From the NCBI GenBank assembly GCA_965197905.1, contig CBDAOB010000005.1:1216001-1280000 (forward strand): DNA of 64,000 nucleotides, written 5' to 3'. How positions within the stretch are numbered: the first letter of the stretch is position 1; the number at the start of each line of letters is the position of its first letter. Under the pieces are notes generated by a model. That model worked only from the letters and a program-made list of their open reading frames with translations, had not been told where the DNA came from and did no database searches. The DNA comes from Candidatus Latescibacterota bacterium (GTDB lineage Bacteria > Latescibacterota > UBA2968 > UBA8231). The translations under genes were made by a program, and so were the position numbers. This document shows, piece after piece, positions 1 to 64,000 of the stretch.

Positions 1-347
1 TCGTCCTCGCTGGGTGGATAGAAGAATGGTGGCACGCAGCAGATGGCGTCGACACCAAGTCTCGCCGCAACGGTCGCCATCTTTACGGCGCGCGCAGTCG
101 TGGGCGCCCCTACGTGCATAATGACCTTGGATCGTCCCTTCACCTGACCCACCGCAACTTCCGCGATGCGGCCATTCTCTTCGTCGCTCAGCAGGACGCT
201 CTCGCCGGTGCCTCCCGCCATCCACATTCCGTGAACACCGGACTTCACGTTGAATTCGATGACGCGGCGGAGCGCTTCCTCGTCCAGATCGCCTCCACGA
301 TCCATCGGCGTGATCAGCGCCGGTACGACTCCCTCGAATTCACTCAT
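1..347 (-). CDS. Dihydrodipicolinate synthase / N-acetylneuraminate lyase (DapA-like) family aldolase, 3' end runs off the window
   Basis: Not in the ORF track because it has no stop in the window. Manual translation from ATG at 347 (AGGAGG RBS at 351-356): MSEFEGVVPALITPMDRGGDLDEEALRRVIEFNVKSGVHGMWMAGGTGES...HVGA...AARLGVDAICCVPPFFY, with the family motifs 'PALITP', 'GxTGE' and 'PPFFY'. Confidence 0.9.
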   Translation of the reverse strand, partial: MSEFEGVVPALITPMDRGGDLDEEALRRVIEFNVKSGVHGMWMAGGTGESVLLSDEENGRIAEVAVGQVKGRSKVIMHVGAPTTARAVKMATVAARLGVDAICCVPPFFYPPSED

Positions 348-380
348 TAGCCTCCTCAATCTTGACGATACCCGATCTCA

Positions 381-1931
381 TCAAGCTTTCCCTCGACCAA
401 TGGTGCGGCCCGGCAGATTGCCGGTAATCTCGCCCTCCCGCTTTACCCATCTACCGTTGACCATGACATCGTCGACCCCCACGGCCGGCAGCTTGGGTTC
501 GGTCCAGGTGGCGCGCGCTTCCACGGTGTCAGGGTCGAAGACGACGATGTCTGCCGCCGCTTTCTCGGCGAGTCTGCCGCGGTCGGTCAGTCCGAAACGT
601 TCCGCCGGGAAGCCACTCATCTTGTAGATCGCATCTTCCAGTGATACCGCGCGCCGCTCGCGCACGAACTGGCCGAGCAATTGGGCAAAACATCCAAAAC
701 CACGAGGATGCGGATGAGGCACATCGTAGATGCCGTCGCTGGCAAGCATCATCCGGGGGTGAGCCACGGTCTGGGCGGTTGTGGCCCTGTTTTCATCATC
801 GGGGGTTTGCCAGGGGAAGATAAACGTCCCGACACCCTCCAGTATGAGATCGAAAAGAAGGTCTTCGCACGAACGACCGCAGCTGTCGGCTGCCTCGCCG
901 AGTGTCGATCCTGCGAAACGACCTGAAGCTGTGTAGCCGATTATCTGAGATCCCTTTCTGACTCCGAGCTTCTCGCTCAAGTGGGGTGTGCATTCAATGC
1001 GTGCCTTGGGATCCTGCAACCGTTTTAGCACTTCCTCCGGACTACCAGCCTGATACGACATCGGCAAGAGCATGACCCCATGGGTCATGCCGGCCGGATA
1101 GAGGTAGGATTCGAAGGTTAGATCAATGCCCTCGCGTTCGACCCGCTCGAGTTTCTCCAGGCTCTCTTCGTCGACCCGTTCGTGAGACACATGGACCGGT
1201 ATGCCGGAGGCCTGCGAGAGCTCGATGATCTCGTCCCAGGCACCAGTGCGCCCGTAATCCTGATAGCGCAGATGGGCGGCGTACACGCCTCCGTAGGATG
1301 CAGCGATCTTGCAAAGTTCCACGAGCTCTTCGAAGGTCGCGTTGGCACTGGGTTGGTAGTCCAGTCCGAGATTGAGAGCGGTTGCTCCAGCTTCCATCCA
1401 CGACCGCGTGCTGATGCGCATCGTTTCCAGTTCCGCTTCGTCGGCGGCTCGCGGTTCCCATCCCATCGCCGCGAGGCGCACGGCGCAGTGGGGAACTTGA
1501 GGGGCGACGTTCGCGGGGGAAGTCCCATTGAAAAGGTCCAAGTATTCTTGAGGCGAGGAACATGGGGGTGGGGGAGGTTGATCGCCGTAGGCGAAGTTGG
1601 TGTAGTACCACATTTCGCCGGCCAGCTTTTCTGGCAAAGGGCCCCAACCAAATCCGTCGGGAGCCAGCAGATGGGTGGTAATGCCTTGATGAGTCCCGGT
1701 GAACTGGTCGCGACCTCCGACCAGGGTCCGCTCAGAGTGGACATGCACATCGATGAATCCGGGGCAGACGATCCGCTTCTCGGCGTCAATTACGGTGTCG
1801 CTTTGTGCGTCCGCCAGGTCTCCGATGGCGGCGATTCGCTCTCCTTTGACGCCAATATCGGCCGTCTTGCTCTTGCATGTCTTCGATCCATCTACAACGG
1901 TTCCGCCTTTGATGATGCTGTCAAAATTCAT
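381..1931 (-). CDS. N-acyl-D-amino-acid deacylase (D-aminoacylase) family amidohydrolase
   Basis: 516 aa; 'IKGGTVVDG', 'PGFIDVHVHSE', 'AAHLR', 'HVSH', 'ASDG...HPHPRGFG', 'KMSGFPA..FGL.DRG', 'ADIVVFDP' and 'PGR' C-terminus. Confidence 0.9.
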   Translation of the reverse strand: MNFDSIIKGGTVVDGSKTCKSKTADIGVKGERIAAIGDLADAQSDTVIDAEKRIVCPGFIDVHVHSERTLVGGRDQFTGTHQGITTHLLAPDGFGWGPLPEKLAGEMWYYTNFAYGDQPPPPPCSSPQEYLDLFNGTSPANVAPQVPHCAVRLAAMGWEPRAADEAELETMRISTRSWMEAGATALNLGLDYQPSANATFEELVELCKIAASYGGVYAAHLRYQDYGRTGAWDEIIELSQASGIPVHVSHERVDEESLEKLERVEREGIDLTFESYLYPAGMTHGVMLLPMSYQAGSPEEVLKRLQDPKARIECTPHLSEKLGVRKGSQIIGYTASGRFAGSTLGEAADSCGRSCEDLLFDLILEGVGTFIFPWQTPDDENRATTAQTVAHPRMMLASDGIYDVPHPHPRGFGCFAQLLGQFVRERRAVSLEDAIYKMSGFPAERFGLTDRGRLAEKAAADIVVFDPDTVEARATWTEPKLPAVGVDDVMVNGRWVKREGEITGNLPGRTIGRGKA

Positions 1932-2019
1932 AATCCGTCCTATCGGGCCCTGAACAGGTGTCTACGTGGATCTGGTGCTACGTCTCGTTCGCAATCTCGG
2001 GTAATCGGTACGCAGGCGG

Positions 2020-2784
2020 TTAATCAAACGCCTGTCGTTGCCGCAAGTCGTCGCCCAAAGGCACGGGGCGAAACTGGTGTTCTATGGTGCGGTCCAGCAC
2101 GGGGTCGTGCAGCCGCACGAGAAACGAGTCACCTACGCCCATGGCGGTTTCTGCCGGAAGGCCGAGCTGCGCCACTTCAGTTTCGACGGACTCCCGAAAC
2201 GAGCTGCAGCCGCAATAGAGAACCATCGGATCTTGAAGTTCCCCGATCTCCTGCATGGACAGGAGAAAGTCGAGGGGCACCAGTTCGGAGACCTCGCTGT
2301 CCTGGAGCGCGACCTGGTGTTGACCGAAAACGACATGACTGTAAACCCGCAACTCATCCCAATGGTCGCGAACCTCTTCATACGGCCAGGCGTCGCGCGC
2401 CACCGGGTGAGGGCACATCTGCTTCGGTTTGTCGGGAAAAAGGGGATCCAGCTCCCGATCACACTGATCGCTGCCAACTGTGATGTAGATCTCGCTGCCG
2501 TCGCGCACGGCGACGACCTCGGTTTCTCCGCCGGTCATCGACCCCTGGACTTCGAACTCCGGCTCCTGGGTCAGGAGATAACGTCCCAAGCGGAAAACAG
2601 ACGGGTTAGAGGTCGTGGCCATGGTGAGTCGGCCGTCTCGTTTCAGTTGTTCATCCAGCTCGGCGCGAGTCGCCTCCACATCGCGCGCGCAGAAACGCGC
2701 TCCCGCTACTGAGCCGAGTTCAAGAGAGCGTCGGATCGCTCCATTTCGAGTGTGTATATTCAAGACTATGGATGGTACAAACAT
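2020..2784 (-). CDS. DUF2848 family protein (FAH-hydrolase-like fold, function unknown)
   Basis: Motifs 'TGGETE', 'VGSDQCDRELD', 'KQMCPHPVA..AW...EV.DHWD.L' and 'L.DPVL.R.I.H' match DUF2848. Start placed at MFVPS (2784); the alternative start 2817 overlaps fdh. Confidence 0.75.
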   Translation of the reverse strand: MFVPSIVLNIHTRNGAIRRSLELGSVAGARFCARDVEATRAELDEQLKRDGRLTMATTSNPSVFRLGRYLLTQEPEFEVQGSMTGGETEVVAVRDGSEIYITVGSDQCDRELDPLFPDKPKQMCPHPVARDAWPYEEVRDHWDELRVYSHVVFGQHQVALQDSEVSELVPLDFLLSMQEIGELQDPMVLYCGCSSFRESVETEVAQLGLPAETAMGVGDSFLVRLHDPVLDRTIEHQFRPVPLGDDLRQRQAFD

Positions 2785-2797
2785 GAGCTGCTCCCAA

Positions 2798-5536
2798 CTA
2801 GTTGGATGATGCGTCACTCGCAGACTCGAGGCGTACCGGACAGACCTTCAACTCCGCGGTGTAGGTAATCGGATCGTAGCCCGAACCGGTAAGCACATTG
2901 ACCGGCACGTCGCTAAAACTGAAACTGGCGAAGACCGTCCCTCGCGGGGATCGACTCGTCGCTTTCACCTTGATCGAAATTGAACCGCGGCGGCTCGTCA
3001 TACTGCACCAACCGCCATCCTCCAACCCGAGCGAGACGACATCTTTCGGATGCACCTCCAGCGTTTCTTCAGCAAGGAGATAGTCGATGCCCTGAGAGCG
3101 ACCGGTCTGGGTGCGCGTGTGATAGGATTGGAGGCGTCTACCGGTGGTGAGCCAGATCGGAAACTCGTCGTCGATGGACTCGGCCGGGTCGCGATACCCG
3201 ATCACCTTGAAGATACCTCTTCCGTTCTTGAACTCGTTCTCATGCAAAATGGGGGTGCCAGGATGGCCCTTGTGCGGTACCGGCCACTGATACTCACCGT
3301 TCTCTATCAGATTCCAATCGAGGCCGGCGTAGATCGGAGAAACACTGCAAAGCTCCTCGAACACCTCCCTGGGCGACTCGAAATCGAATCCTGAGAATCC
3401 CAGTCGACGGGCAATGGCCGCCACGATCCACCAGTCAGGTTTGGCTTCACCGGCAGGTTCCACGGCGCCCCTTAAGCGCTGGATGCGGCGTTCGGTATTC
3501 GTGCATGAGCCTTCGGTCTCACCCCACGCGGTGGCGGGGAACACGACATCTGCGAGCTCCGCCGTCTCCGTCATGAAGATGTCGATTACGACCAGATGCT
3601 CGAGGCTGCCTAGCGCATGCTCGCAGTGGCTCCGATCGGGGTCGGAGACCAGTGTGTTTTCGCCGTCTATCAGCATTGCATGGATCGTCTCCCCGCACTG
3701 CTCGAGCGCCTGGACCTTGGTGATGCCGTTCTCGCACTCGATCTCCTTCCCGTACAAGGATTTGAACTTCTTCTGGCTTTCCTGCAGGGTAACCGCCTGA
3801 AAACCGGGAAAGTTGGCCGGTACTGCGCCGCAGTCGCCAGCCCCCTGGATATTGTTCTGTCCACGCATCGGATTGATGCCCGCCCCCTCGATGCCGATGT
3901 TTCCCGTCATCAAAGCCAGATTGCAAAGGCTCTGCACGTTGTCCACGCCACAGATATGTTCGGTTATCCCCAGGGTGTAATAGATGGCACCTCTGTCGGC
4001 TGCGCCGTACCAAAGTGCCGCTGTTTCGATGTCGGCTGCTGGCACTCCAGTAATGGTCGAAGCCCATTCCGGTGAAAATGCCTTCACATGTTCGAGGAAC
4101 TGCTCCGCCCCGGCGGTGCGGCTCTCGATAAACCCTTCATCGGAAAGGCCTTCGCGCTGGATCACGTGAGCCATGCCCAAGAGCAGAGCAACGTCCGAAC
4201 CCACGCGTATAGGCAGATAGAGATCCGCCAGCTCCGCCAGGTGAATTCTTCTGGGATCGGCGACGACCATGCGGGCACCTTGTCTGAGCGCTTTTTTCAA
4301 GCGCGTCGCGGCTACCGGATGGCACTCGGTCATGTTTGTTCCGATGCAGAAAATCAGATCCGGTTTTTCCATGTCCACCAGCGGATTTGACATGGCCCCG
4401 CGCCCGATCGTGGCTGCCAGACCGGCAACCGTTGGGGCGTGTCAGGCACGGCTGCAGTTGTCAATCTGATGGGTGCCGAATCCGGCACGGATGAACTTTT
4501 GCATCACATAGGCCGCTTCGTTCGGAGCACGGCCGGATGCCACTCCGTATATGCCGTGGCGACCGTGTTTCTGAAAAGCCTGACGAAATCCCTCCGCCGC
4601 CTTGTCGAGGGCATCGTCCCAGCTTGCCGGCTTTAACGAACCGTCGGAATCGCGTAGGTAGGGTGTCGTGAGGCGATCCGGATGTTGCACGAAGTCGAAT
4701 GCGTACTGCCCCTTAACGCAGAGTGCGCCCTCGTTGGCGGGACCGTCCATGGCTGGATGAATACCGACGATTCGCTCCTCATCGGTCAGTATGTCCATTG
4801 AACATCCGACGCCGCAATACGGGCACACAGTCCGGGTCTTCTCCGGTTTCTGGACCGATGACGCCCGCATCGCTTTGCGGTCCCCCAAGGCACCTGTCGG
4901 ACAGGTCTGAACACATTGTCCGCAGAAGGTGCAGGCGGAGTCCTTGAGCTTGCCGTTGAACTCGGTGGAGATCTGGGTGTGGAATCCTCGGTTCATGATG
5001 TTGATGGCGTGGTCGCCCTCCTGTTCGGCGCAGACTCGCACGCAGCGGTAACAGGAGATACATTGATCGTAGTCGCGCAGGATGAACGGATTGTCATCCT
5101 CCTTGTTCGACGTGCCCGATTTCTCGCCCGCAAAGCGTCCACTTGCGGCGGAGTAGCGTTCGACCAGCACGGACAGCTCTTGCGAGGCGTATCCCCGTAG
5201 CGGTTCCACCTCCACGCGCGGATTCTCCGATGCCACCATCTCCAGCAATACTCGTCGGTGTTTTTCGACATCCGTGGAGGCGGTTTGCACGACCATGCCC
5301 GGTTCCGCCTGCGCAGTGCAGGAGGCAACCGGATTGCGGATCCCTTCGATTTCGACTACGCACAGTCGACAACTGCCGAACGGTTCAAGTCGGGGATCGT
5401 AGCAGAGGGTGGGAATCTGGCGGGCATGACGAGAAGCGACCTCGTAGATGGTTTCACCCGGCTCGAAGGTCACTTCTTTGCCGTCCAGCACCATGATATA
5501 CGTGGCGACGGTCGGTTCGGCGGTGACACTGCTCAT
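2798..5536 (-). CDS. fdhF: Formate dehydrogenase alpha (molybdo/tungsto-pterin) subunit, selenocysteine-containing, with N-terminal 2Fe-2S/4Fe-4S domains
   Basis: Track ORFs 4442..5695 and 2798..4393 are in the same frame and joined by TGA at 4442-4444 in the context IDNCSRA-U-HAPTVAGL, the catalytic Sec/Cys-His position. N-terminal CxxxxxxxxxxCxxC, CxxCxxCxxxC (x2) and CPYCGVGC..CVKG motifs; 'RGQNNIQG', 'TNTERR', 'LTTGR', 'ELKVC'. Start at MSSVT (5536), about 912 aa. Confidence 0.95.
4412..4444 (-). promoter_or_regulatory. Sec UGA codon plus bacterial SECIS hairpin
   Basis: mRNA reads UGA CAC GCC CCA AC GGUUGCC GGUCU GGCAGCC: a 7-bp stem with a GGUCU loop starting 11 nt after the UGA, closely resembling the E. 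coli fdhF SECIS region. Confidence 0.88.
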
Positions 5537-5559
5537 GGAACGTGGCCTTTCTTCAGCGA

Positions 5560-7218
5560 TTATTTCAGATGATCCGCGACGCGTTCCGGAAAATACTTCA
5601 CCAGGCTTTCCGTTATGTTTGGCGCGGCCATGCCCAGGCCGCAGGCGCTGGTGGCCATCATGGTGCTCCCGATATCGCTCACTTCCTCCAACCATTCACG
5701 TTCGCTAACCGGACCGGCACTGCCATCCAGCCGTTCGGCAAGCCGTTTGGTGCCGATGCGACAAGGGAAGCATTTACCACACGATTCCTCGGCAAAGAAT
5801 TCCATCGCCTGCCTGGCGATCTCCACCATGTCGCGGCTGTCGTCGAAAACCATGATCCCCCCGGCTCCGAGAAACGAACCTTTGCTCTTGATGCTGGGCT
5901 CGTCGAGGGTAACCCGGAGATCGTCGCCGGCCAGGAACCCACCCGAAAGACCGGCCATGGTCACCGCTTGAATCGCGCGACCGGCTGGAGGACCGCCGGC
6001 CCAATCGTTTAGGAGGGTGTCGAGAGGCAGCCCCAAAGGCACCTCGTAGTTTCCAGGTCTATGGATATCTCCAGAGAGGCTCACCACCTTCGTGCCGGCA
6101 TGACCGTTGCGTCCAAGACTGCGATACCATTCGGCCCCATGTATGAAAATTGGCGGGACCGAAGCGAGGGTTTCGACGTTGTTGACCGCCGTCGGCAGGT
6201 TTTCGAACCCGTGGGTTACCGGGAAGGGAGGCCGGTTTCTAGGGAGGGGACGTTTGCTCTCCAGGCTGTTGAGCAGCGAGCCTTCCTCACCGCAGATGTA
6301 GGCGCCGGCGCCCCGCCTGAGGTTGACGTGGAAATCAAAGGTGCCCAGCGTTTGCTGTCCCAGGTAGCCGGCGCCCTCCGCTTCGAAAAGAGCCTTTTCC
6401 AAGACGGAGAAGGTTTCAGGATACTCGTAACGTAGATAGATGAAACCTCGTGTCGCCCCGGTTGCATACGCGGCGATCGCCATGCCTTCCAGGACCGCAT
6501 GGGGGTCGTAGTCCAGCAGGGCGCGATCCTTGAAGCAACCCGGTTCTCCCTCGTCGGCGTTGCAGACGATGGTTTTGGGAACTCCAGGTGCGGTGGCCAC
6601 AGCTTTCCATTTGACGCCCGTGGGAAATCCAGCGCCGCCCCGTCCAGCCAGTTTGCTCTCCGCAACCAATTCGAGTGTTTGGTCTGGGCTCATCTCACGC
6701 ACGGCACGCTCGAGTCCGCCGTAACCCCCCACCTGGCGGTAGCCTTCGAGGGAAGGTCGGTTCGGTTCGCGTATGCCGGCGAACACGCATTCTGCCGCGC
6801 CTCCGGGAGGCGGCGGCGGAAGCGGCGAGCTGCGTTCGGCAGCCGGCGTGCCGGGGGAGCCTGTCAGCACTCGATTTCCCAAGATGATCGGAATCGGATC
6901 GTCACAGCGTCCCGCACAGGGCATGGAGACGGCCCCTTTGGTTTGATGCAGCAGGGCGTCAGCGCCGTGCATTCTGCAGATCGGACCCGTGCAGACCCGA
7001 GCTTGGGCGTGGGCGCCTTCCTCGCGACCCAGATGGTGGTAAAAGGTCAGGGTTCCGAAGACTTCAGCGACCGGCAGGTTCAAAGCGCCCGCAATAGATT
7101 GTACTGCCGCGGCCGAGACGAAACTGTCTCGCTCACAAAAGGCGTGGAAGAGGGGAAGCAACGGAGCCGGCTCGTTGCGCCAACGCTGCAGAATCTGCTC
7201 GTCTGTGGTTGTGGTCAT
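5560..7218 (-). CDS. NuoE/NuoF-like fusion: NAD(H)/FMN-binding diaphorase subunit of the formate dehydrogenase
   Basis: N-terminal NuoE-like 'TFYHH..CTGPIC...CAGRC'; NuoF motifs 'GRGGAGFPTG.KW', 'CNADEGEPG.FKDR', 'GAGAYICGEE' and 'ESCGKCFPCR.G...C'. Start at MTTTT (7218). Confidence 0.92.
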   Translation of the reverse strand: MTTTTDEQILQRWRNEPAPLLPLFHAFCERDSFVSAAAVQSIAGALNLPVAEVFGTLTFYHHLGREEGAHAQARVCTGPICRMHGADALLHQTKGAVSMPCAGRCDDPIPIILGNRVLTGSPGTPAAERSSPLPPPPPGGAAECVFAGIREPNRPSLEGYRQVGGYGGLERAVREMSPDQTLELVAESKLAGRGGAGFPTGVKWKAVATAPGVPKTIVCNADEGEPGCFKDRALLDYDPHAVLEGMAIAAYATGATRGFIYLRYEYPETFSVLEKALFEAEGAGYLGQQTLGTFDFHVNLRRGAGAYICGEEGSLLNSLESKRPLPRNRPPFPVTHGFENLPTAVNNVETLASVPPIFIHGAEWYRSLGRNGHAGTKVVSLSGDIHRPGNYEVPLGLPLDTLLNDWAGGPPAGRAIQAVTMAGLSGGFLAGDDLRVTLDEPSIKSKGSFLGAGGIMVFDDSRDMVEIARQAMEFFAEESCGKCFPCRIGTKRLAERLDGSAGPVSEREWLEEVSDIGSTMMATSACGLGMAAPNITESLVKYFPERVADHLK

Positions 7219-7315
7219 GAATTTCCCGCGACATTCAAAGTCATGTAACGTAATATATATATACAGGGGGGTAAACGAAGGGAGACGGAGAGCTGCGAGA
7301 TTCGATATTACGCAC

Positions 7316-7377
7316 AAAAAAAGCGCGCTTCCTCTTTCCGGATTGCCTTGGAGACAATCCAGTCCGAAGAAGCGCGC
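7316..7377 (-). terminator. Intrinsic terminator-like hairpin about 100 nt upstream of the FDH operon
   Basis: Minus strand GCGCGCUUCUUC...(GGAUUGUC UCCAA GGCAAUCC)...GAGGAAGCGCGC followed by U7; G-U pairs support the minus orientation. Confidence 0.75.
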
Positions 7378-7450
7378 AAGCGGGTACCACTCAGAGACAT
7401 CTTTCGTTTAGCAATAGACGTGCCACCATGGGCCGACCGCTGCGGAGTAT
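7316..7450 (-). ncRNA. Candidate structured leader RNA / riboswitch or sRNA (class not recognised)
   Basis: A nested stem set (CGCAGCGG/CCGCUUGCG, CCAU/GUGG, ACGUCU/AGAUGU) lies immediately 5' of the terminator and slightly overlaps its left arm. Confidence 0.4.
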
Positions 7451-7597
7451 CCATAAGTGGGGGTTTATACAAATGGTTACAGGTAACGAATAAGGAATGT
7501 TTCGGGCTATCGGATGACGCACACGGCGAAGATTTTTCTCCTGGAGCGGAAACCTTTCCGTCAGTGTCGTCTCTGCGTCCTAACTTAAGTCCACAGC

Positions 7598-7626
7598 TTG
7601 ACATAACAAATGTGTTTATCTATATT
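7598..7626 (+). promoter_or_regulatory. Sigma-70-type promoter for 7697..7999
   Basis: TTGACA-N17-TATATT. Confidence 0.7.
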
Positions 7627-7696
7627 TCCCGGCGATTTTGGTCCCTGCCGCACACGCTCGGTTGTGATATCGGGGATTAAATAAAGAGGCGATCCA

Positions 7697-7999
7697 ATGG
7701 TCTGGACTATTCTCGGGCTGCTGTGCGTCATGGCTACGAAGTTTCTCACTGCGGTGAGACTGCGTGGCTTGAAGGCGAAACTTGAGGCTATCCAACCCGA
7801 AATTGACGAGGTGCGCTACAAGGTAGCAGAGGCCGAGGACAGCTACGATACCTTGAAGCTGAAGGTCGAGGAGAAGGAGAAGCTCCTCAACAACCTCAAA
7901 GATGTCGTCAGAAATCTTGAGGATAGTCTGAAACAGCCGGCAGAAGACCGGGAGTCCTACGAACGCGTCCAACTCATGGAAGCCGAAAGCGGCGCCTGA
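7697..7999 (+). CDS. Small membrane-anchored coiled-coil protein, hypothetical
   Basis: 100 aa; N-terminal hydrophobic helix then E/K/L-rich heptads; GAGG RBS, with its own promoter and terminator. Confidence 0.8.
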   Translation: MVWTILGLLCVMATKFLTAVRLRGLKAKLEAIQPEIDEVRYKVAEAEDSYDTLKLKVEEKEKLLNNLKDVVRNLEDSLKQPAEDRESYERVQLMEAESGA

Positions 8000-8035
8000 G
8001 TTCCTTTCCGGGCATCGACCCACCCCACACATCTA

Positions 8036-8069
8036 CCTGTCTGCTACCGATGCGGGCGGGGTTTTTTTT
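8036..8069 (+). terminator. Rho-independent terminator
   Basis: CCTGTCTGC-loop-GCGGGCGGG followed by a T8 run. Confidence 0.7.
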
Positions 8070-8080
8070 AGGATCCCCGA

Positions 8081-8836
8081 TTGGAGATTGACGACTCCAT
8101 AACCGCGAAGCGGCTGGCGGATTACAGGACGCACTACGAGGCCGACGCACAGGCCATCGACGATCCGCAGGCTCTGGGACCATCGCGTTACCATTCCGAG
8201 AAACGGCGTTTGGAAACCCTCGTTCGGGGGTTGCCATTAGAGGACGGGGTTCGAGTTCTCGACGTTGGTTGCGGCTCCGGATGGTTTGCCAAAGAATGTG
8301 CGGAAGTGGGAGCGAGGGTGTGGGCGACGGACCTGTCGCGCAGGGGAGTGAGAGGGGCGCGCGATCGCTACCCTACCGCGGGGCACTTTCAGGTTGGCGA
8401 CGTCTACGGTTTGGCGTTTGTCGATTCTTCGTTCGACATCGTGCTGCTTTCGGAGGTGCTGGAGCATTTGGAGGATCTGGACGGCGCCGTAGGGGAGGTT
8501 GCGCGCGTGTTGCGACCCGGGGGTCTGCTGCTGGTAAGCGTCCCCTATCGCGAAAAAATCGTTCGTCATCTGTGCATTCACTGCAACCAGTTCACGCCAG
8601 CCAATGCCCACCTACACAGCTTCGACGAACACAGTCTGGGCAACCGTCTACGCCGCTTCGGGCTCGAGCCAAAGAGACTGATCTTCCTCAACAACAAGCT
8701 GCTCGAATTGATCCGTTTTCCGTTGCGATCCGCACGGCTACCCCATGCACTTTGGCGATGCTTCGACCGCCTCTGCAATGCGGCCATCGGCAAGGCGGGG
8801 TTCTTGAGCATCCTGGCCGAGAAACCGGAACAATGA
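8081..8836 (+). CDS. Class I SAM-dependent methyltransferase (UbiG/UbiE-like) with a CxxC/His motif
   Basis: 'VLDVGCGSG', 'FD.V...EVLEH', 'RVLRPGG'; insertion 'HLCIHCNQFTPANAHLH'. Confidence 0.85.
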   Translation: MEIDDSITAKRLADYRTHYEADAQAIDDPQALGPSRYHSEKRRLETLVRGLPLEDGVRVLDVGCGSGWFAKECAEVGARVWATDLSRRGVRGARDRYPTAGHFQVGDVYGLAFVDSSFDIVLLSEVLEHLEDLDGAVGEVARVLRPGGLLLVSVPYREKIVRHLCIHCNQFTPANAHLHSFDEHSLGNRLRRFGLEPKRLIFLNNKLLELIRFPLRSARLPHALWRCFDRLCNAAIGKAGFLSILAEKPEQ

Positions 8837-10326
8837 CATCAGGCGGGGTCACCAGGCGTGTAGCTACCGTTGCCGCCGGCAGGACCGCGAACGTTGTCAG
8901 CCTGGTTCTGGTCAATGCCATTCTCGCGCGTGGTTGGCCGATGGAACAGGTGGGGGTCGTCCTCACTCTCCTGGTACTGGTAAACTCCCTGCTGCCTCTG
9001 TTTCAGCTGGGTTTACCTACGAGTCTACTCTTCTTTTTCCCTCGAAAAAGCCATCAAGGTCAGCTAGAAATGACGCTGCAGACCGTGCTGCTTCTCGCCG
9101 TATCCGGTCTGGCCATCTCTCTCGCTCTCTATCTAGTCGGAACCCCTATTGCGCGTTTGCTCGGCGTCGCAGAGCCCAGCGGAATCCGGGGATATCTGTT
9201 GCCCTTTCTCCCTTTTGCTTTCGCTACGGTTGCCGGTGGATTCGCCGATGCGGTTCTAGTAGCAACAACCCGTACCCAATGGATGGCCGCACTTTCCATA
9301 GTGCATGCGTTGGTCTCGGTCATGGTCATCGGTGTTGCAGCGATCTACAGCCGGCCCCTCTCTGAGCTGTTGGCGCTCTTCTCCCTCGTGGCTGTGGCGA
9401 GGCTCGTCGTCGGCGTTGTGTTGGTCACGCGGGCAATGGACGGTCTCGAGGGCCGCTGGCGCCTGACCGCAACCGGTTTGTCGGCGTATCTCAAATACAC
9501 CATCGCCATCGGGTTGACAGACGCGATCGGAGGGTTGTCCCGCTTTGTCGACCGATACGTGGTGCTCTTCTTCTTCACGGCCACCACCTTCTCGCTCTAC
9601 CAGTTCGGAGCCCTGGAGGTCCCGGTAGGCATTCTGGTCACTGCCGTCGCCACGGTACTCGTTCCCGAAGTAAGCAAACGCTACGCCGATAGCCGCCAAG
9701 TTGAAATCGCCGAACTGTGGAAACATTCGGTGCGAAAGCTCGCCTTGATCGTGCTGCCCCTCTTCTGTTTCCTCTTTGTATTCTCCGGACCCCTCTTCGA
9801 ACTGTATTTACCGAACGAGTACGCCCGGAGTGAGTGGGTGTTCAGGATTTTCCTGGTGGCGCTGCCCCTCCGCTGCGCGACCTACAATGCTCTTCTAGTG
9901 GGTATGGGCAAAGCGACCTGGGCCATGTGGGGAAGCTTCTTGGACTTGGTGCTCAATCTCGCGTTCAGCGTTCTCATGGTAATATGGTTGCTCGAGAAAG
10001 CACCCCACTATGCCTTTATGGCACCAGCGGCGGCAACGGTTGTAGCCACGTTTGTGCAAGTTGCATTGCTCGTCGTCTCGATAGGTTGGCATTTGAAGTG
10101 GCCCTTTTTTGCGCTGCTCCCCTGGGGCCGCCTGGCCGGCGTGCTCGGGATCTCATGTGGCGCCGCCCTGCTCGCCTGGTTTGCGGCCGCGGGGGTTAGT
10201 ATGGCGATAATGAAGATGGTGGTCGGTGGTGTCGTATTTTCCGTGGCCCTGGCGTTCCTCTACGGAATCGTGCCGTCCATCAGGACGGAGCTGAAGCAAG
10301 TCTGGATGGGTATCCGTGCTCATTGA
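8833..10326 (+). CDS. Oligosaccharide flippase (Wzx/MOP superfamily)
   Basis: ATG at 8833 overlaps the upstream stop (ATGA); about 12-14 hydrophobic segments; 'LGLP.SL.FF.P' and 'VDRY.V' typical of polysaccharide biosynthesis flippases. Confidence 0.8.
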   Translation: MTSGGVTRRVATVAAGRTANVVSLVLVNAILARGWPMEQVGVVLTLLVLVNSLLPLFQLGLPTSLLFFFPRKSHQGQLEMTLQTVLLLAVSGLAISLALYLVGTPIARLLGVAEPSGIRGYLLPFLPFAFATVAGGFADAVLVATTRTQWMAALSIVHALVSVMVIGVAAIYSRPLSELLALFSLVAVARLVVGVVLVTRAMDGLEGRWRLTATGLSAYLKYTIAIGLTDAIGGLSRFVDRYVVLFFFTATTFSLYQFGALEVPVGILVTAVATVLVPEVSKRYADSRQVEIAELWKHSVRKLALIVLPLFCFLFVFSGPLFELYLPNEYARSEWVFRIFLVALPLRCATYNALLVGMGKATWAMWGSFLDLVLNLAFSVLMVIWLLEKAPHYAFMAPAAATVVATFVQVALLVVSIGWHLKWPFFALLPWGRLAGVLGISCGAALLAWFAAAGVSMAIMKMVVGGVVFSVALAFLYGIVPSIRTELKQVWMGIRAH

Positions 10327-12894
10327 CAGCGACTCAGTGGGAAGCAAGAAATGGGTCTACCTCGCCATCCTCTCGATTGTGGCTGCCGGATGCGTGACCT
10401 ATTCCAACTCTTTCCACAACAGCTTTCACTACGACGACGAACACTCGATCATCGAGAATCCGAACATTCGAAGCTTGACCAATATCCCGCAGTTTCTTGT
10501 CGATGCGGGCGCCTTTTCCGGATTGGACGAGGCCAGAATGTACCGTCCGCTATTGTTGGTCACACTCTCCCTCAACTACGCCTTCGGCGAATATGAGCCC
10601 CCCGGCTATCACCTGGTCAACCTGCTTTTCACATCTGCAACTCGGTTCTGCTCTGGGTTCTGGCTGCCCGGTTAGGGGCGGGACGGGGTGAGGCCCTCTT
10701 GGTGGCGCTGCTTTTCGTCGTTCATCCAATGGCTACGGAGCCGGTCAACTACATCAGCAGCCGTTCATCTCTTATGGCGGCGCTCTGCTGCTTGTTCGGA
10801 ATGGTTCTACTGACGCGACCCCATTCGCGGGGTATCGTATGGATCGCTTCGATTAGCGCATGGTATCTAGGGGGGTTGGCATCGAAGGCCGTGGCCACCA
10901 GCTTCCCGGTGATCGCTGCCGTCTATCTCTGGGGCCGTTCACGGTTGAGGTATTGGTACCTACCGGCAATACTCGTGGGCATCACCGTGGTCTATATGGT
11001 CGGCACCCGAGCGATCATCTCCAAAGCGATCTTCGAACCGGTACGCACGCTCGGCGTGCAGGCGGCGACGCAGGCGAAGGCCTTCGTGTTCTACATCTGG
11101 ACCGTCGTCATGCCGGTTCGCCAAAGCGTCGAGCCCCAGTTCGACATGGCAACCGATTGGCTCGAAACACCAGTCGTGACGGCGCTGGCGTTCGGCTTGA
11201 CCCTAATCCTGGTGGCTTGTCAAATGGCATCGCGCCACCGGATGATCCTGCCCACCGTCTGGTTTTTCGTCGCTCTGCTGCCGTCTTCGGCGATTCCCCT
11301 GAACGTCCTGGTGAACGAACATCGTCTCTACCTTTCCATGGCTGGCTTCGCGCTGATACTGGGAGTCCTTTTCTCGATGGGGCGACTCAAGGGTATCATC
11401 GTGCTGATCCTGCCGCTGTTGATGGCCCTGAGCGTCCAGCGCAACACGGTCTGGCGCGACGGGGAAACGCTTTGGGGGGACGCGGTTGCCAAAGGACCTG
11501 GCATGGCTCGTCCACACGTAAACCTGGGAAAAGCGTACATAGAGGCGGGCCGGTTTCGCGAGGCTATCGCCGAAAGCCGCCGGGCACTGGAGATCAATGC
11601 CGGGTTGCCGAGGGCGTATTACAATGTCGGTTGGGCGCATCACAGTCTAGAGGAGCTGGAACTCGCCGCTGCTCACTACAAGCGGGCTATCGAGCTAGAG
11701 CCGAAGTTGATTGAAGCATACAACAACCTGGGCAATGTGTATCAGGAACAGGGACGACCTGACAGAGCGTTCGCAACCTATTACAAAGCCCTGGAGTTTC
11801 GGCCGGTTCGGCAGATATATCATAATCTGGGCAATGCGTTTTTACGACACGGTGAGCCGGATTCTGCACGAATAGCCTTTGAGCAGGCGATTCAGCTCGA
11901 TCCCGACAGACAAGGTTCCAAGGAATCCTACAAGGGGCTGGCCAAGGCGCTTCGCGACGGAGAGCGTCACGAGTCGGCGTTGGCCACGTTGCTGAAAGCC
12001 CAGGCACTGTGGCCGCTGGAGCGCCCATTCAAGGTGCTCGAGGGTTCGGTCTATGCCGCCATGGGTGACGACGCGGCGGCCACCCGCGCCCTGATTGCCG
12101 CCGGTCTGGACACCGTGGAGGTTCAACTGAGCCTGGGGGACGAAGCGCGAAAACGAAGAGATTGGAAACGGGCGTTGGGGCACTATGAATTCGCTCTCGA
12201 TGCTGGTTCCAGGGATGCTCGAGTCTACAACGCCCGCGGCGAGGCTCTTTTTGCCACCGGCGATTTGGATGGGGCTCTGGAAGATTTCCGTACCGCCGCC
12301 CGAACCGATCCAGAGCTCGCTGCTGCCTACACCAACATCGGCCGCGTGCAGTTGGCCCGGGGCCGTGATGTCGAAGCGGCAGCAGCCCTGGAGCGTACCC
12401 TGGATTTCGAAACGGACAATCCGCGGGTTTTTGAGCTTCTTGGAAAAGCGTACGCATTGTCGGGCAAAACAGCTGCCGCGGTGGAGGTGTTTGGCCAGGC
12501 CATCGCTCTGGATCCTGAGTCACCCGACTCATACACCAACTTGGGTCTGCTGTACAACCAGTCGGGCGACGAACGACGGGCGGAGGAGATGTATCAAAAG
12601 GCGCTGGCTGTGGAGTCCGAACACGTTGCCGCCCTCTACAACCTGGGACCCCTTTCCCTGCAACAAGGTAAACTGACCGCTGCCATGGAGCTGCTGCGAA
12701 AGGTGGTGGCTGCTGACGATCGTCATGAGGACGCTTACATGAATCTTGCCGCTGCCCATATTCAGGTAGGGGACCGGGGTGGGGCGGTCGAGGCGCTCGA
12801 GCATTTCCTGGCACTGCACGGAACAGCCGACGAGTTGGGTGGCCGGATCGAGGTACAGCTGCACACCTTGAAATCGGGCATCGAGGCGGAATAG
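10316..12894 (+). CDS. TMTC-like membrane protein O-mannosyltransferase (GT-C) with a long TPR array; frameshifted near 10630
   Basis: 'F.YDD', 'YRPL', 'YHLVNL(L)H', 'LF..HP..TE.V.YIS.RS', 'EHRLYL', 'RN.VW.D...LW', then more than 10 TPRs. One base is missing at ctt-ttc-ac; restoring it gives ...NLLFHICNSVLLWVLAARLG... Confidence 0.85.
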
Positions 12895-12935
12895 CCGATT
12901 CCTCCTCCCCCAGCATGAGACAAGGAGGGGTTGAC

Positions 12936-13409
12936 ATGGATCTACCGAAAGCCATATCGACGCTACTGGAGCCGTTGTTTTCAGAGTACCCGCCCGACCG
13001 CGCGATGCAGCAGCTCGTTGTGCGCGAACCGGCGTCGGGTTTCTTGGGTTTGGTCGAGGGGCTTGTGAAAGAATCGGGAAATCAGTTGCCAACCCCATTG
13101 TACTCTGCTCTGTGGCTCTACGTGGATGACCTGAACCGCAGCCACACCATTTCCCAGGGCATACAAAGCGCCACAGGGTCTTTCTGGCACGGGATCATGC
13201 ACCGCAGGGAGGGCGACTTTTCCAACAGTCACTATTGGTTCAATAAGGTTGGAGAACATCCGGCGATGTCGCGGATCGATGGGTACGATGCCCACGATTT
13301 CATCGACGCGGTAGAATTGAATAGCGGCAGTCAATCTGCTGAGCTGGTAGCCCGCCAACAGGCTGAGTGGCAGGCGCTATTTTCGTGGTGCGCTGAGAAT
13401 CCGGAGTGA
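12936..13409 (+). CDS. Conserved hypothetical alpha-helical protein
   Basis: AGGAGG RBS before ATG 12936; motif 'SH.ISQ...GSFWHGIMHRREGDFSNS.YWF'. Confidence 0.75.
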   Translation: MDLPKAISTLLEPLFSEYPPDRAMQQLVVREPASGFLGLVEGLVKESGNQLPTPLYSALWLYVDDLNRSHTISQGIQSATGSFWHGIMHRREGDFSNSHYWFNKVGEHPAMSRIDGYDAHDFIDAVELNSGSQSAELVARQQAEWQALFSWCAENPE

Positions 13410-13476
13410 GCAGATGCCGGGTTGCGATGGTTAGCGGGCACCTTCTATATTCTTGGATTTCCGCGGAGTGAGCACG

Positions 13477-14772
13477 TTGGCAGAGACTATAGGTGTGGGT
13501 CTCATTGGTCTTGGCACGGTTGGCACCGGGGTCGTCCATCTGCTGCTGCAGCGGTCGGAGAGCCACCGCCCGACGGATGTAGGGTTCTGCATACGCCGTG
13601 TAGCCGTACGCGACAGGACGAAATCGCGTGGGGTCGATCTCGACGCGGGGCTGCTGACAGAGGACCCCACGGCGGTCATTGATGACCCTTCTGTCGATCT
13701 CGTCGTCGAACTCTCCGGCGACGCGGAGGCCCGCTCCTGGATAGCACGGGCACTCGATCAGGGTAAGGATACGGTGACGGCCAACAAGGCCGTTGTTGCC
13801 GAATTCGGTGAGGAGCTCTTCGATCGCGCCCAAGCCAGTGGCGCCGATCTCATGTTCGAAGCGAGCGTCGCGGGTGGCATTCCGATCATTCGCTCGATGC
13901 GCTCGGGGTTGGCGGCCAATCGGGTGGAATCGATCCACGGAATCCTCAACGGCACCACCAACTACATTCTCACCCAAATGACCCGAGGCACCGGAGACTA
14001 TGGGGAGAGTCTGGAGTTGGCCAAGCAGAACGGCTTTGCAGAATCGGACCCGACCATGGATCTAAACGGCATGGATGCGGCGCAAAAACTAGCTATCCTG
14101 TGCCGCATTGCGTTTGGCACGAATGCCTCCGGATCCGAGATAGCGCGGTCGGGCATCGAAGGCATCAGCCGCGCCGATATCGAGTACGCCAGGGAGCTCG
14201 GCTACGTAATCAAGCTGCTCGCCATTGGCAAGCGGCGCGACGACCAGATCGAAGCCCGGGTGCATCCAGCCATGATTTCGCAGGATTCAGTGCTGGCCAA
14301 CATCCACGATGAGTACAACGGCATCGAGGTGGTTGGCAGCGCGGTGGGAACTCAGGTGTTCACCGGGAAGGGGGCTGGGCAGATGCCCACGGCAAGCGCT
14401 GTGGTGGCGGATATGATCGAGGTGGCCCAGCGCCGGAGTTCCGGAGCTCGTTCGGGTGTAGGTGATTTGCTTCCAGGGCGCGGCGCCTTGAGGCTGGCGG
14501 ACAGCGCGCAGATGGAATCGCGATTCTACCTGCGGCTAGTGGTGGCCGATCGACCCGGAGTGCTCGAGCTTATCGCCAAGATACTGGCCAGCCAACAAAT
14601 CAGCATCGCTTCGGTCTTGCAAAAGGAACGCGATCTGCAAGGCGGTGCCGTGCCGCTGATTATCGTGACCCACGAAGCCAGCGAAGCAGCCATGCAGAAC
14701 GGTCGGGAGGAGATGAATCGACTGAACGAGGTGCAGGAGGATGTACAGTTGATCCGCATCGAAGCGACATGA
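13477..14772 (+). CDS. hom: Homoserine dehydrogenase with C-terminal ACT domain
   Basis: 'GLGTVG', 'VTANK', 'EASVAGGIP', 'GILNGTTNYIL', 'G.AE.DPT.D..G.DAA.K', 'GAG..PTASAV', ACT 'DRPGVL'. Start TTG 13477 (GGAG upstream) or 13453. Confidence 0.95.
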   Translation: MAETIGVGLIGLGTVGTGVVHLLLQRSESHRPTDVGFCIRRVAVRDRTKSRGVDLDAGLLTEDPTAVIDDPSVDLVVELSGDAEARSWIARALDQGKDTVTANKAVVAEFGEELFDRAQASGADLMFEASVAGGIPIIRSMRSGLAANRVESIHGILNGTTNYILTQMTRGTGDYGESLELAKQNGFAESDPTMDLNGMDAAQKLAILCRIAFGTNASGSEIARSGIEGISRADIEYARELGYVIKLLAIGKRRDDQIEARVHPAMISQDSVLANIHDEYNGIEVVGSAVGTQVFTGKGAGQMPTASAVVADMIEVAQRRSSGARSGVGDLLPGRGALRLADSAQMESRFYLRLVVADRPGVLELIAKILASQQISIASVLQKERDLQGGAVPLIIVTHEASEAAMQNGREEMNRLNEVQEDVQLIRIEAT

Positions 14773-15965
14773 AGTACGTAGTTATCGTTCCCGACGGCGC
14801 GGCTGATTACCCGGTCGCCGAGATCCAGGGTCGGACGCCCCTGGAGGCGGCCTCCCTGCCGAACACCGATCGCCTGGCTGCGGAAGGTTCGGGGGGGTTA
14901 GTGAAGGTGATCCCCGACGCTCGTCATGCCGGCAGCGACATCGGCAACCTCGAGCTTTTCGGGTACGACAGCTTGGTCGACTATACGGGCAGGGCTCCGC
15001 TCGAAGCTAAAAGCATGGGGATAGAGCTGGAAAAGGACGGGATAGCGTTCAGGTGCAATTTGATCAACCTGCGGGAGGAGGTTCTTCACGACTACAGTGC
15101 AGGGCACATCTCCACGCCCGAAGCAGACGAGCTGATTCAGCTTCTGAACCAGGAGTTGGGGAGCCGCCAGATTCGATTCTACACGGGGGTGGGGTACCGC
15201 CATTTAATGATCTACGAAGGCGGTCCGGAACACCTGGAGACTCATGCCCCTCACGATATCATGGGCAGGAAGATCGCCAACAATTTGCCTGCCGGCGGCG
15301 GCCAGGAATTGGTAAGGGATCTCATGGACAGAGGTGCAGACATTCTGTCTGGTGCCGCGGTCAATCGGAAACGCGAGTCAGCCGGAGAGCTGGCGGCGAA
15401 TGGCATCTGGCTGTGGGGTTCGGGTCGCGCACTGCAGCTGGAGAAGATGCACAGCAAATTCGGCATATCCGGTGCCGTCATCTCCGCTGTGGATTTGGTA
15501 CGCGGTATCGGACTTACTGCCGGATTGGAGATCGTGGACGTCCCGGGAATTACCGGTTACACCGATACCAACTACAAAGGTAAGAGCCAGTACGCCCTCG
15601 AAGCCTTGAGAAAATACGATCTCGTTTATGTGCACGTCGAGGCTCCGGACGAAGCGGGTCACAACGGCGACCTGGACGCCAAGATAGGCGCGCTGGAGGA
15701 TATAGATCGGCACGTCGTTGGGCCTCTGGCTGACGGGGTGGTCCAGCTAGGCGATTGTCGAATCCTGCTGTCGCCCGATCATCGGACGCCCCTCGAGCTC
15801 CGCACACACAGTCGGGAACCAGTACCGTTCCTTCTTTGGGGTACCGGGGTGTCGCCCGACGACATCCGTCGATACGATGAAAGAGAAGCGGAGCGGGGGT
15901 CACTTCAGGTCGAAGCCGGACACCGCTTGATGGAGTTGTTGGTCCGCGGAGCAACCAATGTCTGA
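14769..15965 (+). CDS. Cofactor-independent phosphoglycerate mutase (ApgM-like) family; candidate alternative homoserine kinase
   Basis: 'PDG.AD', 'TPLE', 'GSD', 'GRAPLEA', 'AFRCN', 'GYRH', 'HVEAPDEAGH', 'PDH.TP...THS.EPVP'; translationally coupled to hom. Confidence 0.9.
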   Translation: MKYVVIVPDGAADYPVAEIQGRTPLEAASLPNTDRLAAEGSGGLVKVIPDARHAGSDIGNLELFGYDSLVDYTGRAPLEAKSMGIELEKDGIAFRCNLINLREEVLHDYSAGHISTPEADELIQLLNQELGSRQIRFYTGVGYRHLMIYEGGPEHLETHAPHDIMGRKIANNLPAGGGQELVRDLMDRGADILSGAAVNRKRESAGELAANGIWLWGSGRALQLEKMHSKFGISGAVISAVDLVRGIGLTAGLEIVDVPGITGYTDTNYKGKSQYALEALRKYDLVYVHVEAPDEAGHNGDLDAKIGALEDIDRHVVGPLADGVVQLGDCRILLSPDHRTPLELRTHSREPVPFLLWGTGVSPDDIRRYDEREAERGSLQVEAGHRLMELLVRGATNV

Positions 15966-15991
15966 ACGAGCTACCAGCCGATGGTGACCGT

Positions 15992-17209
15992 ATGGCGTTG
16001 ATCGTTCAGAAATACGGCGGCACGTCGGTTGCGACTCCCGAGCTTATCCGCAGAGTGGCGGAACGTATCGTTGCTCGCAATAAGGCCGGCGACCGCATGG
16101 TGGTGGTTGTTTCCGCCATGGGCGACACGACCAACGAGCTCGAAGCGCTGGCGCGAAAGGTGACCCGACGTCCCTCCGACCGTGAGATGGATATGCTAAT
16201 GGCGTCCGGAGAGCGGATTTCAATGTCTCTTCTGTCGATGGCGGTAAATGATCTGGGGGTGGAAGCGGTATCTCTGACCGGCGGCCAAAGCGGAATTATT
16301 ACCGATACCGCCCATCGGAAAGCGCGGATTCTTGACATCAAGGTCGATCGCATGTTGGCGGAATTGGAAATGGGTCGGGTGCTGATCGTGGCCGGTTTCC
16401 AGGGCGTCACCACCGACGCCGAGGAAACGACCCTGGGCAGGGGAGGTTCGAACCTCACCGCCGTGGCTCTGGCTTACGCCCTGGGGGCAGACGTATGTGA
16501 GATGAATACCGACGTAGACGGCATCTATACGGCAGATCCCCGAGTCGTCCCTGACGCACGAAAGCTGGATCTCGTTACTCCGGAGGAGATGCTCGAGATG
16601 GCCGGTGCCGGAGCTCGCGTTTTGCAGTCGCGCTCCGTCGAATTCGCCGAAAAGTACGGGGTTACCATCGCTGTCCGTTCGAGTTTTAACGAAAACCCTG
16701 GAACGTTGATAAAGGAGACAAAAGAGATGGAGGAGGTACTGGTGCGGGGTGTCGCGCACGAGCTGGATGCCGCCAAGATTACGGTTCGGCACGTCACTGA
16801 CAGGCCGGGAATAGCGGCAAAGCTGTTCGGCTCGCTCGCGCAACGCCACGTCAACGTCGACATGATCATTCAGAATACCAGCGAGGCGGGTTCGACAGAT
16901 GTCTCCTTCACCGTGCAGAACGAGGACCTCGATAAAGCGTTGGACGTGTGTGCCGGCGTCCAGAAGGAACTGGGTGCCGAAGAGGTGGTTGCCGATTCCG
17001 ACATCGCCAAGGTGTCCGTGGTTGGAGTGGGGATGAAGAGCCATGCGGGGGTGGCGGCGAGCATGTTCGAAGCGCTGGCGACGGCAAACATTAACATTCA
17101 TATGATCAGCACCTCGGAGATCAAAATCTCCGTCGTGGTTCGTGAAGCCGACGCAGAGCCCGCCGTGCGTGTGTTGCACAACGCTTTTAAATTGGCTGAG
17201 GCGAGTTGA
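15992..17209 (+). CDS. lysC: Aspartate kinase (alpha/beta type, two ACT domains)
   Basis: 'VQKYGGTSV', 'VVSAMG.TT', 'AGFQG', 'TLGRGGS', 'TDVDG.YTADPR', 'DRPGIA', 'STSEIKIS'. Confidence 0.95.
   Translation: MALIVQKYGGTSVATPELIRRVAERIVARNKAGDRMVVVVSAMGDTTNELEALARKVTRRPSDREMDMLMASGERISMSLLSMAVNDLGVEAVSLTGGQSGIITDTAHRKARILDIKVDRMLAELEMGRVLIVAGFQGVTTDAEETTLGRGGSNLTAVALAYALGADVCEMNTDVDGIYTADPRVVPDARKLDLVTPEEMLEMAGAGARVLQSRSVEFAEKYGVTIAVRSSFNENPGTLIKETKEMEEVLVRGVAHELDAAKITVRHVTDRPGIAAKLFGSLAQRHVNVDMIIQNTSEAGSTDVSFTVQNEDLDKALDVCAGVQKELGAEEVVADSDIAKVSVVGVGMKSHAGVAASMFEALATANINIHMISTSEIKISVVVREADAEPAVRVLHNAFKLAEAS
16727..17209 (+). CDS. Probable aspartate kinase beta subunit from an internal in-frame start
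   Basis: AAGGAG at 16712-16717 precedes in-frame ATG (MEEVLVRG, codon 246) at the start of the ACT region, the arrangement known from Bacillus AKII and Corynebacterium lysC. Confidence 0.65.
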   Translation: MEEVLVRGVAHELDAAKITVRHVTDRPGIAAKLFGSLAQRHVNVDMIIQNTSEAGSTDVSFTVQNEDLDKALDVCAGVQKELGAEEVVADSDIAKVSVVGVGMKSHAGVAASMFEALATANINIHMISTSEIKISVVVREADAEPAVRVLHNAFKLAEAS

Positions 17210-17224
17210 TATCCGGAGGATCTA

Positions 17225-18256
17225 ATGGCAAGGCAATACAGAGTTGGGATAATGGGAGCCACAGGAGCGGTGGGGCAAGTAATGCTCGAGATTCTGAAGG
17301 AACGGCGTTTCCCACTCTCCGAGTTACGGTTGTTGGCTTCCCATAGATCGGCTGGACAGAGGGTCGAATTTTGCGGCCAGGAGTTGGTGGTGCAGGAGCT
17401 GGCGGTGGACTCGTTCGGAGGCCTCGACCTCGTCTTGGCCTCGGCGGGCGGCAAGCTGTCCAAGGAGTACAATCCACACGCCGTGAAGGCGGGGGCTGTG
17501 GTGGTGGATAACACCTCCGCGTTTCGGATGGATCCCGACGTGCCGCTGGTGGTGCCCGAAGTCAACGAGGCCGACCTCGCCGACCATAATGGCATTATCG
17601 CCAACCCTAACTGTTCCACGATTATCATGGTGGTCGCGATCTGGCCTCTTCATACAGTGGTTCCAGTCAGGCGCATGGTCGTATCCACCTATCAGGCGGT
17701 CAGTGGCGCCGGGGCGCGAGCGATGGACGAGCTCAGCGAGCAATTGCGGCAGGTTTTGGCCGGTGCTCCTGTAGAGCCGAAGGAATTTTCTCACCAGATC
17801 GCGCTGAATCTTTTTTCTCACGATTCGGACATCGGCCCTGAGGGATATTGTGAGGAGGAGATGAAGATGGTGAAGGAGACCCGCAAGATGTTCCATCGCG
17901 ATGATCTGAACATCACCGCGACGACCATACGCGTCCCGGTGATGCGGGCTCATTCCGAAGCGATCAATCTGGAATTTGAAATGCCGATGGAGGTCGAGGA
18001 AGCGCGATCCATCCTCGCTCGAGCACCTGGCGTGAAGATCGTTGATGATCGCGAAAGGAACTATTTCCCTATGCCGATCGAGGCCTCTGGCCAGGACGAG
18101 GTCTTGGTGGGGCGTATCCGGCAGGACATTTCCCAGGCCGACAACATGGGTCTCGATCTATGGGTCAGTGGCGATCAACTGCGGAAGGGTGCGGCGCTGA
18201 ACGCCGTTCAGATAGCTGAGCGGCTGGCGGATATGAAGGTGCTGCGGGCGGCGTAA
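17225..18256 (+). CDS. asd: Aspartate-semialdehyde dehydrogenase
   Basis: 'GATGAVG', 'DN.SAFRM', 'PEVN', 'IIANPNCST', 'STYQAVSGAG', 'RVPV..AHS', 'D.LRKGAALNAVQIAE'. Confidence 0.96.
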   Translation: MARQYRVGIMGATGAVGQVMLEILKERRFPLSELRLLASHRSAGQRVEFCGQELVVQELAVDSFGGLDLVLASAGGKLSKEYNPHAVKAGAVVVDNTSAFRMDPDVPLVVPEVNEADLADHNGIIANPNCSTIIMVVAIWPLHTVVPVRRMVVSTYQAVSGAGARAMDELSEQLRQVLAGAPVEPKEFSHQIALNLFSHDSDIGPEGYCEEEMKMVKETRKMFHRDDLNITATTIRVPVMRAHSEAINLEFEMPMEVEEARSILARAPGVKIVDDRERNYFPMPIEASGQDEVLVGRIRQDISQADNMGLDLWVSGDQLRKGAALNAVQIAERLADMKVLRAA

Positions 18257-18287
18257 CGGGTCGGCTGGTGAGACGTGGAAGCTGAAT

Positions 18288-19430
18288 TCAGGGGAGGTCA
18301 CGCACACACACGTGATCGATAAATCGCTCGTAGAGATCCACCGCCTTGTGCAGCTGTTCTAGTAAAATCCACTCATCTGCGGTGTGGGCTTGCGCGATAT
18401 CGCCAGGACCCAGCACCACCAGTTGTGACATCTTCTTCACGTACGCCATTCCATCCGTTCCGTAAGACACCGTCCCCGCTTTGCGTTTCCCCGCCATTCT
18501 CAGGGCCGTCTGTACCAAGGGCGATTCCAGCGGAGTATAGAGCGGCAACCCGCCGCGGCGGATGCGGCATTTCAGTCCATTTTTTCGGGCACTGTCGGTG
18601 ATACGCCGGATTAGCGGTTCGGTATCGACTCCGGGCATGGGACGATAGAGAAGAAAACACTCGCTTCGTGCCGGATATATGTTGATGGCGACATTGTGGT
18701 CGTTGACGCTGATGTTCAGCTCGGAGTACGGCGGATCGAATTCCGGGTTGTAGTAGCGCTTGGACGTAAGCACCATCTTCCGAATCTTCAGGGCGTCACT
18801 CAGAAACGGAATCATCTTGAGGTTTGCGTTGACACCTTTGGTGGTGCTGGTATGAGCCGGCTTCCCCTTCGATGTCACCCAAGCCGAAAGACTGCCCTTG
18901 TGCGCGTGGACCACGCGCAGCATCGTCGGCTCGCATATGATTCCGTACCCTTCGGAGGCCTCCTTGAATAACCTCGAGTGCTGAACCACCTTCTTGGCGC
19001 CCGCCGCGTGGCGCTCTTCGTCACCCGTCACGATCAGATACAGCGGCGCCTTGAGATCTGCGGACTTGAAACGGGCAGCGGCGCAGAGGGTAGCGGCAAG
19101 CGGACCTTTCATGTCGCAAGAGCCACGTCCATACATTTTGTCGCCGGAGATCAATGCACGGTAGGGATCGCTGGTCCAGCCGTCCTCCATCGCTGCCGGA
19201 ACCGTATCGTCGTGACTCATGAGCGACAGGCCACCGGTGCCGTTGCCCAACTTCGCGATCATCGAAAGCTTCGGCGTCCCGAAGTCGTCCACATAAGGGA
19301 TCTCTTCGATCTCGAATCCCAGCTTGCTGGCGATTTCGATAACGTGCCGGGTGACTTCGACATTACTGGTGAGGCTGGGTGATTTGAATCCGACGAGATC
19401 TCGTGCGATTCGAATAACGTCCAGTTTCAC
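18288..19430 (-). CDS. M20 family metallo-deacylase (ArgE/DapE-like)
   Basis: 'SHDDTV', 'GRGSCDMKG', 'DEE', 'EPT', 'AHKG', 'YGTD', 'GPG...AHT.DE'; GTG start at 19430 with AGGAGG RBS. Confidence 0.9.
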   Translation of the reverse strand: MKLDVIRIARDLVGFKSPSLTSNVEVTRHVIEIASKLGFEIEEIPYVDDFGTPKLSMIAKLGNGTGGLSLMSHDDTVPAAMEDGWTSDPYRALISGDKMYGRGSCDMKGPLAATLCAAARFKSADLKAPLYLIVTGDEERHAAGAKKVVQHSRLFKEASEGYGIICEPTMLRVVHAHKGSLSAWVTSKGKPAHTSTTKGVNANLKMIPFLSDALKIRKMVLTSKRYYNPEFDPPYSELNISVNDHNVAINIYPARSECFLLYRPMPGVDTEPLIRRITDSARKNGLKCRIRRGGLPLYTPLESPLVQTALRMAGKRKAGTVSYGTDGMAYVKKMSQLVVLGPGDIAQAHTADEWILLEQLHKAVDLYERFIDHVCVRDLP

Positions 19431-19477
19431 ATGTCCTCCTTGCGAGGAAACGGCGAACAGACAGATGCAGAGGTGGT

Positions 19478-19521
19478 AAAACGGCGAGGGCCTGCTTCCC
19501 CACGGGTAAGCAGGCCCTCGC
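19478..19521 (-). terminator. Rho-independent terminator of the 19540..19977 gene
   Basis: 14-bp perfect inverted repeat GCGAGGGCCTGCTT...AAGCAGGCCCTCGC followed by CGTTTT on the minus strand. Confidence 0.8.
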
Positions 19522-19539
19522 AAACCTTGGACTTAATTC

Positions 19540-19977
19540 TCAGCCAGTGACGGCACCGTGAAATTCGGTCCAGTCTTCCAGGTTGTTAAGATTTACGGCG
19601 TCGAGGATCGAACCGTCGTCGCTGATGCCGGCGGCCGACAGGATTCCACCTCTGGTTCCGTCATCGTGATTATACCCTCTGATGGCGGAATTCGAGGCTT
19701 CGATCTCGCTGCTCGGAATGCTGCCACCACGCTGATCGAGGACCCACTTTTCGAACTGGGCGTAGGTAGGCAGGTTGTCTTTGATGTAGCTGATGGCGCT
19801 GTCGCGGTCGACCTTGAGGCCATCCAGCGCCATCTGATCGAATCCCTGTCCACACTCATCGTAGCTACTTTCCAGTTGGCCTTTGGCGCTCAACAGAACC
19901 TTCGACCACAATCGCGGCAGGTGGATAGCACCAAGCGGTCCTGAGAGATCCGAACTGATTAGGGGAATCTGTGCCAT
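19540..19977 (-). CDS. DUF5069-like protein
   Basis: 'GPLG..HLPRLW.K', 'G.D...L..L', 'PTY.QFE.W', 'N.L.DW'; strong AAGGAGG RBS. Confidence 0.7.
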   Translation of the reverse strand: MAQIPLISSDLSGPLGAIHLPRLWSKVLLSAKGQLESSYDECGQGFDQMALDGLKVDRDSAISYIKDNLPTYAQFEKWVLDQRGGSIPSSEIEASNSAIRGYNHDDGTRGGILSAAGISDDGSILDAVNLNNLEDWTEFHGAVTG

Positions 19978-20079
19978 GATAGTCCTCCTTTAGGTGGGTT
20001 GGGCAGCACTAATCGCGCCGATATTTGATGTAGGGTTCGTACTATAGCTTAGCTAGCGGTGCGTGTCAATCAAATCTCG

Positions 20080-21489
20080 TCATGAGCGGTCCGCACGCCT
20101 GGAGTGCCCTGCGAGCGAGCCCCAAGGGCCGTGTACTGCCAGGGTCATCCCCGGCCACTGAATGTTCACGAACAAGGTGGTCGCATCCGGGGAGAAAGTG
20201 GCTCCCGCGAACTCCGAATTGTTCATCGCATTGCGCGCAAACTTGTAGATGTTGCCTCCAGGAGTTACCCCAACCATGAACTGTTCCTCCGGGCCGTCCT
20301 CGCAAAGCAGCAGGTCGCCCCATGGCGATACCGCCAGGTTATCGGCGTTGTCCACCAAAGCGGAATCGTTCGGTTCGATGAAGAGTTCAAGGGTGCCCGG
20401 CTTCTCATCTTCTTCTGGGGAGCCCTCGTGGATGCTGGGTTCGTAGCGCCACACCTGCCCTTTTAGCGTCTTGCCCCCGCTAGTGCAGATAAAATACATC
20501 GCCCCATTACCATAAGCGATTCCTTCGCCCCGCGCGAAGCGGGCGGCCCCGTTGGCGAAACCCTGAAATCGGAGATCGTCGTCGGGTGCCTGCACGTTCT
20601 CGATGTCGATCCAGCGTACCGGTATTGTTGTGCCGGGCAAGACGTTCTGCGCCTCCCAATTTCTGGTGTCCAGGCTCTTCGCATCTCGTGTAGCGAGCGC
20701 CTGAAGTCTGCCGCCTTCGTGGAGAGCGCCTTGGCGGTGAGGAATAAAACGGTAGAAGAGACCATCGCCGCGATCCTCGGTTTCGTAGACGATCCCGGTA
20801 TTCGGATCCACCGCCACCGCTTCATGTACGAATCGGCCCATGGCTTTCAAGGGGTTGGGCGTGGTGACGCCACGCTCACCTGCGGGAACCTCAAAGTTGA
20901 ATCCGTGATCCTGCTCGAAGGTCTCTCCCGATCTTTGCGGCGTCTCCTCGCAGCTTATATAACTGTTCCAGGGGGTTGGGCCGCCGGCGCAATTGCGCAC
21001 GGTGCCGGCGAGGCTCAGATGGTGATGCTCGAGGCGGCGAGATCGCGTGTTGTAGGTCATGGTTGTGGTCCCGCCGAGACATGGCAGCGACCGGCGACCA
21101 CCGTCAAACAGGGCTTCCCAGGGACGGCCAGCCAAGAGTTCGTTGCTGTCGCCGAACGCTCCATTGCCCACCGATCCGGGGGTCAGCTCGTGGTTGCAAA
21201 TCAACATGGTGTTCTCGCCGGCTCCGGCAAAGGCGGCCATTCCATCCTGACCAGCCGGCACCAGCAGGCCGTCGTCCATCTGGCGCCCGGCTACCGAGAC
21301 AACGCTGTAATCGAAGCCCGGAAGCAGGTCGACCACACCGATGGGGTCGGGAACAGGATCGGGAAACGGCAGGTTCGGAACGGCCTGCGTGGCGCTGCAG
21401 TAACCCGCTTCAACGAGGTGGCGCAGGCCGAGAAATCCCATCGTCGCAGCAGTGGAGGTTTTGAGAAACTGGCGCCTCGCAAGACTCAT
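20080..21489 (-). CDS. phoX: PhoX-family (DUF839) Tat-exported alkaline phosphatase
   Basis: Tat signal 'SLARRQFLK'; 'DGM', 'NHE', 'NCAGG.TPW...SCEE', 'MGRF.HE', 'TED', 'RGEG', 'DN', 'CED', 'SEF.G..FSPD..TLF.NIQ'. Confidence 0.88.
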   Translation of the reverse strand: MSLARRQFLKTSTAATMGFLGLRHLVEAGYCSATQAVPNLPFPDPVPDPIGVVDLLPGFDYSVVSVAGRQMDDGLLVPAGQDGMAAFAGAGENTMLICNHELTPGSVGNGAFGDSNELLAGRPWEALFDGGRRSLPCLGGTTTMTYNTRSRRLEHHHLSLAGTVRNCAGGPTPWNSYISCEETPQRSGETFEQDHGFNFEVPAGERGVTTPNPLKAMGRFVHEAVAVDPNTGIVYETEDRGDGLFYRFIPHRQGALHEGGRLQALATRDAKSLDTRNWEAQNVLPGTTIPVRWIDIENVQAPDDDLRFQGFANGAARFARGEGIAYGNGAMYFICTSGGKTLKGQVWRYEPSIHEGSPEEDEKPGTLELFIEPNDSALVDNADNLAVSPWGDLLLCEDGPEEQFMVGVTPGGNIYKFARNAMNNSEFAGATFSPDATTLFVNIQWPGMTLAVHGPWGSLAGHSRRADRS

Positions 21490-21551
21490 CAGTAGACTTG
21501 CCTTTCTGTCGGGATTTAATGTCGACGGTGTTAAATCTAAACACAAAGGTG

Positions 21552-23594
21552 ATGTCCAACCATCGCGGGGATCTGAGCATGGAGGGTCTGCAAAGCCGTT
21601 TTGAAGATGTGGACAACGACGGGGACCGAGAGGTAGTGGTGCAGAATCGATGGATCCGCGTAGAGCTGCGCGTTCCCCAACATCTCGGATACTCGTTCTA
21701 CAAGCGGCGCTTCACCTGGGGAGGCAGGCTGCAATCCCTGGTCTACAGACCGACAGGAACCGAATACTTTCTCACCCGCATGATAGATTTGGAAGGCATC
21801 AACCCTTTCGGCCTTCCCGACGAGTTGTTCCAAAGCTTCGAGTTTGACGACTCAGACGGCGAAAAACGAATCTTGAAGATGGGCGTGGGCATCTTCCGCT
21901 CAAAGGTCGGCGAGGATGGTTTCGAACCGCTGCCGTGGAGCTGGTATCAGGAGGAGGACGGGGATGAGCTGGTTGTCGCCTTTCGCCAGGACGTACGCGA
22001 TATAGGTCCTTACAGCTACGTTTACGAAAAACGATACCGGTTTCGTCCGGATGCCGCCTGGTTCGCCATGGATGTGACCCTCGAGAACCGCGGATCCGGC
22101 ACCATCGCCACTTCCTGGGACATCCACTCCTTTCATAAAGCCGGAGTGCCACCGAACACGTCCTGGCTGGTTGCGCCGAAAAACTGCTGGTCCAGCTGCG
22201 GTACCAGCCGGGTTCGCACGACCCTCAAGGAAGCGAGTCCCATAATGGCCACTCCGGAGACTCGCGAGATGGTGTCCGATAGGATCGTTTGGGACACCGA
22301 CGGAACGCCCTGGTGGTACGCGCTGGGGCCGGGCGACGGAGACGAATTCTATCTGCTGCGGGCGCGCTTCGAACCGTATTGGGGCATGTTCTGGGCGGGC
22401 TACGACGCGTTTACGCCGCAGGGGATCAACAACGTCGAGGTTCCGGCTGGCGATCGCGCCACCTGGGGATTTGACGTGACGCTCGGAGTGGGCGGCCGAA
22501 ACTTTGTTGCCGCCGCCGAGGATTCTGGTGTGACGATTGACCTGGATAGAGGCTCAGCAACGGTCTCCGTCCACGTGGCCTCCGAGCGCCAGGGAAAGCT
22601 GAGCGTTCAAGTGGCCGACCAGAGTGGACGATTACTCGCTCGCGAGCGCAGCGACAGGGCGGCACCGGAACGTCCGTTGACGTTGGATATAGACCTTCCC
22701 GATGAAGAGGACTTCTGCCAATTCGCCGTTACCTATGAAACTCCCTCGAGAATGCCGCTGCAGGTGGAAGAGATCCTGCCCCTGGGCCCGTCCCGACCCA
22801 CCTCCCATTTGCCGTTCGACGCCAGTGGTACCCGCGTTTTCGTGGCCGTGAGCCACGAGCTCGATCATCCCGAAGCGGATGGCCGATACCTGTGGTGTCA
22901 CGGCACCCAATCTGGTTTCGACGTTGACTGGCAAGGTAGTGGGCAAAGGATCCCGAGCGATATGACAGAGGTAGGTGTCGTCTGTCTGGTCGGCGACGCC
23001 TGGCCACCGACGGCGATCGACCGGCTCGTGCGATGGATTGAGTCTGGAGGGGGTCTGCTGCTGTGCGCCCCGTTTGGTGATCTTGCCTCCGGGCTTGGGT
23101 CGATCCTGCCAATGGTGCCCCTGGCAGCGCAGGACTCCGCGTTGCCCAGCACCCACGTCGTCCAGGGCACCGGGATGCCGCGGTACTCCGAAGCGGAATG
23201 GCGGGCGACCGAGGTGGGCGGGGAACTTCAGTTCGAGCGCCGGATCCACTGGGGCATCGAAGAGGTTGCCCCGGTCGTTGGCTTGCAGGCGGGCACCCCG
23301 CACCTGGTGGCGCGGAACCTCATGCTGGAACCTGACGCCAAGGTTCGCATCGGCCATTGGCAAGTCTGCCAACCCGGCCCCGAGTGTATCGTGCCTTTGC
23401 GTTACACCGATCCGGCGGGTAGTCCCGCCGTAGGCCTGGGTCAGATTGGTCTAGGCCGGGTAGCGGTGGTGGCGAGTCGCCCGGCCTGGGGCTCGCACTA
23501 CCACAAGGTCGTCTGGGATGGATGGGGACAGTACCACCGGGCGTTCTTTGCCGGCCTCATGGGTTGGCTCGCAGGTGTTTGGGAGGAAACATGA
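21552..23594 (+). CDS. Hypothetical protein: galactose-mutarotase-like N-terminal region plus class I GATase-like C-terminal domain
   Basis: Long ORF. The N-terminal 'RFTWGG...GLPDE.F...LKMGVG' region is beta-rich; the C-terminus has 'L..WIE.GGGLL' and 'G.GRVAV' typical of GATase-like domains. Start uncertain (21552 or 21579). Confidence 0.65.
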   Translation: MSNHRGDLSMEGLQSRFEDVDNDGDREVVVQNRWIRVELRVPQHLGYSFYKRRFTWGGRLQSLVYRPTGTEYFLTRMIDLEGINPFGLPDELFQSFEFDDSDGEKRILKMGVGIFRSKVGEDGFEPLPWSWYQEEDGDELVVAFRQDVRDIGPYSYVYEKRYRFRPDAAWFAMDVTLENRGSGTIATSWDIHSFHKAGVPPNTSWLVAPKNCWSSCGTSRVRTTLKEASPIMATPETREMVSDRIVWDTDGTPWWYALGPGDGDEFYLLRARFEPYWGMFWAGYDAFTPQGINNVEVPAGDRATWGFDVTLGVGGRNFVAAAEDSGVTIDLDRGSATVSVHVASERQGKLSVQVADQSGRLLARERSDRAAPERPLTLDIDLPDEEDFCQFAVTYETPSRMPLQVEEILPLGPSRPTSHLPFDASGTRVFVAVSHELDHPEADGRYLWCHGTQSGFDVDWQGSGQRIPSDMTEVGVVCLVGDAWPPTAIDRLVRWIESGGGLLLCAPFGDLASGLGSILPMVPLAAQDSALPSTHVVQGTGMPRYSEAEWRATEVGGELQFERRIHWGIEEVAPVVGLQAGTPHLVARNLMLEPDAKVRIGHWQVCQPGPECIVPLRYTDPAGSPAVGLGQIGLGRVAVVASRPAWGSHYHKVVWDGWGQYHRAFFAGLMGWLAGVWEET

Positions 23595-24886
23595 TCCGCC
23601 GGCGACATGGACTGTTGCTTCTCGCCATGCTTGCGCTTCAGGCTTCCGCCGGCGCGGAGTCCGAGGCGAGATTCGAATCACTCGGAGACTCGCTGGAAAC
23701 CCTGCTGACCGACAACCTGATTCCGTTCTGGTATCCGGGCGTCGTCGATCTAGCCCGCGGCGGTTACAGATTGAACCACGACAGCAGCGGGCGTTACCTG
23801 GGGCCTGCGGCGAAGCAGATCGAGAGTCAGGCGGGGACCTTGTGGTTCTTTGCACGTCTCGCCCGAAGTCCTTTCGGCACCGAGCAGCATCTTGCCGCCG
23901 CCCGGCACGGGTTTGAGTTCCTTCGGGATCGCATGTGGGACCGCGAGTTCGGAGGTTTCTTCTGGGAAATCGATTCGACGGCCGCGGTTGCCAGCAAACC
24001 CCACAAAGAGATCGGGGCGCAAGCCAGGGCACTTAACGCACTGTCCCAGTTCATTATGGCCACCGCCGACTCCAACGCGTCGCAGCTTGCCTCAGCGCTG
24101 TTCCGGCGTTTGGAACAGCATGGTTACGATCGAATACACGGCGGGTATCGCGAATTCTTCCGACGCGATTGGGGCGCCATGCCAGACCAGATCAGGTCGT
24201 ATTCGGGGTTGCGAACTGACGACAGATCGCTGCGGACTCATCTCCAACTCACCGAAGCCTTCGCGGCCTATTATCAGGTGACGGCGGACGAGCTGGTCCG
24301 CGATAGACTGATAGAGTTGATCCTGATACAGATCAACGCCATGGGTGATTCAAGCCTTACCTACGATCAAACCTGGCGGCCGCGCTCTGATCCTGAGAAT
24401 CGGGTTCGCTCACCAGGTCATGACCTAGAAGCTATCTGGGTGGTCGCGGAGGCGTGCCGCGCGGCTGGTCTTCCTGTGTGTCCGTTCGTTCCCCGATTCT
24501 CTCGAGAAGTCAGCCACGCGATCGAACGCGGTTTCGATCGAACAGACGGGGGGTTCGTATCATTCGTGCCCGGTCGGGGCCAAACTGGACACAAGGTTTG
24601 GTGGCAACAGGCAGAGGGGTTGGTGGCCACGCTTTACCTCTACAATCTCACCGGCGAAGAGGATTATTTGAACGTCTTCGTGGGCACCCTTGGCTGGATT
24701 CTGAACGCTCAAGCGGATCGCCGACGCGGCGGGTGGCATGCGATAGTGGATCGGGAAGCAGCCCTTGAAGAGAAAAAGGCGAGTACCCGAAAAACGCCCT
24801 TCGAAACCGGCCGAGCCTTGTTTCGAACACTGGAGATCGTCGAGGTCCTAGGCCGGGATGGAACGCCAAGCGGCGCAAAACGGTGA
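23591..24886 (+). CDS. AGE / cellobiose 2-epimerase family protein with signal peptide; catalytic motifs degenerate
   Basis: GGAGG RBS before ATG 23591; signal peptide 'MIRRRHGLLLLAMLALQASA'; 'PFW', 'D..GGY', 'GF.FL...MWD.EFGGFFW', 'GHDLE', 'KVWWQQAE'. Confidence 0.8.
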   Translation: MIRRRHGLLLLAMLALQASAGAESEARFESLGDSLETLLTDNLIPFWYPGVVDLARGGYRLNHDSSGRYLGPAAKQIESQAGTLWFFARLARSPFGTEQHLAAARHGFEFLRDRMWDREFGGFFWEIDSTAAVASKPHKEIGAQARALNALSQFIMATADSNASQLASALFRRLEQHGYDRIHGGYREFFRRDWGAMPDQIRSYSGLRTDDRSLRTHLQLTEAFAAYYQVTADELVRDRLIELILIQINAMGDSSLTYDQTWRPRSDPENRVRSPGHDLEAIWVVAEACRAAGLPVCPFVPRFSREVSHAIERGFDRTDGGFVSFVPGRGQTGHKVWWQQAEGLVATLYLYNLTGEEDYLNVFVGTLGWILNAQADRRRGGWHAIVDREAALEEKKASTRKTPFETGRALFRTLEIVEVLGRDGTPSGAKR

Positions 24887-24947
24887 TTTTCGAGGCAATG
24901 TGACCGCATTCAGGCCCCGTGGCAAACCGCGCATAATCAATTTGCGA

Positions 24948-24976
24948 TTGACAGGTCCGGACTTTGTAAGTATTAA
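24948..24976 (+). promoter_or_regulatory. Possible sigma-70 promoter for the cNMP-REC gene
   Basis: TTGACA-N17-TATTAA within an AT-rich patch. Confidence 0.5.
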
Positions 24977-25077
24977 TTAATAATACACTAACGACGAAAC
25001 AACAGACATTCCTGCCGCGGAATTTTCACTTATTCAGAGCTCCCCGCGGTCGGCAAGCGCGACGGAAAGCACCCTAG

Positions 25078-26040
25078 ATGGCACCGCCAGCCAGCGATAG
25101 TCTAATCAAGGTAATAGGCAAGATTCCTCTTCTCAGGGGTCTGTCACCCACCCAGCTACGTTCGATCATCGGAATCTGCGAGCATCGAGTTTTGAACGAG
25201 GGGGAGCTGCTTTGCAAGGCAGATTCGGCCGCCGACGAGATGTACATCCTGGTCGCAGGCGAATGTGGCCTTGTGGGAACGGAAAGCGAGATCATCAAGG
25301 AGATTGCTCCGGTTTCGACGGTTGGAGATGCGTCGCTACTAACCGGCGTCGGGCACCCAGCTAACATCCGGGTGTCGAAGCAAAGCCATATCTTCGCCCT
25401 GACCAAGTTCCAGCTAGACCGAACGCTGAGGCGCGACCTGGATATGCAGGTCAAAATCTATCGGAACCTGAGCGAAACTCTGGCTTCCTCTATGGGAAAC
25501 GAGGAAACCCTGCTCGAGGTGAACAAGAAGGAGAAGGACCGGTACGAGGTGCGTATCGCTTCCCTCGAGCGCCAACTCGGGAATCACACCCGCAAGATCG
25601 ACCTGGTCTTGGAACTGCTCGGGTCGCGTGCGGAGATGTCGAAGGACGAGGTCGATCTATATCTGCAGGAAAGGTTGAAAGACCTCGTGCCGCGGATTCT
25701 CGTGGTGGACGACGAAGCGGATTTTCGGCGATTTGCCAAGGAGGCTCTCGACTCCTTCTCCGTTTTGGAGGCCCAGAGCGGGAAAGAGGCCCTTCAGATC
25801 GTGCGCGAGGAACAGTTCGATCTGGTCATCGCCGACATCCGAATGCCCGAGATGGACGGATACTCGTTGCTGGCCAATCTGCGTACCTATTCACCGAACC
25901 TGCGGGTCGTGGCTGTGTCGGGTTACCTAGGGACCGAGGAAATCAGCGATTATGAATTCAATGGGTTCATCGATAAACCGATGGGGCCAGAACGTCTTCA
26001 GGAGGTGGTCGAAGCAACCCTCAAGCAGAACTACAATTGA
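25078..26040 (+). CDS. Cyclic-nucleotide-binding-like domain + coiled coil + C-terminal response-regulator receiver
   Basis: N-terminal 'IPLLRGLS...GELL..AD..ADEMYILV.G' (cNMP fold); C-terminal 'ILVVDDE...DLVIADIRMPEMDG...VSG...KP'. Confidence 0.85.
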   Translation: MAPPASDSLIKVIGKIPLLRGLSPTQLRSIIGICEHRVLNEGELLCKADSAADEMYILVAGECGLVGTESEIIKEIAPVSTVGDASLLTGVGHPANIRVSKQSHIFALTKFQLDRTLRRDLDMQVKIYRNLSETLASSMGNEETLLEVNKKEKDRYEVRIASLERQLGNHTRKIDLVLELLGSRAEMSKDEVDLYLQERLKDLVPRILVVDDEADFRRFAKEALDSFSVLEAQSGKEALQIVREEQFDLVIADIRMPEMDGYSLLANLRTYSPNLRVVAVSGYLGTEEISDYEFNGFIDKPMGPERLQEVVEATLKQNYN

Positions 26041-26118
26041 GGAAGGTAAGCGTACCTTCGATCAGGACTCCCAGAAGCCCCAACCACTGAGCTGTACTCA
26101 CAGCAACTCGATAGACAG

Positions 26119-28152
26119 ATGAAGTACCTGCTCACCGGAGGAGGTACGGGCGGTCACGTCTACCCGGCCCTGGCGCTCGCAGACGAGATCGCAGCTCGCC
26201 AACCTGCGGCCTCCTTCTTATACGTCGGCTTGGCAAGCAAGCTGGAAGCGTGGGTTGTCCCCAAGCGTGGATTCCCCATAAAGTTTGTGCGTTCTCGCTC
26301 CTGTCCCAGATCCACATCACCCTGGTCCTGGCTCGTCTTTTCTTTGACCCTGGCCGTCGGAATCCTACAGGCCTCCCTACTACTGCTGCGCTACAGGCCA
26401 CATCTGATCTTAAGCACGGGTGGCTACGTAAGTGCTCCGATAATGTTTGCGCACGGAATCCTCAAGAACATCGGCTGTTCACGCAGCAAGGTGTTTATCT
26501 TCGAGCCAAACGCCCATCCAGGGATGTTGAACCAGGCCGCCGGCAGGATGGCAGATCGAATTGGGGTCGCCTTTGAACAGGCGGGTCGATGGTTCGACAT
26601 GCGGCGGGTCGCAGTCGTCGGCTATCCCGTGCGGCGCGAGGTGTTGGCGTCGGATCGCGCGGTGGCCAGGAAGCGGTTTGGTATCCCACCGGAAGCGCCC
26701 GTCGTACTCGCATTTGGCGGATCGGGCGGGGCGCGGGCAATCAACGAAGCGGTGATCGATTCGCTGCCGCACCTTCTTTCCCGCCCCGAGCTCCATCTGA
26801 TACACATCACCGGTCAGTACAAAGGTGCAGACTATGACGCCGTGGCGGAAACGGCGGCGCGACTGGAGACTCTCTCTCTAGCTCCGAACCGCGCGGACAG
26901 ATACCACCGTTTCTCCTACATGGAAACGATTCAAGACGCCTATTCTGCCGCCGACCTGGCAATCTGCCGCGGCGGCATGGGCGCGCTTACCGAGATTGGC
27001 GTCTGCGGGTTGCCGTCCGTGATCATCCCATTGCCGTCCGCTGCTGAGGACCACCAGGCGATGAACGCGCGGGAGATGGAGAGAGCAAACGCGGCGCAGG
27101 TGATCTACGAAGAGGCATCGTGGCGCGAGGGCAAGATTTTCAGTCGTGTCGACGGCAAGCGCCTGGCGGCGAAAGTCACCGCACTGATAGACGACCGCGA
27201 GAAGCGCGTCGCCATGGGCAAGGCTGCTGCTACGCTGCCGCACAAGAACAGCCTCGATCTGATGCTTGCAGAGATCGAGAATCTCATTTTGGGGCGCCGG
27301 CCAGCACCTCTCACCTTAGAGTTTCCCGTTCGTGCGAAGTCGGTGCCTGAAGACCCCAATGCGCTGTTGCGCTGGGTGAGTCAGCGTATCGACGAAAGCA
27401 ATGACGTCAATGGCTTGGATCCGCGGGAATTGGCTTATCTGCGCCATCACGCGGACCGATTGTTGGTTTCCTCGGCATGGTACGAGACCCCGCTGGGCAG
27501 GCGGAATGTGGGGATCAAGCTGGTGGGCTACCTCCAGTATGTCGAGCATGTGCCGCTACTGCTGAGCATTCTGCAGGATCGAACCAGGGTTGGCCCGCTC
27601 AAGCGGCTGTTCGGAGGGGATTTTGTCCACGGTGGGTTCCTGCGGCGCAACGCCATCGAATTCGGGATTCGTAAGTTGGGTGTAGCGGACGAAACGGTAA
27701 AGGACGCGTTGATTCTCGCGTTGCGCGAGGATCCGTATTTTGAGGTGCGGGCTGTGGCGGCCAGAGCGCTGGGAGAGTTTATGGGCCCGTGCGTCGAGCT
27801 GGAAGAGCGCTTGGTCGAGGCGCTGGACGATCCCTATCCCGAAGTGGTCATCGAAGTGATTGGAGCCCTCGGCTCGATCGCTCGTCACGAGAAGGTCCTC
27901 GAGCACTTGCAAAGATTTTATTTGCACGACAGTTGGCAGATTAGACAGCGGGTAGTTGCTGTGCTCGCGCAGCTTCTCGAGCGCCGCCTCGTAGATCTAG
28001 ATGAGGTGGCGAAAAGCGCTGATCAAATTCTAATGACGTCCCCTTTCTTCAGTCCCCGTTTTCCCCTCAAACAGCAGCTGGACTCTCTATTCCAACAGCT
28101 TGAACGCGCTTCCGCGAGCCGGGAAAATCAACGGCACACTGCGGAACAGTGA
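26119..28152 (+). CDS. murG: MurG (lipid I GlcNAc transferase) fused to a C-terminal HEAT-repeat domain
   Basis: 'TGGGTGGHVYP', 'GGYVS.P', 'E.NA.PG..N', 'GYPVR', 'FGGSGGA..IN', 'DHQ..NA' in the first ~390 aa, then about 280 aa with HEAT/PBS-like repeats ('EDPYFEVRAVAARALG', 'DDPYPEV...VIGALG', 'DSWQIRQ'). Confidence 0.85.
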   Translation: MKYLLTGGGTGGHVYPALALADEIAARQPAASFLYVGLASKLEAWVVPKRGFPIKFVRSRSCPRSTSPWSWLVFSLTLAVGILQASLLLLRYRPHLILSTGGYVSAPIMFAHGILKNIGCSRSKVFIFEPNAHPGMLNQAAGRMADRIGVAFEQAGRWFDMRRVAVVGYPVRREVLASDRAVARKRFGIPPEAPVVLAFGGSGGARAINEAVIDSLPHLLSRPELHLIHITGQYKGADYDAVAETAARLETLSLAPNRADRYHRFSYMETIQDAYSAADLAICRGGMGALTEIGVCGLPSVIIPLPSAAEDHQAMNAREMERANAAQVIYEEASWREGKIFSRVDGKRLAAKVTALIDDREKRVAMGKAAATLPHKNSLDLMLAEIENLILGRRPAPLTLEFPVRAKSVPEDPNALLRWVSQRIDESNDVNGLDPRELAYLRHHADRLLVSSAWYETPLGRRNVGIKLVGYLQYVEHVPLLLSILQDRTRVGPLKRLFGGDFVHGGFLRRNAIEFGIRKLGVADETVKDALILALREDPYFEVRAVAARALGEFMGPCVELEERLVEALDDPYPEVVIEVIGALGSIARHEKVLEHLQRFYLHDSWQIRQRVVAVLAQLLERRLVDLDEVAKSADQILMTSPFFSPRFPLKQQLDSLFQQLERASASRENQRHTAEQ

Positions 28153-29264
28153 CCGCTGTGATCTACTATCTAGGCACATACCTATACGACACGGTGGAAG
28201 CGCTCTCCTTCCTGCGCTTGCTCAACTCGATCAGTTTTCGAGCGATTGCCGGGGCGATTACGGCGTTGTTGTTTACCATTCTGTTTGGCGATCGCATCAT
28301 CCTCTATTTCTATCGTTCCGGCCAGCGCGACACCCCGCGAAATTACGCCAGCTTCTCTACCGAGGGGGACTCCGCCAAAACCTACGGCGGTGGACTTATC
28401 GTTACCGGCATACTTCTGAGCGTCATTTTGTGGACGAAGGTCCACACTACGTTCGTGCTGCTGTGTATCGGAGCGGTTCTGTGGTTCGCGGCCTTGGGTC
28501 TAATCGACGACAGATTGAAGGTGCGGCATGGCAGCAGCGATCGCGGTCTTTCGGAGGCGGCCAAGCTGGTCCTGCAGTCAGTCTACGGCCTCGCTTTTGG
28601 CCTGATCTATGTAATCGAGGAACTCTCGCCTTTGCCGACGGGCTTGGCAACGCAGTTGTATCTCCCATTCGTCAAGAATCCAATTGTCGATCTCTCCTGG
28701 GGATACGTCCCTTTCGTAATCTTCACAGTGATCGCGATTGCCAACTCGGTCAATATCGCGGACGGAATTGACGGTCTTGCGGTGGTGCCGGTGGCGTTCG
28801 CCATCGCGGTTTTCGGAGTTTTTGCCTACGTTGCGAGCCACGCAGAGATATCGGATTTCCTGATCTTTCCGTTCATGCCGGGCGTCGGGGAGGTGGCCAT
28901 TATCTGTTCTGTCGTGTTCGGGGCCTGTTTGGGATTTCTCTGGTTCAATTCCTACCCCGCCAATGTCATTATGGGCGATACCGGCTCGATGGCGCTCGGC
29001 GGGCTCCTCGGGACAGCCGCGGTTCTTGTCAAACAGGAGTTCCTGTTTCTCATCGTCGGGGGGATCTTTGTGGGGGAGGCGTTTTCCGTCCTGGTGCAAG
29101 AAAAAATCGGCATCAAATGGCTGGGCAGACGATTCTTCCAGCGGGCACCGATTCACCATCATTTCCAGTCTCGTGGTCTCGCCGATACCAAAATCGTTAT
29201 TCGGTTCTGGATCATCGCCGGCATCTTGGCGCTGTGCAGCCTGGCAACATTGAAGATTCGATAA
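28149..29264 (+). CDS. mraY: Phospho-N-acetylmuramoyl-pentapeptide transferase
   Basis: 'ISFR', 'G.IDD..K', 'LPF.K', 'NSVNIADGIDGL', 'GFLWFN.YPA...MGDTGS..LGG', 'APIHHHF', 'IV.RFWI'; coupled to murG by a GTGA overlap. Confidence 0.93.
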   Translation: MTAVIYYLGTYLYDTVEALSFLRLLNSISFRAIAGAITALLFTILFGDRIILYFYRSGQRDTPRNYASFSTEGDSAKTYGGGLIVTGILLSVILWTKVHTTFVLLCIGAVLWFAALGLIDDRLKVRHGSSDRGLSEAAKLVLQSVYGLAFGLIYVIEELSPLPTGLATQLYLPFVKNPIVDLSWGYVPFVIFTVIAIANSVNIADGIDGLAVVPVAFAIAVFGVFAYVASHAEISDFLIFPFMPGVGEVAIICSVVFGACLGFLWFNSYPANVIMGDTGSMALGGLLGTAAVLVKQEFLFLIVGGIFVGEAFSVLVQEKIGIKWLGRRFFQRAPIHHHFQSRGLADTKIVIRFWIIAGILALCSLATLKIR

Positions 29265-29378
29265 ATACGTAGCTCCCCGCAGAATAGCTCAAGCAGATGC
29301 AATTCGACCGGCTCGATGGGTGCGCCCGCCCGTCAGGCCGGTGGCTAGGAAAGCGAATTTGATGTAGGCGGAGCTAGA

Positions 29379-29855
29379 TCAGAGAACGTTTAATCCGTAG
29401 ATACACAACAAGACGACCACGATACCCATGGTGACACTGATCCAAATCGGGATCGGAGCCGCCTTGTTTCCGTAATGTTCTACGGAATACCGGTTGTACT
29501 CCCGGGAGATCAGCATGTAGGCGGAGACAATCGAGCTGATAATCGCCACGATCAGGAATACAATGCCCATCTGTTCCGGTGCGAAGGTGCGGCTCAGGGT
29601 AAGCGCGTAGGAAATCACGTTCACCAGGAGTCCAAATTCGCGCGACACTAATCCGTAGATGACAATGCCGAGACTGAAGGAACTAATGGTGAGAGTGGCA
29701 AGACCACTCAGAATGGGTAGCTGGAAGAATGCGATCAGGACCAGACTGCCGATCAGAAGGTGAACCCACATCCCGGCGTAGGCATAGAAAAACGCCGGTC
29801 GCTCCAAAGAGGCTTGACCGACGAGATATTGGGAAAAGGTCGGGCGTTTGGTCAC
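29379..29855 (-). CDS. Hypothetical integral membrane protein (about 5 TM segments)
   Basis: 158 aa, highly hydrophobic, fills the gap between mraY and the PilZ gene. Confidence 0.7.
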   Translation of the reverse strand: MTKRPTFSQYLVGQASLERPAFFYAYAGMWVHLLIGSLVLIAFFQLPILSGLATLTISSFSLGIVIYGLVSREFGLLVNVISYALTLSRTFAPEQMGIVFLIVAIISSIVSAYMLISREYNRYSVEHYGNKAAPIPIWISVTMGIVVVLLCIYGLNVL

Positions 29856-29959
29856 AAGCTCAACGTGTGTAGCAGGGCGCAGCAGGGGCGGGGAGGCCCT
29901 AAGATACTACATCGTCTCTGCGGCCGTCAAGCACTCGATCGAGTCGAGGCTACTCGACT

Positions 29960-30769
29960 CTAAGCGGCGTTGGCCAGAGGACACTCCGAAGTTTCCAACC
30001 CTTTGCCGATGGTGTCGCGTTCCAGGAAGCGCACCAGGTTATAGCAGCTTTCTTGTGGTTCGTTGAAGGAGACGGCGAGGGCGTACACCGGGCCGCGTCC
30101 ATCGGTTGTCTGCAACCGACAGTTGACGATGCGGGCTTCTATCGCCTCCAAACCGTAGCGAATATCACGTTCTGCTCCGTTAGAGAGGTTGGTACCTGCC
30201 ATCGACGGTCGGGTGAATCGACCACGTTTGGCCGTTCTGCGACGGACCGCCTGCTCCACGTACTCTTCAGGTGCGGACAGGGTGAGGCGCAACGATTTCG
30301 ATGCCGGGATCTGGCGCACGAACACCTGAGCGCCACCGCCACTGAGGTTGGTGACCACGGCCGGTTTCGAAAGTGTCACTCCCGGTCTCGCGGTTTCCTC
30401 CCACTCCGCCAACGCTTTAAGGGTTACAGCAACTCGATAGGAGCCGCGACGCTGGTGCCCGTCAATGGTTCGAGGTAGCTTCAGCAGCAACACGGGCACT
30501 CGATCATGCAATCGCCGGCGTCCGAATATTTCGCTGGAGAAGGAGTAGTCCTTAGGGCTCTTTGGCAACGCCCGGACGGTGACCGAGGCGCCCCGAGGGG
30601 GACTCAAATCGGCGGGGGCGTCAACGCACAAATACCCGTCGGAGCTCAGATCCTGAATGCGCCCCAGGTGCTGCGAGGCGGAGATTTCCGGATCGTCAAA
30701 AGAGAGCAGGAAACGTTCGCCAATCTTTAGGCCATCCGGAAGCCGGTGGCCATTCTGTGTCTTAGCCAT
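29960..30769 (-). CDS. YcgR-like flagellar brake / PilZ c-di-GMP effector
   Basis: YcgR-N-like N-terminus; 'QRRGSYRV' (RxxxR) and 'NLSGGG' (D/NxSxxG); AAGGAG RBS before ATG 30769. Confidence 0.8.
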   Translation of the reverse strand: MAKTQNGHRLPDGLKIGERFLLSFDDPEISASQHLGRIQDLSSDGYLCVDAPADLSPPRGASVTVRALPKSPKDYSFSSEIFGRRRLHDRVPVLLLKLPRTIDGHQRRGSYRVAVTLKALAEWEETARPGVTLSKPAVVTNLSGGGAQVFVRQIPASKSLRLTLSAPEEYVEQAVRRRTAKRGRFTRPSMAGTNLSNGAERDIRYGLEAIEARIVNCRLQTTDGRGPVYALAVSFNEPQESCYNLVRFLERDTIGKGLETSECPLANAA

Positions 30770-30822
30770 GAGTGAATCTCCTTGACAAAAGTGATCACGT
30801 ATCAAAGTGATCGTATTACAAG

Positions 30823-30849
30823 AAATCGGCGGGTGCAGTCAAATCTTTA
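30823..30849 (-). promoter_or_regulatory. Sigma-28 (FliA/SigD) promoter for the PilZ gene
   Basis: Minus strand TAAA-N15-GCCGATTT, against the consensus TAAA-N15-GCCGATAA. Confidence 0.75.
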
Positions 30850-30930
30850 GTAGTATTTCATACTACATGGTAAGAATTTTTTGCAAGCTGCATCTGGCCC
30901 CGCCTAAAATGTAACAAGTGAAGTAAGAAC

Positions 30931-33003
30931 ATGGTCTTAGAAGTTAACAGGAGACTCGACGAGGCGGTCTCAACGGTCAAAGGGGTAGGGGTAAGGAGGG
31001 CGAAGGTATTGGCCGAAACGGGTATCTATTCCGTCAGGGATCTGCTCTACTACGTTCCGCGACGGTACTTGGATCGCAGCGTCGTGCTGCCGATTGCACA
31101 ACTGCGAACGGACCGTGAGGTCACCATCATCGGGCGAGTTGCCTTGGTTCAATCGTCGTATGGTCCAGGGACTCGGCTGACACTTACCGTTGAAGACGAG
31201 AGCGGTTCGATCGAGTGTATTTGGTTTGCAGGTAGCAAATACCTGGCCAAGAATTTCGAGGAAGGTGACCATCTGGCACTCAGCGGCCAGGTCCGAATCT
31301 ATAAAGGGCGGCAGCAATTCACCCATCCGGACTACGAATTCGTCAGCCTTTCCGGGGAGCAGAGCTTTCTCCACACCTCTGGAATCGTGCCGCTCTACAG
31401 TACCAGCGCGGATCTCAAGGAACGCGGATTGCGAACCCGCACCTTCAGGCGGGTTATGGCTCAGGCGCTGGATCAGTATGGCGAGGCCGTGGTGGACACG
31501 TTAGATCCAGACGACCGCGCGGAGTTGGGGTTGCTGGATCTGAAAACGAGTCTGCGGTCGGTGCACTTTCCGAGCGATGCAGAATCGGCACAGCAGGCGC
31601 GCCAGCGCCTTGCGTTTGAAGAGCTGTACCAGCAACAGCTGCTGCTGGCGCGGGCCAGAGCCCGGCGCCGCGCCTCCCGCGACGGGATCTCTCTCGGTCT
31701 CAGGGACCTGGTCGACCGCTTCCTGGAGCAACTCCCGTTCTCGCCTACTGAAGCGCAGCGCGCGGCAGCGGAGGAGATCCTGAGCGACATGGAGGATTCC
31801 TACCAAATGTGCCGCCTGCTGCAGGGCGACGTGGGATCGGGAAAGACGCTGGTCGCGCTCTGCGCCATTCTGCAGGCTGTTGGCAGTGGTTTTCAGGCAG
31901 CACTGATGGCGCCCACCGAGATTCTCGCCACGCAGCATTACCATACGATAGTACAGCAGCTCAATCCGCTCGGAGTAAACGCCCTTCTCTTGGTGGGCAA
32001 GCAACGACCGGCTCTCCGTCTGGAGCTGCTCAACTCGATCGAAACGGGCGCTGCGGACATCGTGGTCGGAACCCACGCGCTCATTCAAGAAAGCGTTAGG
32101 TTCCCGAAGCTCGGCCTGGTGGTGATCGATGAGCAGCACCGATTCGGCGTGGTCCAACGCGATCTCCTGGCGAACAAGAAAAAACAGGCGAACCTTCTAT
32201 ATTTGACGGCTACACCGATTCCCCGCACCCTGGCCCTGGCACTTTACGGAGACACCGATATGTCAATTCTGAATCAACTACCGCCCGGGAGGAAACCGGT
32301 CAGGACGGCGGCGCGATCGGAGACAAGCCGCGAAGCTATTCTCCGATTCGTGGCCGAGCAACTGGATTGCGGAAGGCAGGCGTATCTGGTGTATCCGTCC
32401 ATCGAGGACTCCGAAAAGTTGGGATTAAGGTCCGCTTCCCGGGCGTTCGAGGAGCTTTCCACTGGGGCTCTCGCAGGTTATCGGCTCGGGCTGCTTCACG
32501 GCCAGATGTCAGAGGATGAGAAAAACTCGACGATGAAGGGGTTCGTCGAGGGCAGCACCCAGGCGCTGATCAGTACTACCGTTGTCGAGGTGGGCGTCGA
32601 CGTCGCGAACGCGACGGTCATGGTGATCGAGAACGCCGAAAGGTTCGGTTTGGCACAGCTGCATCAGCTGCGTGGGCGCGTTGGGCGTGGTGTGGACGAG
32701 TCGTATTGCATACTCATCAACGCTGCCGCTGCGGACGGAGATCGGACCGCCGCGCAGAACAGAATCGATCTATTGTGCCGGACCAGTGACGGCTTCGAGA
32801 TCGCCGACGAAGACCTTGCCCTGCGGGGTCCCGGTGAGCTGCTGGGTACCGCACAGGCGGGACAGGCGGCATTTGCCGTCGCAGACTTGAGCCGGGATGG
32901 CGAGCTCCTGAGACAGGCTCGAGAGTTGGCCGGTAGAGTCGTAGGCCAGGACGACCATTGCCGGGAAGTTACGCAGCAAGTCGAACCAAATTCGGGATTG
33001 TAG
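30931..33003 (+). CDS. recG: ATP-dependent DNA helicase RecG
   Basis: 'DLLYY.PRRY.D', 'RLAFEE', 'RLLQGDVGSGKT', 'MAPTEILA.QH', 'IDEQHRFGV.QR', 'TATPIPRT', 'EVGVDV', 'AERFGLAQLHQLRGRVGRG', 'DL.LRGPG'. Confidence 0.97.
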   Translation: MVLEVNRRLDEAVSTVKGVGVRRAKVLAETGIYSVRDLLYYVPRRYLDRSVVLPIAQLRTDREVTIIGRVALVQSSYGPGTRLTLTVEDESGSIECIWFAGSKYLAKNFEEGDHLALSGQVRIYKGRQQFTHPDYEFVSLSGEQSFLHTSGIVPLYSTSADLKERGLRTRTFRRVMAQALDQYGEAVVDTLDPDDRAELGLLDLKTSLRSVHFPSDAESAQQARQRLAFEELYQQQLLLARARARRRASRDGISLGLRDLVDRFLEQLPFSPTEAQRAAAEEILSDMEDSYQMCRLLQGDVGSGKTLVALCAILQAVGSGFQAALMAPTEILATQHYHTIVQQLNPLGVNALLLVGKQRPALRLELLNSIETGAADIVVGTHALIQESVRFPKLGLVVIDEQHRFGVVQRDLLANKKKQANLLYLTATPIPRTLALALYGDTDMSILNQLPPGRKPVRTAARSETSREAILRFVAEQLDCGRQAYLVYPSIEDSEKLGLRSASRAFEELSTGALAGYRLGLLHGQMSEDEKNSTMKGFVEGSTQALISTTVVEVGVDVANATVMVIENAERFGLAQLHQLRGRVGRGVDESYCILINAAAADGDRTAAQNRIDLLCRTSDGFEIADEDLALRGPGELLGTAQAGQAAFAVADLSRDGELLRQARELAGRVVGQDDHCREVTQQVEPNSGL

Positions 33004-33015
33004 AGGAGTATAGCC

Positions 33016-34155
33016 ATGGAGGAGGTGCGAGTTGCCACATTCGCCGGTCCAGGGTCCAAACCAACGATCAGAACCGTAGCCAAACCTGCGGTGCCGGAGA
33101 ATGCAGCTCTGATAGAAATCGAAGCGTGTGGTGTATGTGGGACAGACCTGCATATCCTGAAAGGTCATTGGCCCGGCGAGCTGCCGTGGCCCTTCACCCT
33201 CGGTCACGAGCTAGCCGGAACCGTGGTTGAGATTGGCAGCAGGCTCACTCACGATTTTATGGGTGCTCCGTTGAGCGTGGGATGTCGCGCCATGCTGCCG
33301 CCATTGATGCCTTGTGGCAGCTGCTACTACTGCGTGCATTTTCCGACTCACGCCAATCGTTGTCTGCAACCGACCTACTACGGCAGGTACCTGGCGTTCG
33401 ACAAACCTCCTCATCTGTGGGGTGGTTGGGCGGAGATGGTGTACGTTGACCTCGACCTATTGCCGGCTACCAAAATCTACCGCTTGCCCGACGGTATGTC
33501 GGCCATGCTTGGATCGCTGTCGGAGCCGCTGACATCATGTATCCGTGCGCTAGGTCGCGCCGCCAGGAGTGGGGGATTCTCGGTGGGGGATACGGTAGTA
33601 GTGCAGGGGTCAGGCCCCATTGGGGTGCTGATGCTCGTGGCGGCTCGCGAAATGGGGGCGGGAAAGGTCTTCGTGGTTGGTGCCCCGGAACGCCCGCGAC
33701 TGGAAATATGCCGTGCCTTCGGAGCGGACGGCACGGTCTGCATCGAAGATTACGGTTCCGCCGCGAGCCGGATAGAAGCGGTCGGGCAAATGGTCGGAGG
33801 ATTTGGCGCCGATCTGGTGGTCGATTGCAGCGGGCATCCCTCCGCCGGTCCGGAAGGATTGGAGATGCTTCGCGACGGCGGAACCTACGTGGAAATGGGG
33901 CAGTTTACCGATGCCGGTTCGATCGAAACCAACTGGCACCGCATCTGCTCAAAGGATGTGACGATCGTGGGGAGTTGGGCGTTTACCGCAAACGACATTC
34001 CGTTGGCGATCGAAATGCTCGATAGAGCAGCCGATCGCTACCCCTGGTCACAACTGCAAACATCCTTCCCGTTCTCGGAAGAAGGAGTACAGGAAGCTAT
34101 TGACGCGGCCATGGCGATGCGCTGCGTGAAAGCGACCATACGGCCCAACCGTTGA
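33016..34155 (+). CDS. Zinc-binding alcohol dehydrogenase (MDR) family
   Basis: 'CGVCGTD', 'GHE', 'CGSCYYC.......C', 'EP', 'GSGPIG'. Confidence 0.9.
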   Translation: MEEVRVATFAGPGSKPTIRTVAKPAVPENAALIEIEACGVCGTDLHILKGHWPGELPWPFTLGHELAGTVVEIGSRLTHDFMGAPLSVGCRAMLPPLMPCGSCYYCVHFPTHANRCLQPTYYGRYLAFDKPPHLWGGWAEMVYVDLDLLPATKIYRLPDGMSAMLGSLSEPLTSCIRALGRAARSGGFSVGDTVVVQGSGPIGVLMLVAAREMGAGKVFVVGAPERPRLEICRAFGADGTVCIEDYGSAASRIEAVGQMVGGFGADLVVDCSGHPSAGPEGLEMLRDGGTYVEMGQFTDAGSIETNWHRICSKDVTIVGSWAFTANDIPLAIEMLDRAADRYPWSQLQTSFPFSEEGVQEAIDAAMAMRCVKATIRPNR

Positions 34156-34175
34156 GTGTTTGCCGGCGCCATCAT

Positions 34176-35543
34176 TCAGGAAATGCTCTTCAATCCCGAT
34201 TCGACGATAACGGCGATCTCGTCCGCTTCTTCCTTGGTCAAAATCAGCGGAGGCGCCACGAAGAATATCGGTTCGGGGCCGGCTATGGCGTGGCTCATGC
34301 GACCCAGAAGCAGCCCCTCCTCCTTCATCTTCTTTTGTACCTGCGCGGTGCGTGGTGCATCCAACATGCCACCCTCTTCATCCACCAGCTCGATGGCGAT
34401 CATGAGTCCCTTGCCGCGAACGTCCCCTAGAAACGGTGAGCTAATACTCGACAGACTCTCCATCAGATAGTTGCCCACCGTTTCGGCGTTCTCCCATAGC
34501 CTCTCCCGCAGAAGGATATCGATAGCTGTCACGGCGGCGGTGCAGCAGACGGGATGCCCGCCGTAGGTGGAAATCTGCGAGAACTCCCGATCTTCTTCAG
34601 GAGAGCCGAGGAACGCCTCGAACACCTCCGGGGTAACAACGCAGGCCCCCAGGGGCAGGTAGCCGCTGGTAGCGCCCTTTGCCAGCGTAATCATGTCGGG
34701 CACAACACCCCAGTGTTCGCAGGCAAATAACCTTCCGGTCCGCCCGAAGCCGTTGATGACCTCATCGAAAATAAGCAGGACTCCATAACGATTGCAGATC
34801 GCGCGAAGCTGGGGTAGATATTCGTCGGGAGGAACCAGAACTCCGCCGCCTCCTATGATTGGCTCGGCGATGACGGCGGCTACCGTTTCCGGTCCCTCGC
34901 GGACAATCGCATCTTCTATTTCTGCGACGCAGGCCACACCGCATTTCGGGTACTGCAGGTGAAGCGGACAGCGATAACAGTAAGGCGGATCTGTGTGCAG
35001 AAACCCGGGCACCAGCGGTTCGAACTTTGTTCGGCGACCCACCTGGCCCGTCGCGGAGAGGGCGCCCATGGTGAAGCCATGGTACCCCTGGTACCGCGCT
35101 ATCACCTTAAATCTGTTTTCGCCAGGAAATCGTTGCCGGCAGTACTGTCGGGCGATCTTCAGTGCCGTTTCGTTCGCCTCGGAGCCGCTAGCGCTGAAAA
35201 ACGAGTGCTGCAGATCGCCGGGCAGAATATCCGCGAGGCGGGAAGCCAGGTTGGCGGCGGGGGCGGTGACCATCGCGCTGGAAGCGTACGGAAGCTTCTT
35301 CATCTGCTCGTAAACCGCATCGGCGATCTCGGTGCGGCCGTACCCCAGGGTCACGTTCCAGATTCCCGCAATGCCGTCTATGTAGCTGTTGCCGTCCGCG
35401 TCCTGAACTCTAACCCCGTCGCCCGACGTGATCACCATGAGATCGGTCTGCTCAAGGGTCCGATGCTGCAGCATCGGATGCCACACGTGCTGTTGATCTA
35501 CAGTGCGAACGGCATCTGCTGAAATCGTCTCTTGTAAGGTCAT
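34176..35543 (-). CDS. Class III PLP aminotransferase (omega-amino acid / BioA-like)
   Basis: 'SGSEANE.A.K', 'YHG', 'EPI.G.GG', 'DEV..GFGRTG', 'PDMIT.AKG.TSGY.PLG', 'TY.GHP'. Confidence 0.92.
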   Translation of the reverse strand: MTLQETISADAVRTVDQQHVWHPMLQHRTLEQTDLMVITSGDGVRVQDADGNSYIDGIAGIWNVTLGYGRTEIADAVYEQMKKLPYASSAMVTAPAANLASRLADILPGDLQHSFFSASGSEANETALKIARQYCRQRFPGENRFKVIARYQGYHGFTMGALSATGQVGRRTKFEPLVPGFLHTDPPYCYRCPLHLQYPKCGVACVAEIEDAIVREGPETVAAVIAEPIIGGGGVLVPPDEYLPQLRAICNRYGVLLIFDEVINGFGRTGRLFACEHWGVVPDMITLAKGATSGYLPLGACVVTPEVFEAFLGSPEEDREFSQISTYGGHPVCCTAAVTAIDILLRERLWENAETVGNYLMESLSSISSPFLGDVRGKGLMIAIELVDEEGGMLDAPRTAQVQKKMKEEGLLLGRMSHAIAGPEPIFFVAPPLILTKEEADEIAVIVESGLKSIS

Positions 35544-35587
35544 CTCTCGATCCTCTGCTCCTGCTGGGAGTGTTCGTCGATTGCGCT

Positions 35588-35616
35588 AATCTACTGTTAG
35601 TCTTCGACAGCATCAA
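35588..35616 (-). promoter_or_regulatory. Possible sigma-70 promoter for the class III aminotransferase
   Basis: Minus strand TTGATG-N17-TAGATT in the divergent intergenic region. Confidence 0.45.
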
Positions 35617-35726
35617 CGCACCGTAGCAGTCAAGGCGATGTGTTCGCTTGACTTGATGATGTCATTTTGATAACTACTCGAATTGCAACGGTTTTCGAGC
35701 GCTGTGGAATCGCCAAGGATCCTGCA

Positions 35727-36794
35727 ATGTCCAATCATCTGTTTCCCACGACCGTCATCGGGAGCTTGCCCCGGCCCGAGTGGCTGCGCCAGGCAATCCT
35801 GGACCGCAAATCTGGTGCGCTGACCGAGGACGAGACCACCGCCATCCTCGACCGGGTGATCGACGAGGCGATCCTGCTGCAGGAACGGTCCGGCCTGGAG
35901 GAGATTACGGATGGGGAGTGGCGCAGAGAGAGTTATGTCAAGGTGTTCGCTGAACGTGTACGGGGTTTTGAGAGCGATCTCAACGTGAGTGATATTCCGT
36001 ATCCTGCGGTGGTAGCTCCAGTGGAGTACTACCGGCCCATCGCCCTTGAAGAGCTGAGATTTCTCCGCCCCAGAACCTCCCGGCGGGTCAAGGTTACCCT
36101 ACCTGCTCCGTATATCATCGGACGCAGAATGTGGCATCCGGAATATTCCGCCAAAGCATATCCGACGAGAGAGGCGCTGATGACCGACTGCGTCGGGATA
36201 CTTCGCGAAGAGATCGAGAAACTGAAAGAGGCGGGCGCCGACACGATCCAGCTCGACGAACCCTGGTTGAGCACGATGGTCGATCCGGAATTCCGCAAGA
36301 GGGAGGGCGTCAGCGATGAGCAGTGGCAGTACGAAAAAGACCTGTGCGCGGATCTGATCAATCAGACCGTCTCTGGATTCGACGATCTCAATACCGGAAT
36401 GCATCTCTGCCACGCCCATTTCGCGCACAAACATGGAACCGAGGGGCCGTATGATCTGATCATGGATTCCCTGGCCAAGATCAAGGTTGGAACCATATCA
36501 ATGGAGTATGCCACGCCGGTGGCCGGGGGCATGCACACCTTGAACAGGTTCCCGGAGCGGGTGCGGTTGGGGTTGGGGTGCATCGACCACTGCAATCGCG
36601 ATATCGAATCTCCCGAGCAGGTCGTCGCCAGAGTTGAAGAGGCGATGGGCCACGTGGACAAGGAACGCATCACCTTGCACCCCGATTGCGGGTTCGCCCC
36701 CTCGGTTCAGAATCCGATGGATCTGGACGAGGCGTATCTGAAGCTGAGCTCCATGTGTGAGGCTGCCCAGATCCTGCGTGAAAAACACGCATAG
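35727..36794 (+). CDS. Cobalamin-independent methionine synthase II (MetE C-terminal-like) family protein
   Basis: 'TTVIGSLPRP', 'TDGEWRR', 'IQLDEP', Zn ligands 'HLC', 'E' and 'PDCGF'; single barrel, about 355 aa. Confidence 0.88.
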   Translation: MSNHLFPTTVIGSLPRPEWLRQAILDRKSGALTEDETTAILDRVIDEAILLQERSGLEEITDGEWRRESYVKVFAERVRGFESDLNVSDIPYPAVVAPVEYYRPIALEELRFLRPRTSRRVKVTLPAPYIIGRRMWHPEYSAKAYPTREALMTDCVGILREEIEKLKEAGADTIQLDEPWLSTMVDPEFRKREGVSDEQWQYEKDLCADLINQTVSGFDDLNTGMHLCHAHFAHKHGTEGPYDLIMDSLAKIKVGTISMEYATPVAGGMHTLNRFPERVRLGLGCIDHCNRDIESPEQVVARVEEAMGHVDKERITLHPDCGFAPSVQNPMDLDEAYLKLSSMCEAAQILREKHA

Positions 36795-36811
36795 AAATCC
36801 AGGGTGAGTAG

Positions 36812-37300
36812 ATGACTGCTAGAAGAATCCAAGTGCGGCTAGAGAAACGGGGGGTTTCCTGCAAGGCGGAGGTCCTCGAGGACCTGGCGCCAAAGACCTG
36901 CAGCCTGCTGTGGGAAGCGCTGCCTCAAGGTGGCGACGCCTTCCACGCCAAGTACGCCAGCAACGAGGTCTACACCCTCGTTCCCCCGTTTGCGCCCGAA
37001 GAGCCCGGTCTGGAGAATCCCACCATGACGCCGATCGCCGGTGACCTGGTGTATTTCTACTTTGCCCCCGGCTTGGTCGCGCTTCCAGACGTCAAGGACA
37101 CCGCGTGCGAAAACGGCGTCGTCGACCTGGCGATCTTCTACGGCCGTGACAATTTCCTGTTTTCTCCGACCATGGGTCCGACCCCGGGAACCCGGTTTGG
37201 CGCGATTACCGAAAACCTTTCCGAGATGATGGACGCGTGTACCAACGTCTGGCGAGAAGGGTTCGCCGGCGAACGCCTTATCTTCGAACGCAGCGACTAG
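36812..37300 (+). CDS. DUF3830 family (cyclophilin-like fold) protein
   Basis: 'APKTC...W.ALP', 'HAKYA.NEVY', 'ENPT.TPI.GD', 'DLA.FYGR.N', 'WREG'. Confidence 0.8.
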   Translation: MTARRIQVRLEKRGVSCKAEVLEDLAPKTCSLLWEALPQGGDAFHAKYASNEVYTLVPPFAPEEPGLENPTMTPIAGDLVYFYFAPGLVALPDVKDTACENGVVDLAIFYGRDNFLFSPTMGPTPGTRFGAITENLSEMMDACTNVWREGFAGERLIFERSD

Positions 37301-37377
37301 CACGTTGTGGCGGCTGAGTATCGCTGCGTTGTGCAGCCGTCGCGAATCGATCTCACTGCCCTCCAATACCTGATTGA

Positions 37378-38505
37378 ATGACTGAATCCCTGGTGTCACC
37401 CTCCGAGTTTGTAGGACTAGACGGGGTGACACACCTGTGCACTGGGGGCGAAGCGCCGTGGCTGAAGCGTTTCGACACCGTTTACCAACAGTTTTCCACC
37501 TGTAAGAGCGCCGGCGCGAAAGGTCGGCGCCAGATATTCGATCGGGTTTCCGCCTGTCGAAACAAGATGGCCGATCTGTGGAATGTGCCTGCGGATCGGA
37601 TCGGGTTCATGCTCTCGGCGGCTGAAGGGATGAACTGGCTGGCGCGGGGTCTCGAACTGCGATCGGGAGATAACATCGTTACCACACGCATGGAGTTTCC
37701 GTCGGTGGCCTACGCCTGGCGTTCGGCGCGGGAGAGTGGGGTAGAGATACGCATGGTGGCGCATCGGAACTGGGTCGTGGAGGAAGAGGAATTGATCGCG
37801 GCTATCGATTCCAGGACGCGGGTGTTGGCGGTAAGTCAGGTGAGTTTCTATTCCGGTCAGTGTTTGGATATTCTCCGTCTTTCCGAGGCGACGAGAAGAC
37901 AAGGTGCTCTGTTGGCGGTGGACGCCACCCATGCTTCGGGTGTCGTGCGGGTACCCGCCGAACTTACCGACCTTTGTGTGACCAGCTGTTACAAGTGGAT
38001 GCTGGCGACCCACGGGCTGGCACCCTGCTACTTGAGCACCAGGGCCGAGGAGGTGGCCGAGGCGACGAGCTTCGGCTGGCACAACCTGGAGGTCTGGGAA
38101 CGAAACACCTACGACTGCAAGCCAGAGGTGGCCGCCAAGCCGATGCCCGATCTTCTGGAACCGGGCAACCCTGCTCTAATCGTGATCATGTTTCTCGAGC
38201 GAGCCCTCGACCTGATGCGAGATCTGGGCATCGAGCGTATAGAAGGCCATGCCAGGGAGCTGGCGGCGCGTACCAGTGCAGGCCTCAAGGATTTGGGGCG
38301 GGTCGTGATTTCTCCAGAGGAGCAACCCAGGCGGTCTGGGAATACCTGCTTCGTCGATGAACGGGCCGAGCATTTGGTGGCGCAGCTAGCAGCGCAGCGC
38401 ATTCTGGTTTGGGGTGAGATGGGACGAGTGCGCATATCAACCCACGTCCACAACAACGCTGACGACGTGGATCGTTGCCTGCGCGCTCTTCGAGGGCTGG
38501 GATAA
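37378..38505 (+). CDS. Class V PLP aminotransferase (cysteine desulfurase / selenocysteine lyase / kynureninase-like)
   Basis: 'EFPS', 'VS.VSF.SG', 'VDATH', 'SCYKWML', 'GW', 'RIS.H.HN...D'. Confidence 0.88.
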   Translation: MTESLVSPSEFVGLDGVTHLCTGGEAPWLKRFDTVYQQFSTCKSAGAKGRRQIFDRVSACRNKMADLWNVPADRIGFMLSAAEGMNWLARGLELRSGDNIVTTRMEFPSVAYAWRSARESGVEIRMVAHRNWVVEEEELIAAIDSRTRVLAVSQVSFYSGQCLDILRLSEATRRQGALLAVDATHASGVVRVPAELTDLCVTSCYKWMLATHGLAPCYLSTRAEEVAEATSFGWHNLEVWERNTYDCKPEVAAKPMPDLLEPGNPALIVIMFLERALDLMRDLGIERIEGHARELAARTSAGLKDLGRVVISPEEQPRRSGNTCFVDERAEHLVAQLAAQRILVWGEMGRVRISTHVHNNADDVDRCLRALRGLG

Positions 38506-38512
38506 TCTCCTT

Positions 38513-40189
38513 TTGGCTGGCCCGAGCCGCACCAGATGGAGATGGATCTCGTCGCTGCTGCTGGTTGCCGGAGCGTCTGTCTGGATCCTGTTCGCCCTTT
38601 GGGGTGAGGATCTGGTGCGCTCAATCTACGCCGCCGCCGCCCCCGCTGAGTTTCTGAACGGCCTCATAAAGAGACAGTCCGTACATCGGGTCGACTACTA
38701 CCTGAACAGGGGGTGGACGGCGGCGCGGGGCATGGCCTGGTTGATGTGGAGCGCCGCTGCCTTGATAGCGCTCTACCAAACTCTGCTGGCTACCGGGTTG
38801 TTTCGGCGGCGGAATCCGCCGCTTTTGGTGGCGATCGTGTTCGCGACAATCCTGGTGTGCGAGTCGTACGTTCTCGGCGTTCCGATTTTTCAGCTACTGC
38901 CCCACTGGTTCTGGTCTCTGCGCCTCAAGGAGCTCGGGAACTGGTGGCTTCTTTTCCCGCTCGCAGCGGTCCTGTGGGGCACCTTGCACCAGATATTTAG
39001 TGGGCCGGCAAGAAACAAGCGCAATCTGCTGCTCCTCATCCTGACAGGAACCCTGGTGCAGTACGGGATCGTCGCGATGGAAGGCAATGCCCTTGACGGC
39101 TTGCGGCATCGGTTGCTGGATACCGGGCATGGTGGATTCCCGCGGCTCGCGTCCGATCAGATAAGCCTCCTTCGAGTCGTCGCCGGTTACGACGACATGC
39201 TGGCCGCGGGCCAACTGGCGGATTATCCGTTTGGCACCAAACCACCCGGTGTGCTTGTTTTCTTCGTCCTTTGCGCACGACTGGCGGATATGCTCCAGTT
39301 TTCCGGAACGAACCTGGAGCAGCTATCGACGCTTGCCACGTTGCTGTTTCCCGTCTTTACCTACCTGGCGCTGGTACCACTGTTTATGGTTTGCCGGCAG
39401 TACGTTGGCACGAAAGAATCCTGGGTGCCCTGCTGCCTATACATTGCGCTTCCCAATCTCGTGCTGATGAATATGCATCTGGATCAGTTTCTGTTGCCCC
39501 AGCTGGGACTCTGGTTCGCTCTGACAATGGTCCTCGCGCACCGACGGGGGAGTGCGCTGGGCGGCGTGTTCAGCGGGGTCCTGCTTTATGTCTGTCTGTT
39601 TGTCTCGTTTTCGTTAATTGCGCTGGTCGCCCTGATTCCCGTCATCCTGATCGTGCGTGGCCCCGGTCGTTCAAACGCTACCAGGATGTTGGGCTACCTG
39701 ATCTTTGGGTTTGTGGCTTCGTATGGCCTGCTTTATGCCATCGCCGACTACAGCGCAGTAGATCGTTTTTTCGCGGCCATCGGCCGGCATTCACAATGGA
39801 AGGTAGAGACCTGGGGTATTCTCACCGTTGTCTATTTCGCCATCCTGAACACGGTGGAGTTCGCACTTTGGTGCGGCGTGCCGGTTGCTATTCTATGCGG
39901 GGCCGAGCTGTATCGTTCGGCTCGGATCATGTGGACCACCAGACAAGTGGCGGAGGAGGGCACCTTAGGTGTTGCTCTTCTAGCCACTGGAGGGTTCCTG
40001 CTTATGTTCGGGAGAACTGTAGGCGAGACCGGCCGACTGTGGATCTTCCTGGCGCCGCTGGTGGCGTTTTGCGCTGCGGCCACGTTGAACAGATTGATGC
40101 CTGATCGCCTTTTGGCGGGGACTGCGGCAACGGTCACATTGCAGATGGCCGTCGTTCTCACCCTCAAGCGACACCAGGATTTCTTTTGA
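38513..40189 (+). CDS. Multi-pass membrane protein, probable GT-C-type glycosyltransferase
   Basis: More than 12 hydrophobic segments; 'TKPPG', periplasmic loop and 'GET.RLW.F'. Start moved to TTG 38513 to avoid the overlap. Confidence 0.6.
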   Translation: MAGPSRTRWRWISSLLLVAGASVWILFALWGEDLVRSIYAAAAPAEFLNGLIKRQSVHRVDYYLNRGWTAARGMAWLMWSAAALIALYQTLLATGLFRRRNPPLLVAIVFATILVCESYVLGVPIFQLLPHWFWSLRLKELGNWWLLFPLAAVLWGTLHQIFSGPARNKRNLLLLILTGTLVQYGIVAMEGNALDGLRHRLLDTGHGGFPRLASDQISLLRVVAGYDDMLAAGQLADYPFGTKPPGVLVFFVLCARLADMLQFSGTNLEQLSTLATLLFPVFTYLALVPLFMVCRQYVGTKESWVPCCLYIALPNLVLMNMHLDQFLLPQLGLWFALTMVLAHRRGSALGGVFSGVLLYVCLFVSFSLIALVALIPVILIVRGPGRSNATRMLGYLIFGFVASYGLLYAIADYSAVDRFFAAIGRHSQWKVETWGILTVVYFAILNTVEFALWCGVPVAILCGAELYRSARIMWTTRQVAEEGTLGVALLATGGFLLMFGRTVGETGRLWIFLAPLVAFCAAATLNRLMPDRLLAGTAATVTLQMAVVLTLKRHQDFF

Positions 40190-41793
40190 CGGGAGTGATG
40201 GAGGACAACATTTCGTTCAAGACCGTAGCCTTGACTACCGGACTGGCCACTGTGGGCGTCGCGTCCCTGTTTCGCTACGCCGAACTGCAGCACGGTGCTG
40301 GCATGCCTCTGGATGACTCATGGATCCACTTGCAATTCGCGCGCAATCTCGTCGAGGGGAACGGCTTCGCCTTCAATCCGGGCGAGACGACGGCGGGTTC
40401 GACGGCTCCGCTGTGGACCCTCTCGCTTGCCGCACTGATGCTGTTGCCCTGGGACATCCTTGGTTCGGTCAAGGTGTTCGGCATTCTACTTCATTGGGCG
40501 AGTTCCGTGTTGGCCGTTCGCCTGGCTCGCAGCCATGGGTTGGAAGCTCCATGGGCCCTCCTGGTCGGTCTCGTAGTGGCGACAACCCCCAGGCTCGTCT
40601 GGGGAGCGCTTTCGGGGATGGAGATCCCGCTGTACCTGCTGCTGTCGACCGCGGGACTTTGCTTTCACGTTGAGTGCATCGGTCGTTCGCCGTCGATCTT
40701 GGGCACTATGCTGGTGGCATTAGCAGTGCTGGCGCGCCCGGAGTGTCTCATTCTTTTCCCGCTCTGTCTCATCGACAGGTGGCGTTTCGATCGTTCCCAG
40801 GATCATCGGCGAATGAACCTCAGGCACGGTCTGCTCTACGCCGCCATCATGGCGCCATCGATTGTCTTCAATCTGCTCGTCTCCGGCAATCCGCTTCCCA
40901 ACACCTACTACGCCAAGGTGGGTGGTTACGGATTACTGCAGGCGATCGCCGCAGCTGATATGACGCAGGTGGGAAAAGCGCTGGTTGTCTATCCGTTGAT
41001 TCAGGCTCGCGAGCTGGGTCGGTTCGCGGTGGAGAACAGTCTTTTCGTGAGCATGGCCTGCCTCCTGGGTTTCCTGGAGCTGCTGCGTCGCGATCGAACT
41101 GAGAACGGGAAGTTGTCATGGATCATCCCGCTCGTCCTCGTGGCGTTTCCGCTGGTCCGCGGGGCAGTCGCCCCGTTCAAGGGAGCGTTATTTCAGCACG
41201 GTAGGTACGCGGCTTTTCTCGTGCCGCTAATCACGGTTGCCGGAGTACTGGGTTTACGGAGCCTGTTCGAGGTTCTCGCTCACGGCCGCTCCGGCAAGCA
41301 ACTCCAGCTCCTGCGGCAATGGGCCATTCCCGCCGTCGTAGGTCTACTAGTGCTCGAGCTGGCCGTCGCCAACATCAAATACGCCCGCACCTACGCACGC
41401 AACGTGGCCAACATCAACGCCACTCACGTGAAAATGGGGCAGTGGCTGGCCAGCAATACGCCAGCGGACGCCGTCGTTGCCACCCATGACATCGGCGCCG
41501 TTGGATTCTTCTCGAATCGGTATCTGTACGATACTACCGGCTTGATAACGCCGACTGTTCTGGACTACCTGCCGAAAGGACGACCAGCGGACAAGGGCGT
41601 CGCCCGCTTTCTGCGCGATAAGAAACCCGACTACCTCGTGCTGATCCCCAGCTGGTACCCGACCTTGACCCGAAGAATCGGAGGGATTCAAGCGGTATTT
41701 TCGATCAATGTCTCCGACAACACGGTGGTCGCCGGGGACCGGTTCGTCGCCTATCGACTACCCTGGTCCTCGCTGCCCCCGGATGGTCCGTAG
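40186..41793 (+). CDS. GT-C-type membrane glycosyltransferase (arabinosyl/mannosyltransferase-like)
   Basis: 'LDDSWIH..FARNL..G.G..FN.GE...GST.PLW', 'SGME', 'RPE', 'LPNTYYAK', 'RY', 'DIGA.G', 'D..GL'. Confidence 0.75.
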   Translation: MTGVMEDNISFKTVALTTGLATVGVASLFRYAELQHGAGMPLDDSWIHLQFARNLVEGNGFAFNPGETTAGSTAPLWTLSLAALMLLPWDILGSVKVFGILLHWASSVLAVRLARSHGLEAPWALLVGLVVATTPRLVWGALSGMEIPLYLLLSTAGLCFHVECIGRSPSILGTMLVALAVLARPECLILFPLCLIDRWRFDRSQDHRRMNLRHGLLYAAIMAPSIVFNLLVSGNPLPNTYYAKVGGYGLLQAIAAADMTQVGKALVVYPLIQARELGRFAVENSLFVSMACLLGFLELLRRDRTENGKLSWIIPLVLVAFPLVRGAVAPFKGALFQHGRYAAFLVPLITVAGVLGLRSLFEVLAHGRSGKQLQLLRQWAIPAVVGLLVLELAVANIKYARTYARNVANINATHVKMGQWLASNTPADAVVATHDIGAVGFFSNRYLYDTTGLITPTVLDYLPKGRPADKGVARFLRDKKPDYLVLIPSWYPTLTRRIGGIQAVFSINVSDNTVVAGDRFVAYRLPWSSLPPDGP

Positions 41794-41879
41794 CATCCCC
41801 GCCCATTGTCAGAAAATCGGCCAACTCGTACCTTGTCAGTCTTGTCTGCGTACCACAATCCAATAGCTCGAGAGCCACA

Positions 41880-42848
41880 ATGAAGGCGATTCGGTTTCAC
41901 GACAGCGGTGGCCCCGAGGTCCTGCGTTACGAGGAGATCACGGATCCGCAGCCGGCAGCCGCACAGGCATTGATCACCGTCGAAGCTTGCGGATTGAACT
42001 ACATCGATACCTATCACCGGAGCGGCCTCTATCCGGTCGACCTGCCGTGTATTCCTGGAATGGAGGCGGCCGGCGTTGTAGCAGCGCTAGGCGAAGGAGT
42101 CAGCGATTTCGCCGTGGGAGATCGAGTCGCCTACGCTGGAGTTTTGGGCGCCTACGCCGAGAAGGTTGCTGTCGACGCGGGGAAGCTGGTGAAACTCCCA
42201 GACGGCGTCGATTGCGAAACAGGCGCGGCCTTGATGCTGCAGGGCATGACGGCACACTACCTCACTCACAGCACCTACCCTCTTGGAAAAGGAGACACGG
42301 TTCTGGTGCACGCGGCCGCCGGAGGGGTGGGTCTGCTTTTGACTCAACTCGCGAAGATGCTTGGGGCCCGGGTGTTCGGCACCGTATCGACGGCAGCCAA
42401 AGAAGAGCTTGCCCGTGCCGCCGGTGCCGATGAGGTAATAAGGTACACCGAGAACGATTTTGAGAAGGAAGTCTTGGCAAACACCGAAGGGCGCGGGGTC
42501 AACGTGGTTTACGATGGTGTGGCCCGAGATACCTTCGAGCAGAGTCTCAACGTGCTAAAGCCCCGGGGGTATATGGTTCTGTTCGGCCAATCCAGTGGTC
42601 CGGTGGAACCGTTCGATCCGGCTATTCTAAACATCAAGGGATCCCTCTTCCTTACGCGACCCACGATGGTGAATTATGTCCAGACACGGGAGGAGTTGTT
42701 GGAGCGGGCGAATGATCTCCTGCAGTGGGTGGTGGACGAGCGACTCGACGTACGCGTAGGCGAGCGATTTCCACTGGCCGATGCTGCGGAGGCACACAAG
42801 GCGCTGCAAGGGCGGCGAACAACGGGAAAGGTATTGTTGTTACCGTGA
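41880..42848 (+). CDS. qor: NADPH:quinone oxidoreductase (zeta-crystallin family)
   Basis: 'GGPEVL', 'G.NYID.Y.RSG.Y', 'QG.TAHYL', 'HAAAGGVG', 'FGQSSG', 'KGSLFLTRP', 'TTGK'. Confidence 0.92.
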   Translation: MKAIRFHDSGGPEVLRYEEITDPQPAAAQALITVEACGLNYIDTYHRSGLYPVDLPCIPGMEAAGVVAALGEGVSDFAVGDRVAYAGVLGAYAEKVAVDAGKLVKLPDGVDCETGAALMLQGMTAHYLTHSTYPLGKGDTVLVHAAAGGVGLLLTQLAKMLGARVFGTVSTAAKEELARAAGADEVIRYTENDFEKEVLANTEGRGVNVVYDGVARDTFEQSLNVLKPRGYMVLFGQSSGPVEPFDPAILNIKGSLFLTRPTMVNYVQTREELLERANDLLQWVVDERLDVRVGERFPLADAAEAHKALQGRRTTGKVLLLP

Positions 42849-42906
42849 GCGTAAAGCGGACCCGGTAGCTATCCGATGTACCCGGAAGACGCAAAGGAGC
42901 AGTAAT

Positions 42907-44264
42907 ATGGTAGAAGGACTCGACGGCCAGGAGAGCGGTGATCTCGAAACCGACGCGCAGCAGCGTGCTACTCAAGAGCCGGTGGCCGAGCCGGCCGCAG
43001 CGGCTGAAGCGATTAAGGCGCCCGAAGTGATTGGGGAGCCCGAAGCTGACGCGCCTGAACCGGAAAGTGAGTTCTCCAAGCTACTTCGGGAACAGGAATC
43101 CGGAGAGGGCGACCGCGTCCTCAAGGGGGGGGAGAAGGTGAGCGGGGTCCTGGTCAAGATCGGTGAGGAAGACAGCTTCATCGATTTCGGCGGGCGCAGC
43201 GAAGGAGTTATCAAGACCGTCGAGCTGAAGGATGAGGACGGATCGGTGCAGTTCTCCGAGGGTGATCCCCTCGAGGTCTTTGTCGTATCCGAAGGGGAAG
43301 AAACCGTATTGACCCGATCCCTGCGCCACGAGGATGTCAGCTCCGATCACCTGCAGCAGGCCTACACGAACGGAATCCCCATCGAAGGCAAGGTCGAAGC
43401 CGTAAACAAATGGGGTCTTGGAGTCTCCCTGGCCGGCGACATCAGAGCCTTCTGTCCCATATCACAGATAGACACGCAATTCGTCAAGGATACCGAGCCG
43501 TATCGCGATCAAAGTTTCAGTTTCAAGATCATAGAGTATCGCAATGGGGGCCGGAACATCGTCGTTTCTCGGCGTGCGTTGTTGGAGGCAGACGAGAAGA
43601 GGATATCCGATGAGGTTCGCGCCGGACTCAAGAAAGGTGCTGAGATCGAAGGTACCGTTACCCGCTTGCAGCCGTTTGGCGCATTTGTGGCATTGGGTGG
43701 GGGCGTCGAAGGGCTCATACACGTGTCCGAGATGAGTTTCCAGAGGGTGAAACATCCGTCTGAGGTTTTGCAGGAAGGGCAGCAGGTCAAAGTGGCGGTT
43801 ATCGAGCTGAAGAATCTCAGAAGCAAGAAGAAAGAGCGAATCTCCCTGTCCTGAAGGCGCTGGAAGAAGATCCCTGGGATGAGGTGGTCAAGCAGTTCAA
43901 ACCGGGTTCAGTGGTAGAAGGCAAGGTCGACGCATTGGAAGAGTTCGGCATCTTCGTCGAACTCGCCCCCAGTGTACGCGGTATGGCCCACATTTCGGAA
44001 CTTTCAGACAAGAGAGTCAATCATCCGAAAGACGTTGTGTCGGTGGGCGACACGGTGCGCGTGGCCATTGTCGAGATGGACAACAAACGGCGTAGACTTC
44101 GCCTCTCCCTCAAGCAGGCGGAGCGCTTCGAGTCGGCGACCAACCTCAAGGAGTTTCAGCAGCGCCAGGAGAAGGGCCAGGAAACACAGGGAAGCAATGC
44201 GATGCTCGATGCTTTACAACGTGCCAATTTGATCGACAAGCAGGGCTCCCAGTCAGAAAAATGA
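42907..44264 (+). CDS. S1 RNA-binding-domain protein (ribosomal protein S1-like, about 4 S1 repeats); frameshifted near 43850
   Basis: S1 repeats 'FID.G..SEG', 'RAFCP.SQ', 'FGAFV...G.EGL.H.SE' and 'FG.FV.......G..H.SE'. At 'atc tcc ctg tcc tga ag', adding one C gives ISLSLKALEEDPW and joins track ORFs 42781..43854 and 43884..44264. AAGGAG RBS before 42907. Confidence 0.85.
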
Positions 44265-45514
44265 GTGGGTCCTTGAAAAAGCTCTTCGCAGGCGAACCCA
44301 TCGGTTTTATCGGAGGTTTCGGGGGGGCTTTCGTACCCGAAATTCTAAGGACCACACTCGACGAATTGGAGGCGGCGTTTCGCGATGCGAGCGCCGACCC
44401 ATCCTTCTGGCAGGAATTCGTCGAAACGATGCAGACCTACTCTTGCCGCCCGACCCCCGTGACCTATCTGGAGAATCTCAGCCGCGAGCTCGGCGGTGCC
44501 CAGATCTATTTGAAACGCGAAGACCTGAACCACACCGGAGCGCATAAGCTCAATAACGTAATGGGACAGGGTTTGTTGGTGAAACGGATGGGTAAGAAGC
44601 GGGTCATCGCGGAGACCGGGGCCGGGCAACACGGGGTGGCGACAGCCACCATGGCTGCTCGAATGGGTTTCGAGTGCACGGTTTACATGGGTTCCGTCGA
44701 CGTCGAGCGACAGAGGCCGAACGTCTTTTGGATGCAACAGCTGGGTGCCGAGGTGGTCCCGGTGGAGGACGGTGCCGCAACCTTGAAGGACGCAATCAAC
44801 GAGGCCATGCGGGATTGGGCCTACTCGATGGGCGACACCCATTACGTCCTGGGAACCGTCTGCGGCGCCCACCCATTCCCGCAGATGGTGGCATATTTTC
44901 AAAGTATAATTGGCAAAGAGAGCCGCGAGCAGATGTTGGGTCGAACAGGGCGTCTGCCGGACAGGGTCTATGCCTGCGTTGGTGGGGGGTCCAACGCCAC
45001 CGGCATATTTCAGGGTTTCCTAGAGGATACGGAGGTGGAACTCGTTGGGGTGGAGGCCGCGGGATTCGGGTTGGATAGCGGCCGACACGCCGCGCGGCTC
45101 GCTGGGAACGACGGATCCGTGGGGGTGGCTCAGGGGTACAAGACCTACTTTCTTCAGGACGAGGATGGACAGATGAAACACACCCATTCCGTCGCCGCTG
45201 GCCTGGATTACATCGGAGTGAGCCCGATACTTTCCCACCTGTACGAGGTCGGCCGCGTTCGCTTCGAAGCGACCGACGACAAGGAAGTGGTCGAGGGGCT
45301 GCGCCGGCTGATGCGCGCCGAGGGCATTATCGCAGCGCTGGAGAGTGCACATGCCGTCGCCTTAGCGTTGCACGAGATCCCCGCTATGAATCGGGACGAT
45401 GTTGCGTTGGTGAATCTCTCCGGCCGCGGCGACAAAGACATATTCACCATTGCCGACGCAATGAACGACGAGGGATGGAATCAGTTTCTGAAAAATCGGG
45501 CAGCCAAGCTCTGA
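44261..45514 (+). CDS. trpB: Tryptophan synthase beta chain
   Basis: 'KREDLNHTGAHK.NN', 'IAETGAGQHGVA', 'CVGGGSN', 'HS.AAGLDY', 'EGII.ALESAHA', 'NLSGRGDKD'. Confidence 0.96.
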   Translation: MSGSLKKLFAGEPIGFIGGFGGAFVPEILRTTLDELEAAFRDASADPSFWQEFVETMQTYSCRPTPVTYLENLSRELGGAQIYLKREDLNHTGAHKLNNVMGQGLLVKRMGKKRVIAETGAGQHGVATATMAARMGFECTVYMGSVDVERQRPNVFWMQQLGAEVVPVEDGAATLKDAINEAMRDWAYSMGDTHYVLGTVCGAHPFPQMVAYFQSIIGKESREQMLGRTGRLPDRVYACVGGGSNATGIFQGFLEDTEVELVGVEAAGFGLDSGRHAARLAGNDGSVGVAQGYKTYFLQDEDGQMKHTHSVAAGLDYIGVSPILSHLYEVGRVRFEATDDKEVVEGLRRLMRAEGIIAALESAHAVALALHEIPAMNRDDVALVNLSGRGDKDIFTIADAMNDEGWNQFLKNRAAKL

Positions 45515-46287
45515 ATCTGGAAGGGGAGATCCGCCAAAGACTGGGAGAGCGAAAGATATTGCTCATGACCCACCTGATTGTGGGTTATCCATCCCTGGAG
45601 GCGAACTGGGAGATGCTGGAGGTGATGGCGGAGGTTGGGGTTGATATGGTGGAACTGCAGCTCCCGTTCAGCGAACCGATCGCCGATGGTCCGACCTTTG
45701 CCCGCGCCAACCAGATAGCGCTCGAACGGGGCATGCGAACGAACGCTTATTTCGATTTTTTTCGCCGGGCAGCCGGGCGTTTCGATTTCCCCCATCTCAT
45801 GATGGGTTACTACAACGTGGCCTTTCGCATGGGACACGAAAACTTTTGCCAACGGCTCAGCGACAGCGGTGGTTGGGGATATATACTTCCGGATCTGCCG
45901 TTCGAGCAGTACGGAGATCTGTTCGATTGCAGCCGGGCACATGCGATTGCGCCCATTCTGTTGATGACGCCGACAAATACCCCCGAAAGACTCGCCCAGA
46001 TAGGCAGCCGCTCGGCTGGATTCGTCTACGTGGTGGCTCGCAAAGGAGTGACGGGCCGCAGGACCGAGTTGGATGCCCAGCTGGACGACTTCCTCGAACA
46101 GTGCAGAGCAAACACCTCCTTGCCGCTCGCTCTCGGTTTTGGTTTGCAGAGCGGCGACGATCTTCGAGGCCTGCAGGACAGGGTTGAAATGGGCATCGTT
46201 GGCTCCGTTTTGCTAGATCGTTGGGATGCCGAGGGTCTCGAAGGGTACCGCAAGCTTCTCACCGAGTTGGGGGCCGCCCGAAATTAG
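45475..46287 (+). CDS. trpA: Tryptophan synthase alpha chain
   Basis: 'GYP', 'EL..PFSEP.ADGP', 'MGYYN', 'PDLP', 'GFVY....GVTG', 'GFG', 'IVGS'. Start ambiguous (ATG 45475 or CTG 45511). Confidence 0.93.
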   Translation: MESVSEKSGSQALNLEGEIRQRLGERKILLMTHLIVGYPSLEANWEMLEVMAEVGVDMVELQLPFSEPIADGPTFARANQIALERGMRTNAYFDFFRRAAGRFDFPHLMMGYYNVAFRMGHENFCQRLSDSGGWGYILPDLPFEQYGDLFDCSRAHAIAPILLMTPTNTPERLAQIGSRSAGFVYVVARKGVTGRRTELDAQLDDFLEQCRANTSLPLALGFGLQSGDDLRGLQDRVEMGIVGSVLLDRWDAEGLEGYRKLLTELGAARN

Positions 46288-46315
46288 CGGGGTACCGCGG
46301 CGTGCGGGTTGTTCC

Positions 46316-47206
46316 TCAACCGGGTCCTGTACTCTGGCGTAGCAGCTGTTCCAGATAGTGCCGGTAGTCGCAATCGGGAATCTTTTCCGTTAACGACTGG
46401 AGGGCCGCTTCGTCGATGAACTCCTGTTTGTACGCGATTTCTTCCAGACAAGCTATCTTCAGTCCCTGACGTTTCTCTATTGCTTCGATGAACGAATTGG
46501 CCTCCTGCAGGCTTGACGGAGTGCCGGTGTCCAGCCATGCCGTCCCGCGGCCTAGGCGTTCGACTCTTAGGCGACTCGATTCCAGATAAGCGCGGTTGAC
46601 GTCGGTGATTTCCAGCTCGCCGCGAGCCGACGGATTCAAGGCGCGGCAAACTCGGCACACCTCCTGGTCGTACACGTAGAGTCCCGGCACCGCATAGTTC
46701 GACTTGGGCGTTGCCGGTTTTTCTTCGATGCCCACCACGTTTGATTGTTGATCAAACTCGATGACGCCGAAATCCTGCGGGTTGCTGACGTAATAACCGA
46801 AAATGAGAGCGCCGTCCGAGAAACTTTTCAGGGCTTCGGAAAACCCTCCCTCGCGGTAGAAATAGTCGCCGTAGAAGACATTGTCTCCCAGAATCAGCGT
46901 GATGGCGTCGCCGGCGATAAACTCTTCGGCAAGAAGAAAGGCCTGGGCGATACCTTCGGGACGCGGCTGAACCTCGTAACAAACCCGCAAGCCCAAATCG
47001 CTGCCATCGCCGATGAACTCCCGCAACACGGGTACATCCTTGGGTGTCGAGATGATACAGATATCCCTTATCCCGCCCAACATCAACGTCGAAAACGGAT
47101 AGCAGATCATCGGCTTGTCGTACACCGGAACCAGTTGCTTACACACAATTCGGGTCAGCGGGTATAGTCGGGAGCCAGTGCCGCCCGCCAATACGATGCC
47201 TTTCAT
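46316..47206 (-). CDS. rfbA: Glucose-1-phosphate thymidylyltransferase
   Basis: 'MKGIVLAGG.G.RLYPLT', 'KQL.PVYDKPM', 'Q..P.G.AQAF', 'LGDN', 'EEKP', 'RGELEITD', 'WLDTGT'. Confidence 0.96.
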   Translation of the reverse strand: MKGIVLAGGTGSRLYPLTRIVCKQLVPVYDKPMICYPFSTLMLGGIRDICIISTPKDVPVLREFIGDGSDLGLRVCYEVQPRPEGIAQAFLLAEEFIAGDAITLILGDNVFYGDYFYREGGFSEALKSFSDGALIFGYYVSNPQDFGVIEFDQQSNVVGIEEKPATPKSNYAVPGLYVYDQEVCRVCRALNPSARGELEITDVNRAYLESSRLRVERLGRGTAWLDTGTPSSLQEANSFIEAIEKRQGLKIACLEEIAYKQEFIDEAALQSLTEKIPDCDYRHYLEQLLRQSTGPG

Positions 47207-50085
47207 ATCGAGTTCCCTTTTCCAGTTTCCGTAGGTGGAAAGGTGAGTTGGACCTTCTTTTTGAACAAGGTTGTGGTCTGCAGGTTCAGATGTTCATCGC
47301 CGTCGTATCTGACGAGAAACCAGGTATCCTGCCGGTCGGGCAGGGAGAAGTTGATGTCCATCGCGTGTTCATTGTCGGGTATGGATATCCACCAGGGGGA
47401 TTGAAACCGCTCGGCCAGAGGACGCACGTAGTCCGGGTCGTCAATACCGCTGAATTCGAGCCGATTCTGCTCAAACCAGAGGTCGACCAGTTGCCGTCCT
47501 CGGTACTTGCTGGGCACGGACGGATCGACCGTGTATACTGCCAACGCGATGGGTCGAGGGGAACGCTCGAGAATGCCCGGCAGCAAGGGACCATTGAACG
47601 TGAAGACGACGCGGTAGAAGCCCGGTTCCAGCCGCGGGTAAAACACACCGGCTGCAATGGGGCCGTCGGAGGTTTTCTCATCATGCTCGAAGACCTTGAT
47701 AAGCTCCGGACTTCCTGTATCAAACATGGGAAGCTGTCGCAGGGAGAACTGCTCCAACCCGATTTCGCCGAATCCAGAGTACTCCACGTAGAAACGCCCA
47801 AGACTGATGCGCCCCACGTAGAACGCCTGAGACACACCCGGGCTCGGTGATGGGACAATCGGCTTACTCAAATGGATTCTCGACCTGCTAACGGCTGGCA
47901 CGTTGGTGTACAACAAGGACACGAGGTGACCTGTGACACGCGGAATTGGACTCTTGGAGAATAGGTCGGGCGTGTCGAAGCTGTAATATCCGGGGTCCAG
48001 CAACGGACCATCGAGATTGACAAGCAGGCCAAGCGCGTCTCTGCCTTCGCGGGGCAGGAAAGTCCCGTCGGGTTCCCGTGTGCCGACCATTTGGTTCGTC
48101 AGGTCGAGCTCGAACGAACTGGCGACGGGGATGATTCGTGGTTCGCCGTGAGCCGGGTTGTCATAGGTGAGCCCAACCGCCGAATCGGCAATCCTCTGCG
48201 TCGGAATGGCAGTGCTCCAAAGTTTCGGTGCGAGCAATGCCAGCAGAACTAGGGCTGGCTGATACCTGCCAAGAAACCTGGCGCCGGCCAGGACGAGAAT
48301 ACCACAAAGTACGATCTCGCTCACCGCGACCGAATCGCGGTCAGGCGTAAAATGAACCTGCCATGGATAGTACTGATTTACGGATCGGTATTCGTGATTG
48401 ACCCCGTTGTATCCTCCTTCAGGGAATTCCACCGTCGTCGTTACGGTGTCCAAGCTAACGGTCCACGCCATCGCCAGCAGGAACAACCCTAGGGCGGTTT
48501 GTCTTTTGGAGCCGAAGGACCAGGCTAGTCCCAGAACCAACACCGGCAGCGCTGTTATCAGGAAACGACCCGGGTATCCAAATCCGAAGGTCCAATCCGG
48601 ATGGGCGCCGTTGACCGCCGCGGTGCAGATGTAAAGGGCGCAGCAGACAAGGGCCAAACGACTTCGTGTCCGTGCGAGCAAGGTCAAACCCACAAGGCTG
48701 TACAGGAATACGGGCGCAGCGTTCAGCAGGCCGTGGGTGCTGAGCAACCAGTGCCCGGGTAGCGAGGTGAACCAAACGGCCGGATTTAACGACCCTTCCG
48801 ACCAGGCATTCCCCGGACGGAAGGGTCCTAGCCAATCGTTGCTGAAGGTGTAGTTGAAGCGAATGTGGACGGCGGTCATGACCAAACTGACCGCCAACAC
48901 CGACACGATGTTGCGCTTATTTTCGACGCTGAACCAGCATTGAAGCAGGAGCAAGGCGAGCAAAAGAGCCGTCAGGGGCAGGTATCGGGGATGCAGAAAT
49001 GGCAGGACCCACGCCAGGAGTGCCAGCAACCCAAGCCACGCAATTTCCCAGCGGCCCACAGATTGGTAAACGCCTTCGGAACGTTGCCAGTGAGGCATAC
49101 ATGACAGAGTGATAAGTGCGATCAGAAGGGCTGGCATTTCGGGGTAGAGTTGGTTGCTGTAGAGAAAAAAAGGGGCGGTAGTCGCCAACAAAAAGACAGC
49201 TATGAGGGCCGCGGCGACAGAAATGCCGACGCGACACAACCAGACAAAAGCCGCGGCTGAAGTTGCGGCTGCCAAAAGGCACATGAACAACGCGCAGGCC
49301 AAACGCGGGTTTGACCACAACTCGAGGCCGAGCCAGTAGGCCGGAACAAGCAGCACCGAAAGCCCGATGGGATGAACCGAATGGACCTTTCCCGTCGGCG
49401 AGGCAGGAGCTTTGGCGAGACCGAAGTCCGTTATGTGGAACTCGTCGGTGGTGGAACTATCCAGGTTGTTCGCCAGATCCATGTCGCCATCCCGAATCAA
49501 ACTCTGAGTCACGCGCAGATACTGGCCTTCGTCGCCATGGATCATGGTGACCTGACAGAAGTACAAGGTGTAGATTCCATAACCTACCGAGCACAGCAGG
49601 AAAATCGTGATGGCAAGATACCTGACGGGTGACCGGTTCCAATCCGTTCCGATGGCAAGGTTGGGATAAACCATATAACAGAGGCACAAGCCCCAGGTGG
49701 CGTGGGGACTCCACAACAACGTCAGATACGGAAATAGCTGGCAAAGCGGATTCCAAAGGGAAACCAGTCTGACGACCGAAAGGGCTCCGGCCAACCACGC
49801 AAGGTGCAGGAATCGGTCGTCGGTTTGGAGGCGAAGTTCAGCGTTGGCACGTAGATGGGCGAGGAGCAGTCCGGCCACGGCCGTGATCAGAGGTGCCAGC
49901 GACCACCGAATCTCCAGATGGGAATATTCTACGATGGTGGACAGCGAGCCGGTGGAGGCAGCGACATGGACCGAGATCCAGCAGATCGCAAACCACACCA
50001 GAAGCAGGAAGGAGGCGATCACCGAGGCGGCCGAGGGCGGAGGTAGGTGAGAGAGCCGGCAGAAAATCGATGAAGCAACGACCAT
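47203..50085 (-). CDS. Large membrane protein with GT-C-like core and extracytoplasmic C-terminal domain
   Basis: 'GDE..YL....SL..DGD.DL.N', 'H.IGL', 'YPE', 'LH.RY', 'RF'; many TM helices then about 330 aa soluble; coupled to rfbA (ATGA). Confidence 0.7.
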   Translation of the reverse strand: MVVASSIFCRLSHLPPPSAASVIASFLLLVWFAICWISVHVAASTGSLSTIVEYSHLEIRWSLAPLITAVAGLLLAHLRANAELRLQTDDRFLHLAWLAGALSVVRLVSLWNPLCQLFPYLTLLWSPHATWGLCLCYMVYPNLAIGTDWNRSPVRYLAITIFLLCSVGYGIYTLYFCQVTMIHGDEGQYLRVTQSLIRDGDMDLANNLDSSTTDEFHITDFGLAKAPASPTGKVHSVHPIGLSVLLVPAYWLGLELWSNPRLACALFMCLLAAATSAAAFVWLCRVGISVAAALIAVFLLATTAPFFLYSNQLYPEMPALLIALITLSCMPHWQRSEGVYQSVGRWEIAWLGLLALLAWVLPFLHPRYLPLTALLLALLLLQCWFSVENKRNIVSVLAVSLVMTAVHIRFNYTFSNDWLGPFRPGNAWSEGSLNPAVWFTSLPGHWLLSTHGLLNAAPVFLYSLVGLTLLARTRSRLALVCCALYICTAAVNGAHPDWTFGFGYPGRFLITALPVLVLGLAWSFGSKRQTALGLFLLAMAWTVSLDTVTTTVEFPEGGYNGVNHEYRSVNQYYPWQVHFTPDRDSVAVSEIVLCGILVLAGARFLGRYQPALVLLALLAPKLWSTAIPTQRIADSAVGLTYDNPAHGEPRIIPVASSFELDLTNQMVGTREPDGTFLPREGRDALGLLVNLDGPLLDPGYYSFDTPDLFSKSPIPRVTGHLVSLLYTNVPAVSRSRIHLSKPIVPSPSPGVSQAFYVGRISLGRFYVEYSGFGEIGLEQFSLRQLPMFDTGSPELIKVFEHDEKTSDGPIAAGVFYPRLEPGFYRVVFTFNGPLLPGILERSPRPIALAVYTVDPSVPSKYRGRQLVDLWFEQNRLEFSGIDDPDYVRPLAERFQSPWWISIPDNEHAMDINFSLPDRQDTWFLVRYDGDEHLNLQTTTLFKKKVQLTFPPTETGKGNSI

Positions 50086-50175
50086 TAGGAGGCTCAGTAC
50101 CGCGTTTTGAGAAAGGGGGAGTGTCTATGGCGTCGGCAGGACCAGGGAGGAGGCCGAAAGAGTTCGGCCACGCTC

Positions 50176-50910
50176 CTAGTCCATTAAGATGCCGCCATTT
50201 ACGTCGATGATTTCGCCAGTGATATGGGCGGAATCTTCACAGGCCAGGAAGAGCGCGCAGTTCGCGACGTCCTGCGCGGTCCCCTTCTTGCCCAGGGGGA
50301 TCTGCTCGCTCAATTTCGCGTGTAGCGGATTGTCGGTCATGTTCGTATCGATTATGCCCGGGGCAATGCCGTTGGCACGTACACCATACGGTGCGAGGCC
50401 TCGGGCGAGAGCCATGGTCATAGCGAGCACCCCCGCCTTGGCGGCCCCGTACGGGGGGCCCGAAGCAAGACCGCCCGTTTTTCCAGCCAGCGAGGTCAGG
50501 TTGATTATGGCGCCTTTGCCCCGCTTTTTGAGGATTGGATAGGCGGCCTGGCTGCACAGAAAAGTTCCCTTTAGGTTTACGGAGATAGTCCGGTCCCAAA
50601 GGTCCTCGTCGCAATCTTCAAAAGTGCATAGCTCCAGTATGCCGGCGTTGTTCACCAGAATATCCAAGTCACCCAATTCATCCAGTACTTTCGAGAAGCC
50701 GGTCGTTACTGAGCTCTTGGACGATACATCCATTTCGATACCCAACGATCTGGTAGCCAAGCTTTTCGCTGCCTCTGCCGCGGCTTCGGCGCGGATGTCG
50801 GCTACGACAACATGCGCACCTTCCAGGGCAAACGTGGTGGCAATGGCGTAGCCGATGCCTCTGCTGCCCCCGGTAATTAGCGCAACTTGCCCTTTGAGTT
50901 TGTCGGCCAT
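50176..50910 (-). CDS. Short-chain dehydrogenase/reductase (FabG-like)
   Basis: 'TGGSRGIG', 'NNAG', 'YGAAK', 'PG.IDT', 'TG..IDVNGG'; start at MADKL (50910). Confidence 0.92.
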   Translation of the reverse strand: MADKLKGQVALITGGSRGIGYAIATTFALEGAHVVVADIRAEAAAEAAKSLATRSLGIEMDVSSKSSVTTGFSKVLDELGDLDILVNNAGILELCTFEDCDEDLWDRTISVNLKGTFLCSQAAYPILKKRGKGAIINLTSLAGKTGGLASGPPYGAAKAGVLAMTMALARGLAPYGVRANGIAPGIIDTNMTDNPLHAKLSEQIPLGKKGTAQDVANCALFLACEDSAHITGEIIDVNGGILMD

Positions 50911-50919
50911 GTGAAGATC

Positions 50920-51143
50920 TAGCATGGAAGCGGCGTAGGCGCAGCCGGTGATTACACCCACTCGCAAATGGGCGCGGTTATGTCGAGTTCGCTTCGACTA
51001 AGGTAATAGCCCCCCAACGGGGTGGCCAGAAAAATGTAGTTGGCCGTCACGACCACTGGTGCATAATAGCTTCGTCGCTGAGACCACTTGAATAGCTGAC
51101 CGAAACCGAAAGATAGAAGGATGGCTGCATACATCCAGTCCAA
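50920..51143 (-). pseudogene. Truncated, frameshifted remnant of a DMT/EamA-like transporter
   Basis: 'LDWMYAAILLSFGFGQLFKWSQRR...VVVTANY' continues after a frameshift as 'LRVGVITGCAYAASML' and then ends at the SDR start; only about 3 TM segments remain. Confidence 0.5.
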
Positions 51144-52890
51144 AAAGCTACTGCCTTTCTGGTGGCGAGGAAGACCGGGCTATAGTCTGGCGCCCATCAG
51201 ACCGCAAGAGTTCGGTGGTCGACTCGCGAAGACGGCGGCTGCGACCATCCTCATTACGGTCGTCGGCTGTGTTCTGCCTGCGATCAAGGAGGAGATGGAT
51301 TGGAGTTCGTCGGCCCCAGAGGCGTTGCGGGCGCAACTGACGAACCGGAAACAGCAAAAGGCGAATTCCGGCGTTGGCCGCGATCGAATCGCGGACGATG
51401 AGCTTTCCGGGTTCTATCTTCGGCGCTCTGACCGGATGGCCTGGAGCGGACCACGTGGCCCCCTCGCGCAGGCGGACGAACTGGTGGAAGCGCTTGCCAA
51501 GCTTTCCATTGATGGCCTCAATCCGGAAGAGTACGGATTGAGCACGCTGGCGGCAGCGATGGTTGCTGTACGACATTCGGCAGGAATCTCAATAGAGCGA
51601 CTTCGTCGTCTCGCACAGCTCGATATAGAGCTGACTACGGCTTTCCTGCGGAGCGCCCGACATCTGCTCGCGGGGCGTGTGGCTAGGCGCGACGTGGACG
51701 TTGACTGGCGGGTCAGCTCACCGACCGGCGATCTGGCGGGATTGCTGGAAATGGCATTGGCGACAAATCAGGTAGAATCGTCGCTGTTGGGGCTGCGGCC
51801 ACGGCGGTTGGAGTACGCACGGCTGCAGGATCTACGGCGACGTTACCTGGAACTCGAAGCGGCCGGCGGGTGGCCCAAGGTTCCCGCAACAGTGACTTCG
51901 GGTAGGATGGATAAGAAGATGGCTGCCATTTTCGGCCAGCGACTGTTCTTGTCCGGAGACAAGCCTGAGTATGTCGAGGAGTCGAAAGTCTCCAACGAAC
52001 AGCTGCGGGGGTACCTACGTGGGTTTCAAAAGCGTCACGGTCTCCAGGTTTCGGGGTCGATCGATTCGTCCACCTTCGTGACTCTGAATGTCTCGGTTCA
52101 GCAACGTATCGCCCAACTTGAAGTAAACCTGGAGCGCTGGAGGTGGTTGCCCCACACGCTAGGCAGTCGTTACATCCTGGTGCGCATCGCCGATTTCGCG
52201 TTGGACGTCGTCGAGGACGAGGACGTGGAAATGACGATGCGGGTGATTGTTGGCAAGCCATATACCCGAACCCCGGTCTTTAGCAGTGCCTTAACCCGAT
52301 TGGTGTTCAATCCATACTGGCACATACCGCGCAGCATCGCCGCCAACGAAATCCTGCCACTGGTTGAGCGTGATTCCGACTACCTCGAACGCAACGGTAT
52401 CCACGCTCTGCCCGTGGTCGGTCCGCCTGACAAACAAACCAACCCATTGGAGATCGACCTCGATGCGGTTCGCAAGGGCACGAGCATGCTTGTGCAGAGT
52501 CCGGGATACACAAATCCACTCGGGCGCGTAAAGTTCATGCTCCCCAACCCATATAGCATCTATCTGCACGACACGCCGGCTGCCGAGCTTTTCGATCGAC
52601 GGTCCCGGGATTTTAGTCACGGATGTATACGACTCGAACACAGCACGGATCTCGCTGCCTATCTCTTAAAGGATCACGGAGACTGGCCCCGATCGGAGAT
52701 TGACCGAGTGCTGGCCTCGGGAGAGAACGTGCAGGTGGACCTCGCCAGGAGCGTTCCTGTTTTTCTACTCTACTGGACCGCCTGGGTTGACGATGAAGGG
52801 CGAGCTCAGTTTCGCGAGGATATCTACCAAAGCGATACGGAGCTGAACCGGGCTCTGGTCGAGGCGGGTGTATCGACTTTCCAATTGTAG
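51121..52890 (+). CDS. L,D-transpeptidase, YcbB/LdtD family (scaffold + PG-binding + YkuD domains)
   Basis: 'GL.PE.Y', 'GGW', 'FQ.RHGL', 'NLERWRW', 'VIVGK...TP', 'NP.W..P.SI', 'N.LG.VKF..PN', 'IYLHDTP', 'SHGCIR'. The true start is probably downstream of 51121 (lipobox-like 'VVGC'). Confidence 0.92.
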   Translation: MAAYIQSKKLLPFWWRGRPGYSLAPIRPQEFGGRLAKTAAATILITVVGCVLPAIKEEMDWSSSAPEALRAQLTNRKQQKANSGVGRDRIADDELSGFYLRRSDRMAWSGPRGPLAQADELVEALAKLSIDGLNPEEYGLSTLAAAMVAVRHSAGISIERLRRLAQLDIELTTAFLRSARHLLAGRVARRDVDVDWRVSSPTGDLAGLLEMALATNQVESSLLGLRPRRLEYARLQDLRRRYLELEAAGGWPKVPATVTSGRMDKKMAAIFGQRLFLSGDKPEYVEESKVSNEQLRGYLRGFQKRHGLQVSGSIDSSTFVTLNVSVQQRIAQLEVNLERWRWLPHTLGSRYILVRIADFALDVVEDEDVEMTMRVIVGKPYTRTPVFSSALTRLVFNPYWHIPRSIAANEILPLVERDSDYLERNGIHALPVVGPPDKQTNPLEIDLDAVRKGTSMLVQSPGYTNPLGRVKFMLPNPYSIYLHDTPAAELFDRRSRDFSHGCIRLEHSTDLAAYLLKDHGDWPRSEIDRVLASGENVQVDLARSVPVFLLYWTAWVDDEGRAQFREDIYQSDTELNRALVEAGVSTFQL

Positions 52891-52987
52891 TCCAAAGGTT
52901 CCGAGGGCCCGGCTGGGTGCGATGGTCGAAGCCAAAACCCACGCATATTTGCTTTTTCGGGGTTGGTTTATTTATTAGTCCCGACCT

Positions 52988-53368
52988 ATGACCCCACTTG
53001 TTCTCTCCTTATGGTTCGCTTGGTTGGTTGCGTGCGTGACCGAAGATGCCGCCCAACAAACACCCGAGAACAACACAGAAAACCAAATCGCGCTTGGTGG
53101 CGAGCTATTCGCGAAGAACGGCTGCGCGGTTTGTCACGGCCGAGACGGACGGGGTGACGGTCACGCCGCCAAGAGCCTGAACCCCAGCCCACGCGATTTT
53201 CGTGAACTCTCGGCATATCAACAGGGGGGTACGCAACGGGAAATCGCGGCAACAGTGAAAAACGGTATCGGTCGGCGCAACAGCGCGATGCCGGCCTACC
53301 CGCACTTGAGCGAGGCGGACGCCAACGCCTTGGGGGCGTTCGTGGTTTTTCTTCAGAGACAGCCATAG
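52988..53368 (+). CDS. Monoheme c-type cytochrome, probable lipoprotein
   Basis: Lipobox 'LVAC', heme motif 'CAVCH', 'G.GDG..A..L.P.PRDF', distal Met 'SAMP'. Confidence 0.88.
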   Translation: MTPLVLSLWFAWLVACVTEDAAQQTPENNTENQIALGGELFAKNGCAVCHGRDGRGDGHAAKSLNPSPRDFRELSAYQQGGTQREIAATVKNGIGRRNSAMPAYPHLSEADANALGAFVVFLQRQP

Positions 53369-53400
53369 CCAATATGCAGAAATAGAAAGGAATCTCAGAG

Positions 53401-55751
53401 ATGTCGAAGACCGTGACAGCGTTATTGTTGTCGATTCTCGTGTTCGCCGGCCGCAGTGCGGCGGGAGAAACCATCGATGGAACCGTGCACGATGCGCGGG
53501 GTGCAGTATTAGCTGGAGCAAATGTGCAAATACGGGGGACCGGTCGCGGTGAGGCCACCGATGCCGACGGCAGGTTTCGCATTGCAGGTTTGGAGGCCAC
53601 CAAAGTGCAAGTGGTGGTCAGCCTGATCGGGTACGGCTCCCAAACCCAATCGGTCGATCTCCGGTCGGGGTCCAAGCGGATTGATTTCGTGCTGACGCTC
53701 GAACCGATAGAGATGAATCCCCTTGTGATCTCCGCGAGCGCTATCGGAGAAGAGGTGAGGACTGCTCCAAACAAAGTGAATATCATCGATCGGCGGGAGA
53801 TCGAGCGTTCAACGGGATATACGATCCAGGATGTACTGCAACACTCGGAAGGTCTCTATGTGTCGCGGTGTCGCGGGGCCAAGGGCTCTTGGTCGACTTC
53901 CAAACTGTCGTTGTTCGTGGCATGACGGCAGGCACCTTTGGCCGCAATTCAGCGGTGCTGACCACCTTGAACGGGCACTCCCTCAACGGCACTCTGGGTT
54001 CCTGGGCGAACATCGGTGATCTCGATGCTTTACCTGCAAGCATTATTCAAAAAACTGAAGTGATCAAGGGACCGTACGCCTCGATCTACGGCTCGGGCGC
54101 GACCGGAGGCGTCATCAATATTACGACCCGCAAACATTTTGATCGTGCCATGGGAGGTGATGTTCAATACAAGGTCGGTCCCTACGGGTTTCGTTCCATT
54201 GCCCCCGCGTTCTTCGGTCAGACGGATCGTTTAACCTATTCCGCCTGGGGTGAGTTCATGCACGGCAGCGAACGGCTCGGGCGCCGGCGGAAGACGTGGA
54301 ATCTCGCCAACGGCTATCTCGACGAGGGCAGAATCGAGCAGTCGAAATACGGGTTCATGATCGGGTACGATTTGAACGCCGCCGACAGGGTTGATCTGTT
54401 GGGCAGTCGACTGGAAAAGTTCAACAACTACGATGGACGGCCGATCAACCGCGAGGAGATCGACAGCGACTTTCTGCATTTGACCTTTACGCGAAAAATC
54501 AACGATACGTATACGCTTACGGTTCTGGGCAACTGGCTGCGCAATACCTACGATCTGGTCGCCGACAACAATCCCGCACATCCCGACTCCGCCGCGTGGA
54601 TAACACGTACGCAACCGTTTCCCAACAGGGAAATCGGGGTCAAAACCGTTGTCAGCGGCAAGCTTGGCCCCCACCATTTCAATACGGGAGTCGAGTGGCG
54701 ACGGAATCGGAGTAGCCGCACGTCCTGGTGGGGCGACCGGGAATTCCTTGAGTTCGACGTTAACGGCACCCAAGAGATCTATTCGCTGTTCGTGGAGGAC
54801 AAGCTGCGCTTCGGCAGGCTCGAGTTGACTCCCGGGTTTCGATTGGAACAGTGGCAAGACAACGCGTTATACTCGGAGCAGGAGACGCCCGACAACGCAC
54901 CCAATTTCCCCGGACCCGCGCCCGCCTACCTCAACGGTCGTGTCCATACAGGTTACGCTTCCGGTACCAGCGAGAAAGAGGCGTTCAGTCCGAAGGTTGG
55001 AATGGCATACCTGCATTCAGACCGTCTCAAGATCAGGGCCTCCGCCGGCAGTACTTTTCGGGCGCCGCGGATAACCGAGACCTACAGTCCCGACTATCAG
55101 ACCCTGGACTTTCTGAAGTTTCGGGCCAACCCGGGTCTCGACGAGGAAACCATCATCTCTTACGAAGCAGGATTCGATTGGTCCACTTTGAACCAGCGCC
55201 TCGATCTGTCGGCTACGGCGTTCCGCATCGATGCAAGAGATCGTATCGAGTTTACCTTGACTGGGAGTTTTACGGCCGAGGATCCGTTCGTGATCGTACA
55301 CCGAAATCTCGATACGGAAATCATCGGAATTGAAGGAGAGGTGGGATTCGCCGTCGGACAGAATCTCGCCGTCGGTGCGAATTTTTCGTTTGTAGATGCC
55401 GAGTACACCAGCGGCTCGTCCGCCTTTAAGAACGAACCAACGCCTTACGTTCCGGATCATACATTAAACGTCAATGTTGATTACGCTCTGATCCACGGAT
55501 TGGATCTACGCCTGTCGGTGCAACGCATAGGTGAGATAACAGACGGCCTTTTCCCCGGAGGTATCGACGGCTACGAGATCTTCAATCTCAAGGCGCGCTA
55601 CGAAATCGCCGGAGCCGGCAGAGATCGATATTTCATCGATGCCGGCCTTACCAACCTGTTGGATGAGGACTATCAGGTACCTAGCAACGGAGTGTGGGAT
55701 TACAGGCCGCTGGGCCGAGGGTTGCACCTGACCGCAGGATACGGGTTCTAG
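53401..55751 (+). pseudogene. TonB-dependent receptor with N-terminal carboxypeptidase-regulatory-like domain; interrupted by an 8-bp duplication
   Basis: Signal peptide, 'G.V.D..G..L.GA.V...GT..G..TD.DG.F', plug 'EVIKGP..S.YG..A.GGVINI.T', barrel, C-terminal 'GR......GY.F'. Removing one copy of GTGTCGCG (53860-53875) fuses the two track ORFs. Confidence 0.85.
53860..53875 (+). repeat. Exact 8-bp tandem duplication (GTGTCGCG x2)
   Basis: ctctat GTGTCGCG GTGTCGCG gggccaag. Confidence 0.9.
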
Positions 55752-55878
55752 CCGCCAGCTAATCCCGACGTGCCGCGCGTCTGCTACGGTTGATCAACAT
55801 CTATGCCGTTCACTGGGGCTGCATCACACCTTTCGCCGGTTGGTGCAGCCCTCCGTTTTTTTCCCATGCCAAAGAGAT

Positions 55879-57576
55879 ATGCCGATGGTGATCATAGTCA
55901 CGATTATGGTTGTAACGCTGGTGGGATATTCCGTCTCTTCAGCAGCGGTAGTACTGCGGGTCGGGACTACCACCGAGATGGCACCCCTCTCCCCTGTGGA
56001 CACGAACGGCCTATGGTACAGCACCGGTTACATGGGTTTTTTGTTCATGCCCCTCATCACCTATCGAGGTCCCGACGCTCGTTTTGGCCCCTGCCTGGCC
56101 CAGTCATGGGAGGTAGCCGCCGACAACCATTCGATTCAGTTCCGCCTGCATTCCGGAGCGCGGTGGCACGATGGCCCTCCGGTTACTGCTGAGGACGTTG
56201 CTTTTACGCTGGACTACGTCAAGGAGCATGAGCTCATCGGTCAGCTCTGGCGCTTTCTGGATCATTCGGAAGTAATAGATACACTCACGGTTGCCGTACA
56301 CTTCACTGAACCAGTGGCATTCTATCAATCCATGTTCTTTCCGTGGCCGAAGATCCTGCCAAAACACATCTGGAACGATATATCAGAGCCGGATCTGTTC
56401 CAAGGAACGCAAGCCATGATCGGAAGTGGCCCGTTCGAGTTTGATCGATACGATGCCTACGCGCGGGTGGCGTCACTGCGAAGAGTGCCTGAATTTTTCG
56501 GTGGTGATACGGCGGTTGAGCAGATAGATATACGGTACTACGGCTCCAATGAGGCTCTCGTGCTCGCTCTTAGACTGGGGGATATCGACGTTGTGGTGGG
56601 AGCTACCAGCCACATTCCCAACGCGTACGTGGCGGCTGTCGAAGGGGAGGCGGCTATTGGGCTCGTCGAGATCGAGGACTCGGGTGTACCGCTGACTTTG
56701 GTATTTCACGCGACGAGACATCCCACCCGCCTCCCACTATTCCGCCAGGCCGTCGCTGCAGCGATCGATTACGGAGCATTTATTCCGACCGTCATGCGCG
56801 GTCGCGGTCGTATTCCCGAGCGTGGATTCGTGCCTCCGGCCGCCTGGACCTACGGCGGGCCCTTTCCCCTCCATGTCCACGACCCAGAGCGTGCTGTGGC
56901 TTTGCTCGATTCCATCGGATTCAAGGATGTGGACGGCGACGGTCTGCGGGAGGACGAAAATGGGGACGACTTCACACTGGCGCTGATTCCCGAAACATGG
57001 CAATCTCACGGAGAGGAATTGCGCGCTACGGAGCTACTTGTGTACCAGCTCAAGTCCGTGGGCATTCCAGCCCAACTGACCAAGTATCTGGTGGAAGAGG
57101 AGTACGAGATTCTCTGGGAACGACGGGACTACCAGGCATATGTGGGACATGCGACCCATGCCAGCGTGCGAGATGGTGGGCATGTGTATTTTGCCAACTA
57201 TCAGGATTACTCCTATGGCACTTTTGAAGATTCGGTCTATTTCGAGATTCTGGATCGCATCACCCACGCTCAGAACGCGGATGAATATCTGCTAGCCGTC
57301 AGACAAGCCCAGGCATTCAACAGCAGCGAGTTGCCCGGATTGCCTTTGACGTGGGGTTCGAAAATATTCGCTTTTCGAAAAGACAGGTTCAGCGGTTGGC
57401 AGGGGATGAGCGGGTACGGATTTCCCAACTACGATTCATGGTTTTCGTTACAACCTCGACCCGCGGCGGCTGCCAAACCTACCGACTCGATGTCTGCGGG
57501 GTTCTGGACGAAATTCGGCCTTGCCGTCCTGTTTCTGGCCGCAGCGTCCTGGATTTGGAAACGTCGCAGGCTCTAA
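55879..57576 (+). CDS. ABC transporter substrate-binding protein, family 5 (peptide/nickel), with C-terminal membrane anchor
   Basis: 'P.LA.SWE', 'WHDG.PVTAEDV.FT', 'ILPKHIW', 'IGSGPF', 'FRQA...AID'; C-terminal linker plus 'FGLAVLFLAAASWIWKRRRL'. Confidence 0.88.
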   Translation: MPMVIIVTIMVVTLVGYSVSSAAVVLRVGTTTEMAPLSPVDTNGLWYSTGYMGFLFMPLITYRGPDARFGPCLAQSWEVAADNHSIQFRLHSGARWHDGPPVTAEDVAFTLDYVKEHELIGQLWRFLDHSEVIDTLTVAVHFTEPVAFYQSMFFPWPKILPKHIWNDISEPDLFQGTQAMIGSGPFEFDRYDAYARVASLRRVPEFFGGDTAVEQIDIRYYGSNEALVLALRLGDIDVVVGATSHIPNAYVAAVEGEAAIGLVEIEDSGVPLTLVFHATRHPTRLPLFRQAVAAAIDYGAFIPTVMRGRGRIPERGFVPPAAWTYGGPFPLHVHDPERAVALLDSIGFKDVDGDGLREDENGDDFTLALIPETWQSHGEELRATELLVYQLKSVGIPAQLTKYLVEEEYEILWERRDYQAYVGHATHASVRDGGHVYFANYQDYSYGTFEDSVYFEILDRITHAQNADEYLLAVRQAQAFNSSELPGLPLTWGSKIFAFRKDRFSGWQGMSGYGFPNYDSWFSLQPRPAAAAKPTDSMSAGFWTKFGLAVLFLAAASWIWKRRRL

Positions 57577-57600
57577 CCCCGATCAACGCCAAGGTCTTTT

Positions 57601-58551
57601 TTGAGCGATCACGTCTTCAAGAAGAGCGCCCGGTATTCCTTGAGCCTGCTGGTTGTGCTCCTACTGAATTTCGCCTTACCCCGTGCGATGCCTGGAGATC
57701 CGGTAATGCACCTCATGGGCGCGGAGGATTATTACCGGTTTCCCGAGATGGCAGAGCAGGTTCGGGCGAAGCACGGCTTGGATCGACCCCTGGTTGAACA
57801 GGCCTGGACCTATTTCGCCGGTATCCTGCGAGGTGATCTGGGCGTGTCATTCCGCTATCGAAGCAATGTCGGCGAGCTTCTGCTGCGCGGCATAAAGTGG
57901 ACGGCGTGTTTGGTGTTGCCGTCCCTCGCAGTGGGATCGCTGCTGGCAGCCTTACTCGGGGGTGTCGCTGGTTGGTGTCAGGGACGACCGTGGGAGCGGC
58001 TGCTAACCATGAGTATCATGCTATTCAGATCGGTTCCCGAATACGGAATCGCTATGATTGCCTTGCTCCTCCTGGCCTATCACCTTGCCCTGTTCCCCCT
58101 CGCCGGCATAGCCCAGATCGGCGGCCTGGAGATCCTGCGCCACGCTCTGCTGCCCTGGATCATCCTCAGTCTCCTCTATACCGGTCAGTATTACCTGGTG
58201 CTGCGGAACGCCATCGCCGCTACACGAGCAAAACCTTTCATCGTTAGCGCTCGAGCCCGTGGACTTACCAGCTGGGTGGTCCTGAGGCGCCACGCTTTTC
58301 GCGAAGCTCTGTTGCCATTCCTGTCCCTATTGGGTTTGGGACTCGGTTTCTCCGTGTCCGGGGTGTTGCTGGTGGAGATCGTATTTTCTTGGCCCGGAAT
58401 GGGAACCTTGATTCTGAGCGCCGTCAACAGCCGCGACTATCCTCTCCTGCAGGGTTGCTTTCTGCTATTGACTATCAGTGTCCTTTTGGTCAACTACCTC
58501 ACTGATCTCGCGTACGGATTTTGCGATCCGAGATTGAGGATCGGCTCTTGA
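57601..58551 (+). CDS. ABC transporter permease (DppB/NikB-like)
   Basis: 'PGDP', 'GLDRP', 'GDLG.S', 'ARARGL', 'VE.VFSWPGMG', 'RDYP..QG'. Confidence 0.92.
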   Translation: MSDHVFKKSARYSLSLLVVLLLNFALPRAMPGDPVMHLMGAEDYYRFPEMAEQVRAKHGLDRPLVEQAWTYFAGILRGDLGVSFRYRSNVGELLLRGIKWTACLVLPSLAVGSLLAALLGGVAGWCQGRPWERLLTMSIMLFRSVPEYGIAMIALLLLAYHLALFPLAGIAQIGGLEILRHALLPWIILSLLYTGQYYLVLRNAIAATRAKPFIVSARARGLTSWVVLRRHAFREALLPFLSLLGLGLGFSVSGVLLVEIVFSWPGMGTLILSAVNSRDYPLLQGCFLLLTISVLLVNYLTDLAYGFCDPRLRIGS

Positions 58552-59354
58552 ACAGCTTCGTCGCTCGCCCCGAGTGTCTGATTGGCTGCGGATTCCTGAT
58601 GGCGCTTGCAGCGGCGGGCGCGCTGGCAGGCTTTCTGGCCCCTTACGATCCGTGGGCGGCTAGCGGACCTCCGTTTGCATCTCCCAACTGGCCGCATCTG
58701 CTGGGTACGAATGATCTCGGCCAGGATCTCCTGAGCGAGGTAATCTTCGGCATTCGACTTTCTCTATCGGTGGGTTTGATTGGCGCCGCTGTGGCGACCT
58801 TCATTGGGGCGCTTGTCGGGCTAGCGGCGGGGTATTATCGGGGTTGGATCGACGAGGCATTGATGGGGTTGACCGACACGATCATGTTGATTCCGGCACT
58901 CCCGTTGATCATCCTGCTGGTTGCCTATTCCGGACCCAGCTTCTGGTGGTTTGTCGCGGTTATAGGTTTGGTTTGGTGGACCGGCACGGCGCGGGCCGTA
59001 CGCGCCCGAGTGTTGCAGGTGCGGGAAATGCCTTTCGTCGAAGCCTCGACCGCGTTGGGAGCCCGCAGATGGCGCACCATGCTGGTTCACGTCTTGCCGA
59101 ACGTTGGCCCAGTTTTGCTGGCACGTTTCACCATGGCTGTGCCTGAAGCGATTCTCACAGAGGCCGGCCTTAGCTTTCTGGGACTCGGAGACCCGTCGGT
59201 AAAGAGCCTGGGATTAACCTTGAATCACGCTTTTACAAACGGGGGATTGATCAACGGACAATGGTGGTGGTACCTGTTTCCGATCATGGCCATATCCACG
59301 ATAGTGTTGAGCGTATCTCTGCTTGGAGTCGGTTCCCAATCAAATCCCAAATAG
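58548..59354 (+). CDS. ABC transporter permease (DppC/NikC-like)
   Basis: 'PYDP', 'H.LGT..LGQD', 'EA..ALGA', 'H.LPN', 'EA.LSFLGLG', 'WWW..FP'; TTG overlapping the upstream stop. Confidence 0.92.
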   Translation: MNSFVARPECLIGCGFLMALAAAGALAGFLAPYDPWAASGPPFASPNWPHLLGTNDLGQDLLSEVIFGIRLSLSVGLIGAAVATFIGALVGLAAGYYRGWIDEALMGLTDTIMLIPALPLIILLVAYSGPSFWWFVAVIGLVWWTGTARAVRARVLQVREMPFVEASTALGARRWRTMLVHVLPNVGPVLLARFTMAVPEAILTEAGLSFLGLGDPSVKSLGLTLNHAFTNGGLINGQWWWYLFPIMAISTIVLSVSLLGVGSQSNPK

Positions 59355-59370
59355 TGCCGAAGGCAGCGCA

Positions 59371-60591
59371 CTATCCCAACAGCTTCGATTTTCGCGTGAC
59401 TCTGTTCCAGTTTTTCTTCTCTCGCCGACGCTGCAGCAGATACTTCACTCGTGGAAAGCGCGGCGCAGGGGGCTCGAACTGGAGCCGGATCCACTCCACC
59501 GGAGGCACCGCAATACGAATCAGGTAGAGCAGTTTTTTCGTAATCGGGGCGCCGCCGAAGAGATAATAGCGAGCCGCATCGAACGGTCGGATAAACGACT
59601 TCAAGTCGAAGAACTCCCGTTTCCGCCAAATCCGTTGGAATAGCCATGACCGGGAGCGGGTAGGGGCCAACGGTTCCAGCTCCGACAAGGTGCGCTCGGG
59701 ATAGATCAATTGTGTTATCCAGAGCATCGAGTGATAGAAGGAATCTTGTAGCCGTCGTGACTTGGCTTTACCGCAAAGCAGGTCCCAGTCCATGCGCGGC
59801 CCCCATTGTCGATAGAAGGCGTTGATATCATAGTACCAGAGCATACGGCCGAATCCGTGCAGATTGGCGTGAGTGGCGAGATACAGTAGCATCTCCTCCG
59901 GACAGAGACTGCAAATCGTGCGGCCCCGTACGGTCCACTCGTGCGATTCGTCCCACGAGGACTCGCGCCCGTCTGGCACTCCGTAGTTATACAACCGGAA
60001 ATGAATCTCGACGGGAGTAAGATCGTCTCTGGTGAATCGCAACTGCTCCATGTACTGGGAATACTCGACCATTCCTGCCGGCGTCAGATCTTTGGGGACC
60101 GGCGTATCCTGATGAAACCCGGCCTTCTCGAGAATCTCTCGACACGCCAGATGGTCCGCCTCGCGTATCAGCAGATCGAGATCGTAGGAGGCGCGCGGGG
60201 CTCCAGGCGGATGCAGACTCTGCAGAATCGGTCCTTTCAACGCCATGGTCTCGATGTAGTCCGAATTCAACAGATCTTGGCAGTGTAGAAGGGTATCGAC
60301 CTGCTGGCCTTGGAGACGTTTCATTTCGGCGGCCCCATCTTGCAACGTCGACCGCGACGAGGGCGGGATTTGGTCCAGCAGGGAACAGGCGGAGAGATGG
60401 TGATGCAGCAGAGCCAACATCCGGTGGTAGTCGGCTTTGCTCAGGATGCGATTCCAGTCGGGCTGGTCCGTAACCAAACGGGCAAATCGCTGTGCCCATT
60501 CTTCCTCCAGTTTTTCTCGGCACGCAAGGACGAGGATGAGATCCTCCGGCGTGAGCCGATGATGCGTCTTATTAGTTTGATGTGAATCCAT
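59371..60591 (-). CDS. Uncharacterised nucleotidyltransferase (NTP_transf_5-like)
   Basis: 'DW..I...A..H', 'LKG', 'R...DLDLL', 'VEIH', 'LL.L..H...H', 'W..D'. Start at MDSHQ (60591) preferred. Confidence 0.8.
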   Translation of the reverse strand: MDSHQTNKTHHRLTPEDLILVLACREKLEEEWAQRFARLVTDQPDWNRILSKADYHRMLALLHHHLSACSLLDQIPPSSRSTLQDGAAEMKRLQGQQVDTLLHCQDLLNSDYIETMALKGPILQSLHPPGAPRASYDLDLLIREADHLACREILEKAGFHQDTPVPKDLTPAGMVEYSQYMEQLRFTRDDLTPVEIHFRLYNYGVPDGRESSWDESHEWTVRGRTICSLCPEEMLLYLATHANLHGFGRMLWYYDINAFYRQWGPRMDWDLLCGKAKSRRLQDSFYHSMLWITQLIYPERTLSELEPLAPTRSRSWLFQRIWRKREFFDLKSFIRPFDAARYYLFGGAPITKKLLYLIRIAVPPVEWIRLQFEPPAPRFPRVKYLLQRRREKKNWNRVTRKSKLLG

Positions 60592-61810
60592 GGGTGATGC
60601 TAATCGGACCGCAATGCTTGTGGCCAGCCAGGCCTTCTTCAATGGCGTCCTGGCCGTCGAGGTCATACTTCTAGGCCGTTGGTTTGATAGCACCCTTTTG
60701 GGGTTCTATTTCTTCAGCCTTTCTTTGGGCAGCATCCTCGAGGTGTTCGTTCATTGGGGCGCCCAGCACTATGTGAATCGAGAGGCTGCGTCAGACCTCA
60801 CTGCCAAGCAGCACCTTCCACTCTTCTTGAGATTTTCGTGCGCCGCCCAGATACTCATCGCGGCGGTCCTGATGACGAACTTCGGTTGGCCTCAGGCACT
60901 GATCGCTGCGGGGTTGATGATGCGCTCGGGTGCCTTCCTCGTCGGAGCCATTTTCGTCGGTCGGCGCCGGGTTGTGATCCCGATTCTGGGCCGGGTATCT
61001 TCGCAGCTTTTGCTCCTTCTATGTCTGCTGACGATCGTGCGGAGCGGTCCCTCTCTGGAATCCCTTTCCTTGGTCGAAGCCGGCGTAGGATTTCTGCACC
61101 TGCTGGCAATGTTGCTGTTGTTACCGAAAATCGGGTACACGATTCGCGAAGGCGACACTTGGGGCGCCATGGTCAGCAAGGGAGGCATGTTGGCCAGGGC
61201 GGTCTGGCCTTTCACTCTTCTGTTCTTCCTCGGCCAGCTGATCTATCGAGGCGATGCCGTCTTGCTGGCATATCTCGTCGAGATCGACTCCGTGGCCAAA
61301 TTGATGCTGGCGTTCAAGTGGATCGAAGGCATGTTCTTCGTTGCCGCCGTCGTCTCCAGCGCCACCATACCGTTGTTGGTCGAATCGGCCTCTGCTCGGA
61401 TCCGGGAACTGGTTCTCAAGATCGGCCTTATGCTGTGCGCGGGGTTATCGCTTTTGGCTCTTGGTATGCTGTGGATCGGCATTCCCTTCCTGGAGTACGC
61501 GTTAGGACAGACGTTCTTCCACTCGCGTCCGTTCTTTCGCCTATTGGTTTGGTGCATCCCACTCCAAGGATTGGGGTTTTTCTTTGCCACAACCTTGGTT
61601 GCTTTGAATCGAGAGCGACCGCTCTTAGTGCTAAGCGGAATAACGATCTTGATCGGGTTTGTGTCGAAATGCCTCGCAACTTGGCTCTGGGACATCTGGG
61701 GATTCGCCTTCGCGATTCTCGGCCACCTCGCCCTCTATCTGGCTGGCACCGGAATGCTTCTTTTCCGTGAGCGCGGGAAAGATAGGGTTGCAGCAACAGT
61801 GAGGCAATGA
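60590..61810 (+). CDS. Polysaccharide/oligosaccharide flippase (Wzx-like)
   Basis: About 12 TM segments; 'G....VNRE', 'D..LL'. Confidence 0.75.
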   Translation: MGDANRTAMLVASQAFFNGVLAVEVILLGRWFDSTLLGFYFFSLSLGSILEVFVHWGAQHYVNREAASDLTAKQHLPLFLRFSCAAQILIAAVLMTNFGWPQALIAAGLMMRSGAFLVGAIFVGRRRVVIPILGRVSSQLLLLLCLLTIVRSGPSLESLSLVEAGVGFLHLLAMLLLLPKIGYTIREGDTWGAMVSKGGMLARAVWPFTLLFFLGQLIYRGDAVLLAYLVEIDSVAKLMLAFKWIEGMFFVAAVVSSATIPLLVESASARIRELVLKIGLMLCAGLSLLALGMLWIGIPFLEYALGQTFFHSRPFFRLLVWCIPLQGLGFFFATTLVALNRERPLLVLSGITILIGFVSKCLATWLWDIWGFAFAILGHLALYLAGTGMLLFRERGKDRVAATVRQ

Positions 61811-63772
61811 ATGTTGGCAACCGATCCAGACCGTCGCACGTATGTGGCAACCGGTGTCGCCGCAGCAGGGTCCACAACGCTCCATCTCCTTGCCAATGTT
61901 TTTCCGGAGCATCTGTGGGGCGCACACCACCTGAAATTCCTCTTTCCCGAAGCCGTTATCCCATTCTACCTGTCCCCTTTGGTTATACTGGTTCCGTCCG
62001 TGAATCGGCAATTTCGTCGCATCGTCGGCGCAGTGCTCGGTGCCTGCGGGTCAACAGCTCTTCGGTACGCGATCGCACTCTGCGTATCCGCGCTGATCTT
62101 CTCCGCGTTTCCTCTTGACCACCGTCTCTTTGGCGACAATCTAGCAAGGCTAGGTGAAGTAGCAGGGCTGACCGAGATAGACCATCGCCCCCATGAGTAC
62201 GACACTATGTTACGCCGGTTCGTTCACCGCGAGCTTGGCGAATTGCTGGGTTGGGGTGTGGATCGAACCTATGCGACGATCTCCATTCTCTTCGGGGTCG
62301 CGTACGTCGGCGGATCCCTGGCCCTCTCTCGGCTTTTGGGTCGTAGCTCTGCGGGCGCTGCACTTTTGTTTTGCGGACTCCTATCGCCCGGGTATATGCT
62401 GCTCTTCTTCGGTTATGCGGAGGCTTACAGTTCTGTAATTTCAGCTACCCTGTTCTTTCTCTTGACCACGCTCGCATTTATGGAAGGCAGGTGCTCCATC
62501 TTGTTACCAGTGCTGACACTGGCCGCAGTAGGTCTCCTGCACATCATGGGACTCTTCGTTGCGCCAGGGTTGGTTTACGCGGCGGTGAAACGATACGAGG
62601 TGGATCGCTTTTTCCCTCTGATCCTCCGCCGTCACTTCGCCCCGGCGCTTTGCTTTGTCAGTCTGCTGCTGGGTTTGTGGTCCTTTCATCTGATACGGCC
62701 TTCTTCCATGCTCCCGCTGTTCGACCGGGTCGACCATCTACCGTACGGAATCCTTTCGTTGGCGCATCTTCTCGATATGGTAAATGAGCAGATGCTGGTT
62801 GCCTTACCCGGGTGGATCGGACTGCTGCTGGCGCTGGTACAGCCTCGGGGAGAAGCGGATCAACGGCTGCAATTGTTGGGCGTTGCCGCCGTCGTCAGCT
62901 TGGGGATGTGGTTGACGGTCAACCCGGCTCTGGGCAGTCTCGATTGGGATCTGCTCGCTATATCGGCATTGCCTTGGGTTCTTTTCGGTCTGTACGCCAT
63001 GATCGTCCGATTCCCTTCAGAGGGCTCTCTGGGTTACGCCGCAGCAGTGGTTGTCGGATTGAGTCTAACACACACGATTCCGTGGATCACACTTCAACGT
63101 TGGGGGGACAAAGCGGTTTTGGCGGTCGAGGCGATGGTAGTCAACGACGCCCACACCTTTGGTTGGCGCAGCGGAATTCTCGGAGTGAGCATGATATCTG
63201 AGGGTTTCCATGGAGCCGGACGGCGCCAGCTCGAACGGGCGGAGCGGCGTTCGAGCGACGAAGCACCGGTGGTCCTGCGGACGCTGGCGCAGATCTATCT
63301 CGAGGAAGGCCGATTCGACGAGGTCAACTCGCTGCTGCGGAGAACCCTATTGCTCGTGCCTGACAAGGCCACGCTGAAGATCTTGCGCGTCTATCGCAAA
63401 CGCGCGCCCAACGGATTGCTGGCAAGCATCGAGTTGCTGGAGTACGTCATCAGCATCCACCCCCATCCAACCTATTTCGGAATACTGGCCGAGTTTTATC
63501 GTGCGGCAAATCGTCGCGAGGATCTGTTTCGCCTTATGGATAAGCTGGACCGTACTATTTCTCGATCGGAGCTGTTGGCAACAACGGATCCAAACAATGG
63601 TGAGAATCTGATGAATCTCGGGGCTCTCTATCTTCGGCGCGGCCGCATGCGCGAGGCGGAGACCGCCTTCGACAACGCCGAGGCTACACCATTGGGCGCC
63701 AAGCAACGGACTTCATTGAGAGAGTTGCGGGCTATACTGGAAACAGTAAAGTCTCGGGGTTCACAAGAATGA
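61811..63772 (+). CDS. Multi-pass membrane protein (GT-C-like) with C-terminal TPRs
   Basis: 'GD', 'FFGY.E.Y', 'DWDL' motifs in about 12 TM segments; C-terminal TPR-like 'LAQIYLEEGRFDE' and 'NLGALYLRRGR..EA..AF'. Confidence 0.7.
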   Translation: MLATDPDRRTYVATGVAAAGSTTLHLLANVFPEHLWGAHHLKFLFPEAVIPFYLSPLVILVPSVNRQFRRIVGAVLGACGSTALRYAIALCVSALIFSAFPLDHRLFGDNLARLGEVAGLTEIDHRPHEYDTMLRRFVHRELGELLGWGVDRTYATISILFGVAYVGGSLALSRLLGRSSAGAALLFCGLLSPGYMLLFFGYAEAYSSVISATLFFLLTTLAFMEGRCSILLPVLTLAAVGLLHIMGLFVAPGLVYAAVKRYEVDRFFPLILRRHFAPALCFVSLLLGLWSFHLIRPSSMLPLFDRVDHLPYGILSLAHLLDMVNEQMLVALPGWIGLLLALVQPRGEADQRLQLLGVAAVVSLGMWLTVNPALGSLDWDLLAISALPWVLFGLYAMIVRFPSEGSLGYAAAVVVGLSLTHTIPWITLQRWGDKAVLAVEAMVVNDAHTFGWRSGILGVSMISEGFHGAGRRQLERAERRSSDEAPVVLRTLAQIYLEEGRFDEVNSLLRRTLLLVPDKATLKILRVYRKRAPNGLLASIELLEYVISIHPHPTYFGILAEFYRAANRREDLFRLMDKLDRTISRSELLATTDPNNGENLMNLGALYLRRGRMREAETAFDNAEATPLGAKQRTSLRELRAILETVKSRGSQE

Positions 63773-64000
63773 TGGCGACGATAGAACGTCCTCCCGATCG
63801 TTTGCTGGCTCCTTCCTTCTGGACGAGTCTGTTCGGACGCGACATCAGCAGCTGCCGGGCCGAACTTATCGAGAGGGGAATGAGTCCCAGCACCGTGTTC
63901 CGAATGCACTTTGAACGGGGGGATCCAAGTTTTCCTACGCTTATTCTCAAGGTCTCCAGAGCCCCCTGGCCCTCCAGTGACCCGACCGGGTTTGGCAGGG
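63769..64000 (+). CDS. Probable aminoglycoside phosphotransferase / choline kinase-like protein, N-terminal part only
   Basis: Open frame from an ATG overlapping the upstream stop: MMATIERPPD...RGMSPSTVFRMHF...PTLILKV..., resembling the kinase-fold Gly loop and beta3 Lys. Confidence 0.5.
   Translation, partial: MMATIERPPDRLLAPSFWTSLFGRDISSCRAELIERGMSPSTVFRMHFERGDPSFPTLILKVSRAPWPSSDPTGFGR

Follow-up and report, generated by a model that had tools for sequence, protein, structure and literature searches.

A 64,000-nucleotide stretch of DNA from a Candidatus Latescibacterota genome, referred to here as the window, carries on its minus strand an intrinsic terminator ahead of a formate dehydrogenase (FDH) operon, and the question raised by this locus is which RNA the terminator ends. 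An earlier, sequence-only reading had noted that no protein gene lies upstream for it to end, and no minus-strand gene was found there. That reading favored an aptamer with an expression platform governing the FDH operon and named a stand-alone small RNA (sRNA) as the alternative. The explanation that is considered reasonably probable as a whole is a stand-alone, sigma54-dependent flagellar sRNA of approximately 84 nucleotides (nt) that is predicted to pair with flgM mRNA and likely represses it.

The locus and the proposed riboswitch

The strings named in the sequence-only reading were all present at their positions. The terminator hairpin (7377 to 7323, minus strand), followed by U7 (7322 to 7316), had a folding energy of −39.2 kcal/mol (z = −5.95), matched by none of 200 shuffles, and its distance to the nuoEF start, previously put at about 100 nt, was measured as 98 nt to the ATG at position 7218. 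The 3-nt overlap described between the terminator's left arm and the 3′ strand of a nested upstream element was also present. Considered as neighbors only, the downstream genes encode a fused NuoE/NuoF-like subunit (5560 to 7218, minus strand; NCBIfam) and the FDH alpha subunit (2798 to 5536, minus strand). An in-frame TGA in the latter (4444 to 4442), located within the active-site stretch DNCSRA-U-HAPT, likely encodes selenocysteine, and the gene was broken in two there by ORF callers. The string TTTACC-N17-TACGTT, proposed earlier as a promoter, was found at 7275 to 7247 (minus strand) and likely gives the FDH operon a sigma70-type promoter of its own; it is kept in genomes G002 and G001, and similar boxes also precede several nuoEF orthologues that lack the sRNA. 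On the plus strand, a divergent sigma70 promoter (7598 to 7626) and a 100-amino-acid (aa) ORF (7697 to 7999) together constitute a frequent upstream neighbor in the window's family; the ORF encodes a membrane-anchored coiled coil that belongs to no family.

The nested element of approximately 70 nt, interpreted earlier as an aptamer, did not stand out as a structure (z = −0.95, with 33 of 200 shuffles doing as well). It folded as described only if excised, and the minimum free energy structure of the whole 161-nt region was without its outer stems. Among 30 homologues, the inner ACGUCU/AGAUGU helix was paired in 77 of 180 cells, and the outer stems, which break in orthologues, were paired in 0 to 4 of the 4 genomes sharing the FDH context. 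The TG-TATAAA box noted just upstream was also set aside, with its TG out of register, by sequence, for an extended −10 element and the box itself not conserved. Overlooked in that reading was a sigma54 promoter within the supposed aptamer (7410 to 7425, minus strand), consisting of a −24 box TGGCACG (7425 to 7419) and a −12 box TTGCT (7414 to 7410), with columns that were invariant in 32 homologues. TGGCACG-N4-TTGCT is the sigma54 −24/−12 consensus. Because transcription is predicted to start near 7399, the left half of the "aptamer" would be promoter DNA; the transcribed stretch ahead of the terminator is predicted to comprise only about 22 nt. A sigma54 promoter can pass for an aptamer stem.

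The element was not recognized as any known RNA class; Rfam 15 gave nothing near the gathering score in the window, 8 homologous loci, or 4 side loci, and no match at an E value of ≤10 around the element. A transcription-terminating riboswitch was rejected, there being no conserved, covarying aptamer and no consistent placement 5′ of related co-oriented genes. A riboswitch or attenuator of the FDH operon in particular, which was the main idea of the earlier reading, is extremely improbable. The nearness of the terminator to nuoEF and the repetition of the element-nuoEF adjacency in G001, G002, and G015 speak for it, but the aptamer helices vary, and nuoEF follows the element in only 4 of 41 genomes. 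In the others, the next gene is convergent (at least 11 genomes), co-oriented (9), without a BLAST hit (14), or cut off with the contig (3); it is aroA-like in 9 of the 41. Furthermore, among the 30 nuoEF loci retrieved when 61 genomes were searched, the element was upstream only in G000, G001, G002, and G015, the remaining 26 being without it, and FDH has promoter-like boxes of its own. The FDH adjacency is thus incidental, given how few genomes have nuoEF next and how mixed the other neighbors are. The element is linked with flagella, not with the Mo/W, NAD, Se, or C1 signals suggested earlier as ligands. From the stand-alone alternative, the sRNA and the placement of FDH on its own downstream promoter were retained, and the promoter of the sRNA was reassigned from the TATAAA box to the sigma54 site.

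Promoter, seed, and terminator as one unit

The predicted sRNA spans approximately 84 nt (7316 to 7399, minus strand), with the start inferred from sigma54 geometry to within ±2 nt. It comprises a conserved 5′ seed (nt 1 to 19, CUCUGAGUGGUACCCGCUU; 7378 to 7396, minus strand), which is complementary to the 5′ regions of flgM and DUF5610 mRNAs and is the predicted pairing region, and the intrinsic terminator (hairpin plus U7; 7316 to 7377, minus strand). Alignment of four genomes (G000, G001, G002, and G015) showed that TGGCA, TTGC, CTCTGAGTG..CCCGC, the hairpin, and the U tract are kept. A promoter-plus-seed pattern matched in 17 of 61 genomes and in none of the controls, and in a species collection it matched 31 stretches labeled as Latescibacterota, Gemmatimonadota, or uncultured, with one labeled as Planctomycetota; the carrier genomes likely form one class of Latescibacterota. 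Two pattern matches (L063 and L076), incorrectly spaced and lacking a terminator, were dismissed as chance. Seed nt 1 to 9 were invariant in 32 homologues, as the search pattern had demanded, and members found by a search model showed single changes. This model, based on sequence only and built from promoter and seed with the terminator left out, produced 42 full-length matches in 41 of 132 genomes of the class (E ≤ 2.2e-6), the next score being 0.007.

All 10 members added by the terminator-free model proved to have a terminator. Hairpin and U tract were found in 39 of the 41 genomes, with RNA lengths of 67 to 88 nt, the remaining two being cut by contig ends, and the U tract was always on the promoter's strand at a fixed distance. 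The basal terminator stem was paired in 98.9% of cells, and 8 of its 10 pairs showed compensatory changes (0 of 500 shuffles), as counted on a subset of 9 homologues; with all 30 homologues aligned by MAFFT, RNAalifold was uninformative, since their hairpins vary in length. A metagenome scan with the seed only returned 11 matches, several of them nearly identical, and 10 of these had both promoter and terminator. No full-length match was found in 36 genomes from other classes of the phylum, and no second copy of the element was found in G000. Promoter, seed, and terminator are kept together as one unit, independent of FDH.

Two further candidates were discarded: eight weak model matches (in G008, G029, G118, and others), considered as diverged copies, were plain sigma54 promoters or coding DNA, and a small seed hairpin, although paired in 82% of cells, showed zero compensatory changes and is not claimed. 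At three loci (L223, L229, and L230), 15 nt of the RNA 5′ end are duplicated, so that 30 nt separate the full seed from the −12 box.

The element is very probably a small RNA. That it acts solely at the DNA level, as a sigma54 site with an operator and a hairpin serving mainly to terminate convergent genes, is very unlikely. Such a role would suit the downstream neighbors, which are often convergent, and four RNA runs of close relatives, in which contigs covered the divergent ORF at 7697 to 7999 and nuoEF and none covered the element; these comparisons were made at the contig level (4 to 5% word share) and are blind to short RNA. It fits poorly with the strand and spacing of the U tract, with the preservation of the unit beside co-oriented neighbors, and with two mRNAs that mirror changes in the seed. 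Hfq, ProQ, and Jag_N (Jag/KhpB) were not found in G000, which is 91% complete, so the long pairing predicted for the sRNA would work without them.

Association with flagella and predicted mRNA targets

Flagellin domains were detected in 52 of the 132 class genomes, and the distribution of the RNA followed them closely: 39 genomes had both, 2 had the RNA only, 13 had flagellin only, and 78 had neither, counts in which related, nonindependent genomes are treated as separate. The RNA was thus present in 2 of 80 genomes lacking flagellin and missing from 13 of 52 flagellated ones. Among the 31 genomes of genus g13, RNA and flagellin occurred in exactly the same 5. Since rpoN was nearly universal (128 of 132 genomes), the pattern of absence is not explained by loss of sigma54. 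The two carriers without flagellin were G100, a genome that is 80% complete, and G028, in which joint decay was seen (−24 box lost, seed changed, and DUF5610 frameshifted). A shared lifestyle change could strip many genes at once. Across the class, up to 10 flagellin-domain matches per genome were counted, and whole genera lose flagella while rpoN stays. Membership of the RNA in the flagellar regulon is considered highly likely.

Upstream of the promoter, a palindrome (CGGAAAGGTTTCCG; 7547 to 7560, minus strand) was predicted as an activator site, to be bound by a flagellar enhancer-binding protein (8.4 bits, with a P of 0.16 on its own), and a weaker match (AGAAAAATCTTCG; 7527 to 7539, minus strand), which is best in G002 and nearly copied in G001, may be a second. 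The corresponding motif, GGnAAnnnTTTCC, was learned from 24 flgB promoters only. Upstream of the 41 RNAs it averaged 8.6 bits, compared with 3.4 ± 0.5 in shuffles, with matches clustering near −90, −113, and −134. Among G000 promoters, the scores were 12 to 19 for five flagellar sigma54 promoters, 8.4 for the sRNA promoter, and ≥7 for 4 of 22 other candidates. The spacer between activator sites and promoter (7461 to 7500, minus strand), which contains the TATAAA of the earlier reading, was AT rich (61% versus 47% farther upstream in 41 homologues) and is a possible IHF-type bending site, its match to the IHF consensus being 7.44 versus 6.91 ± 0.10 in shuffled spacers. FlbD and ftr sites are among the subjects treated in PMC3930126. 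G000 encodes rpoN and 23 enhancer-binding (activator) domains, and we infer that the protein driving flgB and flgF, as one of these 23 candidates, also switches the sRNA on.

Targets were chosen after G000 had been scanned (post hoc). An unconstrained duplex scan of the seed against 5,471 G000 genes was not significant, with best duplexes of −29.9 versus −27.7 to −36.9 for 8 shuffled seeds; the top match was at C4:1573634, and the second was a DUF5610 gene behind a sigma28-like promoter. The DUF5610 site was the best seed-anchored site of the genome and ranked first among 26 strict sigma28-type promoters. The flgM leader ranked 6th of 1,228 sigma28-like boxes and 4th of the 26 stricter ones. 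Both FliA and FlgM are present in G000, FlgM falling slightly below the NCBIfam cutoff.

In the window's family (f1), seed nt 13 to 19 are predicted to pair with the 5′ end of the flgM leader and nt 1 to 11 just 5′ of the ribosome-binding site. For 16 of the 17 carriers, the half-site for nt 1 to 5 ended 10 to 16 nt ahead of the AUG. Pairing with the leader was significant at P ≤ 0.05 for 14 of the 17 (mean z = −2.9) and for 3 of 7 genomes without detected RNA (mean z = −1.1); flgM was unusable in G132, G036, G163, G133, G164, G018, G034, G012, and G023. The leader of G005, scored apart from the main set, had a z of −2.6. Predicted binding energies in 8 genomes ranged from −13.5 to −23.1 kcal/mol, as raw values with no shuffled control. 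A hairpin is inserted between the half-sites in 5 leaders, and both half-sites were retained upon cofolding. Seed nt 18 matched flgM as U-A in 12 of 12 genomes and as C-G in 5 of 5.

For DUF5610, two sites were predicted, one in the leader and one at codons 5 to 8. In family f1, the 5′ region scored against the RNA of its own genome reached P ≤ 0.05 for 16 of the 20 carriers and for none of 6 noncarriers; the comparison excluded G040, G038, and G122, whose starts could not be resolved, and G162, in which the region scanned contained no promoter box. The site is kept in G162, where no RNA was detected. At codons 5 to 8, 16 of the 20 paired 8 to 11 of 11 nt, and the site was lost in 4 g13 genomes. 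Codon 6 ended in T in 16 of 16 genomes with the site (genome use, 9 to 16%). Seed nt 10 paired with DUF5610 as G-C in 11 genomes (in a shifted register in G021) and as U-A in 5. As related genomes are not independent, each compensatory change in either mRNA may be one event. No paper on DUF5610 was found, and this unstudied family becomes tied to flagella and sigma28-type promoters.

The flgB 5′ regions, used as a control, had a mean z of +0.13 against the seed (23 genomes), and flagellin mRNAs had no seed site. A 13-bp match before flgB was discarded as a target, as it lies over the promoter itself. In families f2 to f4, the 5′ half of the seed was unchanged, the two-part flgM site was absent from the 3 leaders examined, and DUF5610 pairing was found in 0 of 8 genomes. 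The flagellar clusters of G098, G059, G097, and G015, in which flgM was incompletely covered, contained no shared target. On this evidence, pairing of the RNA with flgM or DUF5610 mRNA is predicted as probable for family f1.

Several loci touching on these mRNAs were also recorded. In six f2/f4 genomes (G117, G099, G098, G097, G122, and G120), the DUF5610 gene lies 5 to 15 kb from the RNA gene, without predicted pairing. The flgM leader of G008 (L326) contains a strong seed complement with shifted bases, and no RNA was found in this genome, for which the leader may predict a diverged copy. L364 (G000:C4:1171638, minus strand) combines a sigma28-type promoter, a partial seed complement at the 5′ end, an ORF of about 23 codons with a ribosome-binding site, and a terminator; it is possibly a small late-class transcript and a third target.

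If these predictions hold, the enhancer-binding protein of flgB and flgF would also turn the RNA on, together with the middle (hook/basal-body) genes. In family f1, the RNA would then bind the flgM leader at its start and before the ribosome-binding site and the DUF5610 mRNA in the leader and at codons 5 to 8, translation of the anti-sigma factor would drop, and FliA would be freed sooner for the flagellin genes. Repression is the predicted outcome because the pairing site on flgM adjoins the ribosome-binding site and that on DUF5610 spans early codons; expression alongside the middle genes and pairing in vivo are likewise presumed.

The main rival on the sign of regulation retains the same RNA and sites and proposes that pairing shields the 5′ ends, stabilizing or activating the flgM and DUF5610 mRNAs and holding FliA back during hook building. 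It appears unlikely. One half-site does lie at the extreme 5′ end of both sigma28-type transcripts, and in genus g12, which lacks the RNA, 3 of 4 flgM leaders (L335, L337, and L354) take up the seed-binding stretch in an internal hairpin, resembling a built-in 5′ stem. Against stabilization, the other half-site is beside the flgM ribosome-binding site, at the distance given above, the DUF5610 site extends into the coding region, and the known analogue FlmE is described as a repressor (PMC11187230).

Two further kinds of RNA candidate were observed. In G042, a sigma28-type promoter precedes a 17-nt perfect complement of the genome's own sRNA seed and a terminator (z = −3.2) between convergent genes (L255:1480-1585; G042:C2:1943102, plus strand), making this, in the single genome where it was seen, a candidate for an antisense RNA driven by sigma28. 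In G040 (L296:1353-1567), G055 (L297:1369-1583), and G119 (L293:1371-1585), a paralogous RNA behind an orthologous coiled-coil gene shares the 3′ seed half and terminator and has a different 5′ part, a hairpin with a CGGAG loop and compensatory changes; it had no Rfam match, and in G040 a second copy follows in tandem, behind a sigma70-like box.

Such RNAs bear on a second rival, also improbable and to a similar degree, by which the true conserved partner of the sigma54 flagellar sRNA is either a protein or a second RNA, in a sponge or antisense pair, with the matches to flgM and DUF5610 being secondary or a chance inheritance. The conservation of the 5′ seed half in f2 to f4, where both mRNA sites are missing, the G042 candidate, the paralogous RNA of three f2/f3 genomes, and the co-occurrence of CsrA in 31 of 41 carriers are consistent with this. 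The paired substitutions at seed nt 10 and 18 and the half-sites kept around inserted hairpins argue instead for the mRNAs, and a CsrB-type decoy is disfavored because 24 of 39 RNAs have no mostly unpaired GGA and 10 carriers lack CsrA. Beyond the preferred reading of flgM repression, a broader scheme is put forward tentatively: an undescribed, chaperone-independent RNA layer, with an origin separate from that of Campylobacter FlmE, might clamp the 5′ ends of sigma28 transcripts (flgM and DUF5610) through a two-block, hairpin-tolerant duplex, and in other families the RNA might be linked to paralogous RNAs and to a sigma28-driven antisense RNA that would turn it off once FliA is free.

Comparison with known systems

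Vibrio Qrr and enterobacterial GlmY/GlmZ are stand-alone sRNA genes with a sigma54 promoter, an enhancer site, and an intrinsic terminator. The Latescibacterota RNA gene has the same layout, but it has no Rfam match, Hfq was not found in G000, and it is connected with flagella, whereas those RNAs are tied to quorum sensing or envelope sugar. Decoys of the CsrB/RsmY type carry arrays of GGA motifs in loops. As with these, CsrA is often encoded by the flagellated carriers, but the RNA has at most two mostly unpaired GGA motifs and its conserved part is the seed.

In the literature searched, a sigma54-type, flagella-linked sRNA family with flgM and DUF5610 as predicted targets was undescribed. 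Among the matches listed, there was no mention of a small RNA with sigma54 in Latescibacter, and no description was found of a Latescibacter noncoding RNA or motif or of a structured RNA with flgM, although motif tables in supplements could hold this RNA. The predicted pairing is the first sRNA-target pair predicted for this bacterial group.

As described in PMC11187230, Escherichia coli UhpU, MotR, FliX, and FlgO and Campylobacter jejuni CJnc170/FlmR are late-class (sigma28) sRNAs of the flagellar hierarchy, whereas the RNA studied here is predicted to be middle class and to act on sigma28-type mRNAs. The closest counterpart described there is C. jejuni CJnc230/FlmE, an RpoN-dependent sRNA that is coexpressed with the middle genes of the flagellar hierarchy, pairs close to the ribosome-binding site of flgM through a 12-nt anti-Shine-Dalgarno (anti-SD) stretch between two stems, represses FlgM, and raises late genes; it is processed from flgE mRNA, downstream of flgE, and is reported from Campylobacter species (PMC11187230). 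Common to both are RpoN/sigma54 control and the region of the flgM ribosome-binding site, with repression shown for FlmE and predicted here. The gene of the Latescibacterota RNA, in contrast, stands alone, more than 1 Mb away from the flgE cluster of contig C5, and has a sigma54 promoter to itself; the RNA is predicted to pair through a 5′ seed, in two blocks beside the SD, and belongs to another phylum. By prediction it would act like FlmE without a sign of kinship, a distinction drawn from the described features of FlmE rather than from its sequence. RpoN-dependent sRNA control of the FlgM-FliA checkpoint was found only for Campylobacter in the literature searched, and if the predictions are true, a second, apparently unrelated case in a distant, uncultured phylum would suggest a convergent design of the middle-to-late flagellar switch.

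Follow-up and report, generated by a model that had tools for sequence, protein, structure and literature searches.

The closest described counterparts of the locus analysed here are the MurG and MraY proteins of canonical dcw clusters (E. coli 1f0k and 8g01; Aquifex MraY 4j72). The existence of a MraY-MurG complex and the direct transfer of lipid I within it are an old open question. Support for such a complex comes from co-localisation, two-hybrid and affinity data, as given in the accessible parts of PMC6420597 and PMC9046198, and MurG has been proposed as an oligomeric scaffold in complex with MraY and the Mur ligases (PMC6420597). In that model, as far as the accessible text sets it out, MurG itself is the scaffold, without a dedicated adaptor domain or a MraY-MurG structure. 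Natural Mur chimeras have also been described, namely MurE-MurF, MurC-Ddl, MurC-MurB, MurG-MurC, MurD-FtsW and MraY-MurG (PMC10214165, accessible part). As in these, a peptidoglycan enzyme is fused to another protein in the locus studied here, an arrangement that has been taken to indicate that the proteins form a complex. The described chimeras join two pathway enzymes, whereas the partner in the present fusion is a non-enzymatic repeat domain; it falls outside the definition of a Mur chimera (two peptidoglycan or division enzymes), and single chains of MurG and MurJ found in relatives would qualify. The accessible text of the chimera survey and its supplement does not contain the word HEAT and lists no MurJ fusion, and no description of a MurG-HEAT fusion was found in the titles and abstract beginnings covered by our literature search, which extended to journals other than subscription journals. 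A MurG substitute from Kitasatospora, reportedly named MglA, is also comparable. According to the accessible text of PMC8092295, this MurG-like enzyme is encoded away from the canonical gene and is an extra copy beside the canonical dcw murG, whereas the genome studied here has no canonical copy left, and its MurG is accompanied by MraY and a HEAT domain.

The window, the 64,000-nucleotide stretch of DNA that was analysed, carries a gene for a MurG-HEAT fusion followed by mraY, and this pair is the plainest form of a family of HEAT cassettes. It shares with canonical dcw MurG and MraY the families, folds, catalytic residues, inferred reactions and status as sole copies, and differs in its location outside dcw and in the order murG-mraY. 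Unlike its canonical counterpart, the MurG carries a HEAT domain of 260 aa and three inserts. The MraY falls in a clade of its own, marked by a relaxed HHH motif and, in the window's family, a shifted lysine. The fusion gene contains the following features.

26119-28152, + strand: murG-HEAT open reading frame, uninterrupted, 677 aa
26119..27288, + strand: MurG catalytic region, aa 1-390, GT-B fold (Pfam PF03033 and PF04101, fold matches)
26452..26484, + strand: MurG insert 1, clade-specific, about aa 112-122 (alignment by eye)
26815..26898, + strand: MurG insert 2, lengthened helix region, about aa 233-260 (alignment by eye; model helix 241-252)
27109..27147, + strand: MurG insert 3, beta-hairpin, about aa 331-343 (alignment by eye; model strands 332-336 and 339-343)
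27289..27333, + strand: linker, aa 391-405 (no helix or strand in the model, lower pLDDT)
27334..28152, + strand: HEAT alpha-solenoid domain, aa 406-665, with a short tail and the stop codon (HEAT_2, model, fold matches)
27502..27651, + strand: basic/glycine signature of the HEAT family, a candidate binding surface (conservation; putative role)

The Pfam scan places PF03033 at aa 4-149 and PF04101 at aa 195-377 of the fusion, and the best fold matches of this region are the MurG structures 1f0k and 3s2u. G12, H13, G101, G200, S202, G204, R284, E292, H312 and Q313 are invariant in 79/79 sequences, and N316 is kept in 78 of them; the protein was also aligned to these two structures. These positions represent three glycine loops and the R, E, Q and N residues of the UDP-GlcNAc site. 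The HEQN motif reads FEPN in the window protein, with E129 and N131 retained. The TIGR01133 score of 213.6 bits lies below the curated cut-off of 250.25, as do the scores of 30/30 fused copies (199-243 bits), and the unfused MurGs of the sister family f3 are above it (3/3); TIGR01133 is still the best family for the region, which is the only candidate in each genome tested. The three inserts, as read by eye, are present in 10/10 fused MurGs aligned and in none of nine unfused ones, and G232, Y239 and Y262 are conserved in the region of the second insert. The linker is the least conserved stretch of the fusion, with no column at 90%.

The initial annotation had described a helical HEAT-like extension at the C-terminus of MurG, which is borne out by a HEAT_2 match at aa 529-616 (50.8 bits; cut-off 27.7) and by the AlphaFold model, in which nearly all residues from 413 onward are helical. 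The HEAT domain is modelled with 14 helices and a pLDDT of 93.5, and its Pfam score and alpha-solenoid fold place it in PF13646. The full-length model has a pTM of 0.90, which implies that the two domains are held in a predicted fixed relative arrangement. Folds of the HEAT alpha-solenoid type commonly bind proteins. The alpha-solenoid matches reach Z 17-18 at an rmsd of about 3 and include 7p0h, 4xl5 and YibA 1oyz (Z 14.8-17.5, rmsd 2.8-3.6 over about 207 residues, 14-22% identity), and since the fold searches returned generic solenoids only, none standing above generic repeats, the fold gives no function; likewise, the search of the ESM Atlas returned generic HEAT clusters only, at about 0.91. 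These HEAT-like/alphaRep proteins share the alpha-solenoid fold; the HEAT family of the window has signature motifs of its own. The signature consists of R462, N463, G465, K467, R496, G499, G500, D501, G506, R509, R510 and N511, and is invariant or nearly so across 63 homologues.

The second gene of the pair contains the following features.

28149..29264, + strand: mraY (TIGR00445, 270 bits against a cut-off of 192.05; alternative start GTG 28158)
28374-28394, + strand: AKTYGGG replacing TPTMGG (lysine in place of P74; K70 missing, T75 retained)
28506..28511, + strand: MraY catalytic D117-D118 (invariant in 63/63)
28977..28979, + strand: MraY D274, corresponding to the Mg ligand D265 of Aquifex MraY by alignment (invariant in 63/63)
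29154..29162, + strand: MraY HHH motif, H333-H335 (intact in the window protein)

The order of the two genes is as initially annotated, but an overlap of 4 bases requires GTG 28149 to be the start of mraY. The majority of close homologues have 368 aa and a start that matches GTG 28158, which judging from this comparison is the more likely start and leaves a gap of 5 bases; the genes abut in either case. The MraY aligns over its full length to the solved MraYs. The accessible text of PMC6606608 gives D117, D118 and D265 as catalytic residues of Aquifex MraY, D265 as a Mg ligand, T75, N190, D193, G194, D196 and G264 as pocket residues, and K70, L195 and F262 as uracil-pocket residues, and the roles of K70 and T75 are taken from it. 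The window protein contains the equivalents D117, D118, D274, T75, N199, D202, G203, D205 and G273, but the three uracil-pocket residues are unmatched, being replaced by G70, I204 and I271.

The change of TPTMGG to AKTYGGG had already been noted and was found again. Among the MraYs with K74, 32/34 lack K70, and all 29 with P74 have K70; the shift of the lysine counts as a single inherited change, not as 63 events. The proline form is retained in 29 of the 63 cassette MraYs aligned, and the altered motif, being limited to the family of the window, was rejected as a hallmark of the cassette; it was also rejected as a sign of a dead enzyme, since the catalytic residues are retained. Within the clade, the first histidine of the HHH motif is kept in 63/63 sequences, the second in 54/63 and the third in 34/63, whereas in the phylum the motif is intact in 7/7 native dcw MraYs. 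The cassette MraYs also share conserved residues of their own (D58, S132, K316, G318, A342 and T344), which by alignment to Aquifex MraY probably lie near the cytoplasmic loops. Judging from their families, their catalytic residues and their status as sole copies, the MraY makes lipid I and the MurG domain adds GlcNAc to it, giving lipid II.

The source genome (91% complete, 5 contigs) contains one PF04101 match, which is the MurG of the fusion, and one true MraY; three other PF00953 genes score far lower, and the two of these that were scanned are both WecA-like. The dcw cluster (contig C5, 1.922-1.935 Mb) consists of murE-murF-ftsW-murC, without murG and mraY and with no room for either. In line with the initial annotation, no other mur or fts gene occurs among the listed ORFs of positions 18000-38000 (five flanking ORFs were profile-scanned), and the Mur ligase genes are located about 680 kb from the fusion or on another contig. 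Since murG and mraY are sole copies and the dcw cluster lacks both, they are a housekeeping pair and not a paralogous pathway, responsible for those steps of peptidoglycan precursor synthesis that take place at the membrane, although their substrate may be slightly changed. The other proposal of the initial annotation had been a paralogous pair that makes a variant lipid-linked precursor, and the MurG score below the TIGR01133 cut-off, the FEPN motif, the lack of K70 and the Ile in place of F262 are in its favour. However, the second murG or mraY that it had suggested seeking in a canonical dcw cluster was found neither in this genome nor in 33/33 other cassette genomes tested, where the cassette is the sole copy, and murC, murD, murF, ftsW, ftsI-like and ftsZ-like genes are all present, which makes this proposal very improbable. 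An absence of MurD from the phylum was considered and found to be wrong, as MurD is encoded elsewhere in 164/168 genomes. The promoter scan yielded 0 sites against 1.3 expected, and terminators were at chance level.

The fusion is full length in 22/24 genomes of the same family; one copy is cut by a contig end and one, in genome G012, is split in two frames. The HEAT domain occurs in 82/168 genomes of the phylum, directly before mraY in 79 of the 82, and the same 82 genomes carry the lower-scoring MraY beside it, counts that come from related genomes and represent a handful of independent events. The fusion is kept in 75/82, and four of the other seven have an f1 copy that is truncated or divided. 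Neither HEAT nor cassette-type MraY is present in the 53 genomes of families f2 and f4. Records labelled KSB1, Myxococcota and Thermodesulfobacteriota also contain the cassette, and all 32 more distant loci examined contain the full-length fusion. An assembly error or a recently lost stop codon, to which the two frames in G012 and the separate HEAT gene in f3 could point, is refuted by this conservation, and GC3 is similar in both parts of the gene (0.71 and 0.67).

Behind the HEAT stop codon, mraY follows on the same strand in 87/93 loci, at a distance of at most 60 bases in 84; three of the remaining loci have a longer MraY behind HEAT and three are at a contig edge. In 11/12 loci from other lineages, ftsW abuts murC and the murG slot is empty. 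Gene content thus shows that the cassette has replaced dcw murG and mraY in several lineages and that the two most central dcw genes are replaceable as a two-gene unit, and we infer that it has spread horizontally between lineages. No match to the cassette was obtained at E 1e-8 in 72,556 plasmid records. A set of 54 full-length HEAT homologues was chosen among the best 150. Of these, 36 have MurG and/or MurJ in the same chain and 18 have no other Pfam domain, with no other fusion partner. Some are MurG-MurJ-HEAT chains with HEAT after MurJ, and a metagenome scan with one HEAT region of this form gave 0 matches.

In the three genomes of f3, which represent one event, a stand-alone HEAT gene precedes a cassette-type MraY, and murG is of the native dcw type, unfused, without the three clade inserts, and located on a different contig or at a distance of about 450 kb. 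HEAT therefore tracks MraY and not MurG. The stand-alone copies retain the HEAT signature (3/3) and 39/44 conserved HEAT positions (3/3). Grouping of the f3 MurG with the fused clade was not rejected in the AU test (p 0.08). Separate coding in relatives, which the initial annotation had set against its proposal, is thus real in three genomes, but the HEAT gene is then beside mraY; the architecture proved to be widespread as well, and no characterisation of it was found.

HEAT might be an accessory subunit of the MraY clade, serving its folding, activity, regulation or localisation, with the fusion to MurG or MurJ as a by-product of its upstream position and lipid I hand-over not the point. The association with the MraY type, the relaxed motifs of this MraY and the position of HEAT, which invariably forms the C-terminal end of the gene in front of mraY, are consistent with this, and the conservation of the stand-alone copies beside a MurG without the inserts that might receive HEAT fits a role for MraY only better than a bridge. 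We nevertheless consider it unlikely, since the fusion is kept across lineages as well as in most HEAT-bearing genomes of the phylum, the fused MurGs carry conserved inserts of their own, the model packs the two domains together, and all fusion partners found are lipid II enzymes.

Our main reading, to which we give slightly better than even odds, is that HEAT is an adaptor tethering MurG to MraY, with candidate binding to both. A more far-reaching version, with a probability of about 0.4, makes HEAT a dedicated and hitherto undescribed coupling factor. It would fasten MurG, and in some lineages also MurJ, to a co-adapted MraY, and the resulting stable assembly line for lipid I/II would have displaced the dcw genes and passed from phylum to phylum as a single unit. 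As a non-catalytic adaptor, HEAT would pack against its own MurG domain, as predicted by the model, and may bind the cassette-type MraY on its cytoplasmic side, so that MurG would be held at the site of lipid I release. The scaffolded lipid I/II complex envisaged in the initial annotation agrees with the genomic evidence, and the prediction for MraY with MurG-HEAT leans weakly towards it, with 0.43 against 0.00 for the best control, a score that covers the whole MurG-HEAT chain, comes without an interface and does not distinguish contacts of HEAT from contacts of MurG with MraY. At least 85% of the contacts are shared between runs, and the partner pLDDT is at least 79; in the benchmark, 18/157 solved complexes and 2/215 mismatches passed at no more than 0.60, the latter being all mismatches that passed. 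As ordinary MurG and MraY have already been reported to interact (PMC6420597, accessible part), the score is no proof of a HEAT-MraY contact, and a tether is not required, as between canonical enzymes lipid I is handed over through differences in affinity (PMC9046198, accessible part).

HEAT could also serve MurG only, as a stabiliser, an oligomer former or a membrane tether with a basic surface, the adjacency of mraY being operon inertia. The high pTM of the fusion would fit, as would the 8 Arg and 1 Lys among the 44 conserved HEAT positions, which could bind anionic lipid or pyrophosphate, and MurG oligomers are known (PMC6420597, accessible part). It would leave unexplained the intact f3 HEAT gene beside mraY and far from murG, as well as the placement of HEAT after MurJ, and we regard it as rather improbable.

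A conserved repeat domain hard-wired between MraY and MurG, as the coupling-factor reading has it, offers a natural and probably stable complex; if that reading is true, a stable MraY-MurG complex could be purified for structure determination and for testing directly whether lipid I is channelled. This class of genomes represents a ready-made deletion series, with the fusion, with stand-alone HEAT and native MurG, or with the cassette absent. In relatives with the MurJ fusion, the flippase may be brought into the assembly too. The neighbour genes of the cassette differ between lineages, with no conserved extra partner apart from murJ, which is located immediately upstream in 4/32 distant loci.

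Pfam matches place the two MurG domains, and HEAT_2 at the C-terminus, in a single open reading frame of 677 aa, and the gene directly behind it matches TIGR00445 (270 bits, cut-off 192), in agreement with the initial annotation of a HEAT-extended MurG adjoining mraY. The reported overlap of 4 bases depends on a mraY start at GTG 28149, whereas homologues favour GTG 28158.

Window 25078-26040 (+): cNMP-binding and receiver protein, 78 bases upstream of murG
Window 26119-28152 (+): murG-HEAT fusion gene
Window from GTG 28149 or GTG 28158 (+): mraY
Window 29379-29855 (-): 158-aa hydrophobic protein, convergent with mraY

The flanking genes scanned encode the cNMP-binding/receiver protein, a small unassigned protein, a PilZ protein, RecG and an AGE-family epimerase. 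The cNMP-binding/receiver gene was not seen at this position in any of the seven same-family loci viewed. The 158-aa protein has no Pfam match, and a counterpart resembling it lies at the same position in six of the seven, mostly with recG next. At locus L030 (genome G012), the fusion gene is broken into two frames within the HEAT part, through either a faulty assembly or a true break.

The window's own genome (G000; 91% complete, five contigs) contains one PF04101 match and four PF00953 matches, including the window MraY. The other three PF00953 proteins align with only part of its length, at only 28-33%, and the two that were scanned are WecA-like. The dcw cluster, located ~680 kb from the cassette (the fusion gene with mraY), has the order mraZ, rsmH, ftsL, ftsI, murE, murF, ftsW, murC, ftsQ, ftsA, ftsZ (labels taken from translations, murC and murF confirmed by a further scan), with no space for mraY or murG at the murF-ftsW or ftsW-murC junctions. 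The murD gene is on a different contig; in the clusters viewed across the phylum it also lies outside dcw, even where a family has the ordinary mraY and murG. Since murG and mraY are each single and neither is in dcw, the window pair is the housekeeping pair of this genome. The suggestion of a paralogous pair was not borne out, as a search for a second murG or mraY across the genome, dcw included, found none.

The fused MurG part has kept its glycine loops and substrate-binding residues, and the window MraY has kept the three catalytic aspartates and, by alignment with Aquifex MraY, most pocket residues named in PMC6606608. According to that paper, K70 of Aquifex MraY bonds the uracil of inhibitors. 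The proposed alteration of the TPTMGG motif to AKTYGGG is present, but it is limited to the window's family (f1) and T75 is intact; K70 is lost and a lysine is gained at position 74. The two lysine states are nearly exclusive among the aligned MraYs, which suggests that the lysine at 74 may compensate for the lost K70, but the shift is a single inherited event. A variant pathway, which the altered motif might call to mind, seems very improbable for a sole pair. Further residues are conserved specifically in the clade of cassette MraYs, several of them close to the cytoplasmic loops, and the HHH motif is relaxed there. In the sole MraY of the sister family, f3, this motif reads HYT (L039:6755-7864, L040:8580-9689, L041:6781-7890).

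A HEAT profile search (E 1e-12) matched 82 of 168 phylum genomes: 73/75 in f1 plus G000, 3/3 in f3, 1/1 in f13 and 4/5 in f14, with zero matches in f2, f4 and f5-f12. The two f1 genomes without a match are 58% and 76% complete and lack mraY too. In 79 of the 82, mraY follows the match on the same strand within 500 bases; the remaining three are fragmented assemblies with the two on separate contigs, one of which shows the mraY start at a contig end. The domain is within a frame of at least 650 aa in 75 genomes; in the other seven it is a stand-alone gene (three f3 genomes), a short frame close to a contig end (three f1 genomes) or a split copy (one genome). Among the loci listed, f8, f9 and f10 have the ordinary murF-mraY-ftsW-murG-murC order. 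At E 1e-40, MraY was found in none of 53 f2 and f4 genomes, but each of five examined (loci L053, L055, L057, L059, L060) has a divergent MraY-like gene; two scanned proteins scored 116-125 bits, far below the TIGR00445 cut-off. This looks like a second, independent replacement. These genes lie outside dcw, upstream of an amidohydrolase-like gene, and the f2 genome examined carries, likewise outside dcw, a PRK12446-type MurG.

To look beyond the phylum, 185,579 genomes were scanned, which yielded 184 loci; the best 80 of them were listed. The closest records that bear a name carry the label Candidatus Latescibacterota. The 32 lowest-ranking of these 80 are labelled KSB1, Myxococcota, Syntrophobacteraceae, other Thermodesulfobacteriota, Gemmatimonadota or unassigned, and every one has a MurG-HEAT fusion followed by mraY. 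The murJ gene is just upstream in four of them, and the KSB1 order is murJ, murG-HEAT, mraY, murF, mpl. All 33 cassette genomes tested have a single murG and a single mraY, and ftsW abuts murC at 11 of 12 murC loci. The cassette is real and conserved; an artefactual fusion, as the split copy alone might suggest, has a negligible probability. Myxococcota-labelled cassette MraYs (L128, L129, L132) are ~460 aa, ~90 residues above the usual length.

Among 54 HEAT homologues (one long match each, obvious close copies left out, from the best 150 matches among 1.84 billion representatives), 23 are MurG-HEAT, four MurG-MurJ-HEAT, one MurJ-MurG-HEAT, two MurJ-HEAT (possibly cut), six MurG fragments with HEAT and 18 HEAT only, several of which resemble fragments of fusions by eye. 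No partner domains other than MurG or MurJ occur in this sample; the domain is fused only to lipid II enzymes. In MurG-MurJ-HEAT proteins, the segment between the enzymes (~aa 400-500 in P0110) looks FHA-like by eye, with no FHA Pfam match at E 1e-4.

The full-length model of the fusion protein (pLDDT 93.4) has a pTM of 0.90 over 677 residues, which suggests a fixed packing of HEAT on MurG. Modelled alone, the HEAT part is a 14-helix solenoid with an arginine- and glycine-rich signature, and its fold resembles many unrelated repeats in fold searches. Three MurG inserts are common to the 10 fused MurGs aligned and missing from nine unfused ones, f3 included. A HEAT domain serving MurG only would accord with this packing, but is unlikely in view of f3, where HEAT is a stand-alone gene before a cassette-type mraY and murG is an ordinary dcw gene. 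All three stand-alone copies retain 39 of the 44 positions conserved among fused copies. This natural series links the HEAT domain to one MraY clade, not to MurG.

The predicted complex of MraY (26-368) and MurG-HEAT (1-657), with a 58-row alignment each, scored 0.43, 0.42 and 0.49 against 0.00 for three controls; the runs share at least 85% of contacts, with partner pLDDT of at least 79. The pass mark, a rough guide for such alignments, was reached by 116/157 solved complexes and 2/215 mismatches, and passes at 0.60 or below include only 18 solved complexes but both mismatches. The prediction hints that the fusion protein may sit on MraY. Among PDB entries matched in general, not complex-specific, searches, no description names an MraY-MurG complex. 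We favour, at slightly better than even odds (about 0.55), the reading that HEAT itself contacts MraY and would so hold MurG where lipid I is released. A less probable but credible alternative is that HEAT is an accessory subunit of MraY, as the f3 arrangement would allow, and that its recurrent fusions are incidental.

In quick trees, with few outgroups, all from one phylum, and long branches as roots, cassette MraYs group together, apart from the seven native dcw MraYs of the phylum that were included (SH-aLRT 92; 59 of 78 rows, after removal of close f1 rows), and the f3 MraY is nested among them. Fused MurGs also form one group (SH-aLRT 97; 53 rows), and the f3 MurG clusters with native dcw MurGs, although a tree constrained to place it among the fused MurGs was not rejected (AU p 0.08). 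Because its distribution is patchy, the cassette has probably spread horizontally. In the simplest history of the class, the cassette would first have been gained and native mraY lost; after that, f1 would have lost its native murG, f3 the MurG part of the cassette, and f2 and f4 would have undergone replacement.

Mur chimeras, MraY-MurG among them, are already known (PMC10214165), and the searched passages and supplement of that survey contain no HEAT and list no MurJ fusion. PMC6420597 proposes MurG as a scaffold and PMC9046198 a hand-over by affinity. No published description of the family was found in the open literature searched, and the cassette is apparently undescribed in print; the window adds a family-wide case within one phylum.

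As to the flippase, MurJ (PF03023) was absent from 161 of 168 phylum genomes, including all 75 f1 genomes and G000, at E 1e-30, a threshold that also missed the Bacteroides control, and Amj was not found in the five phylum genomes tested. Near window 8800-10326, G000 encodes a membrane protein that gives its best MurJ-type match, a marginal one of 28 bits.
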